A stretch of DNA of 64,000 nt from Haliotis cracherodii. Taxonomy: Eukaryota. Position numbers and translations under genes: made by a program. The DNA lies in contig NW_027266270.1 of assembly GCF_022045235.1 (NCBI RefSeq), positions 12,958,001 through 13,022,000 on the forward strand, read 5' to 3'. This document shows, one piece after another, positions 1 through 64,000 of this stretch (positions are counted from its first letter, which is position 1; every line of letters begins with the position of its first letter). The notes beneath the pieces were generated by a model that was not told the origin of the DNA, made no database searches, and was given only the letters and a program-made list of their open reading frames with translations.

Positions 1-243
1 AACAGTATTCAAGTTATATCACGGCGTGTCAGCTTAGTGTGGGAGCAAAGCCCGAAATGATGCAGGTCTCGTTTACCTCTTCGGTGAAACCCACGAGCAT
101 GGGTATGGTGCTGACAAACCTAGAAACATAATCGGGGTGAACCGGGATTCGAACCCACAATCATAGGTTTCTGGCGTGCCCAAGGGACGCAACTCTGCAC
201 AGCGAATCGCAGCGCCTCAGACGACTGGGCCACCCGTGCCCCC
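1..243 (-). mobile_element. tRNA-derived SINE family A (long tRNA-Leu/Ser-like head, V-domain-like core); 3' tail runs off the window start
   Basis: Reverse complement reads GGGGGCACGGGTGGCCCAGTCGTCTGAGGCG (A box) ... GGTTCGAATCCC (B box) ... CGTGGGTTTC..GCTTTGCTCCCACA ... CGCCGTGATATAAC. Near-identical copies at 20333, 27315 and 55335. Confidence 0.9.
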
Positions 244-255
244 ACAAAGTATATA

Positions 256-420
256 GATTTTAAATATAAACCGCCAACGCCAGAGAATAGCCAGTCTCGA
301 TGATCTGCCGAAACAGATGTCATTGGGCGTAAAAGGAAAAAAAGCAGTGAAAATGTATGAATCATTAAAATTCATTGATGATAACAGGTGTTCGCAAAAA
401 TGGTACGCATGTCCTGTCAA
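256..420 (-). repeat. Dispersed repeat family C (GAACACCTGGTGTCATCAC core)
   Basis: Same ~170-bp sequence recurs at 1640-1800(-), 15425-15515(-), 35245-35420(+), 44595-44770(+) and 52115-52260(+), and partially at 7895-7940 and 29020-29046. Confidence 0.75.
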
Positions 421-1256
421 TAACGATAGCACCAACCACTCCCATAACACTGTTGCCAAGCATTCCTGACTATAGAATTCGTAATCATTGAAACGGTAGA
501 CATGGGTTTTTTACGTGGCAGCAGCGTGACGATGTAACACTGCTGTAGCTATATGTTGTGATGTCGGTTGTGTGTAATGGAGTATCGATGTTATCAGCAT
601 GAGTGGGTGGTTTCACATACATGTACTATACACGCTGGCTGATAAAACAGCCCACACACAGGAACAAGAACAATTAAACTCCACTTCTTCAAGTAATCAA
701 TCATACTAATGGACGAACGAATAAAGTTGCACGATGTGAAAAAGCGAAACCAACAAATACAAAACGAATGAATAAACTAATAAATAATTGAAGTGTAAAC
801 ATGTTTCAATGCCGATGCTTCAGTGGAAATAATCACGTGGGGGTGGATGGATGAATTTCGAATCATAGAAGATGGTGATGGAACGGCATGGGAATTTGTA
901 TCTCGCATTGTATTCTCGTCGTCAAATACACACGAGTGCTGAACGGATGAACAGCTTCCTACCACATTATGCAAAACAGTATTTGCAGATTTCCTCAACG
1001 AGAACCGAAACAGGTATGAATAACACCAGACCAACAAGCAGACTTTACATCCACAGTTACTATTACATTTGTGTACATGAAACCATCAATCAGTTCTCAG
1101 CAACAAAAATGTTCAGCTCATTAAAAATATTGCTACATATTTGAAATGAAATTTTCCCGTTTAATGTGTTGTTAATATTGTATTGAGATGGATATTTGCC
1201 CCACCTGTCCATGCGCAAACGTTTTGTCTTATCAAGTCTTTGAAAGGCTTTTAGAA

Positions 1257-1565
1257 GTGATACACATAAGGAAGATAATTTATGGATGTCAACTTCTTTA
1301 TTATGAGCAACACAACGTTTCGAAGTACGTACTTACTCCTTCATCAGGCGAATAAAGGCTATGAGGCAGAGAACACATATATGTACCTGTAAGAACAACA
1401 AAAGTAATAAGATAACACAGGTGGAAATTAACAAGGGGAGCCAACAGATAATTGGCGCTGATAGGAGATTAGCAATGGACAATAGGCAAACGGGAGGTCG
1501 GGGGTAATTAGCGCTGATAGGTAATTAAATGGTAATGACAATCAGTGCCAATTATCTGTTGGCTG
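1257..1565 (-). mobile_element. Penelope-like element terminal region
   Basis: Contains a minimal hammerhead followed by AATAAA on the - strand; homologous degenerate copy at 19843-19932 and a related one at 48420-48530(+). Confidence 0.6.
1311..1350 (-). ncRNA. Minimal type I hammerhead ribozyme (Penelope-type)
   Basis: - strand: CGC CUGAUGA A GGAGUA-aguacg-UACUUC GAAA CG UU GUG. Core CUGAUGA/GAAA, 6-bp stem II, palindromic AACGUU stem III, 3-bp stem I. Confidence 0.65.
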
Positions 1566-1899
1566 TCTTGCTTAGTCATGCTTGGCCGTGTGGCCTTCAC
1601 GTCTATTTAAAAAAAAATATAATACGCTTTGCGTGATCATGAAAATGTAAAACGTCAACTCCAGAGAATAACCAGTCTCGATTGTCCGACGAAAGAGATT
1701 CTGTTTGGAAAAAAGGCAAAAATAGCGGGGAATATTATATGAATGGATCACTGAAAATCAGTGATGACACCAGGTGTTCGCGAAAAAGGGTTAGCATGTA
1801 AGCACCCACCATTAACACAATTTGCATAAAAAGAAGAGAAACTTTGAATTCTCGTGTAACATTTTAATGTCAAACTGATATTACTAAAGAATCCAGTTG

Positions 1900-2371
1900 A
1901 GTTGCACTACTATAATTTAGAGTCGGTTATGAATTATTGGGTGTTCAGAAATATAGAAGAAGCAGGTCCGTTGATGTAGAGAACGAGTTTATGTGCCCAA
2001 AATGTAAAGTACTTGAAGATGAAGCCCACGTAATTTTCAATTGTCGTCTGTACTCACAGATAAGAAGTAAATATTTGCCCGCATAAGAGCATAGCAACAC
2101 TTTTTGGTAGTCATGACATAGTAAGTATGTTAAACTCTTGTAATGAGATGGTCTTTAACGTAGCAAAGTAGTAGCTTTTTGTAACATGTTCTGTATAAGA
2201 AAATAATTGTAGTCTTTGATGACTGCATATATTGATGTATTGAATGTTACAGGTGGTTATTATAATACTTATGCAGTCACACCTTACAAATTGTGACAAC
2301 TTGTGAGTCACATAACTTTATCTGTAGTTTGGGTCTTATGGCCTTTCACTTCAATAAATCTTTGAATCCTT
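1900..2371 (+). mobile_element. 5'-truncated LINE 3' end (ORF2 C-terminal CCHC knuckle, 3' UTR and tail)
   Basis: 1916-2086 translates FRVG...MCPKCKVLEDEAHVIFNCRLYSQIRSKYLPA*. Ends AATAAA-TCTTTGAATCCTTGAATCC. 11-bp TSD GAATCCAGTTG at 1889-1899 and 2372-2382. Confidence 0.85.
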
Positions 2372-2502
2372 GAATCCAGTTGTTCGAGTTACCGTTTCCT
2401 CACAAGACACGTCGTATCATACATGTGGTCCGCGAGTCATCCCTATTACTCTCGCCGCTGTCATGCTATGCGAAACACATTCATAGAGGATCCAATATGT
2501 TT

Positions 2503-2640
2503 GGGGGCAGCGAGGTAACCTAGTGGTTAAAGCATTTCCACATCACAAAGACCCGTGTTCGATTCCGCACCTAGGTACATGTGTGACACTCTTGTCTTAG
2601 CGACTGGGTGGAAATTCCCTTTCACGTAACACGCTAACTC
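2503..2640 (+). mobile_element. SINE family B (tRNA-Asp-like head), degenerate
   Basis: GGTAACCTAGTGGTTAAAGC ... GTTCGATTCC; aligns to the intact copy at 44854. Confidence 0.7.
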
Positions 2641-3005
2641 AGCACATTCTATTTTAAACTTCGCGATGAAATGAGCTGCGTTTGTTACATTGTTAAAGCA
2701 ATCTGCATCATATTCAAGGGCATGGTATTCATGTATATATTATAGGAGGCACAAATGGCACAATCGACTAAAGCGCCACCTTGAATTGCGCCTCTCTGAT
2801 TTGCCACTGCTTATGTTAGTAGCTTTGTCAGCAGATATGCATTTGTATAGAAATTTCTGCTCGGTTGTGCAAATCAAAACACAGGAATTCTAGGTATATC
2901 GATGATCTGATATCGTTCAATAATGGTTAAATGGACACATCCTTTCCACTGATTTAACCTAAACTAGAAATAAAAGAAACCATTGAAACTTCCTCGTCTG
3001 GTTCA

Positions 3006-3290
3006 TATACAGATCTGTGTCTAAAGATTCACATGACTGTATGACACGAGGGATGACGTACACTTTCCAAAGTCAACTTTCCCTTCATGTCGAGTCATAT
3101 TCTATTAGCTCAAGCCTTTGGTGGCTACATTTCCCATCGTTTGAAGTACAATCGAGCATGCTCTTTTTTCGAAGATTTCAAAGAGCGTCATTCGACTCTT
3201 GCTCAAACGCTGTTTGATCAGGGTTACAACACTCAGTAGTGCTTTCAAAACGTTTTAGACATTTGGTTTCACTTTCATGCGCCCACAACT
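3006..3290 (+). pseudogene. Reverse-transcriptase C-terminal relic, Penelope-like type
   Basis: Frameshifted translation YTDLCLKI / LYDTRDDVHFP / VNFPFMSSHILLAQAFGGYISHRLKYNRACSFFEDFKERH...QGY matches the LYDKRDDFNF-IVNFP...YISQL-RY-RACS motif of invertebrate Penelope-like RTs. Confidence 0.75.
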
Positions 3291-3499
3291 CACTCTGCCT
3301 ACAGAATAATAAAATGAAATATAGAATACTTGTGTAGTCACAATAGGAGGGATCTGGCAACAACACTGTGTCGTCCTATTTGATAAATGGTATAGACCGT
3401 TTTGCTGATGTCACGATAATGTGACTTGATTAAAAAGAATAACGTAGAAAGAAAACACATATATTCTCAGACTATGTGTGATGGAATGACTGAATTGCA

Positions 3500-4400
3500 G
3501 AGATGTGTAGTCAAGTCACTGAAAAACAGTTCATAGTTTCAACTGCAACAGGTGTCCAGATGTACCAGGGTTTTGAAGTCTGGTCTTGTGGTTTTGGAGC
3601 AAAAGTTGTTTTCAGTCGCTCCAGCGTACCGTTGCTGCACTCACTTTCTCCGGACTGGAACTGTTCCGAGAAATTATTGGAATCTCCTCTTTCGATCTCC
3701 TTTTTTATTCGAAGTAAATGAGCTGTGAACTCAAACAAGTTAGGGTGGGCTCTTCTTACTGTCCGGATGGGCTGCGAGTCCCAGCTTCTTAGTGATTGTT
3801 TGTACGTGGGCAAGTGTTGTCATACTGATGTCACATTGGACGTTTGAAGAGAACATCGTCATCCGCCCAAGTAAATGTAAACATAAATTCAGTTATTTTC
3901 TGCATCACCTCCAGCAAATATCTCGTTGATGGCCAGCAAGGTTGACAGCCCTTGATCTGGCGCCATACTCCCTCAAGTTGTACCTCCGATAGCATCGTGG
4001 CTCCTCTTGGCAACATCGTTCGTGGGTGTCAATAAAGGTTAGCATCTATGTTGGTGAAGGATGATGACACAGCTGCTTGTCTGATTGTTAGATCTTTCAA
4101 CCCAATGTAATCTGTTGAATCGCTGTGTCTTCTTCTCTGACTCTGTTTCGCATTCTTCTCAAGAGGCGGGTTGTTTCCTAACTTTGGATGGTTGCGGGGA
4201 GAAATTGTTATGAGATGCTTACCAACAGTGGTGAGACGACTTTTACACCTGGGAAGACACATTTGCAGTATGTAACAATCGCGATTATTCAGATACCTGA
4301 AGTCTCCAAAGAGAACATGTCGACCTCCAGCTTGGGAAGTGATGAACTCAACATTTTGCAACTCTGTCATTTTGCAGTGAATATATCAGTTCACCGTTTA
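3500..4400 (-). mobile_element. Degenerate Mutator-like (MULE) transposase with FLYWCH finger
   Basis: 4370-4180 is FLYWCH-like (FITSQAGGRHVLFGDFRY..C..CKSRL..NHP). 3875-3710 gives TWADDDVLFKRPM*HQYDNTCPRTNNH*EA / VRRAHPNLFEF, the MULE C-terminal RTNN-E-W / HPN signature. Stops and frameshifts present. Confidence 0.75.
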
Positions 4401-4591
4401 CTTTTACTCAGCATATCCAAGTACTATTTTGACAGTAAATTGATATTCCAGCACTCAGTACTTTGAGTAGTAAACAGTGGTGAATAAACCGACAAAATCC
4501 TTTCCATATCCGGAAAATCCGGAGTCGATTGTACAATCCCGACTAAATAGGCATTCCTGTATTTATTGAGTAAGTAAAGCAAAGTCCATAA

Positions 4592-7500
4592 CCCTCTGGA
4601 TGCCGAGTTTTCTTTCTGACGCACATTTTTTTCCTAAGATCGGAAAAGTGAAGGTTGCCCAAGAATTGCACTTACTCAGCACAGGATCTACCTATGGCTA
4701 TAAAATTACGCAGAGGTGGAGAATATTAAATTTCCTATTTGATGGTGTAAATTTAACTGCAAATATTACACTGGTTTCAAATAGATACAATTCTAAGTGT
4801 TGTCCGAGAATTTATTCTGCGTTGAAAAACAGTAAATATCTCCGCTTTTTATCGTACACCGATAAGAGTACTGTGCGGCGATTATTTTATTTAGAAGCTT
4901 TACGGAAACTATGAACAACAAAATACTGCCTAATATCTGAACGACATAACAATATATCAAATGGAGTTATATGCGTATGTATAACGACATACATTCAATA
5001 CCAAAAGTATCATGCCGTAAGAGACGAGTATTGATTTTTCTCTTTGACGTCAAAAGGCGACAGAGAGGTGACACACATACAAAAAAAAAGGGGGCATAAC
5101 TCCGCTATGCTTAGCACTAGTGTATTGTAACTCAGGTCACTTGGTGAGAATTAGCTGTGGGTATTGTGGTGTCGTGGTGTCGTGGTGTTTTGTTCACGTG
5201 GAACCAAACTATTCTAACACAAATATCGATATTGAAACTGTATGCGTTTAGTTATAACCGAAACCCATAAGAAATGATAAAATCGTGCTCCATAAAAAAG
5301 AGGTAATAGAAAAATGGATGGTCCTATCTAACCTATTACTTAGTCCCCAAAAAATAACGCCATTCTATTTGACGTCATGGCTGGTTTTATGTCTTTGATA
5401 ACGTCGGAGAAAGACGACACTGGTATTTTGATTAATATATATACCCTAATTTTCGTTCATTGTATGGAAAATCGCGATGTGTAAAATGAATTTTTACGCT
5501 TTTTCGACACAAGATAACATGACTGCTTTCACCAAGTACATAATGTCTTGATTATATAAACAATTAGATAGTTTATCGTGTATCTTAATTGGACAAGACA
5601 CGCACCTGTTTGGCATCAATTTACGTAATGAAATACCCAAAAGAATATTTCAAAACAACCAAAATTATATTCAATATTGGACATATATTTGTTCATTATT
5701 ATGTTATTATTTCTCTTCATCTCGTCCCAGAATTACACAAGAAAGCTCTATTGGAATAGAATTATCAGTATAATCGAATAATGTTGAACCAACGTGGTAC
5801 ATGGCATGGATTATATTTTTATACTTTTTACAATTCCTGGAGAAATAAAGTTTACAGTATAATACCCTGTGATCACAATTTTGAAAAAAAAGAATGAACG
5901 CATTGATTATATAATTAAAAATTCGTAAATTGTTTTTGACAAATGCGCACCTGGCGAATCGTTAGATATCACAGTTCCAAGACCAAGACAATTCTTTCAG
6001 AAATGTGTGCATATATTTTAACGAAAAACATTATTCATTTTGTTAAAGTAATATATTCAGTTTCAGTTGTAAAATAAAACGAAACGGCTATTCATGGACA
6101 TTGGTCATATGAACTTATAATATTGACTATTACACATCCCAAGAAATACGTACATGCTGCAGTTAGTTACATTTACACTTCATCTTGTAACCCTTTTCCA
6201 AAGGAAAGAAATATCAATTCTTATGTAAACAATGTTCAAACAAACAGGAGATTATCAAAGGTTCGTTCATACATGTTTTGGCATATATTTACGTATATCA
6301 TTTTGAACATTGACAAATATCCAAAGTGAAATTAATTGTGTGAAAAAAATGTATAAAAGATATGCAAAATCTACATTATAACTGAAACTGTAAACAGCAT
6401 GGTCCAATGATCGTGTGCACTCTCATTCAAGGACCTTCACCTCAAAGAAATAACCCAATATGAACATCAATGTTGATGTATGACATCACTACCGGTGACC
6501 GACTTTTACAAAATGGCGTGTTCACTGTCAACAGTACGCGGGATTTTACGAGGGGACTTTCTCTGATTCAGGGATCGTATATACATAAATGTGACATGTA
6601 AGTAATCAGAAACATTTTGACAATCTATGTACTGTTATTTGTTGTTATATTTTTCATTAAAACCAACGGAAGAAGTCAGAAATTCCGATAAATACCGTTG
6701 ACGTTGTGCGTTATTTTGCGTCAGTCATGGCGTCACACAGGACGGTAACTTTGACAATTTCTGTTGAAAATATCAAATCACTGCAATGTATCTATTTTAG
6801 ATTCCCTAATGCTACCTACGATTCTCTTCCCATGCATATTCTGAAAATTGAGCTAATATCTTGAACGAATAGACGAATGGATAGTTCAAAATAGGAGAAA
6901 ATGCTACACTGTGTAAAATCTGAATTTTGCTTTGTTTACATTTCAAACAAGTGCAGTTTTTCGAGCACAGCCTTCGTTTTCACAACTAACATATTTTGCT
7001 TGATTTCATCTAGCCCCTTTGTATTGGTGACAAAGACCATTGGTCATTTGATTCTAAAATGTATGAGGAATTCAAGGATGTGTGTATCGCAGCTAAGTTT
7101 GAAATATACGTGATGTTACAGGTGTCTCATAAACGGTGTGTAAACACTATCCAATATGGCGGAAAGTTCACTTTGGCGTTCGTGTTTGCGTATTTTCCAA
7201 AACATTCGAAACGATTGTAGGGTTATCGGAGACGTTTTGGAATGATCATTGGTGATTTGATAAAATACAGATACCCGTGATGCGATTTTTGAAATTCATT
7301 TCTCCGAGTAAATATCCGAAATTTAGATTTCAAAACATACTGTGAATAACGCCGTTGGTGGTGATTTAGTAATGTGTAAAAAATGTCGACATTTACGATG
7401 TACATAATTTTCAGAGGTAATGTTCAGTACTTTTGCTTGGCCTAAACTATCAGTGGATGATATCACAGAACACCGAATTTCCCGCCTTATTCAACACTGT

Positions 7501-7599
7501 GAAGTGTATTTGTGTGGGTGATGTACTTTGAATTTTATTCGACTTCAAAGTGAGGATTGTAGAGGAGGGAACATATATGTCCCTGTGGCATCCAGGGGG
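4592..7599. mobile_element. Non-autonomous piggyBac-like element (~3.0 kb)
   Basis: TIRs CCCTCTGGATGCC (4592-4604) and GGCATCCAGGGGG (7587-7599), 12/13 match; flanked by ATAA (left, degenerate) and TTAA (right). No transposase ORF. Confidence 0.6.
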
Positions 7600-8554
7600 T
7601 TAAACTTATTCAATGTAGCTACCAGAATAATGTGTCTCGTCAAACTGGAACAGTCCATCGCTGTTGGATGGGTAAGTCTGGTTTCTCCTTCGTTATTGCC
7701 CCTCTTCGTGCCTATTACCCTGCAGTCAATGGACCGGAAGGGGTGTTTTAAGACTGTAGTCAGAATGAAGGGTCACTGACATGACGAGGATATTTTCAAA
7801 TTTGACGTTTTACTGACTAATTCCCTATTTTAACGTGTATCATATGTTCCGGTGTTTGTTCATGGGGGCACTTGACTCGTGTTTATCGCAGATGCCACCG
7901 GACACCTGGTATCATCACTATTTGATAGTGATCCATAAACACATGCTTATGACTCTGCTTTATGCAGACATGTCATGATTATGGAAAGGGATTTGTCGGT
8001 GGATAGTATTACGTCACAATTGACCTAAAAGGGTTTTCATGTTATACATGAGGTAACTCGAAATGGTCATATTCGATCAAACTTCGACAAACTTAGTTCC
8101 AGAATATACACGGAATATCATAAATACTTCGAGATTACCGTGACTGTTTATTTGAAAAGGATTTTACTGCTGTTGCTTTCAGAATGTCTGGTGCCAGCGT
8201 TTCTGCCAAGGAAGGGAAATAACTGTACTTAAATTTCGAAAAAGGTGTTTGAAATCAGACTATTCACTCTTTGGTTATACGATCGAGTCTCTTTGTTTAA
8301 TAGTTACGTAGACAATGTGTCTTTTATGCCCTTAGTGTCAGAATATAGCTAAGACTGACAAAAGTTATATATCTATATCCGTATAGATAACGTTTTTTTT
8401 GTATACTGAATCAATGCATGAAGGGAAATATTTATTGAAGGAACTTGCGATAGATATATGTTATAAGAATATATTACTATTATAGAGAGTTTTTCGCTTT
8501 GAAAAACCAGTAGAACCATATGAATGTGTTTCCGGAACAGTTATGTACAGCCGT

Positions 8555-9150
8555 GTTATAAGTACTCTCGCCATGTGGAGTCGTGTTATTGCCACGTCTT
8601 GTATAAGTACTCTCATGGTCTCGTGTTATTGCCATGGCTTGTATAAGTACTCTCATGGTCTCGTGTTATTGCCATGTCTTGTTGTATAAGTACTCTCATG
8701 GTCTCGTGTTATTGCCATGCCTTGTTGTATAAGTACTCTCATGGTCTCGTGTTATTGCCACGTCTTGTTGTATAGGTACTCTCATGGCCTCGTGTTATTG
8801 CCACGTCTTGTATAAGTACTCTCATGGACTCGTGTTATTGCCATGGCTTGTTGGATAAGTACTCTCATGGTCTCGTGTTATTGCCATGTCTTGTTGTATA
8901 GGTACTCTCATGGCCTCGTGTTATTTCCATGTCTTGTTGTATAAGTACTCTCATGGTCTCGTGTTATTGCCACGTCTTGTATAAGTACTCTCATGGTCTC
9001 GTGTTATTGCCATGTCTTGTTGTATAAGTACTCTCATCGTCTCGTGTTATTGCCATGGCTTGTTGTATAGGTACTCTCATGGCCTCGTGTTATTGCCATG
9101 TCTTGTTGTATAGGTACTCTCATGGCCTCGTGTTATTTCCATGTCTTGTT
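8555..9150. repeat. 40/43-bp minisatellite, left part
   Basis: Unit GTATAAGTACTCTCATGGTCTCGTGTTATTGCCATGTCTT(GTT) in tandem. Confidence 0.97.
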
Positions 9151-10738
9151 ATCCCCCGCCGCGCGAAAGCGCGAAGCGGGGGATATAGTATTCACGACCG
9201 TCCGTACGTCCGTCCGTACGTCCCACCTGTTTGTTGCCGCGATATCTCAAGAACTAAACACTGGATTGTCTTCATATTTGGAACTATGGTGTATATACAG
9301 ACTCCGCAGACACCAGTCGGTTTTGGTGACCTTGACCCCATTTTCAAGGTCACAGCAGGCATATCTGCTTTTGGAGTTGGAAAACAGTGTTGCCGCAATA
9401 TCTCAAGAACTAATCTCTGGATTGTCTTCATATTTGTAACTATGGTGTATATACAGACTCCGCAGACACCAGTTGGTTTTAGTGACCTTGACCCCATTTT
9501 CAAGGTCACAGCAGGCATATCTGCTTTTGGAGTTGGAAAACGGTGTTGCCGCAATATCTCAAGAACTAATCTCTGGAATGTCTTCATATTTGGAACTATG
9601 GTGTATATACAGACTCCGCAGACACCAGTCGGTTTTGGTGACCTTGACCCCATTTTCAAGGTCACAGCAGGCATATCTGCTTTTGGAGTTGGAAAACGGT
9701 GTTGCCGCAATATCTCAAGAACTAATCTCTGGATTGTCTTCATATTTGTAACTATGGTGTATATACAGACTCCGCAGACACCAGTCAGTTTTGGTGACCT
9801 TGACCCCATTTTCAAGGTCACAGCAGGCAAATCTGCTTTTGGAGTTGGAAAACAGTGTTGCCGCGATATCTCAAGAACTAATCTCTGGATTGTCTTCATA
9901 TTTGGTACTATGGTGTATATACAGACTCTGCAGACACCAGTCGGTTTTCGTGACCTTAAATTAATTTTCAAGGTAACATTAACTTAATTTTCAAGGTAAC
10001 AGACTCCGCAGACACCAGTTGGTTTTGGTGACCTTGACCCCATTTTCAAGGTCACAGCAGGTATATCTGCTTTTGGAGTTGGAAAACGGTGTTGCCGCAA
10101 TATTGGTGACCTTGACCCCATTTTCAAGGTCACAGCAGGCATATCTGCTTTTGGAGTTGGAAAACGGTGTTGCCGCAATATCTCAAGAACTAATCTCTGG
10201 ATTGTCTTCATATTTGGAACTATGGTGTATATACAGACTCCGCAGACACCAGTCAGTTTTGGTGACCTTGACCCCATTTTCAAGGTCACAGCAGGCATAT
10301 CTGCTTTTGGAGTTGGAAAACGGTGTTGCCGCGATATCTCAAGAACTAAACACTGGATTGTCTTCATATTTGGAACTATGGTGTATATACAGACTCCGCA
10401 GACACCAGTCGGTTTTGGTCACCTTGATCCCATTTTCAAGGTCACAGCAGGCAAATCTGCTTTTGGAGTTAGAAAACAGTGTTGCCGCGATATCTCAAGA
10501 ACTAATCGCTGGATTGTCTTCATATTTGGAACTATAGTGTATATACAGACACCGCATACACCTGTCAGATTTGGTGACCTTGACCCCATTTTCAAGGTCA
10601 CAGCAGGCAAATCTGTTTTTGGAGTTGGAAAACGGTGTTGCCACAATATCTCAAGAACTAATCGCTGGATTGTCTTCATATTTGGTACTATGGTGTACAG
10701 GCGGGGGATATTTCGTCACTCTGTGACAAATACTTGTT
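9151..10738 (+). mobile_element. Helentron-associated non-autonomous element (HINE/DINE-1-like) carrying a 156-bp satellite array
   Basis: 5' subTIR ATCCCCCGCC with adjacent inverted GCGGGGGATAT, GTCC microsatellite, ~10 units of 156 bp containing GGTGACCTTGACC..TCAAGGTCAC, 3' subTIR GGCGGGGGATAT, stem-loop GTCAC-TCT-GTGAC, terminal CTTGTT; inserted after TT. Confidence 0.88.
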
Positions 10739-11690
10739 GTATAAGTACTCTCATGGTCTCGTGTTATTGCCATGGCTTGTATAAGTACTCTCATGGACTC
10801 GTGTTATTGCCATGTCTTGTTGTATAAGTACTCTCATGGTCTCGTGTTATTGCCATGGCTTGTGGTATAAGTACTCTCATGGTCTCGTGTTATTGCCATG
10901 TCTTGTTGTATAAGTACTCTCATGGCCTCGTGTTATTTCCATGTCTTGTTGTATAAGTACTCTCATGGTCTCGTGTTATTGCCATGTCTTGTTGTATAAG
11001 TACACTCATGGTCTCGTGTTATTGCCATGTCTTGTTGTATAAGTACTCTCATGGTCTCGTGTTATTGCCACGTCTTGTATAAGTACTCTCATGGTCTCGT
11101 GTTATTGCCGTGTCTTGTTGTATAAGTACTCTCATGGTCTCGTGTTATTGCCACGTCTTGTTGTATAAGTACTCTCATGGTCTCGTGTTATTGCCATGTC
11201 TTGTTGTATAGGTACTCTCATGGCCTCGTGTTATTGCCGTGTCTTGTTGTATAAGTACTCTCATGGCCTCGTGTTATTGCCACGTCTTGTATAAGTACTC
11301 TCATGGTCTCGTGTTATTGCCATGTCTTGTTGTATAAGTACTCTCATGGTCTCGTGTTATTGCCATGGTTTGTTGTATAAGTACTCTCATGGTCTCGTGT
11401 TATTGCCATGTCTTGTTGTATAAGCACTCTCATGTTACCGCAATGTTTTGTTATATAAGTGCTCTAGCCATGTGGAGTCGTTTTATTGCCACGTCTTGTT
11501 GTATATGTACTCTCATGGTCTCGTTTTATTGCCACGTCTTGTTGTATAAGTACTCTCATGGTCTCGTTTTATTGCCACGTCTTGTTGTATATGTACGCTC
11601 ATGGTCTCGTGTTATTGCCACGTCTTGTTGTATAAGTACTCTCATGGTCTCGTGTTATTGCCATGTCTTGTTGTATAAGTACTACTCTTT
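10739..11690. repeat. 40/43-bp minisatellite, right part
   Basis: Same unit resumes in register after the HINE. Confidence 0.97.
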
Positions 11691-11911
11691 GCGTGTTATC
11701 GCCATTCGTGGCTTTATTGTTATTGTGCATCGTTGTATCGCAGTTCCGCATCCTACTATCGCTTTATCACGATATCGTGTGGGTTTCGCAAAACGATACA
11801 GCGATGGTCCCTCTCGACTACACCATATTCGATTTCCGCCCCGAACAGCTTCGACATCTGGTTAGAATCTGAACAGGAAATGACGATGATACATTTTGTC
11901 TTTAGTGATTT

Positions 11912-12152
11912 GAGTGAGTGAGTTGGGTTTAACGCCGCTTAGAACAGTTTTTCAGTTATATTACGACGTGTCAGCTTAAAGTGATGCAGGCCTCAGGCGT
12001 TTACCACTTTGGTGAAACCCACGAGCACGGGTATGGTGCTGACAAACCTAGAAACATAATCGGGGCTAGCCATGATTCGCACTCATGACCATAGTTTTCT
12101 GGCGTGCCCAAGGGACGCAACTAACAGCGAATTGCGGCGCCTTAGACGACTG
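11912..12152 (-). mobile_element. SINE family A copy
   Basis: GAGTGAGT tail and body alignable to 20333-20600; another diverged copy follows at ~12254-12513. Confidence 0.85.
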
Positions 12153-12544
12153 ATTTACTGATTGGAGGTATACCCGTACAAAGTTTTGATGACTAACATG
12201 CACGGTCAGAAATATTAACTCGGATATGTACTTCAGTTATAAGGGATTATAAGTGAGTGAGTTATATTCATCGCCGCTTGGAACAATAATTTTGTTATAT
12301 CACGGTGTGTCATCTTGATGCTGGAGGAAAGCCCGAGTGATGCAGATCTTAGATGTTTACCATTATGATGATACCGTAGAGGACTAAGTGGTACTGACAA
12401 ACCTAGTATCATTACTAGGCTAATCCTGGATTCGAACCTACTATCATAGATTTCTGGCGCGTCTATGGGACGCAAATCAGCGAATTGCGGCGCCTCAGAC
12501 GACTAGGACACTCGCTTGTACTGATAAATGTACGTATGCATTAT

Positions 12545-12790
12545 TTGTTTGTTTGTTTAGCAATATTCCAGCTATAATTATGACGGCGGTCTGTAAATAA
12601 TCCAGTCTGGACCAGACAATTCAGTGATTGACATCACGAGCACCGACCTACGCAATTGGGATACACTGACATGTTTCATCCAAGTCAGCAAGCCTGACCA
12701 CCCGATCCCAATAGTCGCCTCTTACGACAAGCATAGTCGCCTCTTACTACAAGCATGAGTTGCCGAAGACTAAATGGATCCTCACAGGTC
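12545..12790 (-). mobile_element. Short retroposon family D (no tRNA head)
   Basis: Reverse complement of GACCCGTGAAGATCC...TGTCGTAAGAGGCGACTA...GGATTGTCTGGTCCAGACT...GCTGGAATATTGCT..(AAAC)n. Further copies at 14105-14342(+), 15600-15852(-), 21468-21665(+), 24260-24378(+), 31120-31315(-), 31735-31935(-), 35960-36222(-), 45507-45672(-) and 50585-50740(+). Confidence 0.85.
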
Positions 12791-13051
12791 GAAATGTATG
12801 CCAAACTATACAAATCCATTTGCACTTAAATGTCATAACAGATGTGCAATCAAACCTATGCTAACAGCCGACAAAAAAGATGAATCTGAAAAGATAACAG
12901 CCAGAATGTACAATTCTTAACATGCACAAGTAAAGAATTAAAAAAAACCCCAAAAATTGCAGATAAACATAAAAAATGTGTAAAACATTTACTTTTTTGC
13001 CTTATACATACCCCCGTTGATTGTTTCTAAATTCAAGGTAACCAGGAAATT

Positions 13052-13087
<36 letters not shown>

Positions 13088-13669
13088 TACCTATTGGTCG
13101 ACAGCATCCTAATCAACAACGAATATCAACAATTTAAACTCTACACTTTACATCACATAACACCATGACATCACACCCACGTGAAAATGCCAGCAGTACA
13201 CGTATACATCGATTTATTGTCTACATATTATATAATATATATGACCGCCCTCATATAGTTGAAATATCGCTTTGTGTGACGTTAACAATATCTTCTCAGG
13301 TTTTCTCAATAGAATGTCTGAAAATCGTAACACTATATAGGTCATGTGTGATTTTGTCAGCCTCAGATTCTTGCACAAAATCAAAGAAACTGCTCACAAT
13401 TCATACCATTTTATTAAGTACATTCATGATAAAAACAAATTCCCTTCGAGCTATTAGTCATCAATCCCATGATAAATAGTCGTTAACAGTGTTGTCAACC
13501 CTACGGGATTTACATTGCAGAGGGTCGTCATGCTGTTCCGGACATATGAATGAATCATATATTCAGACATTGAAAAAGTTCGATGCAATACAGTCAGATG
13601 CGACACTAATTTATTCACATCTACAATCAATGAATAATTTATATCTAGATATGCATACATTGACTAAAA

Positions 13670-13900
13670 GAGAGAGTTTGGTTTAACGCCGCTTTTGACA
13701 CTATTCCAGTTATATCACGGCGTGTCAGCTTAATGTAGGAAGTCCGAAGTGATGCAGGTCTTAGACGTTTACCACTTCAGTGAAACCCACGAGCAGGGGT
13801 ATGGCGCTGACAAACCTAAAAATATAATCGGGGCGAACCGGGATTCGAACCCACTATCATATGTTTCTGGCGTGCCCAAGGGACGCAACTCTGCAAAGCG
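13670..13900 (-). mobile_element. SINE family A copy, 5'-truncated
   Basis: Alignable to the other family A copies. Confidence 0.85.
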
Positions 13901-16900
13901 ACACACTGTATCTTGAACGTGGACGAGGCGTGATCGGGCTTCCTGTGTTAACGTTTTTGTATTGCTTTGTACCACTTGGACGATGTTTTCGAATGGAATA
14001 AGTGGTAGAGGTCTTTGTTAAATAAAAGCGACAAACCCCTTTTCACAATAATGAACAATATCTGCCAAATGACGATTTACGATGCCGACAATATCATTAG
14101 AATGTCTTCAGCAACCCATTCTTGTTGTAAAAGGCGACAATGCTTGTCGTAAAAGGCAACTGTAGAGATCGGGTGGTCAGGCTCGCTGACTTGGTTGATG
14201 CATGTCATCGTATCCCAATTGCGTGGATCGATCTTCATAAATTCAGTCTCTGGATCGTCTGGTCCAGTCTCGATTATTTACAGACTGCCGTCATATAGCT
14301 GGAATATTGTTGAGTGCGGAGTCAAACAACAAACAAACAAAACACAAGTGACAATAACAAATGATGTCAACAGACATTAATTAACTTAAGTTAAATGAAA
14401 ACATGAAATTATCTTTATTTATGTTTTACATATATAGTTCAATCAGTTTAAAGATAACTGCCACTTTGTTTGTTTTGACTTGTGTAACGTAGACGATAAT
14501 TAAACAGTTAGAGAGTGTTGTTAAGCATTCGATGCAAAGATAGTTTCACTAAAGTCTTGGAACCGATGGCGTTATCCTGCGTTTCCAAACGTTATAATAA
14601 CAAATCTGAAAACCAGATAGCAGAACACGCGCCCTTTCAGTTTACCTTAAAAGTTTGTATTTCACGACCTCATAGTCTCTTTCTTTTTCCGTAATCAATA
14701 AATGTGATTGTTTGCACATGACTATATTTTCATTATTGACATTTCACTTAATTAAACATGCTACACACATGTATTGAGCAAAGGTAATATTAATCAAATA
14801 TAGCAGTTTTACTATGCGTTTACATTGTGACGATCACACATAGTTCATTGAATGATAGTGTTCACAGCCCATCTTTTGACATTAGCATTTCCAGAATATA
14901 TAAAAAATACAATACGAATATTTATATATTTAGGTGCGTTTTGATTACCTGTGCATTGATACAATGCTAGAATTGATTTGATCATAGATAATTGAGAAGA
15001 AATATGTTTGTTATCAATATGTTAATATGTCTCGTAAATGCACATGCATATTTGTTTTATTTCGTGTTCGGAAAAGCTCATAAATTATTGTTCCATCATT
15101 TGCTAATCTATAATTTGTCATGAATTTGAAGACAGCAAACGAGATCACCACGACTGTAGACTTCAATGATGTACAGATAGTTTGGTGGGGGGAATAATGT
15201 CCAAATAAAAATGCGTTACTTTTTCATTGCGAGCAAGGATCCGGAGGGGTCCAATTTTAGCATTTAAGTCATCAATTCCCCGTGTACAACATATACATAC
15301 ATGGACCTTTTATTTCAAAATATGATTATGTAACAGTGATGGAAGATAAATGTTTCAGATAACTTGTTATAAGTAACATTTCAATATGAATTCGTGTCAT
15401 CAAGCCATGATCTACCAACTAAATCAGAGTCGTCAACGCCAGACAATAATCAGTCGCGAATAACTACCTAAACAGATTCCACTGGCGTATAAGGCAAAAT
15501 AGCGATAGCACATGTAATCTGAAGTAATGCAGCAGAAACGCTTTTCTTTCAAATTTCATGTGATATTAAATCTTTTTGAGCTACCAAATCAGTTTTGGTT
15601 GTTTTGGTTGGTTATTTGTTGCTTAACGCCGCACTCAGCAATATTCCAGCTATATAACGGCGGTCTGTAAATAATCGAGTCTGGACCAGACAATCCAGTG
15701 ATTGACACCATGAGCATAGATCCACGCAATTGAGATCGATGACATGCATCAAACAAGCTTAAGTCAGCAAGTCTGACCATCCGATCCCGTCAATCGCCTC
15801 TTACGACAAGTATACGGCAAGCATGGGTTGCTGAACACCTATTGACGGGTCTACAAAATTAGTAGTTAAAAACTATCATATTCCTACAGTACAAAACTAA
15901 ATTATTTCAACAATAACGATATTTATGCTGATGTAAGTTGACAACCCTTTGATGAGAAAAATGAAGGAACAGTAGAAGCATATTTATTTTTGTCAGGGTA
16001 CTAATTATTCAGACGCGTAAGTACGCTTACACCAACATATCCCAAATGCACCTCGCAATAGTTGCAACACAGAGTAAATACAGACTACAAAGAGTCAGAT
16101 TGTAAAAATAGAGATGTGTTTTACGTTGGGTAATGTTTGCGTCACTCTCCATTCCTGAAGGAAATTTTTTTCTCGCCTCCGTTAAGGAATGGGCAGTATA
16201 TTGGACATTCTCCGTCATATCATAATACACAAAGCATATTATAATAAAAAAAAATTAAGCATACATATACACATACATGCCCATAAGAAAGGATATGATA
16301 GCGCATAGCCATTGAAACTTTCATTTTGAAAAAGGCCATGATGATCTTCGAGAAGCACCGTAGGTTCAGGCAAATTGGGAAATATTTAACGTTAGTTGAT
16401 CAATTTCGTATTTTCATGTCGGCATGCCATTTGGTGAACATAAAGACATGTAAGTTTTAAAAAATGACAATTTTACATGGGAATATACATGTAAGAAGCA
16501 GTACCAATCCTATGAGCATTGTTGCATCGCTCATGTCCTTTAACACATATAACATGTCCCCTGCGGTACCTCTTTCATCGCAGTTGTTTCTATTGCATAT
16601 TTCATATTTCATACAGAGAATCTCACCCTCGTGACCTTCATATCAAATAGCGAAAACACTTCTAGCGACCTGTTTTTCGCCAAAAGACGAGGGTGAGGTT
16701 CTATCTAACATCCAATATCATTCCTCCAACGTTTCCGTTTGTAAACACTAATAACCAATGATTGGGGGTAAAAAGTACAGCTAACCAGCCTCAGGGGCTG
16801 AGGGGTAATTTAAAGTGGGACAATGGTAACCAATGACACATTGGGATGCTATTTCACTGCAGCGATATCTCTCAGAAGATATTGCTTGATCTAACTCTTG

Positions 16901-17664
16901 CGACATCTCCCGTGTTTGGCTTGATAAACGTCATATTTCATATTTAGTTCCTACAAGAACGTTAATTTCGTCACCAATTGTTTCAGTAAATCATTCTTGT
17001 CTTTATGAATATAGACATTGACGTGACTCCTGAAATTCAAGAAGGATAAAAGTCCTAAAACATTTTTAACACAACAGTAAAGCATATTCTGAAGGCAATG
17101 TCAGTGGGATATTTGTAATCAGCCTCCAGACATGTACAGTGGAAATCATAATAAAAGACTGAAAATGACAAATCCAAAGGTACGGAAACTTCTTACCTTC
17201 CAAAATGTAGTTGCAGGTTTACCACTTCACTTATGCGCTGGTCACAATATGATTTGCAATGATCCAGGAACCATTACCACGTTTGATGTTACACGTGGCT
17301 GTTATGCACGACAATGCCAGACATATAAAGATAGTATGACACATAAACAACCGTGAAAAGGTACCTTCAAAACCCTTTGTAACACTATGCATGGAATCTA
17401 CTTTGAATATATCATCTAACAAGACAAACCGCACAGGTTGTTATTAACAGGTGTTCATTTTTAGATGCCACAGAGTTACAGGTGTTAGCTGTGCACCGCA
17501 TAGAGTGATAACTCATGGATTTAGTTATGGATTTCCAAAATAGGGTGTGACACTTCAACCTGTATGCCATCGATTACATACCTGTGACGCAGGCTTTCCT
17601 GCCATAAACGTAATGCATATGTAAACCTATTGATAAAATGTATTGGTTCACGGAAAGTACATAT

Positions 17665-17831
17665 TCACTAAACTACGTTTATAACGAACACGCTTATAAC
17701 GAAATGACGGATATAACTGCTTTATTTGTCCCGGTCATTTGTTGTATATATGTTTATAAACTACAGACTACGGTTTTAACGAACTACAATTAGTGGTCCC
17801 TTTGAGTTCTTTATAACCGTAGTTTACTGTA
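17665..17831. mobile_element. Tc1/pogo-type MITE
   Basis: Inverted termini CAcTAAACTACGtTTATAAcGAAC / GTTCTTTATAACCGTAGTTTACTG-TA; partial copy at 47415-47475. Confidence 0.65.
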
Positions 17832-18114
17832 TTTCGAATCTGGTAAGAAATCTATATCAGAAATATGTTTTAAGTTTGACACAAAAATACTAAAACTTCA
17901 TGTGTAAGTATGATTCTGAAAATTGCAAAGCTATTATCTGGTGGAAGCGTTTGTGTCTATAAGAAACTCCTTAGGAAAATCGACAGACAACTCCATTTCA
18001 GGCGCGTATAGTCGAAACGGAACATGACAGATGATGAATACGTGATATTTGTTTGTGTATAACAACATCGACATTTCTAGGCCCCTTCATTAGATGGCCG
18101 TATTGAGTTTACGC

Positions 18115-18200
18115 TTACGCACGCACACACGCTCGCACGCACACACGCACGCACACACACGCACGCACGCACGCACGCACCCACCCACATATATATATGT
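18115..18200. repeat. (CACG)n/(CA)n microsatellite
   Basis: Direct inspection. Other (CA)n tracts at 13052-13073, 19299-19345, 21783-21813 and 38666-38708; poly-C/G runs at 22011, 22096, 24780 and 38710. Confidence 0.95.
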
Positions 18201-18874
18201 TCACATAAGGTTGTATTTATGTACAATAATAACAATATTTCATTGGCAGCAAACAAAAATTCTCCATACCAACTTCAACTTTAATCACTGGAAAAATGGA
18301 AGTGCAAGAAACTATTGAAATACAAAGAAAGAAGACAGCCATTCACAGAGACCAATGCTAACGTAAAATTACAAAATATCCTTTTTGTAGAATGTATGAT
18401 GTTTTCACGTCAACAATATTGTTTATACCTCAACTTTAATAAAACATGATGAACATATTGGGTTTTATCTTTCCTTTTGTGATGAGAGGTGCTTGCAAAT
18501 TGTACAAATAGCAACATCATAAATTAATTACCTTGTTACTCTAAATTCAGTCTTCATTTATTCAGTCACACTTTGTGATGTGAGGTGGTTGCAAACTGCA
18601 CAAAAACAACGTTGTCAATCGGTAACACAACAGTACTGTTAGCCCCTCGTGACAAACAGAAAGGGTATTTTACATCAGCCCAAGAGAGGCGGCTGAAACT
18701 CACATATTAAATAACAGTTACATTGGATCAAACAGGTTACGGCCGACTTAGCGCTAAGATCGCTTTGTGGAACGGGACCAGATTGTCGTAAGTCTATGTT
18801 AAAGTAAAGTATAAGAGTTACGACCGACTTACCGCTAACATCGCTTTGTGGAACAGGGCTCTGCATACTTTGAC

Positions 18875-19045
18875 GTGGGCTACTCTGGGATGTCCATTTT
18901 CCCTTGATATTCTCCAATTTTCTTCGTATACATCTCTTGAAGATTATGTTGATACGACAATCACATCGTCGTCTCCACTTGGTCACAACCACTCCTCACA
19001 GATTTGTAAGATTCGTAACAGCTCTTGCATCCAGCGCTTCCAAGA
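18875..19045 (-). pseudogene. Possible Tc1 transposase C-terminal relic
   Basis: Translates TNLTNL*GVVVTKW...INIIFKRCIRRKLENIKGK, resembling the Tc1 C-terminal L..L....W..I..LI.SM.RR...I..KG pattern; weak. Confidence 0.35.
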
Positions 19046-19046
19046 T

Positions 19047-19295
19047 CGACTCTGTGGTCAAGTGGTAGAGTGTCCCGCCTGTAGAGCGGAAGGTCTTGAG
19101 TTCGATCCCCGGCCGCGTCATACCAAAAGACGTTAAAATGGTACTGACTCTTGGCATTAAAGGGCTAAAATAAGTACTGGTCGGATAGGAGTCAGTATGC
19201 TGTGTCTGAGTGGGTTGTGAAACTGCGGCGGTGTCTGAGTGGGTTCTGAAACTGCGGCATGTTAGCAGTATAAAGTGCAGGCTAGTACAAGCATC

Positions 19296-19345
<50 letters not shown>
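19047..19345 (+). mobile_element. tRNA-derived SINE family E with Meta/MESC-like core and (CA)n tail
   Basis: A box TGGTCAAGTGG, B box GAGTTCGATCC, then GTCATACCAAAAGACGTTAAAATGGTAC..GGCATTAAAGGG. Related copies at 19455-19650 and 24815-25052. Meta assignment is from recall. Confidence 0.7.
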
Positions 19346-19349
<4 letters not shown>

Positions 19350-19932
19350 ATTCGGTGAAATGTTCTTCGTCTGTTTTGTAGGAAAGGATAAGATGGCTAA
19401 TTATCAGAATAGGCGACATCTTCATAATATGGAACGATGTGATTCATAAGTTCCTCCCCTGCCCCGGAAAGTGGAAGATTGGTCGTTCGATACCCTGGTC
19501 GTGTCATAGCTGTTATTCTATCCTTCCTGTTGTAACTAAGCCTGGCACTTGACATACAGGGGATAAAACCCTGAGTTAGTTTATAGTGTCTGAGTAGGGT
19601 ATCCATGTTCAACTGCAGCTAGAACTATAACAGTCCAGTCTGATACAAACACATCGTTTTTTATCACTGAATGAAATAACATATTTCACTTCAACTGTGC
19701 TTCTGAGCTCTGCACCTTTTTTCAGACTCTTCTAAATTCTTCGCGAAGGCAGTCTATGGTTTTTAGGGGATCCCAATACTCAAGCATCACTGATGTATCT
19801 TGTCCAACTGAATTTACCGTCAAGGCTTTGAAAGGCATTAACAAGTGATACACATAAGGAAGAGAATTTATGGATGTCAACTTCTTTATTATGAGGGATA
19901 CAACGTTTCAAAGTATATAGTTACTCCTTCAA

Positions 19933-20960
19933 GTAAATCCTGATGCAGTCGTGATATCTATTCCTCCTAGAAGATTAGAAAATGTGAGAAACTCATGTAC
20001 AGGATTCTTAGCGGCCTTACCGCAATTCACAGCACGTAACCCTTGGTAGTTTAACAGGAGAAAGTATCTCTTTCACCAGTTTTTGGCGATGTTTACAAAC
20101 TTGTGATCAGACGTATTTATTCAGTTCTACAAAGAGCTTGAGTTTGGGATAGAAAGCAAAGCAAAGTGGGCAAGAGTTCAACTTGGCGGGAGTTAAAAGC
20201 TTTTGAATTATCTTTGAACGTTTTCACAGAAGCTTTGTGTAATCAGACTAACGTGGGTCACAGATAGCAAGGGTTGCTGTCAAATTGCTTCTTTTGATGG
20301 ATCAGTTCATCGTTACAGGATCTTTTGCTATGTGAGTGAGTGAGTGAGTTGGGTTTAACGCCGCTTTTAACATTATTCCAGTTAGCTTAATGTGGGAGGA
20401 AAGCCCGAAGTGGTGCAGGTCTCAGACGTTTACCTCTTCGGTGAAACCCACGAGCACGGGTATGGTGCTGACAAACCTAGAAACATAATCGGGGTGAACC
20501 GGGATTCGAACCCACAATCATAGGTTTCTAGCGTGGCCAGGGGAATCAACTCTGCACAGCGAATCGCGGCGCCTTAGACGACTGGGCCACCCGTGCCCCC
20601 TTTTGCTATGTCAGTGTTCATCATGGCTAGGATGTCTAACATCATGATAAAGTTAAGCTGGATTCCACGAAATCGACAGAAAGATGCGTTGGGGAAATTT
20701 GAAGGAACTGGATTGTTACTGATGCTGTCTTCAGGCTGCGAGATCAAATTTGGGGTGCACACACTGTTGACAGATTTGCTAGTCATTCATTCTAATCCTA
20801 TGATGGGCAGATTCAATTCCTGATCTTGGTGCCCCGGCAAAAAAGCAGTAGATGTTTGTATACAGTGTTGGCAAGATGATATCAATAAGGTTGTCCACCC
20901 CTGTGCATTTTGGTGTCAAGGGTTATTAGATATGCTCTACAAAGTAAAGCAGTAAACATG
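19933..20960 (+). mobile_element. DIRS/Ngaro-type retrotransposon pol relic (RT connection, RNase H, Dam-like domain), interrupted by a SINE
   Basis: ISIPPRRLENV..FTAR; SSTWRELKAFELSL / TWVTDSK; LSWIPR; NWIVTDAVFRLRDQIWGAHTVDRFAS / NPMMGRFNS*SWCPGKKAVDV..QCWQDDIN..HP. Multiple frameshifts. Confidence 0.8.
20333..20600 (-). mobile_element. Full-length SINE family A with TSD
   Basis: 12-bp TSD CTTTTGCTATGT at 20322-20333 and 20600-20611. Confidence 0.93.
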
Positions 20961-21781
20961 TACCATCTCGCTGAAACTTCTAATGAATATTTTTCGTCAA
21001 CTTTTCTTCTGTGAATCGTATGTACTCAAGGTAACCTTTATCATATCCCAGAGTGAGGGAAATCTTTATTGAAAAAATCAAACTAATTGGTGAAGATATC
21101 ACAAGACCTTCACAGTTTCTTTTCTTGGTGGGAGCGACTGCTGCAGCTAACGCAAGAGTTACAGATATACTTTTCTAGCGACATGGACACTGGGCCCCAG
21201 ATAAGGCCAAAGACGGTCATGTCAAAGACAATGTATTTTTGAACTGTTGAATGTGTCATCATTGTTGGGATAGTAAAAAGTTAAAATAAATCTGCTACAT
21301 GGACCCGTTCTTTTAATTCGAGTTGCTTCAGGCATTACCCATGAGTGGAGTGAAGGAATGCTGTGCACATAAAAGTGGTGAAGTGCACTGCAGAGGGCAA
21401 GGTGTGTGATGCACCACTTGAGGCCTTCACGTCACACTTGCGAGCTGTCTTTGTCTTTCTTTCATTCCGGAGTAGAATAGGTCTTCAGCAACCCCATGCT
21501 TGCCGTAAAAGGCAACTATGCTTGTCGTAAGAGGCGACTAACGGGACTCGGTTGTCAGGCTCGCTGACTTATGTGAAGCATACCATTGTATCCCAATTGG
21601 GTGGGTCGATGCTCATGATGTCAATCACTGGGTTGCTGAGTGTGGCGTTAAACAACAAACAAACTAACAGCAGTGGGATTCAAGACGCTCTGCAGAGACA
21701 CAGAACACTACTGTCCCTGGGTACCTCAGGCTAGTGATAGACAACAGAACTCTGCTTCAGGTAAACGTTGCTTTTCGTTAG

Positions 21782-21815
<34 letters not shown>

Positions 21816-22810
21816 GGGGATCGATGCTCATGATATCAAACACTGGATTGTCTGGTCCAGACTCGATTAATTACAGCTGGAATATTGCTACGTGCGGAGT
21901 TAAGCAACAAACCAACCAACCAACACGAACCTTTTGCACGTGTTCCTAACTCTTTGGAAACTTGGGTTATGAAATGCATGTCCTAGGGCATGTAAACAGT
22001 TCATTTAGGACCCCCCCCCCCCTTTTTATTTCGAAAAATATCTTTATTTCTGTATAAATTGCCATTAAAGACTATAAATAGATCTTAGTTGTGAACCCCC
22101 CCCCCCCCCCCCCCCCCTTTTTCAAAAAAGCTGTATCCGCCTCTGTAGTACTTGCCCATGTTGAGCAAATCATGAGCAAACATGGTCCTGATCACGATGA
22201 GAGTAATTTCTTTTTTTTTGTTCCATGTCTTTGAACTAAAAGATACCAAATCACACGTACGTACAATGCATAGAGTAACATAAAACATACTGCCAAAAAA
22301 AACCCACATATTTCACCGTTCATAAACGGATAAACTATTAGTAAGCAAATATTTAGTTTCTAATTTCATAACGTGTCTTTCATGTCGCCGAGGCAAAATA
22401 CCACTTTCGTCAGTTACAGTTCGCTGTTAGTTTCGTGTTCTCAGCAAGGGTAATTTTACTGTCTCATTCCATTGTTTTATGTCTCTCATTTGATGGGGCA
22501 GCTAAAGGTTTCATCACTCCGAAGACCCGTTAAGATTCTGAAATGACTGCTTTGCGTGAAGCTCATTTCTAAACTAAGCCCATGTTTTCTTGAATGTGAC
22601 ATCAGATCAACATGTGAAGGGCTTTAATATCAAGACCGTGTTGTTTTGGAAATGCTTATCTACAATATGGTATTAATATTACAATTATTGAATCTCTTAC
22701 TTGTCATTTTCCTCATCTTCAGGATTGCTGTACTTTGTTTATTTATGTTTGTTATCTTGTACGGGAGAGGTCTTTAGACTTTTAGAATTTTATGTATTCC
22801 ATCCTAAAGT

Positions 22811-23086
22811 TACCCGTGAAGGTTCCGGGGTAGAATAGGTCTTCATCAACCCATTATTGCCGTAAAAGGTGACTATGCTTGTCGTGAAAGGCGACTAACG
22901 GGATCGGGTGGTCAGGCTGGCTGACTTGGTTGATACATGTCATCGATCCCAAGTGCGTGGATAGATGCTCATGATATCAATCACTGGATTGTCTGGTCCA
23001 GACTGGATTATTTTACAGACCGCCGTCATATCATATAGCTGGAATAAAGCCGAGTGCGGCGTTAAACAACAAACCAACCAACCAAC
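22811..23086 (+). mobile_element. Full-length family D retroposon
   Basis: Starts (T)ACCCGTGAAG, ends (CAAC)n; flanking CATCCyAAAGT direct repeat. Confidence 0.88.
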
Positions 23087-24779
23087 CATCCCAAAGTAAA
23101 GACTCATTTCACAGTAAGGTCTCGAGTATATGATTGAGGTCGCTCTAATACATATGTTTGACAGTGTTGGTGAATGGTGAACAGTGTTCGAAATAGACAT
23201 CGGCCCGTAGGCCCGAGGCCGGCAAATTTGTCCTCGGGCTGATAGTTTTAAATCTCTGCAGGTCCCTACAGCCTGTAGTATATTTTAAACGGTAATCATG
23301 GTATATGAATCATAACACTGACATCGTTATGTGACACAGGGTCCGGCTTTAAAGTAACTCTTTCAACACCGTAGCCACGTCAAAATAACATATAGCTTCA
23401 TGAACCTACATGTCATATCATTCATTTAATAAATCTATCACTGTTCACAAAGTGAACGTATTTTAATACGTATTTCAATTCAATTAATCATATTTTATCA
23501 ATAGATTTACAATTGTTAACTATTTCCCGCAATGTTAGTGAAAAAAACATGATCTGGGGCACATGCTTCGACAACTGGTCCATAGCGAACATGATCTTTT
23601 TAGCGAGCAATGTAAAGACGTTTCACGAAAATCATAAATATATTAAATAAAGTAATACATAAAATCGTCAAACGTATTTCTAAAAATTGTCAACTTACAT
23701 CTCAGCTACTTTTTCCATCTTTTCCTGCGATTGTGTAATGTCAAATGACATCTCGGCATTCGTCGACCCAATTTTTAATTTTTAAATGTTGTGATTATAT
23801 TCAAAACTTTATGAATAATGTAGTGATTATCTGCACAGCTGTGAGAGAAATGCAGCGGTTATCTGCAAAGCTATGGTACTGTACATGAGCAACGAGGTCA
23901 CCGCGCCTGACCACCAGATCCATTTAGTCGCTTTCACCGACGAGCCTTGGTTGCCGGTGCATATTCTAACCTGGTGTACAAAAAAATTAGATAAATGTGT
24001 TAATATGAAAAAGAGCATGAGTGTTCTTGTTTATGTTGGTAATTTTGTATATATATGCAAGAAATTGACTTGTTTAAACATGACATGTACTCATACGTTC
24101 AGTGGAGTGTTGAAAAGCATATAGTAGAGTTAACAACCACAGCTAAACACACAATGTTGTTGATGACATTAATCTACATCTATGTTACCTACCAGAAAAA
24201 GGTTTTGAACTGACCGAGTAAATGGCGTCGTGGGTGGCGTGGTACATTGCTCGTGTTTACAGCGTGGATCGATGCTCATGATATTAATCACTGGATTGTC
24301 TGGTCCAGACTCGATGATTTACAGACCGACGTCATGTAGCTGGAATATTGCTGAGTGCGGCGTAAACCAACCAACCAAAAGCGTTTGTTCCCAACGGGGT
24401 TCGAAACTGTGAAACCTATACTTTCAGTGACGACATCAGTGTTAAAACACAAACGAACAAACAAACAAAATTTGACTAAATGATGTCCGATGCAATTCCC
24501 TATTTTTTCCAAATTATGTTCCAATGTTTTCAGGTTAACTGAAATACACACTTATGCTAAAGTAGGAATCGTACAATGCACTCTATCTTAGGGTTTTATA
24601 CAAAGGATATTCACGTATTAATTAAACACATGGGCGAGGGTGGTGTTGGTGTAGGAACACATTGTTTCCATGGGTTAATATAAATCTGTCCCAAGAGAGA
24701 GGTACATGCACATGTTTGTTGGTTGCTTATGACATCAGGGAGTCTTGTACCTATTCAGAGTTTCCGTAGCGTAAAGGAT

Positions 24780-24815
<36 letters not shown>

Positions 24816-25921
24816 GCGGGGGGCATCTGCGCAGAAAGCGGAATGTCGGTGGTTCGATCCCCCGGAGGCGTCATACCAAAACACGTCAAAGATCGTACTT
24901 GTTACCTGCCTGGAGCACAACATTCAGGGGATAAAACAAGGACTGGTCGGCAAGAAGTCTGTGTAATGTGTTCGAGTAAGACATCCATGGGCTTGTGCCA
25001 GTTCACCGACATAACTCTGGACTGGTATTAGTACTGGTCCACGCACGCACGCAACATGAGTGAATTAATATTAATATCATTTCACCTGGCACAGACTCAT
25101 AAAATTCACATCTACCGTTGTCGTAATGGCGGGCCAGTGTATCTGTAGCTCTCAAGCCAGCTGAATTGGGCACCTAGTGATCAGGCTCCTTGGCTTGCGA
25201 GGCACCGTGTCGTGGAAGCATGTGTCATTACTCATGCTCTCCCCGACCCTTGTCCATACTTTCAATCATGATTTTGACTGATCGAGACTCTCATATGTAC
25301 AGGCTGACTTGCTGTGGCTGGGATGTTGCTAGCTACGGCGTTTAATAAAATCCATGTGCTTATTATAGCGCTAACATATAGTGTAGGCACTAGATCTACA
25401 ACGACAACGACACTACAACGTCTGCCAATGTTAAAATTCCAACAGCGTATTGATGTAATTACAATAACACGTTCTCCGTCTACACAGACGAGAAGCGTGC
25501 ATCCCGATCGTGTAAGTTTAACTGAGTTGTCCTGTATAAATTACTCATTGTCATTTTTAGAAATGAATACAGAAACGTAGCTGAATACATTCCGCACAAG
25601 ACTAAAGGGTAAAATTTGTGACAATTTACATGAACATTTTTTTACCACTTGTCTAATTTTTCTCGATACGTTCAATGATTACTGAAGAAATACACCAGCC
25701 TTGTATCAAATGTGCATACATGTATACAAAAAACTGGAAGTTTAAAAAACCCTATGGTTTTCGCCACCTATGAGTAAAAAATAGATGCAAACAAATGTTG
25801 TCTTGCTGAATAATGGATTAAAATCAAACTACTAGTGTCTCACTGAAAAGGTATACATGGACAGTAAGCCAAATGTCGTTAGTCATCTTAAGCAAGCCAC
25901 TCATGACAACGACCTGCAAAT

Positions 25922-26026
25922 GGGCCCCGTATCACAAAGCGACCGTAGCACTTATGTGATCGTAACTCCCATATACTTTAACATAGGATTGTCGCAGCGC
26001 TGGGCTCGCTTTGTGGGACGGGCCCC
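25922..26026. mobile_element. Small MITE (Harbinger-like termini)
   Basis: TIR GGGCCCCGTATCACAAAGCGA / TCGCTTTGTGGGACGGGCCCC; related right halves in tandem at 18735-18862. Confidence 0.6.
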
Positions 26027-26237
26027 TGTACTATGGTCGTGGTGTATTGATTTATTAACACAGCGTTAAAAACACAGTTAGGCCTAACAAAATCGTACTT
26101 GTACTTGAATGAACGTACAGCGAAAGTTCAACAAAACAGGTAGTTGGATTGTTTTGCAGAATTATTGTCCTTTGTTTACATAATCGTTTGAGTAAGACAT
26201 TGCGTTCACCTGTTGCCGAATATTCCCCTAAACCACC

Positions 26238-26560
26238 ATGCGCACGTTGTCTCCAAAATCCGTATTCATTACAGGTGCCTATAGGGGTTTGGGGCTGACA
26301 ATTTGTGAAGTACTTTCTGGGTCTTGCGGACCCCTTTATCCACCTGTTCGCAGCCTGAAGACACCCGGACAAGGCCATGGAGTGTTCGCGTGCCACAATG
26401 AACCAAGAAATCGCTGCGTCTATGGCGGAGGTGGAAACAGTTGTTAGGGATGATGCACTCAATCTGCTGCTGAACAACACCGACGTTAACCAACAGGAAC
26501 ATGGCATCGAACCAGTGACACGGGAGAAGATGAATGTTCACTTCGACCGTAATGTTACAG
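26238..26560 (+). pseudogene. SDR (C-factor-like) exon 1 pseudogene
   Basis: MRTLSPKSVFITGAYRGLGL, then a frameshift, an internal deletion and NNAG changed to NNTD. Keeps the AG|GTAGGT donor; no exon 2 before the next copy. Confidence 0.9.
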
Positions 26561-26821
26561 GTAGGTTGAATTATTACTACGCACAAGTAACTGGACATGT
26601 TTACAATTAGTGCGCGCACACACACATTCACGAAGCCTAGTAATTCGAGCGGGCACAAGTAGAAACTGCTACCAGTCCTTATTCAAGGTTTCTTTTCGAC
26701 AAGTCTCCGCCTGGATGTAGGCGATAACGGTAGCGCTAGGTATAACACTTTAAAACACATTATGTGATTTGAATTGATGATGCCGAAAGGGCGATATGAA
26801 TCCTACAGCGCACATTGGCAG

Positions 26822-26975
26822 CATTTACTGACGAGTTTAACGCCGGTTTTAGCAATATTCAAGCAACATCACGCCGGAGGACACCAGACAAGGGCTTCAC
26901 ACATTGTACCTCTATTGGGAATCAAACCGGGCCATTGCCGTGCCGAGCGAACGCTTTAACCACTAGGCTACCACA
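26822..26975 (-). mobile_element. SINE family B copy
   Basis: Reverse complement of GGTAGCCTAGTGGTTAAAGCGTTCGCTCG...GAAGCCC..TGGTGTCC..GAATATTGCTAAAA. Confidence 0.8.
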
Positions 26976-27314
26976 CCGTAACTTAGAAGTTGAGATCCAT
27001 GACCCCAACAGTGGCAAATAGAAAAAAACAACACGTTTACATGAACGAGGGAATGCGATAACGCATCTTGACACATGATCCAGACTAAATTACATTATAC
27101 CATGAATAGACAATAAACCTGAGAGAATGAATACCATTGAATAACTGATATTAACCACCATCTATGAAGTAACAATCAGCTTTTTAGAACCTTGGTAAAG
27201 ACGGTTTAATAATGTGATAATGTTGCTACATTTAATCATTTGATACTTATCGTCAACTCATTGCCAAAGGAGACATCGAGGAACAATAAATTAATTCGTT
27301 GTGGCTTCATTCAT

Positions 27315-27586
27315 CCAGTCGTCTAAGGCGCCGCGATTCGCTGTGCAGAGTTGCGTCCCTTAGGCACGCCTGAAATCTATGATTGTGGGTTCGAATCCCG
27401 GTTCACCCCGATTATGTTTCTAGGTTTGTCAGCACCATACCCGTGCTCGTGGGTTTCACCGAAGTGGTAAACGTCTGAGACCTGCATCACTTCGGGCTTT
27501 CCTCCCACATTAAGCTGACACGCCGTGATATAACTGGAATACTGTTAAAAGCGGCGTTAAACCCAACTCACTCACTCACTCACTCA
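27315..27586 (+). mobile_element. SINE family A, slightly 5'-truncated
   Basis: CCAGTCGTCTAAGGCG...GGTTCGAATCCC...(ACTC)n; TCATTCA on both flanks. Confidence 0.92.
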
Positions 27587-28452
27587 TTCAGTGCATTTGC
27601 CTGAGGATACGGGAACGAAGATTTTCCGGCCGCTTCTTGGAGTACAGCAACATTTGTTTGTTTGATATTTTACGCCACGTGTACACTCAGCTATATGGAT
27701 GAGTGAGTTGAAATTTAACGTCGCATCGGCATTATTTCAGCCATATAGCGACTCAGCTATATGGTGGCGGTCTGTAAATAATCGAGTCTGGACCAATGCT
27801 GTTATTGATATCATGAATATCGGTCCACGCGACTGGCATACTATCACATGCATCAAGCAAGTCAGCGAGACTGACCAACCGATCTCGTTAGTCGCCTCTT
27901 CAGACAAGCATTGTCTGGTCCTGACTTGATTATTTACTGACCGTAGTCATGTAGCATGACTATTGCTGAGAAGGGAGATAAACAGCGACAAAACATATTT
28001 TTTGATTAATGAAGGTATTTGTGTTTCGAGCGGTAATTCAAATGCTAAAACGTTTTTCACCATAATTTAATAACCAAGATATGTTTCCGATTATGAATAA
28101 CTCTGAAAACCGAGACAACTAACTAAAAGTATAACCTTTAAAGCTTATCTACATGGTAGATAAACATTTTATCTGTTTAATTAAGATGTTAATGATGAGA
28201 TTGACGGTGCATGACGAGCTGTTGCCGCTGTCGCATATCGATCTGCCACGATGCTAATGAGAAACTAACCCTCACAACGATACAACGTCAATTCAATATC
28301 GTCGCTAACTTCGTGTAAAGCATTGAGCTTGATAACACAATGATATGATCAATGAAGCTCAATAGGGTCATAGCTTACAAATCTGACGGTCACGATTACC
28401 TCCCTTTGTTTACACTGGCCTCCCTGTTTGCAACGGACTCGCTTCGACGACC

Positions 28453-29967
28453 ATGTGCACGTTGTCTCCAAAATCCGTATTCATTACGGGTGCCAATAGG
28501 GGTTTGGGGCTGGAATTTGTGAAGCACTTTCTGCGTCTAGCCAATCCTCCCACCCACCTGTTCGCAGCCTGTAGAAAGCCAGACCAGGCCACGGAGTTGA
28601 CTCAGCTAGCGAGCGAAAATGGAAGTATTCGCGTGGTAAAGATGGACGTCACACAGGATGAAGAAATTGCTGCGGCTGTGGCGGAGGTGGGGAAAGTTGT
28701 TGGGGATGATGGACTCAATCTGCTGCTGAACAACGCCGGTGTCAACCAACAGGAACAAGGCATCGAACCACTGACGCGGGAGAAGATGAATTATCACTTC
28801 GACTGCAATGTTACTGGTAGGTTAATTTATTATGAAGCCATCGTCACTTGATCGCGTACATGTACGAGAACTCGCGTTTCTTGTTTGTTTTGTTTGTTGT
28901 TTTCCTCGTCGATGACAGATGATTGCCTGAGGGTTTTTTTATATACCGCCGTTTCATGGCAGGACTACTGCTATGTGGCGCCAAGCAACGGATCTTTTAA
29001 TTTTTATGGCGGGGACAGGACAGGACATGCTTTCCCTTTTCGCGAAGACCCGTGAAGATCCGGGGTAAAATAGATCTTCAGCAACCAGTGCTTGCCGTGA
29101 AAGTCGACTATGCTTGTCTTAAGAGGCGACTAGCGGGATCAGGTGGTCAGGGTCGCTATATGACGGCGGTCTGTAAACAACCGAGTCTGGACCAGACAAT
29201 CCAGTGATTGATGTCATGAGCATCGATCCACGCATTTGGGATACAATGACATGCATCAACCAATGACGTGCCTGACCACCTGATCCCATATGGACCGACC
29301 ATTTCATATTCTGGCAGGGATGGGATTTTGTTTACGAAGCTTAGATAATTTATCAGCTGCATTTGGAAAACCATTTAAAAAAAATAAAATAAGGAGTCTA
29401 AATATTTCGATAACGCCGAATTTTGATAAAAATGAAAATAACCCAAAACATTCTGACCCGGAACCGGATTCGTGATACCCAAGATAAGAAAATATCGAGT
29501 GGGTCGGTGCTGAGAAAGATGGCTATATTTTATGTGGTCTCACAAGATATGTTCTTTTTTCAGCCCCACTGTTGATTTGTAAAGCATTTCTTCCCACACT
29601 GAGACGAGCTGCAGACAAGACAGAGTTCAGCTGCAGCAGAGCGGCCATCATCAATCTCTCTTCTACCTTGAGCCTTATCAACTACGTCAATAAGATAAAC
29701 GACCTCCGCTACCCCTACAACAGCTCAAAGTGTGCCCTCAACATGGTGACCGATATTCTCGCGAGAGAAGTTTCCCCGGACGGGGTGTTGGTGGCAGGCA
29801 TCCACCCCGGGTGGGTCAGGACCGACATGGGAGGCCCTAACGGAATGATAGATAAGGAAGAAAGTATTTCCAAGTGTATGAATACATTTGCAGCGCTGAA
29901 TAAAGATTCGTCAGGGTTGCTGTATTCATACACAGGAGATATCTTTGATTGGAATTCCGGGCCCTAG
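28453..29967 (+). CDS. C-factor/sniffer-like short-chain dehydrogenase, copy 1; exons 28453-28816 + 29564-29967, 255 aa
   Basis: TGANRGLG cofactor motif, NNAG, catalytic S...YNSSK, HPGWVRTDMGG. Phase-1 GT-AG intron (G|GTAGGT ... TTTTTTCAG|CC) joins the two ORFs in frame (364+404 nt). Confidence 0.95.
29047..29287. mobile_element. Family D retroposon with internal inversion, in SDR copy 1 intron
   Basis: 5' module on + (29047-~29152), then the 3' half in - orientation. Confidence 0.8.
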
Positions 29968-32147
29968 TCAAATGCAACTATGTGATTTGCCTGAAAGTGA
30001 AGTGTACCATGCAAAAGGTTGAAAGGTTTTGGAAAAAAATATAAAGTTTCAGTTCGTTTACCTTGTTGAATAAGCATTATATTTCAATATTTATTCAAAT
30101 AATCGGATTTGATAAAACAGAGTTTGGGAGCATTCATTTTTTGGAAAATTCAACCAAACTGTTCCTTTTTTCACCACAGTCAACAAACTGTTGATTTCAG
30201 CCATATTACTGAACAAACTATCTTTTTGAACAAGCCCCCGCCCCACCACATCAAAAAAATCAAATGGATGTTTCTGATTCTGATTCTAAGTATCCTCTTT
30301 TAATCCTCTGGATAGTTGGAATTCCCTCGAGTAATGAGTTTCTGAGTTGTGCTGTAATATACTTTTTGATGCAGGATGAGAATCAATATCAAACAATATA
30401 AAGTATACGTGACATTTTCTGAATGTATCACGTACTGGTTAGTTAAGATACCTTTTTAGGAACAGATGAATAAATGTGGTTCCAATCTGAAATATGTTGT
30501 GTTTGTATTTCGCATCATTTCAAGGAAGAAGGAATACAGGGTATTGGGACAAGGATGACGGAGCTACCTACAGCGGCCAATTCATTGTTCATAGACTTGC
30601 CAGAAACCTATGATCGTGAGTTCGAATCCCAGAGTCGCCTCATTATGTTTTTAGGTTTGTCATCACCGTTCCCGTGCTCGTGTGTTTCAGCCAAGTTGTA
30701 AAGCCTGTATCATTGCTTTTCTCCCACATCTCCGCCTGGAACACAGTGATAAAACTGAAATACTGTTCAAAGTGGTGTTAAACAAATACTCACTTAAGCG
30801 GGGATTATTCCTCTGTCAAAAGTCCATTATCCTTTTAGGTCCAGACTTCGAAACTGAGACAATGTAACTGCGTACTCAGGTAATTATACACTACTAAATT
30901 TGCATACATCACTTAGTATTGGTAAAGAGTGAGTGGCTATAGTTTTACACAGCAATTAACAATATTCGTTTCGTATCAAAGTTTGAAACCTCTAATTTAT
31001 TAAGCACAATTTCTTTTTCTCCTACAAGTAAATGAATACATTTTGCAGCAATGAATAAAGATTGTATTCCTACACGAGAAGCATTTTCAAATGGATATTT
31101 TCCGATTGGTATGATTAAATTTGTTTGTTTGTTGTTTAATGTAATGCCACACTCAGGGATATACCAAATATGTGACGGTGGTCTGCAAAATTCGCGTCTG
31201 GACCAGATAATCCAACGACGGACATCAGCATCGATCACAATTGAGACACGATGACATGAATCAACCAAGTTAGCAAGCCTGACCACCCGATCCCGTTAGT
31301 CGCCTCTTTCGACTGGTAGACTGCATGTACTTACATCATGCAGTAGATTATCATGTAAAGGAAGAAATTATCAGAAAATGTTTACCTCGTCGGCTACGCA
31401 TTAAGTTTCAATTTTGATACAAAAAATCCGTTTTGATAAAATATATTGATTCTCTATTGACTCTTTTCAGTAATACTGACAGTTGGAAGGGGACATTTTA
31501 CAGTAATGAGTTTTTTAGTTTCAGGATAGGAACCACCATGAAACAATATTATGAAGTGACATTTTCAGAATGGATAAAGCATTAATTTACTTGAAGGTTC
31601 GATTGTTGGAATATAGGAATAGTTGAATAAATGCGGTTCCGATGACTGTTAGCAGTGTTTATATTAAGCTAAAATAGATTTCAATAAATAAATAAAATTA
31701 TAAGTGAGTCTTTTTTGAGTACCGTCAAATTTTTTGTTTGTTGTGTAACGCCATACAGCAGTATTACAGCTAGGTGATGGCGGTCTGTCAACCCAGTGAT
31801 TGATATCATGAGCATCGATGCACGCAATTAAGATACGATGACATGCATCAAGCACGTAAACGAACCTGACCACCCGATCCCGCCGCTACGACAACTATAG
31901 GATGCTGAAGATCAATTCTAACCCGGATCTTCAGTTCATGCTTCAGTGTTGACAGGTGACCATCGTAACCGTTATGTTCGGCAAACATATCATAGGAGTA
32001 GAGGCAGTGTAGTAATAGTGAGTGGGTGAGTTAAATTCATTCACGGTGTTACGTGTCGATTCCCAAAATTCAGTTTGCAAATTAATGCACAGCAATTACA
32101 ATGGCAGTAAACAATAGAGTGGTAGTACAATATTCAATGGCAATATA

Positions 32148-33062
32148 TACTCACACGCAAAAGAAACGCAAGTTGAGTATGCAGTATACATGTTATATAT
32201 TTTCAATAGTAAAGACAAAATATACTCACTGGGCAAGATTGACAAAAATTTGACTGAAGACAGTTTAATGGATTAATGATTATGATCTGATTAATGGCAG
32301 ACGACATCATTGTTTTTCTCAAATGTTAAGGGCTTACACAGTTTCGGGTCAATACCCAAAATGTCAGTCAATACCTGGTGTACTGAAGTCGTGCTGGTCG
32401 ATGCCGTGGTTGGAGAACAGGACGACGTGCTGGTCGGCGACATCTGAGGTTGTTGGAACGGAGACGTCGGATCACAGTGTCCCGGCTAATGTGTCGATTA
32501 TGTGTTCCTATGGTCTTTCGAGCACTTTCACTTGCAGTTAGGAACGGATGTCGCTGGTGTTGACGGGTAATCTGCCGATTTTGTAGAAGTGTGGTGACCC
32601 TAGGACGACCGCTCCGAGGAAGGTCATCTGTGGTCTAGGTAGCATTGTTCGATGCAGGAGACGGTAAATTGTGGTTATGTTAACGTTGAAATGACGGGCA
32701 ACATCTTGGACAGACTCTCCAGCTCCCAAACGTCCGATAGCCTGGTTTCTCTGAATTTGAGTTAGGCGTGGCATTGTTGACCAAGGAGTGGTAGGTCCAA
32801 GAATCGGCCACAGTTTTATACCCACTACAGTTCGTGACAGTTCGTGCATTTTCGATTTCGCGAGAAATGGGTGCATGATTGAAATGGTGCGTTTTGGCGA
32901 TTCGTTTTTTATGTTGCGTTTTTACTCGGGGCTTCCAAAATGCAACCAAAAAATTGATAACACCATCAGGCTTCACAACATGCTAAAACTCGTATCAATC
33001 TATGGTTCCGTGTTTGTTACCTATTTGCTTAAAACCACTTGCGTTTCGTTTGCGTGTGAGTA
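32148..33062 (-). mobile_element. Internally deleted Tc1/mariner transposon (915 bp)
   Basis: TIR TACTCACACGCAAAAGAAACGCAAG / CTTGCGTTTCGTTTGCGTGTGAGTA with TA TSD. MPRLTQIQRNQAIGRLGAGESVQDVARHFNVNITTIYRL (paired-like HTH), then frameshifted PRSGRPRVTT; DDE domain missing. Confidence 0.92.
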
Positions 33063-33997
33063 TATAATATGATGGCAGTGGTCAGCATCAAATAAAAAAT
33101 ATAGTGGTGATAGCAAAAGTCAGTGATAATAGTATATATTCACCCAGCAGCGACAGTGGTTAAGCTTCCGAGATTGGCTAGGCAGGGAAACGGGTATAAT
33201 GAGCGATCCTCACATGAAAGCTGGTTCCAAAGCGAACATTTGAGAGGCGAAATGTGTAATAGATACGCAAACACGCTATTGTCCCCTTATATACAATCTA
33301 CCTATCTACTGGAAAATTCCACCGTGCCTTCACCTGTCCATGGGCACTAGAAAATTAACGAAATTTCACCTACATACTATCATGGTCCGCGTTGTACCAG
33401 ACAGGAAGTATACACACAACACTAGCATCTAAATGTAGTTGCTTCGTGACGACTTATCAGTGTACAAATACAATGCTATGAGCGTCTACCGATACTCAAC
33501 CAAAAACAATGTAACACGGTTACAATCATTGTTCAACAATAAAATACACTGCCATATAACTCTCTCCCCCTTCGGTGGAAGAAGGTTTGAACGAGTGATA
33601 ACTATATTTCCCATTCAACCAACTCGTGACAATGCGCCCGCAATAACTTTGTTTTTCCCTTTGATATGGTTCTAAAGCGATGAAATGCACGAGGTGCGAA
33701 ATACGACACAACCCGAGCCCGTCAGTCGCCTCTGATGATAAGCATAGGTTGCTGAAGATCATTTCTAACCCGGATCTTCACGAGTTGAGAACAGGAAAGA
33801 GTGCCGTAAGTTTGGGTTCAGTGTTGATCAAATGATAATTTTAGCCATTGTTATGTTATGTAAACATATCATAAGAATAGAGGCAATTTAGTGAGTGAGT
33901 TAATTAAAATTAAACGCTGCATCGGCATTATTTCAGCCATAAAGCGACTAATGTATTATGTATGTATGAATTATTCAAATGCCATTCAAATGCTGAA

Positions 33998-34270
33998 GAC
34001 CCGTGAAGATCCGGGGTAGAATAGGTCTACAGCAACTCATTTTTGCCGTGAAAGGTGACTATGCTTGTCGTAAAAGGCGACTAACGTGATCGGTTGGTAA
34101 GGCTCCTAAATTGGTTGATGCATGTCATCGATTCCAATTGCATGGATCGATGCTCATGATATCAATCACTGGATTGTCTGGTCCAGACTCGATTAATTAC
34201 AGACCGCCGTCATATAGCTGGATTATTGCTGTGTGCGGCGTAAAGCAACAAACCAACCAACTAACCAACT
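33998..34270 (+). mobile_element. Full-length family D retroposon with TSD
   Basis: TSD AAATGCTGAA at 33988-33997 and 34271-34280; empty site in the paralogous flank near 28040. Confidence 0.92.
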
Positions 34271-34675
34271 AAATGCTGAAATGTTTTTTCACAGTAATTT
34301 TACAACCAAGACATGTTTCCCATTGTGAACTGAGAAAAAAACGAAGCAACTAACAAAGAATAATAACGTTTAAATCTTAGCTACATGATAGATCAACATT
34401 TTATCTATTAATTAATCATTTAATGGAAAGGTTGATGGTATATGAGGAGCTGTTGGTGCAGTCGCATAACACTCTGCCACGATGTTAACGATGAACTGAC
34501 TCTCACAACGATGCAACAGCAAATTGAATATATCGTGTGCAGCATAATGCTTGAAGCGCCAGTGAAATGGTCAATGACTAAGGAATAGCTTTTGGGTCCC
34601 CGCTTACAAATCTGACGATCGTAGTTACCTCCCTTAAATTAAACGTCCGCTTCTGCTCCAACGGACTCGACGACC

Positions 34676-36777
34676 ATGTGCACGTTGTCTCCAAAATCCG
34701 TATTCATTACGGGTGCCAATAGGGGTTTGGGGCTGGAATTTGTGAAGCACTTTCTGCGTCTAGCGAATCCCCCTACCCACCTGTTCGCAGCCTGTAGACA
34801 GCCGGACCAGGCCACGGAGTTGACGCAGCTAGCGAGCGAGAATGGAAGTATTCGCGTGGTAAAGCTGGACGTCAGACAGGATGAAGAAATTGCTGCGGCT
34901 GTGGCGGAGGTGGAGAAAGTTGTTGGGGATGATGGACTCAATCTGCTGCTGAACAATGCCGGCGTTAGCCAAAAGGAAGAAGGCCTCGAACCACTGACAC
35001 GGGACAAGATTAATTTTCACTTCGACATTAATGTTACTGGTAGGTTAATTTATTGTGAAGCGAGCATCACTTGTTCTCATGCATGTACGAGAACTCGCGT
35101 TTCTTGTTGGTTTTGTTTGTTTTTGTTTTCCTCGTCGATGGCAGATGATTGCCTGGTTTTTTTAAATGCCACCGTCACATGACAGGTGGACTGCTGTACG
35201 CCTGGCAACGGATCCTTTAACTTTTATGCAAATTCTTTGATTGGACAGGACATGCTTTCCCTTTACGCGAACACCTGGTGTCATCACTGGTTTTCAGTGA
35301 TCCATTCAGATGCTTTTCACCGCTATTTCGCTTCTTACAAACAATGGAATCTGTTTCCACGGATAATCGAGACTGCATCGTTGTTCTCTGGCGTTGACTT
35401 TATGTGTTTTGTGTGTGTCGCTGATCATTTTGGTATGTGATTTGTTGACTCTATGGTCATTACCTTGACCTTGAGATTTTACGGCTGCATATTGATTACA
35501 TATAACAAGCCATGCATTCATAACTTATATTGGACTAGGTCTTCAGTTGAATAGACTTTGATTGGCTTTATTAATTAATTGGCTGAATAAATAAAATCTT
35601 ACAAACTATTCAAGTTTGAAATAACCCAATCCTGAAATGCAAGCGCATGTCTGTCTTGTATTTAAATATGCCTTACTGACGTCTATGTCGAGGAGAGTAG
35701 TCTTTAGACGACATTATGATGACATTAATAAACTATACACGTAACATTCCCACAATTGTTCACAAGTTAAACCCGTTGTGTTATAAAATATGTGCAATGT
35801 TGCCCGAAGTCTCGTCACGTTCAACCAGATGTAGGTGAAACAGGTGGTCTTGTGGTCTCAAGCACCGACACTAGATCAGACGGGGGCCGCTATGCGTTGT
35901 TTGGATTCCTCTCGACTATGCCCTTTGCTCTATCACCACGTGGCCCGTGCCCGTGCCTGTGGTTTGTTTGTTTGTTGTTTAACCCTACACTCAATGTACC
36001 AGCTCCATGACGGCGGTCTGTAAATAATCCGAGTCGGGACCGGACAATCCAGTGATTGATGTCATGAGCATCGACCCACGCAAAGGGATCGATGACATGC
36101 ATGAACCAAGTCAGCGAGCCTGCCCACCCTAACCTGTTAGTCGAATCTTATGGCAAGTAGAGTCGCCTTTTACGACAAATATGGGTTGCGGAAGACCTAT
36201 TCTAACCAGGATCTTAACGGATCATGTCCGATTGTTTGTTTGTTGTTGTTTAACGCCACACTCAGAGGGGGTGGGATTTTGTATGCTGCATGTGTAAAAC
36301 CGGATTAAAAAAAAAATGAACCTAAATATTTCGATAACGCCTTTATGTGGTCTCACAGGACATGTTCTCTTTTCAGCCCCACTGTTGATTAGTAAAGCCT
36401 TTCTTCCCACACTGAGACGAGTCGCAGACAAGACAGAGTTCAGCTGCAGCAGAGCGGCCATCATCAATCTCTCTTCTACCTTGAGCCTTATCAACTACGT
36501 CAATAAGATAAACGACTTCCGCTACCCTTACAACAGCACAAAGTGTGCCCTCAACATGGTGACCGATATTCTCGCGAGAGAAGTTTCCCCGGACGGGGTG
36601 TTGGTGGCAGGCATCCACCCCGGGTGGGTCAGGACCGACATGGGAGGCCCTAACGGAATGATAGATAAGGAAGAAAGTATTTCCAAGTGTATGAATACAT
36701 TTGCAGCGAATAAAGATTCGTCAGGGTTGCTGTATTCATACACAGGAGATATCTTTGATTGGAATTACGGGGCCTAG
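34676..36777 (+). CDS. C-factor/sniffer-like SDR, copy 2; exons 34676-35039 + 36377-36777, 254 aa
   Basis: Same motifs (YNSTK) and same phase-1 intron; in-frame 3-nt deletion near the C-terminus (FAA-NK). Confidence 0.95.
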
Positions 36778-38662
36778 TTAAATAAAAAACGTTTGTTATT
36801 TTCCTGAAAATATATCATGCAATAGGTTGTAAGGTTATGGAAGAAATTATTCAATCGTTTAATTTTGTTTTCCTTGTCGAAAAAGCTTTATATTTCAGTG
36901 GTTATTCAAATATTCGGATTTAATAAAACGGAGATAGGGAAGATCCATGTGATTTGAATATTTCACCATGGCCAACAAACTGTTCATTTTGGCCATATTA
37001 CTGAACAAACTATCTATTTAAACAAGCCTACGCCCCGCCACCATCAATATACATCAAATGGATGTTTCTGATTCTGATTCTAGGTATCCTCTTTTAATCT
37101 TCCGGATAGTTGGAATTCTCTCGAGTAATACGTTTCTGAGTTGTGCTGTAATATACCTGTTAATGCAGGATGAGAATCAATATCAACAATATAAAGTATA
37201 TGAGACATATGGACCACGTACTGGTTAGTTAAGATTCCTTTTCAGGAACAGATGAATAAATGTGGTTCCAATCTGAATTATGTTGTGTTAGTATTTTGCA
37301 AGAATGGTGACATCAATTCAAAGAAGAAAGACGGGGAAATTAGACAAGGATGACGCAGCCAATGCATTGTTCATAGGCAACATTGTTCCTATGATCGTGG
37401 GTTGGAACCCCAGATTCGCCTGATTATTTTTTTTTATTTGTCAGCACTGTTCCCGTGCTCGTGTGTTTCACCCAAGTTTTAAAGCCTGCATCATTGCTTT
37501 TCTCCCACATCTCCGCCTGGAACGCTGTAATATAACTGAAATACTGTTTAAGTTGTGTTAAACAAATACACACTTACTTAAAGGATTCTTAAAAAGGTTA
37601 CTACACAGTGACGATTCCGATCTCGACGATGTTTTGCATAGACATCATATAGACTGGTATGCTGGTCATTTGCGTATTATGTGTCATAATTACAGAGTAG
37701 ATATGGAATTAATGTTTCAGCTGTCACAGTAAAACGTGCAGTCATAATTACCGTAAAGTTACACCACGTCCATATGATACAGTAAATGCTCAAATCGCAA
37801 TGTACAAGTAAATTATTTTAAGATAATATTTAAGACTTTTATAATGAGATGTTATAATACTTCTTATGACGAAATGTGCCCAGTAGAAGGATCGAATTTG
37901 GGCATAAACTTTTCTGTGAAATACCGTTACGTCAGTCAATGCACGGACACTAGCACAGTATCCCTAAATTCGTTTGTGTGACATATCAAAGAGGAGAAGC
38001 AATGAAAGAGTGCATCGAAGTTCAGTTTTATGACATTTTCAATTTCCATGAACGTCTAAAATATTGGTAAGCTGTTGTAATATTTATTGTGGAATATACA
38101 TGTAAAATAAATCAAATAGTGAATGTAAAATGTAAAATAATTATTATATTTTAGTGTGCATTTAAAAACAAATGTGTCATAAATAAGAAATATGCGAACA
38201 AACAACAGTCAGGCCCACAAGACGATAACGAACCAATTCATAAGTACGTTCCTTCAAAACTGATAATAACTATAATCAAAGAAAATATAGCTGCATAGAT
38301 TAGAATTGACATATCCTTATCACTGTTATGCATTAATTATTAAATATAATCGTCAGTGAGTGAAAAAGAAATATTCTTCATTGCTTTATAGTTGTAAATG
38401 ACATGAATATAGTGATCAGTTCCAAAGCAAGACCTTCAATCAAATTAAGGATTAACTTGCACAAAACTGGATGTGTAAATATTGTATTTGCATACCCTTT
38501 TTAACATACAAAAGTGCTCGCAGTGTGACATACCGTCGATTTAACAGAAAATCGATTGTCCCATACCATCATGTGAGGTGAGGCAGGTGAGGCAGGTGAG
38601 GCGAGGTGGAATGGGGTTTAACGTAGCGTCCAAGGTTATTGCACTTCTTGCACTTATATAGC

Positions 38663-38711
<49 letters not shown>

Positions 38712-38726
38712 GGGGGGGGGGGGGGG

Positions 38727-41637
38727 GGGGTCTGACTTTGGCGGAGGGCAGAAATGGATGCATGACTGATGAAGGACGGGAGGTACAGTCTGACTGTGAT
38801 GGACAGAAAGGAGAGTCTGACTGTGATGAAGGGCAGGAAGGAATATCTGACTGTGATGAAGGACGGGAAGGAGAGCCTGACCGTGATGAATGACAGGAAG
38901 GAGAGCCTGACCGTGATGAATGACAGGAAAGAGAGCCTGGCCGTGATGAAGAAGAAGAGGAAGTAATGTCTGACTGTGATGAAGGAAAGGAATAAATGTC
39001 TAACTGTGATGAAGGACAGGAAGGAGCGTCTGACTTTGACGAAGGACAGAAATGGATGCCTGACTGATGAAGGACGGGGGGTACAGTCTGACCGTGATGG
39101 ACAGAAAGGAGCGTCTGACTGTGATAAAGGACAGGAAGGAGAGCCTGACCGTGATGAAGGACGGGAAGGAATATCTGACTGTGATGAAGGACAGGAAGGA
39201 GAGTCTGACTGTGATGAAGGACGGGAAGGAATATCTGACTGTGATGAAGGACAGGAAGGAGAGCCTGACTGTGATGGACAGAAAGGAGCGTCTGACTGTG
39301 ATAAAGGACAGGAAGGAGAGCCTGACCGTTATGAAGAAGAAGAGGAAGTAATGTCTGACTGATAAAGGACAGGAATGAATGTCTGACTGTGATGAAGGAC
39401 AGAAAGTCGAGTCTGACTGTGATGAAGGAAGGAGTGCCTGACCGTGATGAATGACAGGAAGGAGAGCCTGATTGTGATGAAGAAGAAGAGGAAGTAATGT
39501 CTGACTGTGATGAAGGACAGGAATGAATGTCTAACTGTGATATGAAGGACAGGAAGGAGCGTCTGACTGTGATGAAGGACAGGATGGATGCCTGACTGAT
39601 GAAGGACGGGAGGTACAGTCTGACAGTTTTGGACAGAAAGGAGAGCCTGACTGTGATGGACAGAAAGGAGCGTCTAACTGTGATGAAGGACAGGAAGGAG
39701 AGCCTGACCGTGATGAAGAAGAAAAGGAAGTAATGTCTGAATGTGATAAAGGACAGGAATGAATGTCTGACTGTGATGAAGGACAGGAAGGAGAGTCTGA
39801 CTGTGATGAAGGAGGGGAAGGAATATCTGACTCTGATGAAGGACAGGGATGAATGTCTTCCTGTGATGAAGGACAGGAAGGAGAGCCTGACCGTGATGAA
39901 GGACAGGAAGGAGCGTCTGGCCGTGATGAAGGACAGGAAGAAGATACTGATCATGATGAATGACAGGAAGGAGTGTCTGATCGTAATGAAAGACAGGAAT
40001 GATCGTCTGACTGACATTAAGGACAGGAAGGAATGTCTTACTGTGATGAAGAACATGAAGGAGTGTCTGACTGTGATGAAGGACAGGATGGATGCCTGAC
40101 TGATGAAGGACGGGAGGTACAGTCTGACAGTGATGGACAGAAAGGAGAGCCTGACTGTGATGAAGGACAGGAAGGAGAGCCTGAGCGTGATGAAGAAGAA
40201 GAGGAAGTAATGTCTGACTGTGATGAAGGACAGGAAGGAGAGTCTGACTGTGATGAAGGACAGGAAGGAGAGCCTGAGCGTGATGAAGAAGAAGAGGAAG
40301 TAATGTCTGACTGTGATGAAGGACAGGAAGGAGAGTCTGACTGTGATGAAGGACGGGAAGGAATATCTGACTGTGATGAAGGACAGGAAGGAGAGTCTGA
40401 CTGTGATGAAGGACAGGAAGGAGTGCCTGACCGTGATGAATGACAGGAAGGAGAGCCCGACTGTGATGAAGAAGAGGAAGTAATGTCTGCCTGTGATGAA
40501 GGACAGGAAGGAGAATCTGACTGTGATGAAGGACAGGAATGAATGTTTGCCTGTGATGAAGGACAGGAAGGAATGTCTGACTGTGATGAAGGACAGGAAG
40601 GAGTGTCTGACTGTGTTGAAGGACAGGATGGATGCCTGACTGATGAAGGACGGGAGGTACAGTCTGACTGTGATGGACAGAAAGGAGCGTCTGACTGTGA
40701 TAAAGGACAGGAAGGAGAGTCTGACTGTGATGAAGGACGGGAAGGAATATCTGACTGTGATGAAGGACAGGAAGGAGAGTCTGACTGTGATGAAGGACAG
40801 GAAGGAGTGCCTGACCGTGATGAATGACAGGAAGGAAAGCCCGACCGTGATGAAGAAGAGGAAGTAATGTCTGTCTGTGATGAAGGACAGGAATGAATGT
40901 CTGCCTGTGATGAAGGACAGGAATGAATGTCTGCCTGTGATGAAGGACAGGAAGGAATGTCTGACTGTGATGAAGGACAGGAATGAATGTCTGCCTGTGA
41001 TGAAGGACAGGAATGAATGTTTGCCTGTGATGAAGGACAGGAAGGAATGTCTGACTGTGATGAAGGACAGGAAGGAGTGTCTGACTGTGATGAAGGACAG
41101 GATTGATGCCTGACTGATGAAGGACGGGAGGTACAGTCTGTACTGTGATGGACAGAAAGGAGCGTCTGACTGTGATAAAGGACAGGAAGGAGAGCCTGAC
41201 CGTGACGAAGAAGAGGAAGTAATGTCTGACTGTGATGAAGGGCAGGAATGAATGTTTGCCTGTGATAAAGGACGGGAAGGAATGTCTGACCGTAATGAAG
41301 GACAGGAACGAGCGTCTGACTGTGATGAAGGACAGGAAGGAATGTCTCACTGTGATGAAGGACAGGAAGGAGTGTCTGACTGTGATGAAGGACAGGATGG
41401 ATGCCTGACTGATGAAGGACGGGAGGTACAGTCTGACTGTGATGGACAGAAAGGAGAGCCTGACTGGGATGGACAGAAAGGAGCGTCTAACTGGGATGAA
41501 GGACAGGAAGGAGAGCCTGACCGTGATGAAGAAGAGGTGGTAGTAATGTCTGACTGTGATGAAGGACAGGAATGAATGTCTGACTGTGATGAAGGACAGG
41601 AAGGAGAGCCTGACCGTGATGAAGAAAAAGAGGAAGT
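38727..41637. repeat. Purine-rich ~30-bp minisatellite with higher-order variants
   Basis: Unit TCTGACTGTGATGAAGGACAGGAAGGAGAG with recurring ~27-34-bp variants; preceded by (GT)n and poly-G. Confidence 0.97.
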
Positions 41638-42499
41638 GCAGGAGAGATGGTCTCCCCGACGACCCCGCGCTGAATATAGAGACCATTTCTAGATCTCGTT
41701 TCTTCACTCTCCAGGTTTCGCTGAATCGTTCACGAGTGTCTTGCTACTGAATAGTCTCGTTCGAAACTCAGGTTTCGTCAGTAAGTGGTTTTCGGGAGAT
41801 GGTTCGATCTAGATTCTGGCTTAGTCTTGTTGTACTGAACTAAACTTAGTTACTAAGGTTTGTAATACTCAGTTTTGCTGGTAATCCAGGGATAACCAAC
41901 CTTCCTGTGATATTGTCTAGCTATAAGTCTGAGTGACTTATTTTAGGGATAGACCGTCTGTGTTTATTTCCCGTTATTTTACCCAGCTGAGATTATTCAT
42001 TCATCATTGAGTTAATTGACTCAGGTGGTAATCGGCCGCAACCGACTTACTTGGCTGTCTATGCATCTGATCACTATCTTGTCAGAGTGTTGTTTTAACT
42101 ACTCCTTCTATTGCCGTAATATAATTGTTTAGCTTAATCTTTCTGATCATTCAGTTCCGACGTTCATACAGTTTGGCCCTCACTCTATGAAGGTTCATAC
42201 CCCAATGAACTCACTCAAAGTGAAAGTTATTTATTAAATGAATGACAAGTCTACTGACAAAACCTACGACATGCGCGAAAACTGTGACATAAAATCAAAG
42301 TACAGTAAAACTGATCTACAGCAACAACTCGAATAAATGAAAACCGTGAGAGAGACAAACGAGCATGTGATGGCATACAATTTTCTATTGTAAATCAAGT
42401 TCACTCACTTCTATTTGTCCTAACCGCCGTCGCTTCTGAAACCACCACTCACCCCCGCCCGGAGAATTGCCCGTGCCGTCGATAGCCAGGGTAACGCCA

Positions 42500-42770
42500 G
42501 TGAAGCATCCTTAAAAAGCTTGGGTTTACCTTTCGTGTAGCAATACTGTGCCATGAAGTCGGGATCCCATTCATAATTCTTGTTTGAGAAATGTAATTAG
42601 CATCATGTCTTTGCTTTTTACATCAGCACGTGGACAATACGCCGGGCATAGCTTTCTTCTTGGCAGATCGCGGGGAAATCCATGAAAATGAAGGCCAGAT
42701 GTATGCACTTCGTTATATATAGCTTTGCGTCACTTTCTAGTGCGTACCACAATCAACACAAAGCGGTCTG
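42500..42770 (-). pseudogene. THAP zinc-finger domain relic (transposase N-terminus)
   Basis: SGLHFHGFPRDLPRRKLC.AYCPRAD / C*LHFSNKNYEWD...GKPKLFKDA matches the THAP F-FP-D..RR-W...C--HF...L--DAVP pattern. Confidence 0.75.
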
Positions 42771-43339
42771 TCTGGTATCACGTCACAGCCACAGAAGGCC
42801 GACCGCTAAAAGAAAAATATGCACACGGGTTGGCGGGGCCAAAGTGTTCTTGGTTTGGGTGCACAATTATCATTATTACGAATCAATTTCAAAATTCGAT
42901 TATGCAGATTTGGTATAAATTCATGTTTGAATGACATTATGTAATAAAAATGTTCAACTCATTCGTAGCCTTTTAAATAATCCTTTAACTGGAGACTATT
43001 CCACTGTCGAGAGTCCATTACCATTTTAGGTCCAGGCTTCAAAACTGAGACAATGTAGCTGCCTACTCAGGTTATAATACACCACTAAATTGGCATACAT
43101 CACTTAGTATTGAGTAAGGAGTGAGTGGGTACCGTTGTACGCAGCATTTAGCAATACATGGGAAGCATTTTTAAATGGATATTTTCCGATTCATATGATT
43201 TGTTTGTTGTTTAACGCCACATTCAGCAATATTCCAATTATTTGACGGAAGTCTGCAAAAATCGCCTCTTAACCAGACACTCCCGTGATTGCCATCATGA
43301 GCATCGATCCACACAACAGGGATATGCTGGCATGCCTGA

Positions 43340-43782
43340 TCCTGTTAGTCGCCACATACACAAGACACATGTAAGACCACCTCTTTCAAAATATATCTAT
43401 ATCTACCTCTATTTTAACCGCAGAATATTTGTTAACTTTAAATCTAGGGCTAAACTCGCAACAATCGCCAGTAACTTGGGGAAGTGTAAATCCTGCTGGG
43501 GAACCATGCAGGTAGCAGAAGTACCGTAAGTCCCCTTGGTCCCCAGTTTGGTGATCTTGACCTTGTTGCTGGTGATCTATAGCCCCATTTTTATATTGTG
43601 TCGTACCTCAATAATCAGATATTTTTAATGTTTTACAACTAGTTTTAAGTCCATCTGTGATATATTGCTAGTTATTATACTGTCCCTCGTCGACAGGTTT
43701 TATACCTATTGTGTAACTTGTTCAAGTCACATTATGGCTGAAATATTGCCGACGTGACTTTAATTAAACTCACTCACTCACT
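43340..43782 (+). mobile_element. Probable LINE 3' UTR ending in a hairpin and (ACTC)n tail
   Basis: Ends GTCAC-ATTATGGCTGAAATATTGCCGAC-GTGAC-TTTAATTAA(ACTC)3, the same architecture as the SINE tails. 5' boundary uncertain. Confidence 0.5.
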
Positions 43783-44096
43783 ACAAAAGGCACAGTCGCT
43801 GTTCATGGCAAGCATGGCTTGCTGAAGACCTCTTCACGGATCTTCACGGATTGAGAACAGTCAAGAGTGCCAGCAGTTGCTGCAGTCGCATATCTCTGTA
43901 CCACGGAGTTAAGGATGAACTGACACTCTCAACGATTTAAAAGATCGTTTCTATATCGTGAGCAGCATGACACCTGATAACCGTATGAGATGATCAATGA
44001 GAAAAGAATGGGGTCACCGCTAAGAAAATACGATCCTAGTTACCTCCCTTTGTTTACACGTCCGTTTCTGTTGCAACAAGACTCGCTTCGAAGACC

Positions 44097-46305
44097 ATGT
44101 GCACGTTGTCTCCAAAATCCGTATTCATTACGGGTGCCAATAGGGGTTTGGGGCTGGAATTTGTGAAGCACTTTCTGCGTCTAGCGAATCCCCCTACCCA
44201 CCTGTTCGCAGCCTGTAGACAGCCGGACCAGGCCACGGAGTTGACGCAGCTAGCGAGCGAAAATGGAAGTATTCGCGTGGTAAAGCTGGATGTAAGACAG
44301 GATGAAGAAATTGCTGCGGCTGTGGCGGAGGTGCAGAAAGTTGTTGGGGATGATGGACTCAATCTGCTGCTGAACAACGCCGGTGTGAACCAACAGGAAC
44401 AAGGCATCGACCAAGTGACACGGGAGAAGATGAATTTTCACCTCGACTGCAATGTTACCGGTAGGTTAATTTATAGATGAAAGATGATTGCCTGTTTTTT
44501 TTACATTCAGCCGACGCTTGGCAGGAGTATTGCTGTGTAGCGCCTGGCAACAAATCCTCTAATTATTATGCAAATTCTGTGAGTGGTGGGGTTCGACGTG
44601 CTTTCCCTTTTCGCGAACACCTGGTGTCATCACTGATTTTCTGTTATCAATTCATGTATTTGTGAGAGCTATTTTGCCTGTGACGTACAATAGAATATGT
44701 TTCCTCGGATAATCGAGACTGCATTGTTATTCTCTGGCGTTGACTTTACATGTTACGTATGTGTCTAGATGATTCTCTTGGCATGTGATTTCTTGACTTT
44801 ATGGTCCATTATATTATTATTGAAGCATAGCCAATGAACTCATTACCTTGAGAGGGGCGGTCGGGTAGCCTTGTGGTTAAAGCGTTCGCTCGTCACGCAG
44901 AAGACCCGGGTTCGATTCCCGACATGGGTACAATGTGTGAAGCCCATTTCTGGTGTCCCCCGCCGTGATATTGCTGGAATATTGCTGAAAGCGGCGTAAA
45001 ACCATACTCACTCACTCATTACCTTGAGATTATACTGCTTCATATTGATTACATATAACAAGACATGCATTCATAAGCTAAATTGGACTCGGTCTCCTGC
45101 TGATAATACTTTGATTGTCTTTTTAAATTAGTTGCCTAAATAAAAACAAATTACAAAATATTCAAGTTTGAAATAACCCAAACCTGAAATGTAAGATAAT
45201 GTCTATTACATCATGCTTATAAATATTCCTTACTGACGTATATGTCGAGGCAAGTGGTGTTTAGATGACATGTATGAGGGTATAGAAATATTGTAACATT
45301 TCGACAATAGTATTGTCTTTTGAAGCCGTTATGTCACAAACACTGTGTTATATTGCCCGAGGTCTCTTCACCCGCAACAAGATGTAGGTAATATATGTGG
45401 TCTAGTTGTCTCAAGTGCTGACACTCTATCAGACCGGTGCGCTCTGCATGGGTTTTATTCTTCCCGATTATGCCCTTTGCTCTGTCAAAACGTGTGCCGT
45501 GCCAGTGGTTTGTTTGTTGTTTAACGTTACACTCAGCAATATTACAGCTATATGACGGCGGTCTGTAAAAAATGGAGTGTGGACCACACAGTTCAGTGAT
45601 TGATATCATGAGCATCGATCCACGCAACTGGGATGACATGCATCAATCAAGTCAACGAGCCTCACCACCCAACCGGTGGGGTTGGGTGGGGTGGGGTTGG
45701 GTGGGATTTGGTTTGGCAGCTAGTCAGCTGCAACTGCAATACCAGATTTAAACAAATTATAATTATGAGCCTAAATATTTCGATAACGATGCCCCCCTAC
45801 CCCCCCCCCCACACACACCATCCCTGATATCAAGAGTGATGTTTTTGTTCGGCAATCAATGAGAAAGGTGGCTATATATATCAAGACAAGTTCTTTTTCA
45901 GCCCCACTGTTGGTTTGTAAAGCGTTTCTTCCCACACTGAGACGTGCCGCAGACAAGACAGAGTTCAGCTGCAGCAGAGCGGCCATCATCAATCTCTCTT
46001 CTGTCTTGAGCCTTATCAACTACGTCAACAAGAAAAACGATTTCCGCTACCCTTACAACAGCTCAAAGTGTGCCCTCAACATGGTGACCGATATTCTCGC
46101 GAGAGAAGTTTCCCCGGACGGGGTGTTGGTGGCAGGCATCCACCCCGGGTGGGTCAGGACCGACATGGGAGGTCCTAACGGAATGATAGATAAGGAAGAA
46201 AGTATTTCCAAGTGTATGAATACATTTGCAGCGATGAATAAAGATTCGTCAGGGTTGCTGTATTCATACACAGGAGATATCTTTGAATGGAATTCCACGC
46301 CCTAG
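44097..46305 (+). CDS. C-factor/sniffer-like SDR, copy 3; exons 44097-44460 + 45902-46305, 255 aa
   Basis: Same motifs and phase-1 GT-AG intron. Confidence 0.95.
44854..45013 (+). mobile_element. Full-length SINE family B (tRNA-Asp-like head) with TSD
   Basis: A/B boxes, GTC anticodon-like loop (GCTCGTCACGC); 16-bp TSD ACTCATTACCTTGAGA at 44838-44853 and 45014-45029; absent from the copy 2 intron (~35460). Other copies at 52834-52992(-), 53547-53708(-) and 61159-61293(+). Confidence 0.93.
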
Positions 46306-47048
46306 TTAATTGCAACGTATATGTTATTTTCCTGAAAATATATCATGCAATAGGTTGTTAGGTTATGGAAGAAATTATTATATGTGCGAAAATATTGTTT
46401 ACCTTGTAGAATAAGCATTATATTTCAATGTTTATTAAAATATTCGGATTTGATAAAACGGATTTAGGGAAGATCCATGTGATTTGAAAATTCACACAAA
46501 TTGTTCCGTTTTTCACCACGGTCAACAAACTGTTCATTTTAGGCATATTACTGAACAAACTATCCATTTAAACAATCCCCCGCCCCACCACCAGCAATAG
46601 AAATCAAATGGATGTTCCCATACTGATCCTCTTTTAATCCTCAGGATAGTTGGAATTCCCTCGAGTAATGTGCTGTAATATACTTGTAGATGCAGGATGA
46701 GAATCAATATCAAACAATATAAAGTATATTAGACATATGGACCACGTACTGGTTAGTTGAGATTCCTTTTCAGGAACAGATTAATACATGTGGTTCCAAT
46801 CTGAAATATGCTGTTTTTGTATTTTGCAAGAATGTTGGCATCATTTCAAAGAAGAAAGACAGGCTATTGGGACGGAGACACCTACAGCGGCCAATTCATT
46901 GTTCATAGGTTTGTCAGGAACCTATGATCGTTGGTCCGAATCCCAGAGTCGCCTGATTATGTTTTTAGGTTTGTCAGCACTGTTCCCGTGCTCGTGTATT
47001 TCACCCATTGCTTATGTCAAGCTGGAACGTCGTAATATAACTGAAATA

Positions 47049-47281
47049 AAAACAACATAACATAGCTTTCGGCCATGGGAGCCATGTCAGAGGGGTACTC
47101 AAAGTACGTTATCTAGACTACCAGTTGTCGGACTTTCATTTTTGTGGAAGCCTCGGTGGCTGAGTGGGTGCCTCACACTGGCAAGTGTGGGTTCGAATCC
47201 CGGATGTACTTCACTAAGAAAGTGTTGTCCCAAATATAACATTTGTTACATTTGACCACTTTCTAAATGGCATTGTGTACT
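47049..47281. mobile_element. 233-bp insertion with an internal tRNA-like A/B box (+) and a hammerhead-like motif (-)
   Basis: 13-bp TSD TATAACTGAAATA (47036-47048, 47282-47294) inside an old family A SINE tail. Confidence 0.75.
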
Positions 47282-48060
47282 TATAACTGAAATACTGTTG
47301 AAAGTGGTGTTAAATAAATACTTACTCACTCACTTAACTGGAGACTATTCCACTGTCGAGAGTCCATTACCATTTTAGGTCCAGACTTCGAGACTGAGAC
47401 AATGGACATGCACTACAGTTATAACGAACTAAAATTAGTGGTCCCTTTGAGTTCTTTATAACCATAGTTTACCTACACTGTGAAGTAGTTTTGTGTGTGT
47501 GGAGGTATAAATGTAAAAACCGGTCATTCGTCACCACTCCCCTCTCTCCGTAACCTGCAAGAAGACTCGTCCTCCTATCCATGAATGTTATTTGCGAAAA
47601 TTCGAGAAACCAATCAGAATGCGCGTATGATTTCAAGTTCTTCGTCAAAGAATCCCTCAGGAATCATTTTTGATTTGACATATGTCTTGCATCTAAAAAT
47701 ATACCCAAGACAGATTTAAATATGTTCAAGTATACTGTATCATTCCGCACGTCTCGATGTGCTTTAAATTGCATCTGAAATATATATATTATAGAAATAT
47801 ATGTGAACCATCACGCAACGAGTTGACAATTGTTTTAGGTATGCCCCTTTCCGCCAAGACGGAACCCGGTCACAAAAATGGCCATGAGAGGGGCACGAGT
47901 CGCTATTCGACTTGCCCCGGAATAACACGAGTTGGTCACGAATGAAAAGCCGGTGTGTACACTGTGTAAATCCGCCAGATGGTGTGCAGAGAATCATCTT
48001 CCAACACGTAGTCAGCAGATTAATTCCAGATTGGTGAAGGCACTTGATACATATACGATG

Positions 48061-48327
48061 CATCCCGTGAAGATCCGGGTTAGAATAGGTCTTCAGCGAC
48101 CCATGCTTGCCCTAAAAGGCGACTATGCTCGTCGTAAGAGGCGACTAACGGGATCGGGTGGTCAGGCTCGCTGACTTGGTTGATGTATGTCATCGTATCC
48201 TAATATCGTAGATCGATGCTCATGATGTCAATCACTGGATTGTCTGATCCAGACTCGATTATTTACAGACCGCGGTCATATAGCTGGAATATTGCTGAGT
48301 GTGGTGTTACGCAACAAACAAACAAAA
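48061..48327 (+). mobile_element. Full-length family D retroposon
   Basis: Complete 5' module and tail. Confidence 0.9.
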
Positions 48328-49173
48328 CGTAATAGGCTTCTCCACTCCAGTGTTAGTACATCCTAATCTACCCAACTGTATAAACTTTGCCTCATACATG
48401 AATATATGCTTGTCTATCAAACTTTGTTCATCACTTGCTTCATAACGGTGATAGAACCTACACCGAAACGTCGCTCCTAATTGTAATAAAGACGTTTTTC
48501 ATCCATATATCTTATCCTTACTTATGATGTTATATTTTAAAAATTACCAATCCAGATTCATATGTACGATTAATGATAGGTTTAAGCCATGTTTTAAAAC
48601 AGTGATAAACATACCTGTGACAAATAACTCTGAAATAGACTTAATATAATATAATTCCCAAGTGGGACTGGTAAAGACCTTTGGGGAAACCGCCGTTCAT
48701 ACGGTACCGTTCAAACAACTTGTATGACAACCCCCGTGATAACACATTTAAAGAATATGCACAAAATATCACAACTGAAGGTTAATAATATATGCATATG
48801 GAATAAAGATGGGTATGAATCATATATGTTTACCTAAGTGGCATTTAGACAGGCTGAGTGATCACACGATTGCCATAGATTTCCATTTCTTTTATCATTT
48901 CAACATGTCTTTTTCTTCATATGGTATTGTTATATTATTTCTAAAAAAGACCAAGACTCCTAGTTAGAGTACGTACCAATCAACCTTTACTTGATGCAAG
49001 AGTCGTCTAAATGAATCCGAATTACAGGTTCGTTGACTTGATTGGTAGATTGTGTGTCATCGTACCCCGACGGCCTCGGACTTGCCTGGGCCAGACTCGA
49101 TTATTTACAGGCCGCCATCATGTTGCGGTGTCAGACAATTCTCATGGCAACAATACGTAGGTTCATATGATGT

Positions 49174-49424
49174 CGACCCGTGAAGATTCCGGGGTAGAAT
49201 AGGTCTTCAGCAACCCATGCTTGCCGTAAAAGGCGACTATGCTTGTCGTAAAAGGCGACTAACGGGATCGGGTGGTCAGGCTCGCTGACTTGGTTGATTG
49301 CGTGGATTGATGCTCATGATGTCAATCACTGAATTGTCTGGTCCAGACTCGATTATTTACAGACCGCCGTCATATAGCTGGAATATTGCTGAGTGCGGCG
49401 TGAAACGACAAACCAACCAACCAA
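49174..49424 (+). mobile_element. Family D retroposon with TSD
   Basis: Starts GACCCGTG; flanked by TCATATGrTGTC. Confidence 0.9.
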
Positions 49425-50161
49425 TCATATGGTGTCAAGTGTCAGGTTGTGTTGTTTGTGCCCATCGTGATCAATGGACGTAAATGCATTTTGTTCGCAG
49501 ATGAGATGCTTTATCCTCCTATCCGCTACGAAGCAGGGCAGGGGATGTAGGTGTCGGTTCAGACGTTAATGGGGAAAAGTTTTTTCAGAAACTAATACAG
49601 ATTTTTTTATTTTGCATATATCATTGAGTGATATATGATAAGTGAATTAAGTTCGAAATCCATCACAAAGTGACAGTGACTTTATAGAGATTTGTGTTAA
49701 GCCGAGTCGAAAGCGATATAGAGCTACATAACAGCCGTATTGTAATCACCAGATAGCTAGCTATCTGGTGGTGATACTCGGTCAAAGTAACATCAGCGAT
49801 CGAAGGGCATCCACATTTTTTTTCAAGAGAAACGGGGTTTCTAGACAGATAAATGACAAAACTACACAATCTCGCATACTGAAGTCTCGGTCACAACATC
49901 ATTATATTAATAACATATATTTATACATTCACACCTTTTTTAGAAACTAGATAATTTAGTATTTGGCGTAATTCTATACTGCAAGTGTACATGTATAATA
50001 TCCAGACGCTCACGCGCTATCAGTGTCACTGATACGGCCGCAGTATCAACAATGACTACATTAGGTATGTGCATGCTATGATAGCAAACCGATTTACTCA
50101 TGAATATGTTAGCGAGAGGTAAATACAAGGAAGACAGGATTGACGTTTGGATTTCGACTTG

Positions 50162-50292
50162 TATACTACTCAAAACAAGTTGAGGACCACCCGATTCTTT
50201 CATATTACTATAGTTAATCTGTTATGCCATGACAGATTAACTATAGTAACATGAAAGAATATGGTGGTCCTTAACTTGTTTTGAGTAGAATA
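50162..50292. repeat. ~130-bp near-perfect palindrome (fold-back MITE-like)
   Basis: 61-bp arms with 5 mismatches and a 1-nt centre. Confidence 0.9.
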
Positions 50293-51236
50293 TTTTTGCG
50301 ATGCGACCTTTCGTTACAGATGCATATGACCAGTTAAGGTGCTTATAAGGTACTGGTATCTGTACCCAACCGTCGTATCAAAATGTTATTTGTTTTTACA
50401 TTTATTTGTTAATAACATACTCGGCAATATTCAGCTCAATGACGCCGACCCGAAAATAATAGAATCTGGATCATACAAACCAGTGACTGATATTGTAAGC
50501 ATTGTTTCAGGCCGTCGGGGTTCGCTGATACGCACTCAACTAGGTCAGCGAGTCTTCCTACATGATCAATTAAGTCGCCCTCTACCCCTGAAGTTCCGGG
50601 GTAGAATAGGTCTTCAGCAACCCATGCTTCATGATGTCAATCACTGGATTGTCTGGTCCAGACTCGATTACTTACAGACTGCCGTCATATAACTGGAATA
50701 TTGCTGAGTGCGGCGTTAAACAAGAATTGAAACAAACAAACTTAACTGATACTACAGCTTCTAAATGTCACTTCAAAAATACATGCATAGATTTATATAC
50801 ACGCTTATTCCATATGACTTAATTTAACAATTGTGCCCATTCATTATATGTATCTTGAAATGCCGATACCTCAAACGAAATTATAGTATTAATAGCCAGT
50901 AGATATGGTAAGTATGTGCGATAGCTCGTGAACAACAATGCTACGAATATCCATGTGTATGATATGTACGTATCCATAGGCACACTTATCTTGACCCTCA
51001 TCCACGTGTGATTGACTCAACTGCCATATCGTATATCTCTATACATCAGACATAGGTATTAACAGTTAAATGTTGACGGTATTTTCCATACAAATCATCA
51101 GATTTGAGACCATTTAACGTAGCTCAAACTTCAGCAAGGATTATGTATATTACCTGATTGGCCTTAGAGGACATACAACATGGGAGGGACACAGTCAGGT
51201 GAGATGTAACGTCTTAACGTCGCGTATGTAGGTTAG

Positions 51237-51499
51237 TGTTTGTTTGTTGTGTAACGCCGTACTCAGCAATATTCCAACTATGTGACGGCAGTCGGTAAAT
51301 AATCGAGTCCGGACCAGACAATCCAGTGATTGACATCATGAGCATCGATCTACGAAATTGGGATACGATGACATACATCAACCAAGTCAGCAAGATTGAC
51401 CCCCCGATCCCGTTTGTTGCCATTTACGACAAGCATAGTCGCTTTTTACGGCAAGCATGGGTTGCTGAAGACCTATTCGACCCCGGATCTTCACGGGTC
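51237..51499 (-). mobile_element. Full-length family D retroposon
   Basis: Ends CTTCACGGGTC on the + strand. Confidence 0.9.
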
Positions 51500-54319
51500 T
51501 TACAAAATATGGATACGTTGCATACATCATCTAAGTCATCGAGCCTTGCCACCTGATCCCGTTAGTCGCCTCTTACGCATGTATGGGTTGCTGATGACCA
51601 AGACCTGATTTTCAGGTGAACTTTTGATTTGTCTTTGCATGTGTATCATCTGGTATCATCTGGAATCATCTGGTATCATCTGGTATCATCTCCATTTGAC
51701 AGTGATTCATAAACACAAGTTCACGATAAAGTCGGAATCGTACAATCGACTCCTCCTTTTGCAGAGATTTCTTATGAATATGGAATGGGTTCTGTCGTTT
51801 GTATTTAGACCAACAATCGAAACAGGGCACATCTGGGATTTGAACTCGCTGTCAGTGATTCATGGAACAACTGAAGGGACGCAATCACTGCGACAAGATT
51901 CATATAAGGTACACCGCGGTACGATGACATATTATCAAACATGTCACGATCGTGTAGCTATCTCTTAAGCACGATACAATATACTTCTGGTTCATCGATC
52001 ACTTGATCGTCTAGTTTGTTTACAGGCTGACGGAATACTGCGGTGCGGCGTCAGGCAATAAATATTTACTTTTTTATTCAAATTGTATGAATGGCGGGTG
52101 CTTCCGGTAGGTCAGATATGCTTTTCCTTTGCGCGAACACCTGGTGTCATCACTGATTTTCAGCGATCCATTCATTAAATTTTCATATTTATTTTGCCCT
52201 TTACGTCAAATGGCATCTGTTTCAGCTGATAGTCTAGGCTGGTTATTCTCTAGCATTAACAATTTATATTTACATATATATTGAGGCTAGTCTAACCAGT
52301 AATTCATGGAAATTGGATCTGTCCTACATGTATGTGTTATAGGAGCCTGCGTTAGTCGGTTACTAAATTGGTAGCTCATGCAAGCAATCACTGTTTTCCG
52401 CCATTCAAGACTTCAGACGTTCGATTCCAGACCCGAATAGATCGCCCACACGCCACGCATACCCGAAGAGCTGGCTAAGCTTGGTTAGGGTGAAGGTGTG
52501 ACTAGGTTGTGTCACCGTCCCCCGATGTTGTGGTTCGAACCGCGGGTTTGTCTGGCCCAGACTCACAAACACAAACAAACTCACTCTAATCTATTTTTAC
52601 AAGGAGTCTTTTCCTTGCGATCTGATCAAAGGTACTCCATACTGAGATGGGGCTGTATCGTATTGAAGGAATCGTAACTTGGTCAATAAATTGATGAAAC
52701 AGTGGTGACGTGACTTCAAATTTTAACTGAATCACTCATCATTATTTGACTTTTGATCCCTTTAGTGTTGATCGATTCAGTTGCTTTCTCATATTTCAGC
52801 ACTATCCACATCGAAGATACTGTCTGATAATAAGTGAGTGAGTGAGTATGGTTTTACGCCGATTTTAGCAATATTCCAGCAATATCACGGCAGGGGACAC
52901 TAGAAATGGGCTTCAAACATTGTACCCATGTGGGAAATCGAACCTGGGTCTTCGGCGTGACGAGCGAACGCTTTAATCACAAGGCTACCCCTCACTCATT
53001 CATCGTTATCTCCATACTTAAAACGATGTGCCGGTTTTTTCAGGGAAGCGATCTTCACAGCCTCTTCTATATGGCGGTAAGAAGTCTTTAATTTCCTTAA
53101 TCTTATTCAAATACTACTATAATCGTCCACGCAAAATTTTACTTGAGAGGCTGAGAAAAGTAACATGAAGTAGGCCAAACTATGTCAGATGTATCAAACC
53201 TATTCCAGAGCACGCGCTAGTGTTCTGGTGTAGTTGCATGCTTCTACGACCAAGCACGTGATGACTCAGGTTGGAAAATAAAAAACTGGCATTGAGAATT
53301 CAAGTAAAAATATTCATATCGTAGTTAGCTAAATGAACGCCCCTACGTATATCAAGCCACCCTGAGTTGAGTCTATAATGTTAGGCAGGTAGAAATTGTG
53401 ACTACAAACACTTCATTTTAATGTAATTATGTATTTCTATGGATCTTACCACTGATCATTGAGAACTCAAGTACATTGTATGTTACTCTGTCATTTATAT
53501 TTATTGAGTTATAATGTTGGCATGAAACATTTTAATGAACAAAGTCAGTGAGTAGGTATGGTTTTACGCCGCTTTGGGCAATATTCTAGCAATATCATGG
53601 AGGGGGACACCAGAAACGGGCATCACACGTTGTTCCTATGTTGGGAATCGAACCCGGGTCTTCGGCGTGACGAGCGAACGCTTTAACGACTCGGCTTCCC
53701 CGTTGCCCCAAAGAAAAAAGTAGTAAACACGAATGTTCAGTATGTACCTGTATCTTTTCCCTATTTGCATCCATCGGTTCTTCCTTAAACGCTTATTAAT
53801 TTTTTATTGCACGTCCCCGTTCGAACGATATGAATTGAAATAAATAAAATAGCTTCCCGGTCAGTATAAGCTACATGTACATATGAAATGGGATACCAAG
53901 ATGAATACGTCATATTTCTAAGTAGTTCAGCTCTGCACTGTATTTGTCTGTTTAGTTAATTATAATAAGGTGCTTTTGATTGTGTTTATCTTAAATACTT
54001 TATTTATGTACGTACATTGTACATGTACATTAGATATAAATAGTTTCATTCCTCGGATCACCTTGCCATTGACACGGCAGAGTAAAGACCATACTGACAT
54101 TTATAACTTCTACTATATACAGTACCTGGTTTTGTTATAACGGGGTGATAGTGACCTTATAACAGGGTGATAGTGTTATCTACATTTTATCTGAACAGCG
54201 GTAGCAACTGTAAGCAACACCGGTCTTGTTAGATAAGAAGGGTAAATACAGCTTCACTGTAGGATTATTATTATTTAATCATATAATACTGCTTAAAATC
54301 TTATCAACCTCATTTACAG

Positions 54320-57300
54320 ACGAGTATGACACCCCAACAGCTTCGACCCTGTACTGCTGTTGTCTTGGAAGAAAAATAAAACTGCCCATAAAGTATGGAA
54401 GTGACCAAAAACAACAAGCATATCGCTTGCAGGAATACCCCATGTTGATAGATCCAGGTACATTTATCAACCCCTTACATATTTACTCTATGAAGATGAA
54501 GTCAGGAATGTGATCTACCCCTCACACATGCACTCTCTGTTGGTGGATCGTCTCCTTACACGAGTATTTCATGGTGATAGATCCAGGGGTATTATTTATC
54601 CCTTACACATATATCCCATGTTGATAGAATCAGATACACTATCTATCCCTTACATATATACCCCATGTTCATAGATCCAGGTAACTTATCTATCCCTTAC
54701 ATGTATACCCCGTGTTAATAGATCCAGGTATATTATATATTCCTTACATATATACCTTATGTTAATAGAAACAGGTACATTATCTATCCATTACATATAT
54801 ACCTTACGTTGATAGATCCTTATAAGTTATCTTTCCCTTACATATATATCCCATGTTGATAGATCCATGTATATTATCTATCCCTTACATATATATCCCA
54901 TGTTGATAGATCCATGTATATTATCTATCCCTTACATATACCCCATGTTGATAGATCCATATAAGTTATCTATCCCTTACATATATGCCCCATGTTGATA
55001 GATCCAAGAAAATTATCTATCCCTTACATATATACCCCATGTTGATAGATACAGGTACATTATCTATCCCTCACATATGTAAACATGTTGATAGATCCAT
55101 GTACATTATCTATCCCTTACATATATACCCCATGTTGATAGATCCAGGTACATGATCTTTCTTTTACATATATACCCCATGTTCATAGATCCAGGTACAT
55201 TATTTACATCTTACATATATACCCCATGTTGATAGATCCAGGTACATTATCTATCCCTTACATATATACCCTTGTTGATAGATCCAGGTATATTATATAT
55301 CTCTCACATATATACCCCGTGTTCATAGATCCAGCGGGGGCACAGGTGGCCCAGTCGTCTAAGGCGCCGCGATTCGCTGTGCAGAGTTGCGTCCCCTGGA
55401 TACGCCAGAAACCTATGATTGTGGGTTCGAATCCCGGTTCGCCCCCATTATGTTTCTAGGTTTGTCAGCACCATACCCGTGCACGTGGGTTTCACCGAAG
55501 TAGTAAACGTCTGAGACCTGCATCACTTTCCTCCCACATTAAGCTGACACGCCGTGATATAACTGGAATAATGTTAAAAGCGGCGTTAAACCCAACTCAC
55601 TCACTCACTCATAGATCCAGGAGCATTATCTATTCCTTGCATATATACCTTATGTAAATAGACCCAGGTACATTATCTATCCCTTACATATATACCCCAT
55701 GTTGATAGATCCATATAAGTTATCTTTCCCTTACATATAGACCCCATGTTGATAGATCCAGGTACATTATCTATCCCTTACATGTATGACCCGTGTTGAT
55801 AAATCCAGGTATATTATATATCCCTTACATATAAAGCCCGTGTTCATAGATCCCGGAGCATTATCTTTTCCTTGCATATATACCCCCGTGTTGATAGATT
55901 TATGTACATTATCTATCCCTTACATATATACCCATGTTGATAGATCCAGATAACTTATCTATCCCTTACATATATGCCCGTGTTGATAGGTCCAGGTATA
56001 TTATATATCCCTTACATATATACCCCATGCTGATAGATCCTGGTGCATTATCTATCCCTTACATATATACTTGTGTTGATAGATCCAAGTACATGATCTA
56101 TCCCTTACATATATACCCCATGCTGATATATCCTGTTGCATTATCTTTCCCTTACATATATACTTGTGTTGATAGATCCAGGTGCATTATCTATCCCCAG
56201 GTGCATTATCTATACCCAATGTTGATAAATCCAGATACATTATCTATCCCTTAGATATATACCCATGTTCATAGATCCAGGTGCATTATCTATGTCTTAC
56301 ATAATTATATACCCTGTGTTGATAGATCCAGGTACTTTTTCTATCCCTTACATATATACCCATGTTGATAGATCCAGGTATATTATATATCCCTTACATG
56401 TATACCCCGTGTTCATAGATCCAGGAGCATTATCTATTCCTTGCATATATAACTTATGTAAATAGACCCAGGTACATTATCTATCCCTTACATATATACC
56501 CATGTTGATAGATCCAGGTAACTTATCCATCCCTTACACATATACCCCGTGTTGATAGATCCAGGTTCATTGTCTATCTCTTACAGATATTACCCATGTT
56601 GATAGATCCATATAAGTTATCTCTCCCTTACATATATACTTGTGTTGATAGATCCAGGTACATTATCTATCCCTTACATATATACCCCATGCTGATAGAT
56701 CCTGGTGCATTATCTATCCCTTACATATATACTTGTGCTGATAGATCCAGGTGCATTATCTATCCCTTACATATATACCCCATGTTGATAAATCCAGATA
56801 CATTATCTATCCCTTAGATATATACCCATGTTCATAGATCCAGGTACATTATCTATGTCTTACATATATACCCTGTGCTGATAGATCCAGGTACTTTTTC
56901 TATCCCTTACATATATACCCATGTTCATAGATCCAGGTACATTATCTATCTCTTACATAAATACCCATGATGATAGATCCAGGTGCATTATCTATCCCTT
57001 ACATATACATGTATACCCTATGTTGATAAAGACCAAGGTACATTATCTATCTCTTACATATATACCCCGTGTTGATAGGCCCAGGTACATTAACTATCTC
57101 TTACATATACGTGTATACCCTATGTTGATAGACCCAGGTACATGATCTTTTCCTTACATATATACCCCATGCTGATCCAGGCACATTATCTATCCCTTTC
57201 ATATATACCCTATGTTGATGGATCAAGATAAATTACATGAGTACCCCAATTTTATATTTCCGAAAGGGACATGCACATTTTATATGAAAGAAAGTATGAA

Positions 57301-58294
57301 TATGTCAAAATAAAGATTGGGTGGTGCTTCACTCTTGTCCAGGTGTATATATCATTATTGGGAGTACCCTCTTCCAACAGTCGCTTTCCGGGTCCACTCT
57401 GCTGTTGCTGATAAGCGTTTTGGAAAGGCCATGATCAGGTTTGTTGAGCGTTCTGGACACGTGTCGCTCCAAGACACCGAAACCGATGACGTTACAGCGG
57501 TCAGTCCTCTAATTGTCTTCTGTCTCAACAACAGTTCAGTTGACGCAGATGCAGGCAGAGCTCTCAGCGAGGCTAGAGGTCAGCTTAAGACAAGTAACAT
57601 CTCAAAGCATGAATGTTTCATATAAACAAGATAACATTTACCAAGATTGTATTTCACGAGAATATATTCTAAAATGTTTCAAGCCATTTGTATTCGATAC
57701 AAAATGATTTATAATAAAACCAGAAGCATGACAGAAAATCTAAAGACAGGCCAGATAGAGACAGGAATTTACACTGTTTTATTATATATTTCCAGATAAA
57801 GAAAACAAATCATCACCAAATTAATAATAATAACCTTTACTTTCTGTTCCTGGTTAGAAGAGACCATTTACGCATTAAATGTTTGGTTGCGATATTGACG
57901 TTCGGATTGCATATAAATAATATGTATCATGCTTTAAATGCTGAAGCTTAATATAGGACCACTTTCAAGATTATCCAGATGCCTTTAATGTTTGTAACGC
58001 TATACAAAACGTATTCCGTTCACGTTGATTTGGAGTATGAAAAGTGATGACCTTTATGTTCGTCTGTTTTCAGAGGGTAATGATGTGTTTCTGGTGGTGA
58101 TCAAAAATGTAAACCCAAGCTCAACCTACAACAACACCCTCAGTCTCTCTGCTAAGAACAGGCGCCGCATTGGTGGGTGTGGAATACTTACATACTCTAC
58201 GGATTCCAGGAAGTTCCAGGAAACAGATGACAACATGGACATGTTAAGGCGATTACGTCACTTCTTACTGGACGCAGTTGTTGAAATTGATTAA
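54320..58294 (+). CDS. 3' part of uncharacterised gene X1 (TIR-like alpha/beta domain); exons 54320-54392, 57343-57578, 58074-58294
   Basis: Canonical AG/GT sites with matching phases (1-2, 2-1, 1-stop) give one open frame: EYDTPTASTLYCCCLGRKIKLPIK-CIYHYWEYPLPTVAFRVHS...SPLIVFC...EAR-EGNDVFLVVIK...LRHFLLDAVVEID*. Paralogous exon pair at 61620-63388. Confidence refers to the exons; the fold is inferred. Confidence 0.72.
54438..57230. repeat. 46-47-bp intronic minisatellite
   Basis: Unit CCCCATGTTGATAGATCCAGGTACATTATCTATCCCTTACATATATA. Confidence 0.97.
55335..55610 (+). mobile_element. Full-length SINE family A inserted in the minisatellite
   Basis: 12-bp TSD TCATAGATCCAG at 55323-55334 and 55609-55620. 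Confidence 0.95.
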
Positions 58295-59096
58295 GGACTT
58301 AGTCTTTGCATAAACATTTAAAACGACGTGCTCCAAGAAACTGTCGCTCGACAATCAGTTATGTGCAAGCCTTATGGCTATGATCTTAAAAGACGACAGA
58401 CATTTGTCGTTTGCTTTATACGTATTGTGATGACAAAAACTGATGTTTAATCTTTAAGAATAATTTACAGAGGCATTAATTGTAAATTAATGTACATCCG
58501 ATCTCTTTACTCTAAAATGTACCAGAAATCTAGCTTACACGATGTAGATCATTGGGATCGCGTACGTGTGAATGATTGTATATTTGCATGCATTGTGACA
58601 TACATTACATTGTTTCTGTCTGTGATTGAGTGAGTTCGTGTACCAGGGTTCATTGTACAGCTGGTATTTCAAACCTACATGTATATGAAACGAAATGGGC
58701 TCTGCTATCTGTGCGTGTATTAACTCAATTCCATGTTCTTAATGTCCCTCTGAAAAATATAATTTGGTCGCGTATGAGTTATTTCAGGAATAAACCCTGC
58801 ATTTAAAATCAGTTTGCGTCGCATTGGTGAACATATATTTACATATATCATTGACTTTTATATTTTGAATTAATTTACCTGTATTATATCAATTAACGGA
58901 ATGACTATGACGAATCGTTTTCATGGTTTTATCACATAAAATTTTACATTAAAGTTTTCACCGTGATCTACAATGTACCACGAACAAAATTTACACAAAT
59001 GATGATATGTAGGTGCCGATCATCTCGATATAAACATACTCTGTTGTCAATAACACATTCGCCTTTTTGTTTCGTAATAAATTATATTATTTTAAT

Positions 59097-59364
59097 GTTT
59101 GTTTGTTTATTTGTTTGTTGTTTAACGCCGCAGTATCCCAGGTATATGATGGCGGTCTGTAAATAATCGAGTCTGGTCCAGACAAGCCAGTGATTGACAT
59201 CATGAGCATCGATCCACCGCATTTGGGATACGGTGACATGCATCAGCAAAGTCAGCGAGCCTGACCACCCGATCCCGTTAGTTGTCTCTTGCGACAAGCA
59301 TAGTCGCCTTTTAGCTCAAGAATGGGTTGCTGAAGACCTATTCTACCCCGGATCTTCACGGGTC
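59097..59364 (-). mobile_element. Full-length family D retroposon with TSD
   Basis: Flanked by ATATTATTTTAAT on both sides. Confidence 0.9.
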
Positions 59365-60641
59365 AAATATTATTTTAATAACTTAAAACGGCTTTGTGAT
59401 AATCATTTTGTGGTGGAAAATCACTGTTGTTGCAATTGCGTCATTTATTCTCTGTTCTGTGGTTACATCTGCATTCTAAACATATCTGTGTTGCACATTT
59501 ACATAATATATTCAACACGGTTTGGATTATCGGAGGTTCCAAGCCAGTAAAACATACCTCTGATACCTCTGATACATTCAAACAACCACACACAATTGCA
59601 GATGAACGTACTCTTCTATGCTTATGCTTTTGCTTGTTATTAATATTTTCAATCCCGGTAGTTTAACAGCTGATATAAACAATTGGACTTTTAAAATGGG
59701 AATGTAAGGCCACTAGACAATTTAAATGCACGTTCGAGAAAACAATGTGGGTTTTTACTCGATTATAAACGACATCGAGAAACCATACATTTCACATTCA
59801 CAGTGTTATATTACCCTACACTGTCTTATACTATAATAATGAATAAATAATAAATGTTTTTGGTCGTCTTCAAAGATCTTTGCTCTATTCGATAACACCT
59901 TATACATACAAATACTACTTATTTCCATCAAGCTTGAATAGATGTCTTCCCTCCAACGTTCTTTGAAAGCCATGTTTTATATATCGAAAAATTATACATA
60001 CAGTAGAATATGTGTATCTATGCCAATAAGTAATTGTATCAACAGAATCCATAAATTGTGTCTACTTTGTCAAAATCCATGAGTTCGCTGCATTATGACG
60101 TCATTTCTCATTACGTCATTTTGGCATAATACGAAGTGACGTGACGTCAGTCCTGTTTTTCGCCATTGGGAAGATATGCATCGATCGATTGCTGGTGTTA
60201 GAATTATGCGTAAAATATACTTGTCTGTACATTCACATTTCGTATTAAGCGCATAGTATAGGTATCATGTGTCAAGTCTGTCCCTTCCACTGGAAAAGAA
60301 ATTTGATATGACGATACAGGTGACCTTAACGCGTATTGTTTACGTATCAGCATCTTATCTGAACAATGTGATTTCAAAGGTCCCTTACACAATACAATCG
60401 CTAATACCGAGGTAAGCATGACATCTATTTTCCTTCTTGTAACTATGCGTTGTTTAAATTTGACAACGAGGACATAACACAGTATTTTGGTTTCACTGCA
60501 TATATGTTCATGGAGGCAGTAAGAATCCGTGTATAAACTTAAGCATGTGCCATGCCATGCAATGTTACAGTGGTAGCGTGTCAAGTTTGTTTATGCGGGA
60601 GTGTCCTTTTATCTGTTGACCTCACAATGAATCTTCGCAGC

Positions 60642-60770
60642 TTGGATAAAGCATGACTGTGACACCCCCCTGGATGAAGCATAACTGTGACACACCCCTC
60701 GGATGAAGCATGGCTGTGACACACCCCTTGTATAAAGCACGACCGTGACACTCCCCTTGGCTGAAACATG
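60642..60770. repeat. Short ~29-bp tandem repeat (4 units)
   Basis: GGATrAAGCATGACTGTGACACmCCCyT repeated. Confidence 0.85.
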
Positions 60771-60924
60771 GGTAGCTCAACATCAGGTGATGCATTGTGC
60801 TGAAGTTCTTTAATCAAGATCCTTCACACAGGGAATTTGACATAAGCTAAATAAGTGTACAAAAGTTAAATCAGCTTGTAAATCACACTCCTGCATGTAT
60901 ACATGTATATTGTTCATGATGATA

Positions 60925-61137
60925 AGCGTCCCTTGAACACGCCAGAAACCTATGATTGTGGGTTCGAATCCCGGTTCGCCCCCATTATGTTTCTAGGTTT
61001 GTCAGCACCATACCCGTGCTCGTGGGTAAACATCTGAGACCTACATCACTTCTGGCTTTCCTCCCACATTAAGCTGAGACGCTATGATATAACTGGAATA
61101 ATGTTAAAAGTGGCGTTAAACCCAACTCACTCACTCA
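60925..61137 (+). mobile_element. SINE family A, 5'-truncated
   Basis: B box, core and (ACTC)n tail. Confidence 0.88.
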
Positions 61138-61619
61138 TTTACTCACACATGGTTATAAGGGGTGGCGGGGTAGCCTGGCCTCGTCACACCGAGGTTTGAT
61201 TCCCAAAATGGGTACAATATGTGAAGCTTGTTTTTAATGCCCCCGCCGTGATATTACTGTGATATTGCTAAAAGCGGGGCAACTCACTCACTCATAATGA
61301 TAAACGGTCTCATAACACACCTTGTTTATTGGCAACAAGGAATACACGTGTATTCACACAATGCATATTCCTTCATGATCATGATCACTGTGGTGTATAC
61401 AAATACCGGTTAAATGTTTAGTTATATTTCATAATTCATGTGTTTGAATATGGCGTGGGAGGAAAGCCAGAGGATATATAGGGTGTAGACGTTTACCTTG
61501 GGTCATCGTATATCGTATTCACCTCAGATATATCTCAAACACTTGTGTAACGATGTTCAGTTGACATAAGACAAATCAGTTCATTGGGAAACGTGCAGTA
61601 AAATAAACATGAATTTTAG

Positions 61620-63388
61620 TTTCATATTATGCGAAGGAAGAATCGACCCTGATTAAGAAGGTAAAAGACAAAGTCAGGCGAAAGTGTAAGCTGAATCTGA
61701 AAAAGGTGTCAGCCCGTTTTCAAGCCAGCCCCCTACTTCTTTTCTGCGAGGTCACAACTACCATCGATAAGGCTGTCAATGACATCGTTAAAGAAGCTAG
61801 AGGTATCATTTCATATTGAATTCTTGACATGCACAATTCAACGAAGAATACCCATACGCACAATGGCATTAAATAAATTAGAATTTGATTTCATTTCATA
61901 ACAACACATAACACATGACTTACAAATTGTTGTCTACTTGGCTTTGAAACTTAGGGACCGACCATTTTATATTCTGGGATGGGGGTGATGACTAAGATTA
62001 AAAAAGAAATTGTCCTAGAGAATGCTTAAAAAATAAATATGCTTCAACCTGTCAAAACAGGACATTTGTCTGTCACTAATTATAAAATGCATTGTTGCAA
62101 TATGTTGTTTATTTATTTATTTTTTTAAAAAGTAGTAATTGGCCTAATACAAAAATAGAGAGAATATCCCATGCGACGAGTGAAATATCATGCTTCTCTC
62201 ATCAAGTAACGGGGAACAGGTGATATTTTCATGAGATGAGACGAAAAATTATATTTCACTCGACACATGGAATATCCTATTTATTATATACTTTTTGTGT
62301 AGTTGGCTACCGGAAAATTGAATTATTTCATAACAAATCGGAAACCTTGAAACGTAAAATGTCCCTACCTAACACACAGGGTCGTTTCACCATCCCTTGT
62401 AAGTGCGACTTTAAATTAATTTAAATTAAAATCTGAAAAAATATAAACAAAAGTAACAAAAAAATATTTGATGTCAAGTAACAAATGTTGCGCCTTTTGG
62501 AATGAACAGCCTCGATTAACGAGTTAAATGTGAATTTACAGTTTACAACAAAACAATTTCAAGAGTAATATTTTCCACCACTCGAAGCAATATTACATGT
62601 AACGCCATAAATAACCATCTGTCACTATTTTGCCTTGTCAATGCGGAAGTCAACAGTTTGTGTACGGGCTAGACAATTGCGATAAAGGGAGCTAATTGGC
62701 GGGCAGGTTACTCTCGTAAGACAATAGTTCCGTCGAAGTGTAATGTTCACTGCAGTGAAATATTAAGTCTGATGTTCAGTGTTTTTGTTCACTGCAGTAA
62801 AATATCAAATGTTATGTTCACTGCGATGAAAATACCTCTTTTCTGAACTTCAAATTAATATGATTTTGCAACTGTAGCTGAACACTTATTACTTACCCAT
62901 ACAGAATCCTAACACCTTCCCCGAATATTTAATGATCGGTCCCTCACAAACGCTAATTAGGAGGCCTGGTTGTCTACTCTGCTTTGAAATTAATTACAAA
63001 AGAATACCGCAAAAATACCAGAACCAGCTCCTTTACCTTCAGTCATAATGGACACTCGTTACTATTGCAAATCTTTGATATAATTCTCCTGTTACTACGT
63101 TCATTGCAGGTGGCGATGATGTTTTTGTGGTCACGGTTAAACTCAGCGATAGACACCCAGGAAAAAACAAGCATTTGTCCGATTTCATAGCGGAAAGCAC
63201 AAGGAGATTAATTGGAGACGCTTGTGTGTTCTTCTTTGACATAAACCTTGCATCAACTGATTTCCAAAATGACAATAAAATTGCCTTTTATGGAATAAAA
63301 CGGTTCATGGCAGATGTCAATCCAGCTGATAGACATATGATACTACCTCATGTCACTTTTCAGAGACATCCCTTCCTCAATGAGCCAG
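61620..63388 (+). CDS. Internal exons of uncharacterised gene X2 (paralog of X1); exons 61620-61802 and 63110-63388, gene incomplete
   Basis: (V)SYYAKEESTLIKKVKDKVRRKCKLNLKKVSARFQASPLLLFCEVTTTIDKAVNDIVKEAR|GGDDVFVVTVK...STRRLIGDACVFFF...FQNDNKIAFYGIKRFMAD...NEP|. Same phase-1 intron after EAR as in X1. Confidence 0.7.
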
Positions 63389-63435
63389 GTACATATAATT
63401 ACTTATATAACATATTGTGACCCTATATCATATAG

Positions 63436-63686
63436 TGACCCGCCAAGAGAAAAGGGACCTTTTGGGTGCTAGGCTACACTTGTGCTATGACGTCATCAAG
63501 ACGTTTGACGTCAGCTTCCTTTAGTGAAGATCGCCATGTGTGATGTCATGTATTTCTGTAACAAATATGAATTGAAGCTTGTGAATTGTATATTTATATT
63601 CCGAAGGTGCCGTAGTTTAAAAATATAATGAAAAGTCAAAATGAAAATTTTCACCCATAAGGTTCCTTATCTCATGGTTGGTCACG
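63436..63686. mobile_element. MITE with imperfect TIRs
   Basis: GTGACCCGCCAAGAGAAAAGGGACCTT vs reverse-complemented GTGACCAACCATGAGATAAGGAACCTT. Confidence 0.55.
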
Positions 63687-64000
63687 TATGCTGTTTTCAA
63701 CAAAGCGTCATTCGTAACAGGACACAACAACATGATTATTTGTTTATTTTAATTTGTCATCGAAGAGTAGCTTGGGGATAGCTAAATATGAAAACGTTTG
63801 CATTCCTCACGTTGGACATGTGCATTTTAAAGGCGGCCATGTCAAGTAGTTTGCTGTATTCTAGGCCAGACCATATCCATGTGCGTTCAACTTGCGCCTA
63901 TTGTTACAGTGCGCTTCATGTAGGCATGGTATATATACAAACGTAATCACAAAAAAACAGTGCTTCTAGTAGACTAGAAGGTGCATTGTTGTCGTAAGTC

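Follow-up and report, generated by a model that had tools for sequence, protein, structure and literature searches.

Two neighbouring genes of the black abalone encode a small orphan alpha/beta domain, in proteins that are probably tied to membranes

The window of Haliotis cracherodii (black abalone) DNA analysed here, a stretch of 64,000 nucleotides, contains two neighbouring expressed genes that both belong to one small orphan family. The family is a small undescribed alpha/beta domain that is expressed and kept in a few snail lineages, and nothing marks the domain as TIR or immune. The proteins carrying it are probably tethered to membranes, judging from their sequence motifs. The domain measures about 140 residues, and every copy is split by an intron of phase 1 immediately ahead of strand 4. 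When Pfam, PADLOC, NCBIfam and PDB sequences were searched with family peptides, no match to any described family was obtained; for Pfam, the four exon peptides and the proteins P0001, P0002, P0003 and P0005 were used at E<=10. The peptides from which a first-pass annotation had started are real, spliced, homologous and without a match in these four collections.

Profiles of the first and second exon of the domain (exon A and exon B) were run against the 1.18-Gb genome, revealing five strong matches apiece and a whole-genome total of five domain copies in three genes, all with open frames. Against 1.84 billion representatives, the exon-B profile gave seven matches at E<=0.001, five of them family members and the other two long repetitive proteins with 6-7 short stretches. 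A full-domain profile search added H. rufescens, H. asinina and Gigantopelta aegis as carriers, so that the relatives found by profile searches come from four Haliotis species, Gigantopelta and one ENA sequence, and from no others. The orthologue in H. asinina is 84% identical, and an orthologue in Gigantopelta is still recognisable. The genes had been announced as hidden, but RefSeq already models gene 1 in H. cracherodii and orthologues of both genes, under the name of uncharacterized proteins. As to the uncharacterised fish proteins that the first-pass annotation had compared with the domain, two chordate clusters of hypothetical proteins appeared in the Atlas at 0.89, which is taken as a lead only.

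The structure of both genes is summarized in Table 1, the spliced evidence being provided by contigs of four RNA-type public runs (X1, X2, X6 and X12). The two exon pairs of the first-pass annotation, their common phase-1 intron after ..AR and their aligned motifs can all be read from the sequence, and both proposed junctions, 57578/58074 and 61802/63110, are present in spliced contigs. The contig joints lie at 57576/58072 and 61800/63108, with two letters common to both sides of each, and therefore the GT..AG introns are 57579-58073 and 61803-63109. In both X1 and X12, one contig spans the joint of copy 1 (as two pieces of the same record), and that of copy 2 is listed for X1, X2 and X6.

Table 1. 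Exons and untranslated region of the two genes (positions of the window)
Feature	Position	Strand	Evidence
Gene 1 exon 1, coding part	51180..51198	+	P0003 residues 1-6 map here
Gene 1 exon 2	53044..53076	+	P0003 peptide maps at 53046; AG/GT borders read
Gene 1 exon 3	54320..54457	+	P0003 peptide maps at 54322
Gene 1 exon 4	57381..57578	+	spliced contigs X1, X12; P0003 residues 64 onward
Gene 1 exon 5, coding part	58074..58294	+	joint 57576/58072; C-terminus of P0003
Gene 1 3'UTR	58295..59060	+	contigs of X1, X2, X6, X12
Gene 2 exon 1	60639..60786	+	joint 60784->61618 (GT..AG, cut +2) in X1, X12
Gene 2 exon 2	61620..61802	+	contig pieces 61618-61800 in X1, X2, X6
Gene 2 exon 3	63110..63388	+	joint 61800->63108 in X1, X2, X6

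Gene 1 consists of five exons (51180-58294), the last two of which are copy 1. Its product of 202 aa is identical to the RefSeq "uncharacterized protein" P0003 of H. cracherodii, and begins with about 60 disordered residues (pLDDT below 50 for residues 1-58) ahead of a single domain. The coding part of exon 1 opens at the start codon and encodes MGGTQS, which is of myristoylation type, before a phase-1 GT donor; the 5'UTR is estimated at 180 nt upstream of this part. Exon 2 has 33 nt and is in phase 1 on both sides, and exon 3 codes for the disordered part of the N-terminus, including a CCC cluster. In X12, one contig extends 372 nt upstream from 57378, a length that corresponds to exons 3 and 2 plus about 201 nt. 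Thus, copy 1 is an exon pair as described, but not a stand-alone one, as three more exons precede it (Table 1). Its claimed start at 57343 had to be moved as well: the match begins at 57378 both in the spliced X1 and X12 contigs and in unspliced X2 and X6 pieces, and since three letters are common with the upstream exon, the exon starts at 57381. Exon 4 codes for beta1-alpha1-beta2-alpha2-beta3-alpha3 of the domain and exon 5 for beta4, a long loop, beta5 and alpha5 before the stop codon; contigs of all four runs end at 59042-59065 in the 3'UTR. A 47-bp satellite fills the intron after exon 3, and the last codons of this exon together with the donor form one satellite unit.

Gene 2 encodes two tandem domains in about 317 aa, of which copy 2 is domain 1, with domain 2 lying just past the window end. 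Its 5'UTR is built of ~30-nt repeats, the ATG is found at 60768 and the product starts with MGSSTS, again of myristoylation type and shared with the orthologues P0015 and P0013, before a phase-1 donor closes exon 1. Exon 2 codes for the first half of domain 1 and exon 3 for the second half plus a linker. Here too the exon pair stood, whereas position 63388, given as its end, is an internal splice donor of phase 1 from which the gene appears to run on to a third domain copy, located outside the window at a distance of ~0.7-1.7 kb from its end (L006 721-908 and 1388-1671, with a stop). Continuation into domain 2 is suggested by an X1 contig of 2812 nt that reaches 2251 nt past 63339, by the fitting phases and by the two-domain orthologue models P0015 and P0013, which read straight across the junction at 63388.

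The two copies are highly diverged (pairwise identity between family copies is 22-25%) and their proposed homology was borne out. In BLASTP the first exons match with E 4e-5 (9/25 identical) and the second exons with E 7e-5 (17/68 identical), and when orthologues were added, hhalign aligned the profiles of the first-domain (d1) and second-domain (d2) types over 128 columns with a probability of 99.2% and E 7e-20. In the tree, the d1 clade stands apart from a clade of d2 plus gene 1 with support 98/98, which places the two-domain layout before the gene duplication. For copy 1, the 11 differences listed from related runs comprise 8 synonymous and 3 non-synonymous ones, a count that is indicative only, because it covers a subset of the sequence differences (122 lie outside the list) and the runs represent related taxa; for copy 2, the list has five differences in four codons, and the residue is altered in three of these codons. 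Purifying selection on the family is what we largely infer from these sequences. The idea of a fast-evolving innate-immune family does not agree with five domain copies in three genes and with the 8:3 ratio among the listed differences of copy 1.

Predicted structures place P0003 residues 60-202 at block-mean pLDDT values of 78-92, and both domains of P0015 adopt the same predicted fold (mean pLDDT 77.6). The DSSP order of elements, E-H-E-(H)-E-H-E-(h)-E-H, was recovered in two independent models with domain pLDDT of about 80-90, in agreement with the five-strand (beta-alpha)5 flavodoxin-like order and the succession of strands and helices that had been proposed. By the element order of these models, the domain belongs to the flavodoxin-like fold class, a three-layer alpha/beta/alpha arrangement of five beta-alpha units. 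Flavodoxins make up most of the Foldseek list, the neighbours being flavodoxin, REC and TIR folds, and the structural Z of TIR structures ties with those of receiver domains, GTPases and flavodoxins. As far as this comparison of folds goes, an inert interaction module, a diverged enzyme and a nucleotide binder fit it alike.

Conserved columns were read from an alignment of 12 domains. The invariant residues are R-x-G-x-D-V before strand 4, P-L at strand 3 and an Asn at helix 5, and they look structural or interaction-related. The acidic residue noted after the central strand is an Asp at the start of helix 3 in 10/12 domains; this Asp and a Ser after strand 5 are on the side where flavodoxin-like enzyme sheets bind their ligand. 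The beta1-alpha1 loop is variable, with indels, and no glycine-rich or phosphate-binding loop follows strand 1. A CheY-like receiver domain was also considered and rejected, since neither the acidic pair after beta1, nor the Asp at the end of beta3, nor the Lys after beta5 is conserved in the 12 domains, so that the acidic pocket and Lys of receivers have no conserved counterpart in the family.

The third gene lies on another chromosome (C11) and contains both domains too. Between them runs a P/Q-rich linker of ~220 residues with six DPF and two FxDxF-type motifs and an acidic tail. P0009 and P0001 have DPF six times plus FDDFF and FADAF, FEDAW is present in P0016 and FDDAW in P0005 and P0014. 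The DPF motifs sit within a tandem repeat of ~14 residues; the Gigantopelta orthologue has none of them, its only such motifs being of FEDAW type. A cluster of clathrin-adaptor type (DPF/W, FxDxF, acidic-Phe, disordered region) was found in the C11 paralogue only, neither window gene having an adaptor-binding linker. The rule for N-myristoylation asks for Met-Gly, then at position 3 a residue that is small or uncharged, and Ser/Thr at position 6. It fits gene 1 (MGGTQSG) and its H. asinina orthologue (MGGSQSG), as well as gene 2 and the orthologues of gene 2 in H. rufescens and H. rubra (MGSSTSV), and does not fit the C11 gene, which starts MDPNF... The MGGTQS and MGSSTS starts and the CCC cluster are kept in orthologues. 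Motifs for lipidation and adaptor binding, being short, may occur by chance.

The reading towards which we lean, if only slightly, is that the proteins are non-enzymatic adaptors or scaffolds close to the membrane, on its cytosolic face, built from an interaction domain. The MGxxxS start of genes 1 and 2 would provide a putative N-myristoylation and thus membrane anchoring, to which the CCC cluster of gene 1, of the kind that is palmitoylated, would add a second putative lipid anchor, while the DPF/FxDxF linker and acidic tail of the C11 gene are candidates for binding to clathrin-adaptor appendages. The domain itself would act as a protein-protein interaction or oligomerisation module, and is taken as such because there is no phosphate-binding loop after strand 1 and the invariant residues look structural or interaction-related. 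DPF/FxDxF repeats are carried by the endocytic accessory proteins Eps15, epsin and AP180. The C11 linker resembles these in its motifs and acidic tail, but the protein lacks EH, ENTH and ANTH domains and has the motifs between two orphan domains, and the window genes have acylation motifs in place of the linker.

The domain could instead be a highly diverged TIR-type domain (STIR), either in membrane-anchored TIR adaptors with homotypic oligomerisation or in NAD+-cleaving enzymes, a reading that we regard as unlikely. The vertebrate TIR adaptor TRAM is N-myristoylated, an acidic residue follows the central strand, and hhalign put beta1-alpha1-beta2 of d1 in register with positions 7-52 of TIR_2 (E 0.0073, 5.3%). 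Nominally this surpasses the result for the known TIR-SEFIR pair, which was tested alongside (E 0.038, 1.4%). However, the best TIR-type score (22.2) was barely above the best of 12 reversed-profile controls (19.6), and the probabilities against in-genome TLR-TIR, TIR_2 and SEFIR profiles were 0.1-5.3%, compared to up to 2.3% for reversed controls, so that the proposed TIR/SEFIR identity was not upheld; this test has little power at such a distance, as the known TIR-SEFIR pair also fails in it. No match to TIR, TIR_2, TIR-like or SEFIR was obtained in Pfam even at E<=10, and the structural Z for TIR is equalled by the other folds mentioned above. TIR domains are defined by their box 1-3 and BB-loop motifs and, in NADases, by a catalytic Glu. 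The family differs from TIR (PF01582, TIR_2 PF13676; TIR-STING and RPS4 TIR structures) in several respects: neither sequences nor profiles show significant similarity, box motifs are missing, and a conserved Glu is lacking, the acidic residue being an Asp, present in 10/12 domains only; the beta2-beta3 (BB-loop) region is variable across the 12 domains. The copy number is also tiny, with five copies vs at least 101 canonical TIR matches in this genome. We consider it quite unlikely that the family is a new, distantly TIR-like gastropod signalling domain with fish relatives, placed at membranes by dual acylation or by the DPF linker.

Arf proteins likewise start with MGxxxS, as the window proteins do, which would suit a degenerate small-GTPase-like pseudo-GTPase, anchored to membranes like the Arf family and serving as a nucleotide-independent scaffold. 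Such an origin is distinctly improbable, as GxxxxGK[ST], DxxG and NKxD occur in none of the 12 domains and the beta1-alpha1 loop varies with indels; a chance ..FGKA.. is seen in copy 1 alone. The model has ~140 residues in five beta-alpha units, whereas the matched G-domain ranges have ~170-190, so that large parts of the G domain remain unmatched; compared to small GTPases and pseudo-GTPases (LRRK2 Roc, IFT22/RABL, CENP-M, IRGQ), the family is shorter, has no G1-G5 and shows five plain beta-alpha units. A flavodoxin/FMN-reductase-like cofactor-binding redox module, possibly paired with the neighbouring short-chain dehydrogenases (SDR; three tandem genes at 28-46 kb of the window), is very improbable. 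Flavodoxins and NAD(P)H-dependent FMN reductases share the strand and helix order and are the best Foldseek neighbours, at TM 0.40-0.47 on target but with E of only 1.5e-3 to 1e-2, and NCBIfam gave a weak FMN-reductase match (E 0.021, 14.6 bits vs a cut-off of 212.5). Flavodoxins bind the FMN phosphate with the loop after strand 1, a loop that is variable in the family; nor is there a Pfam or family HMM match to flavodoxins, nothing about the lipid-anchor and DPF motifs points to a redox carrier, and no SDR is present at the paralogous C11 locus (within the 3-kb loci read). Finally, identity of merely 22-25% between copies might point to non-functional sequence, either pseudogenes in decay or open frames that arose by chance, which is hardly conceivable and was ruled out by the correct splicing in contigs of several runs, the open frames of all five copies, the conserved H. 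asinina (84%) and Gigantopelta orthologues and the synonymous excess among the differences listed.

If the adaptor or scaffold reading holds, this would be a lineage-restricted family with no Pfam model and a very common fold, sent to membranes by three devices: myristate alone, myristate together with a Cys cluster, and linear motifs that bind adaptors. As such it would be a minor addition to the domains of unknown function and a candidate Pfam entry, unsurprising to specialists. Were the TIR-like signalling reading true, it would represent a new metazoan adaptor family connecting endocytic membranes with innate signalling, and a tie to TIR or to the fish proteins would make the domain an old metazoan signalling module that escaped annotation.

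The domain that ends gene 1 (copy 1) and the first domain of gene 2 (copy 2) are each encoded by a pair of exons, A and B, separated by a phase-1 intron that follows an Arg codon in both pairs. The spliced peptide of copy 1 reads ...SPLIVFC...EAR/(E)GNDVFLVVIK...RRRIG...FQETDDN...LRHFLLD...stop, and that of copy 2 reads ...SPLLLFC...EAR/(G)GDDVFVVTVK...RRLIG...FQNDN...KRFMAD.... When both copies were compared by pairwise BLASTP, each of the two exons showed a weak but consistent similarity (E 4e-5 and 7e-5). Searches with the window's sequence were run exon by exon, and the whole-protein steps used public database proteins.

Coordinates of the domain copies, their genes and the repeats and genes that surround them
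Feature	Coordinates	Remarks
Gene 1, upstream exons	51180-51198, 53044-53076, 54320-54457	predicted by mapping P0003 peptides onto the window
Copy 1, exons A and B	57381-57578, 58074-58294	end of gene 1
Gene 2, 5'UTR exon	60639-60767	units of about 30 nt
Copy 2, exons A and B	61620-61802, 63110-63388	first domain of gene 2
Copy 3	L006 721-908, 1388-1671	third tandem copy, about 0.7-1.7 kb beyond the window end
47-bp satellite	54570-57235	gene 1 intron 3
Exon 3 end with donor	54440-54459	one satellite unit
Retroposon	33998-34270	blastn query
Retroposon copies	51228-51499 (-), 59097-59364 (-)	82-84% identical to the query
SINE-like element	55335-55610, 60926-61140	distinct from the retroposon
Short-chain dehydrogenase (SDR) genes	28453-29967, 34676-36777, 44097-46305	three in tandem, two exons each
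Short coding-like repeat	38569-41707 (-)	between two SDR copies

Expression was assayed by matching 6,000 nt (57340-63339) to the Logan contigs of four RNA-type runs. In the case of copy 1, single contigs of runs X1 (675 nt) and X12 (1570 nt) connected 57378-57576 with 58072 onward, with 314 and 372 extra upstream letters, respectively, and a 3' reach to about 59060. Copy 2 was covered by contigs of 2812, 2751 and 2920 nt (X1, X2 and X6), which connected 61618-61800 with 63108 onward. An upstream exon of gene 2, ending at 60784 (+2), was spliced to 61618 (GT..AG) in X1 and X12, and the gene 2 contig of X1 extended 2251 nt beyond 63339. Thus, both splice junctions named in the first-pass annotation were correct, and the coding nature and motifs of its two exon pairs were borne out; the first exon of copy 1 begins at 57381 and not at 57343. 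All introns of gene 1 are phase 1.

Copy 3 lies on L006, the sequence past the window end. As donor 63388 and acceptor 721 of L006 have the same phase (1), the two-domain orthologues P0015 and P0013 are continuous over the junction (...FLNEP-VCFYF...) and the size of the X1 contig is consistent with a five-exon mRNA, copies 2 and 3 were read as one predicted two-domain gene. When a poly(A) signal was looked for at its predicted 3' end (L006, about 3402), just an A-rich AAUAAU-like stretch was found, which lends weak support to that end. The 5'UTR exon is a run of four to five repeats of about 30 nt (..GGATGAAGCAT..CTGTGACAC.CCCCT..). As several of these contain upstream ATGs, uORFs may regulate how the MGSSTS frame is translated.

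About 56 copies of a 47-bp satellite fill intron 3 of gene 1. The end of exon 3, comprising its last codons (..PMLIDP) and the GT donor, corresponds to one unit of this satellite, and therefore every 47-bp repeat has a potential donor site; as the H. asinina orthologue retains ..PMLMDP, this coding unit is old. One retroposon copy is located in intron 1 of gene 1 and another directly 3' of the gene; blastn with this retroposon gave 26 rows in the window, including the query's own site, and its summed contig depth in RNA-type runs was >100,000. The SINE-like element was also present at very high depth in these runs, and its copy at 60926, in intron 1 of gene 2, is 5'-truncated, as its loose-end consensus matches a fuller copy within the satellite (about 55361-55390). 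Regarding the SDR genes, the middle copy matched Pfam adh_short on its two exons (E 3e-16 and 6e-10), and no link between the SDR genes of the window and the orphan-domain genes was found. The repeat lying between two of the SDR copies forms very long open frames (peptides ..SFLSFITVRH.. and ..LLPVLHHSQT..) and could be either a minisatellite or a repetitive gene.

A search of 1.84 billion representatives with the exon-B profile (A1, five rows) matched 7 proteins at E<=0.001, five of which (P0001-P0005) belong to the family. The remaining two were excluded: P0006 (E 1e-4; 744 aa, highly repetitive, 7 short stretches matched) and P0007 (E 3e-4), a long protein of 1725 aa, taken as repetitive, matched in 6 short stretches. 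P0003 (202 aa) is the exact spliced product of gene 1, named "uncharacterized protein [Haliotis cracherodii]" by its source, and P0009 (551 aa) comes from the same species; further members are P0008 of H. asinina, 84% identical to P0003, P0015 (317 aa) and P0001 (537 aa) of H. rufescens, P0002, P0012 and P0013 of H. rubra, P0016 (480 aa) of Gigantopelta aegis, and the ENA sequences P0005, P0014 and the fragment P0004. Every one of them is labelled "uncharacterized protein" by its source. As far as these profile searches reach, the family appears to be confined to Vetigastropoda (Haliotis) and Neomphaliones (Gigantopelta and a close ENA relative).

In the whole 1.18-Gb assembly, the exon-A profile and the exon-B profile each had exactly five strong matches, corresponding to three tandem copies on the window's contig (C7) and two on another chromosome (C11), where one gene encodes two domains with a P/Q-rich linker of about 220 residues between them. 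A weak match (E 0.114) at C1:8693359-8693484, which contains two stop codons, was left out of the count. In a maximum-likelihood tree built from 12 domains, all first domains fell on one side and all second domains, together with gene 1, on the other (support 98/98), and both domain types matched each other by hhalign (99.2% probability, E 7e-20). Together, the tree and this match indicate a two-domain layout that is older than the duplication behind the C7 and C11 genes.

The proposal that the family is fast-evolving was not supported. When the copy 1 coding sequence was compared with runs from related taxa, 8 of the 11 differences were synonymous and 3 were not, counted among the best-supported differences listed (122 more exist), an excess with a binomial probability of roughly 0.002 if about 27% are synonymous under neutrality. 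For copy 2, five differences were listed in four codons, three of the four being residue-changing, too few to judge. Two further observations speak for constraint: an orthologue exists in Gigantopelta, and the proteins of two Haliotis species are 84% identical.

With regard to the fold, P0003 was modelled with AlphaFold2 from a 12-row alignment in which the exon translations were separate rows. The mean pLDDT was 70.2, with residues 1-58 below 50 and block means of 78-92 for residues 60-202, and the elements were E64-69, H75-89, E93-95, H98-103, E107-112, H117-127, E134-141, h156-159, E164-170 and H181-201. The same order was found in both domains of P0015 (16 rows, mean pLDDT 77.6), whose pTM of 0.49 leaves the inter-domain orientation undefined. 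Foldseek against the PDB gave a GPCR fusion construct as the single match at E<=0.001, followed mostly by flavodoxins and FMN reductases (E 1.5e-3 to 1e-2). The models and their neighbours thus agree with the flavodoxin-like order of strands and helices noticed at first pass, and the predicted fold is a flavodoxin-like (beta-alpha)5, without superfamily assignment.

The first-pass annotation went further and likened the domain to the TIR/SEFIR type. In order to weigh this, the family was compared by hhalign with in-genome profiles of TLR-type TIR (22 unique rows from 25 loci), TIR_2 (29 from 30) and SEFIR (10 from 10). The probabilities were 0.1-1.5%, apart from the first-domain type against TIR_2, which reached 5.3% (E 0.0073) over 46 columns, in register over beta1-alpha1-beta2; the best of 12 reversed-profile controls of the family reached 2.3%, with a score of 19.6 vs. 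22.2 for the best real comparison. TIR and SEFIR are known distant relatives, and while the control of TLR-TIR against TIR_2 gave 100%, that against SEFIR gave 1.4%. The test found no significant link to these in-genome profiles but is a weak one, being blind at the TIR-SEFIR distance. On balance, a diverged TIR-type domain seems rather improbable. Genome-wide, at least 101 TIR and at least 150 TIR_2 matches were detected, many in long, TLR-like open frames of 700-900 aa, as well as 10 SEFIR matches, with large tandem arrays of TIR-bearing genes, e.g. at C3:13.26-13.46 Mb, C45:52.5-52.6 Mb, C45:59.74-59.79 Mb and C1:3.45-3.78 Mb.

Searches of Pfam with four exon peptides and four whole database proteins gave sub-threshold noise alone (SGSH_C at 16.2 bits, Phage_int_SAM_6, Glyco_hydro_59M and Ubiquitin_DCDC1), as did PADLOC and NCBIfam, and profile A3 had 0 matches at E<=10 among PDB sequences. 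A homologue search with the single-exon ORF of copy 5 scored two candidates, neither at E<=1, with a length window that probably shut out full-length relatives. In the ESM Atlas, an unnamed mollusc cluster (0.94) and two chordate clusters of hypothetical proteins (0.89) were found, which serve as leads only, and its named clusters yielded no Pfam family. The family was not named in family libraries, among PDB sequences or in the main texts of papers (LOC numbers, XP accessions). The genes themselves are not hidden, as had been supposed, since RefSeq already has models for them; what they encode is an orphan domain family whose fold is very common.

Invariant in the 12 domains (P0003 numbering) are V64, P106, L107, R129, G131, D133, V134, V137 and N183, and near-invariant are L93, D118, D120, L125, F135, L136, G163 and S171. 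Flavodoxins, Rossmann folds, P-loop proteins and receiver domains have phosphate or acidic sites in the loop after strand 1, and this loop varies here in both length and sequence, which would favour an interaction module rather than an enzyme. A putative ligand site may still be formed by the conserved Asp pair opening helix 3 and the Ser that follows strand 5.

The N-termini of gene 1 (MGGTQSG), its H. asinina orthologue (MGGSQSG), and gene 2 with its orthologues in H. rufescens and H. rubra (MGSSTSV) fit the N-myristoylation rule. In gene 1 and the H. asinina orthologue, the disordered N-terminus also contains a CCC cluster, and a Cys cluster near a myristoylation-type start is the usual palmitoylation context. 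The C11 protein begins with MDPNF..., without either feature, and its linker contains six DPF motifs, FDDFF, FADAF and an acidic tail; in the relatives from Gigantopelta and ENA, FEDAW and FDDAW stand in place of the DPF-type motifs. In Eps15, epsin and AP180, motifs of this DPF/FxDxF type bind the appendage domains of clathrin adaptors. What these targeting features would share is recruitment to membranes on their cytosolic side.
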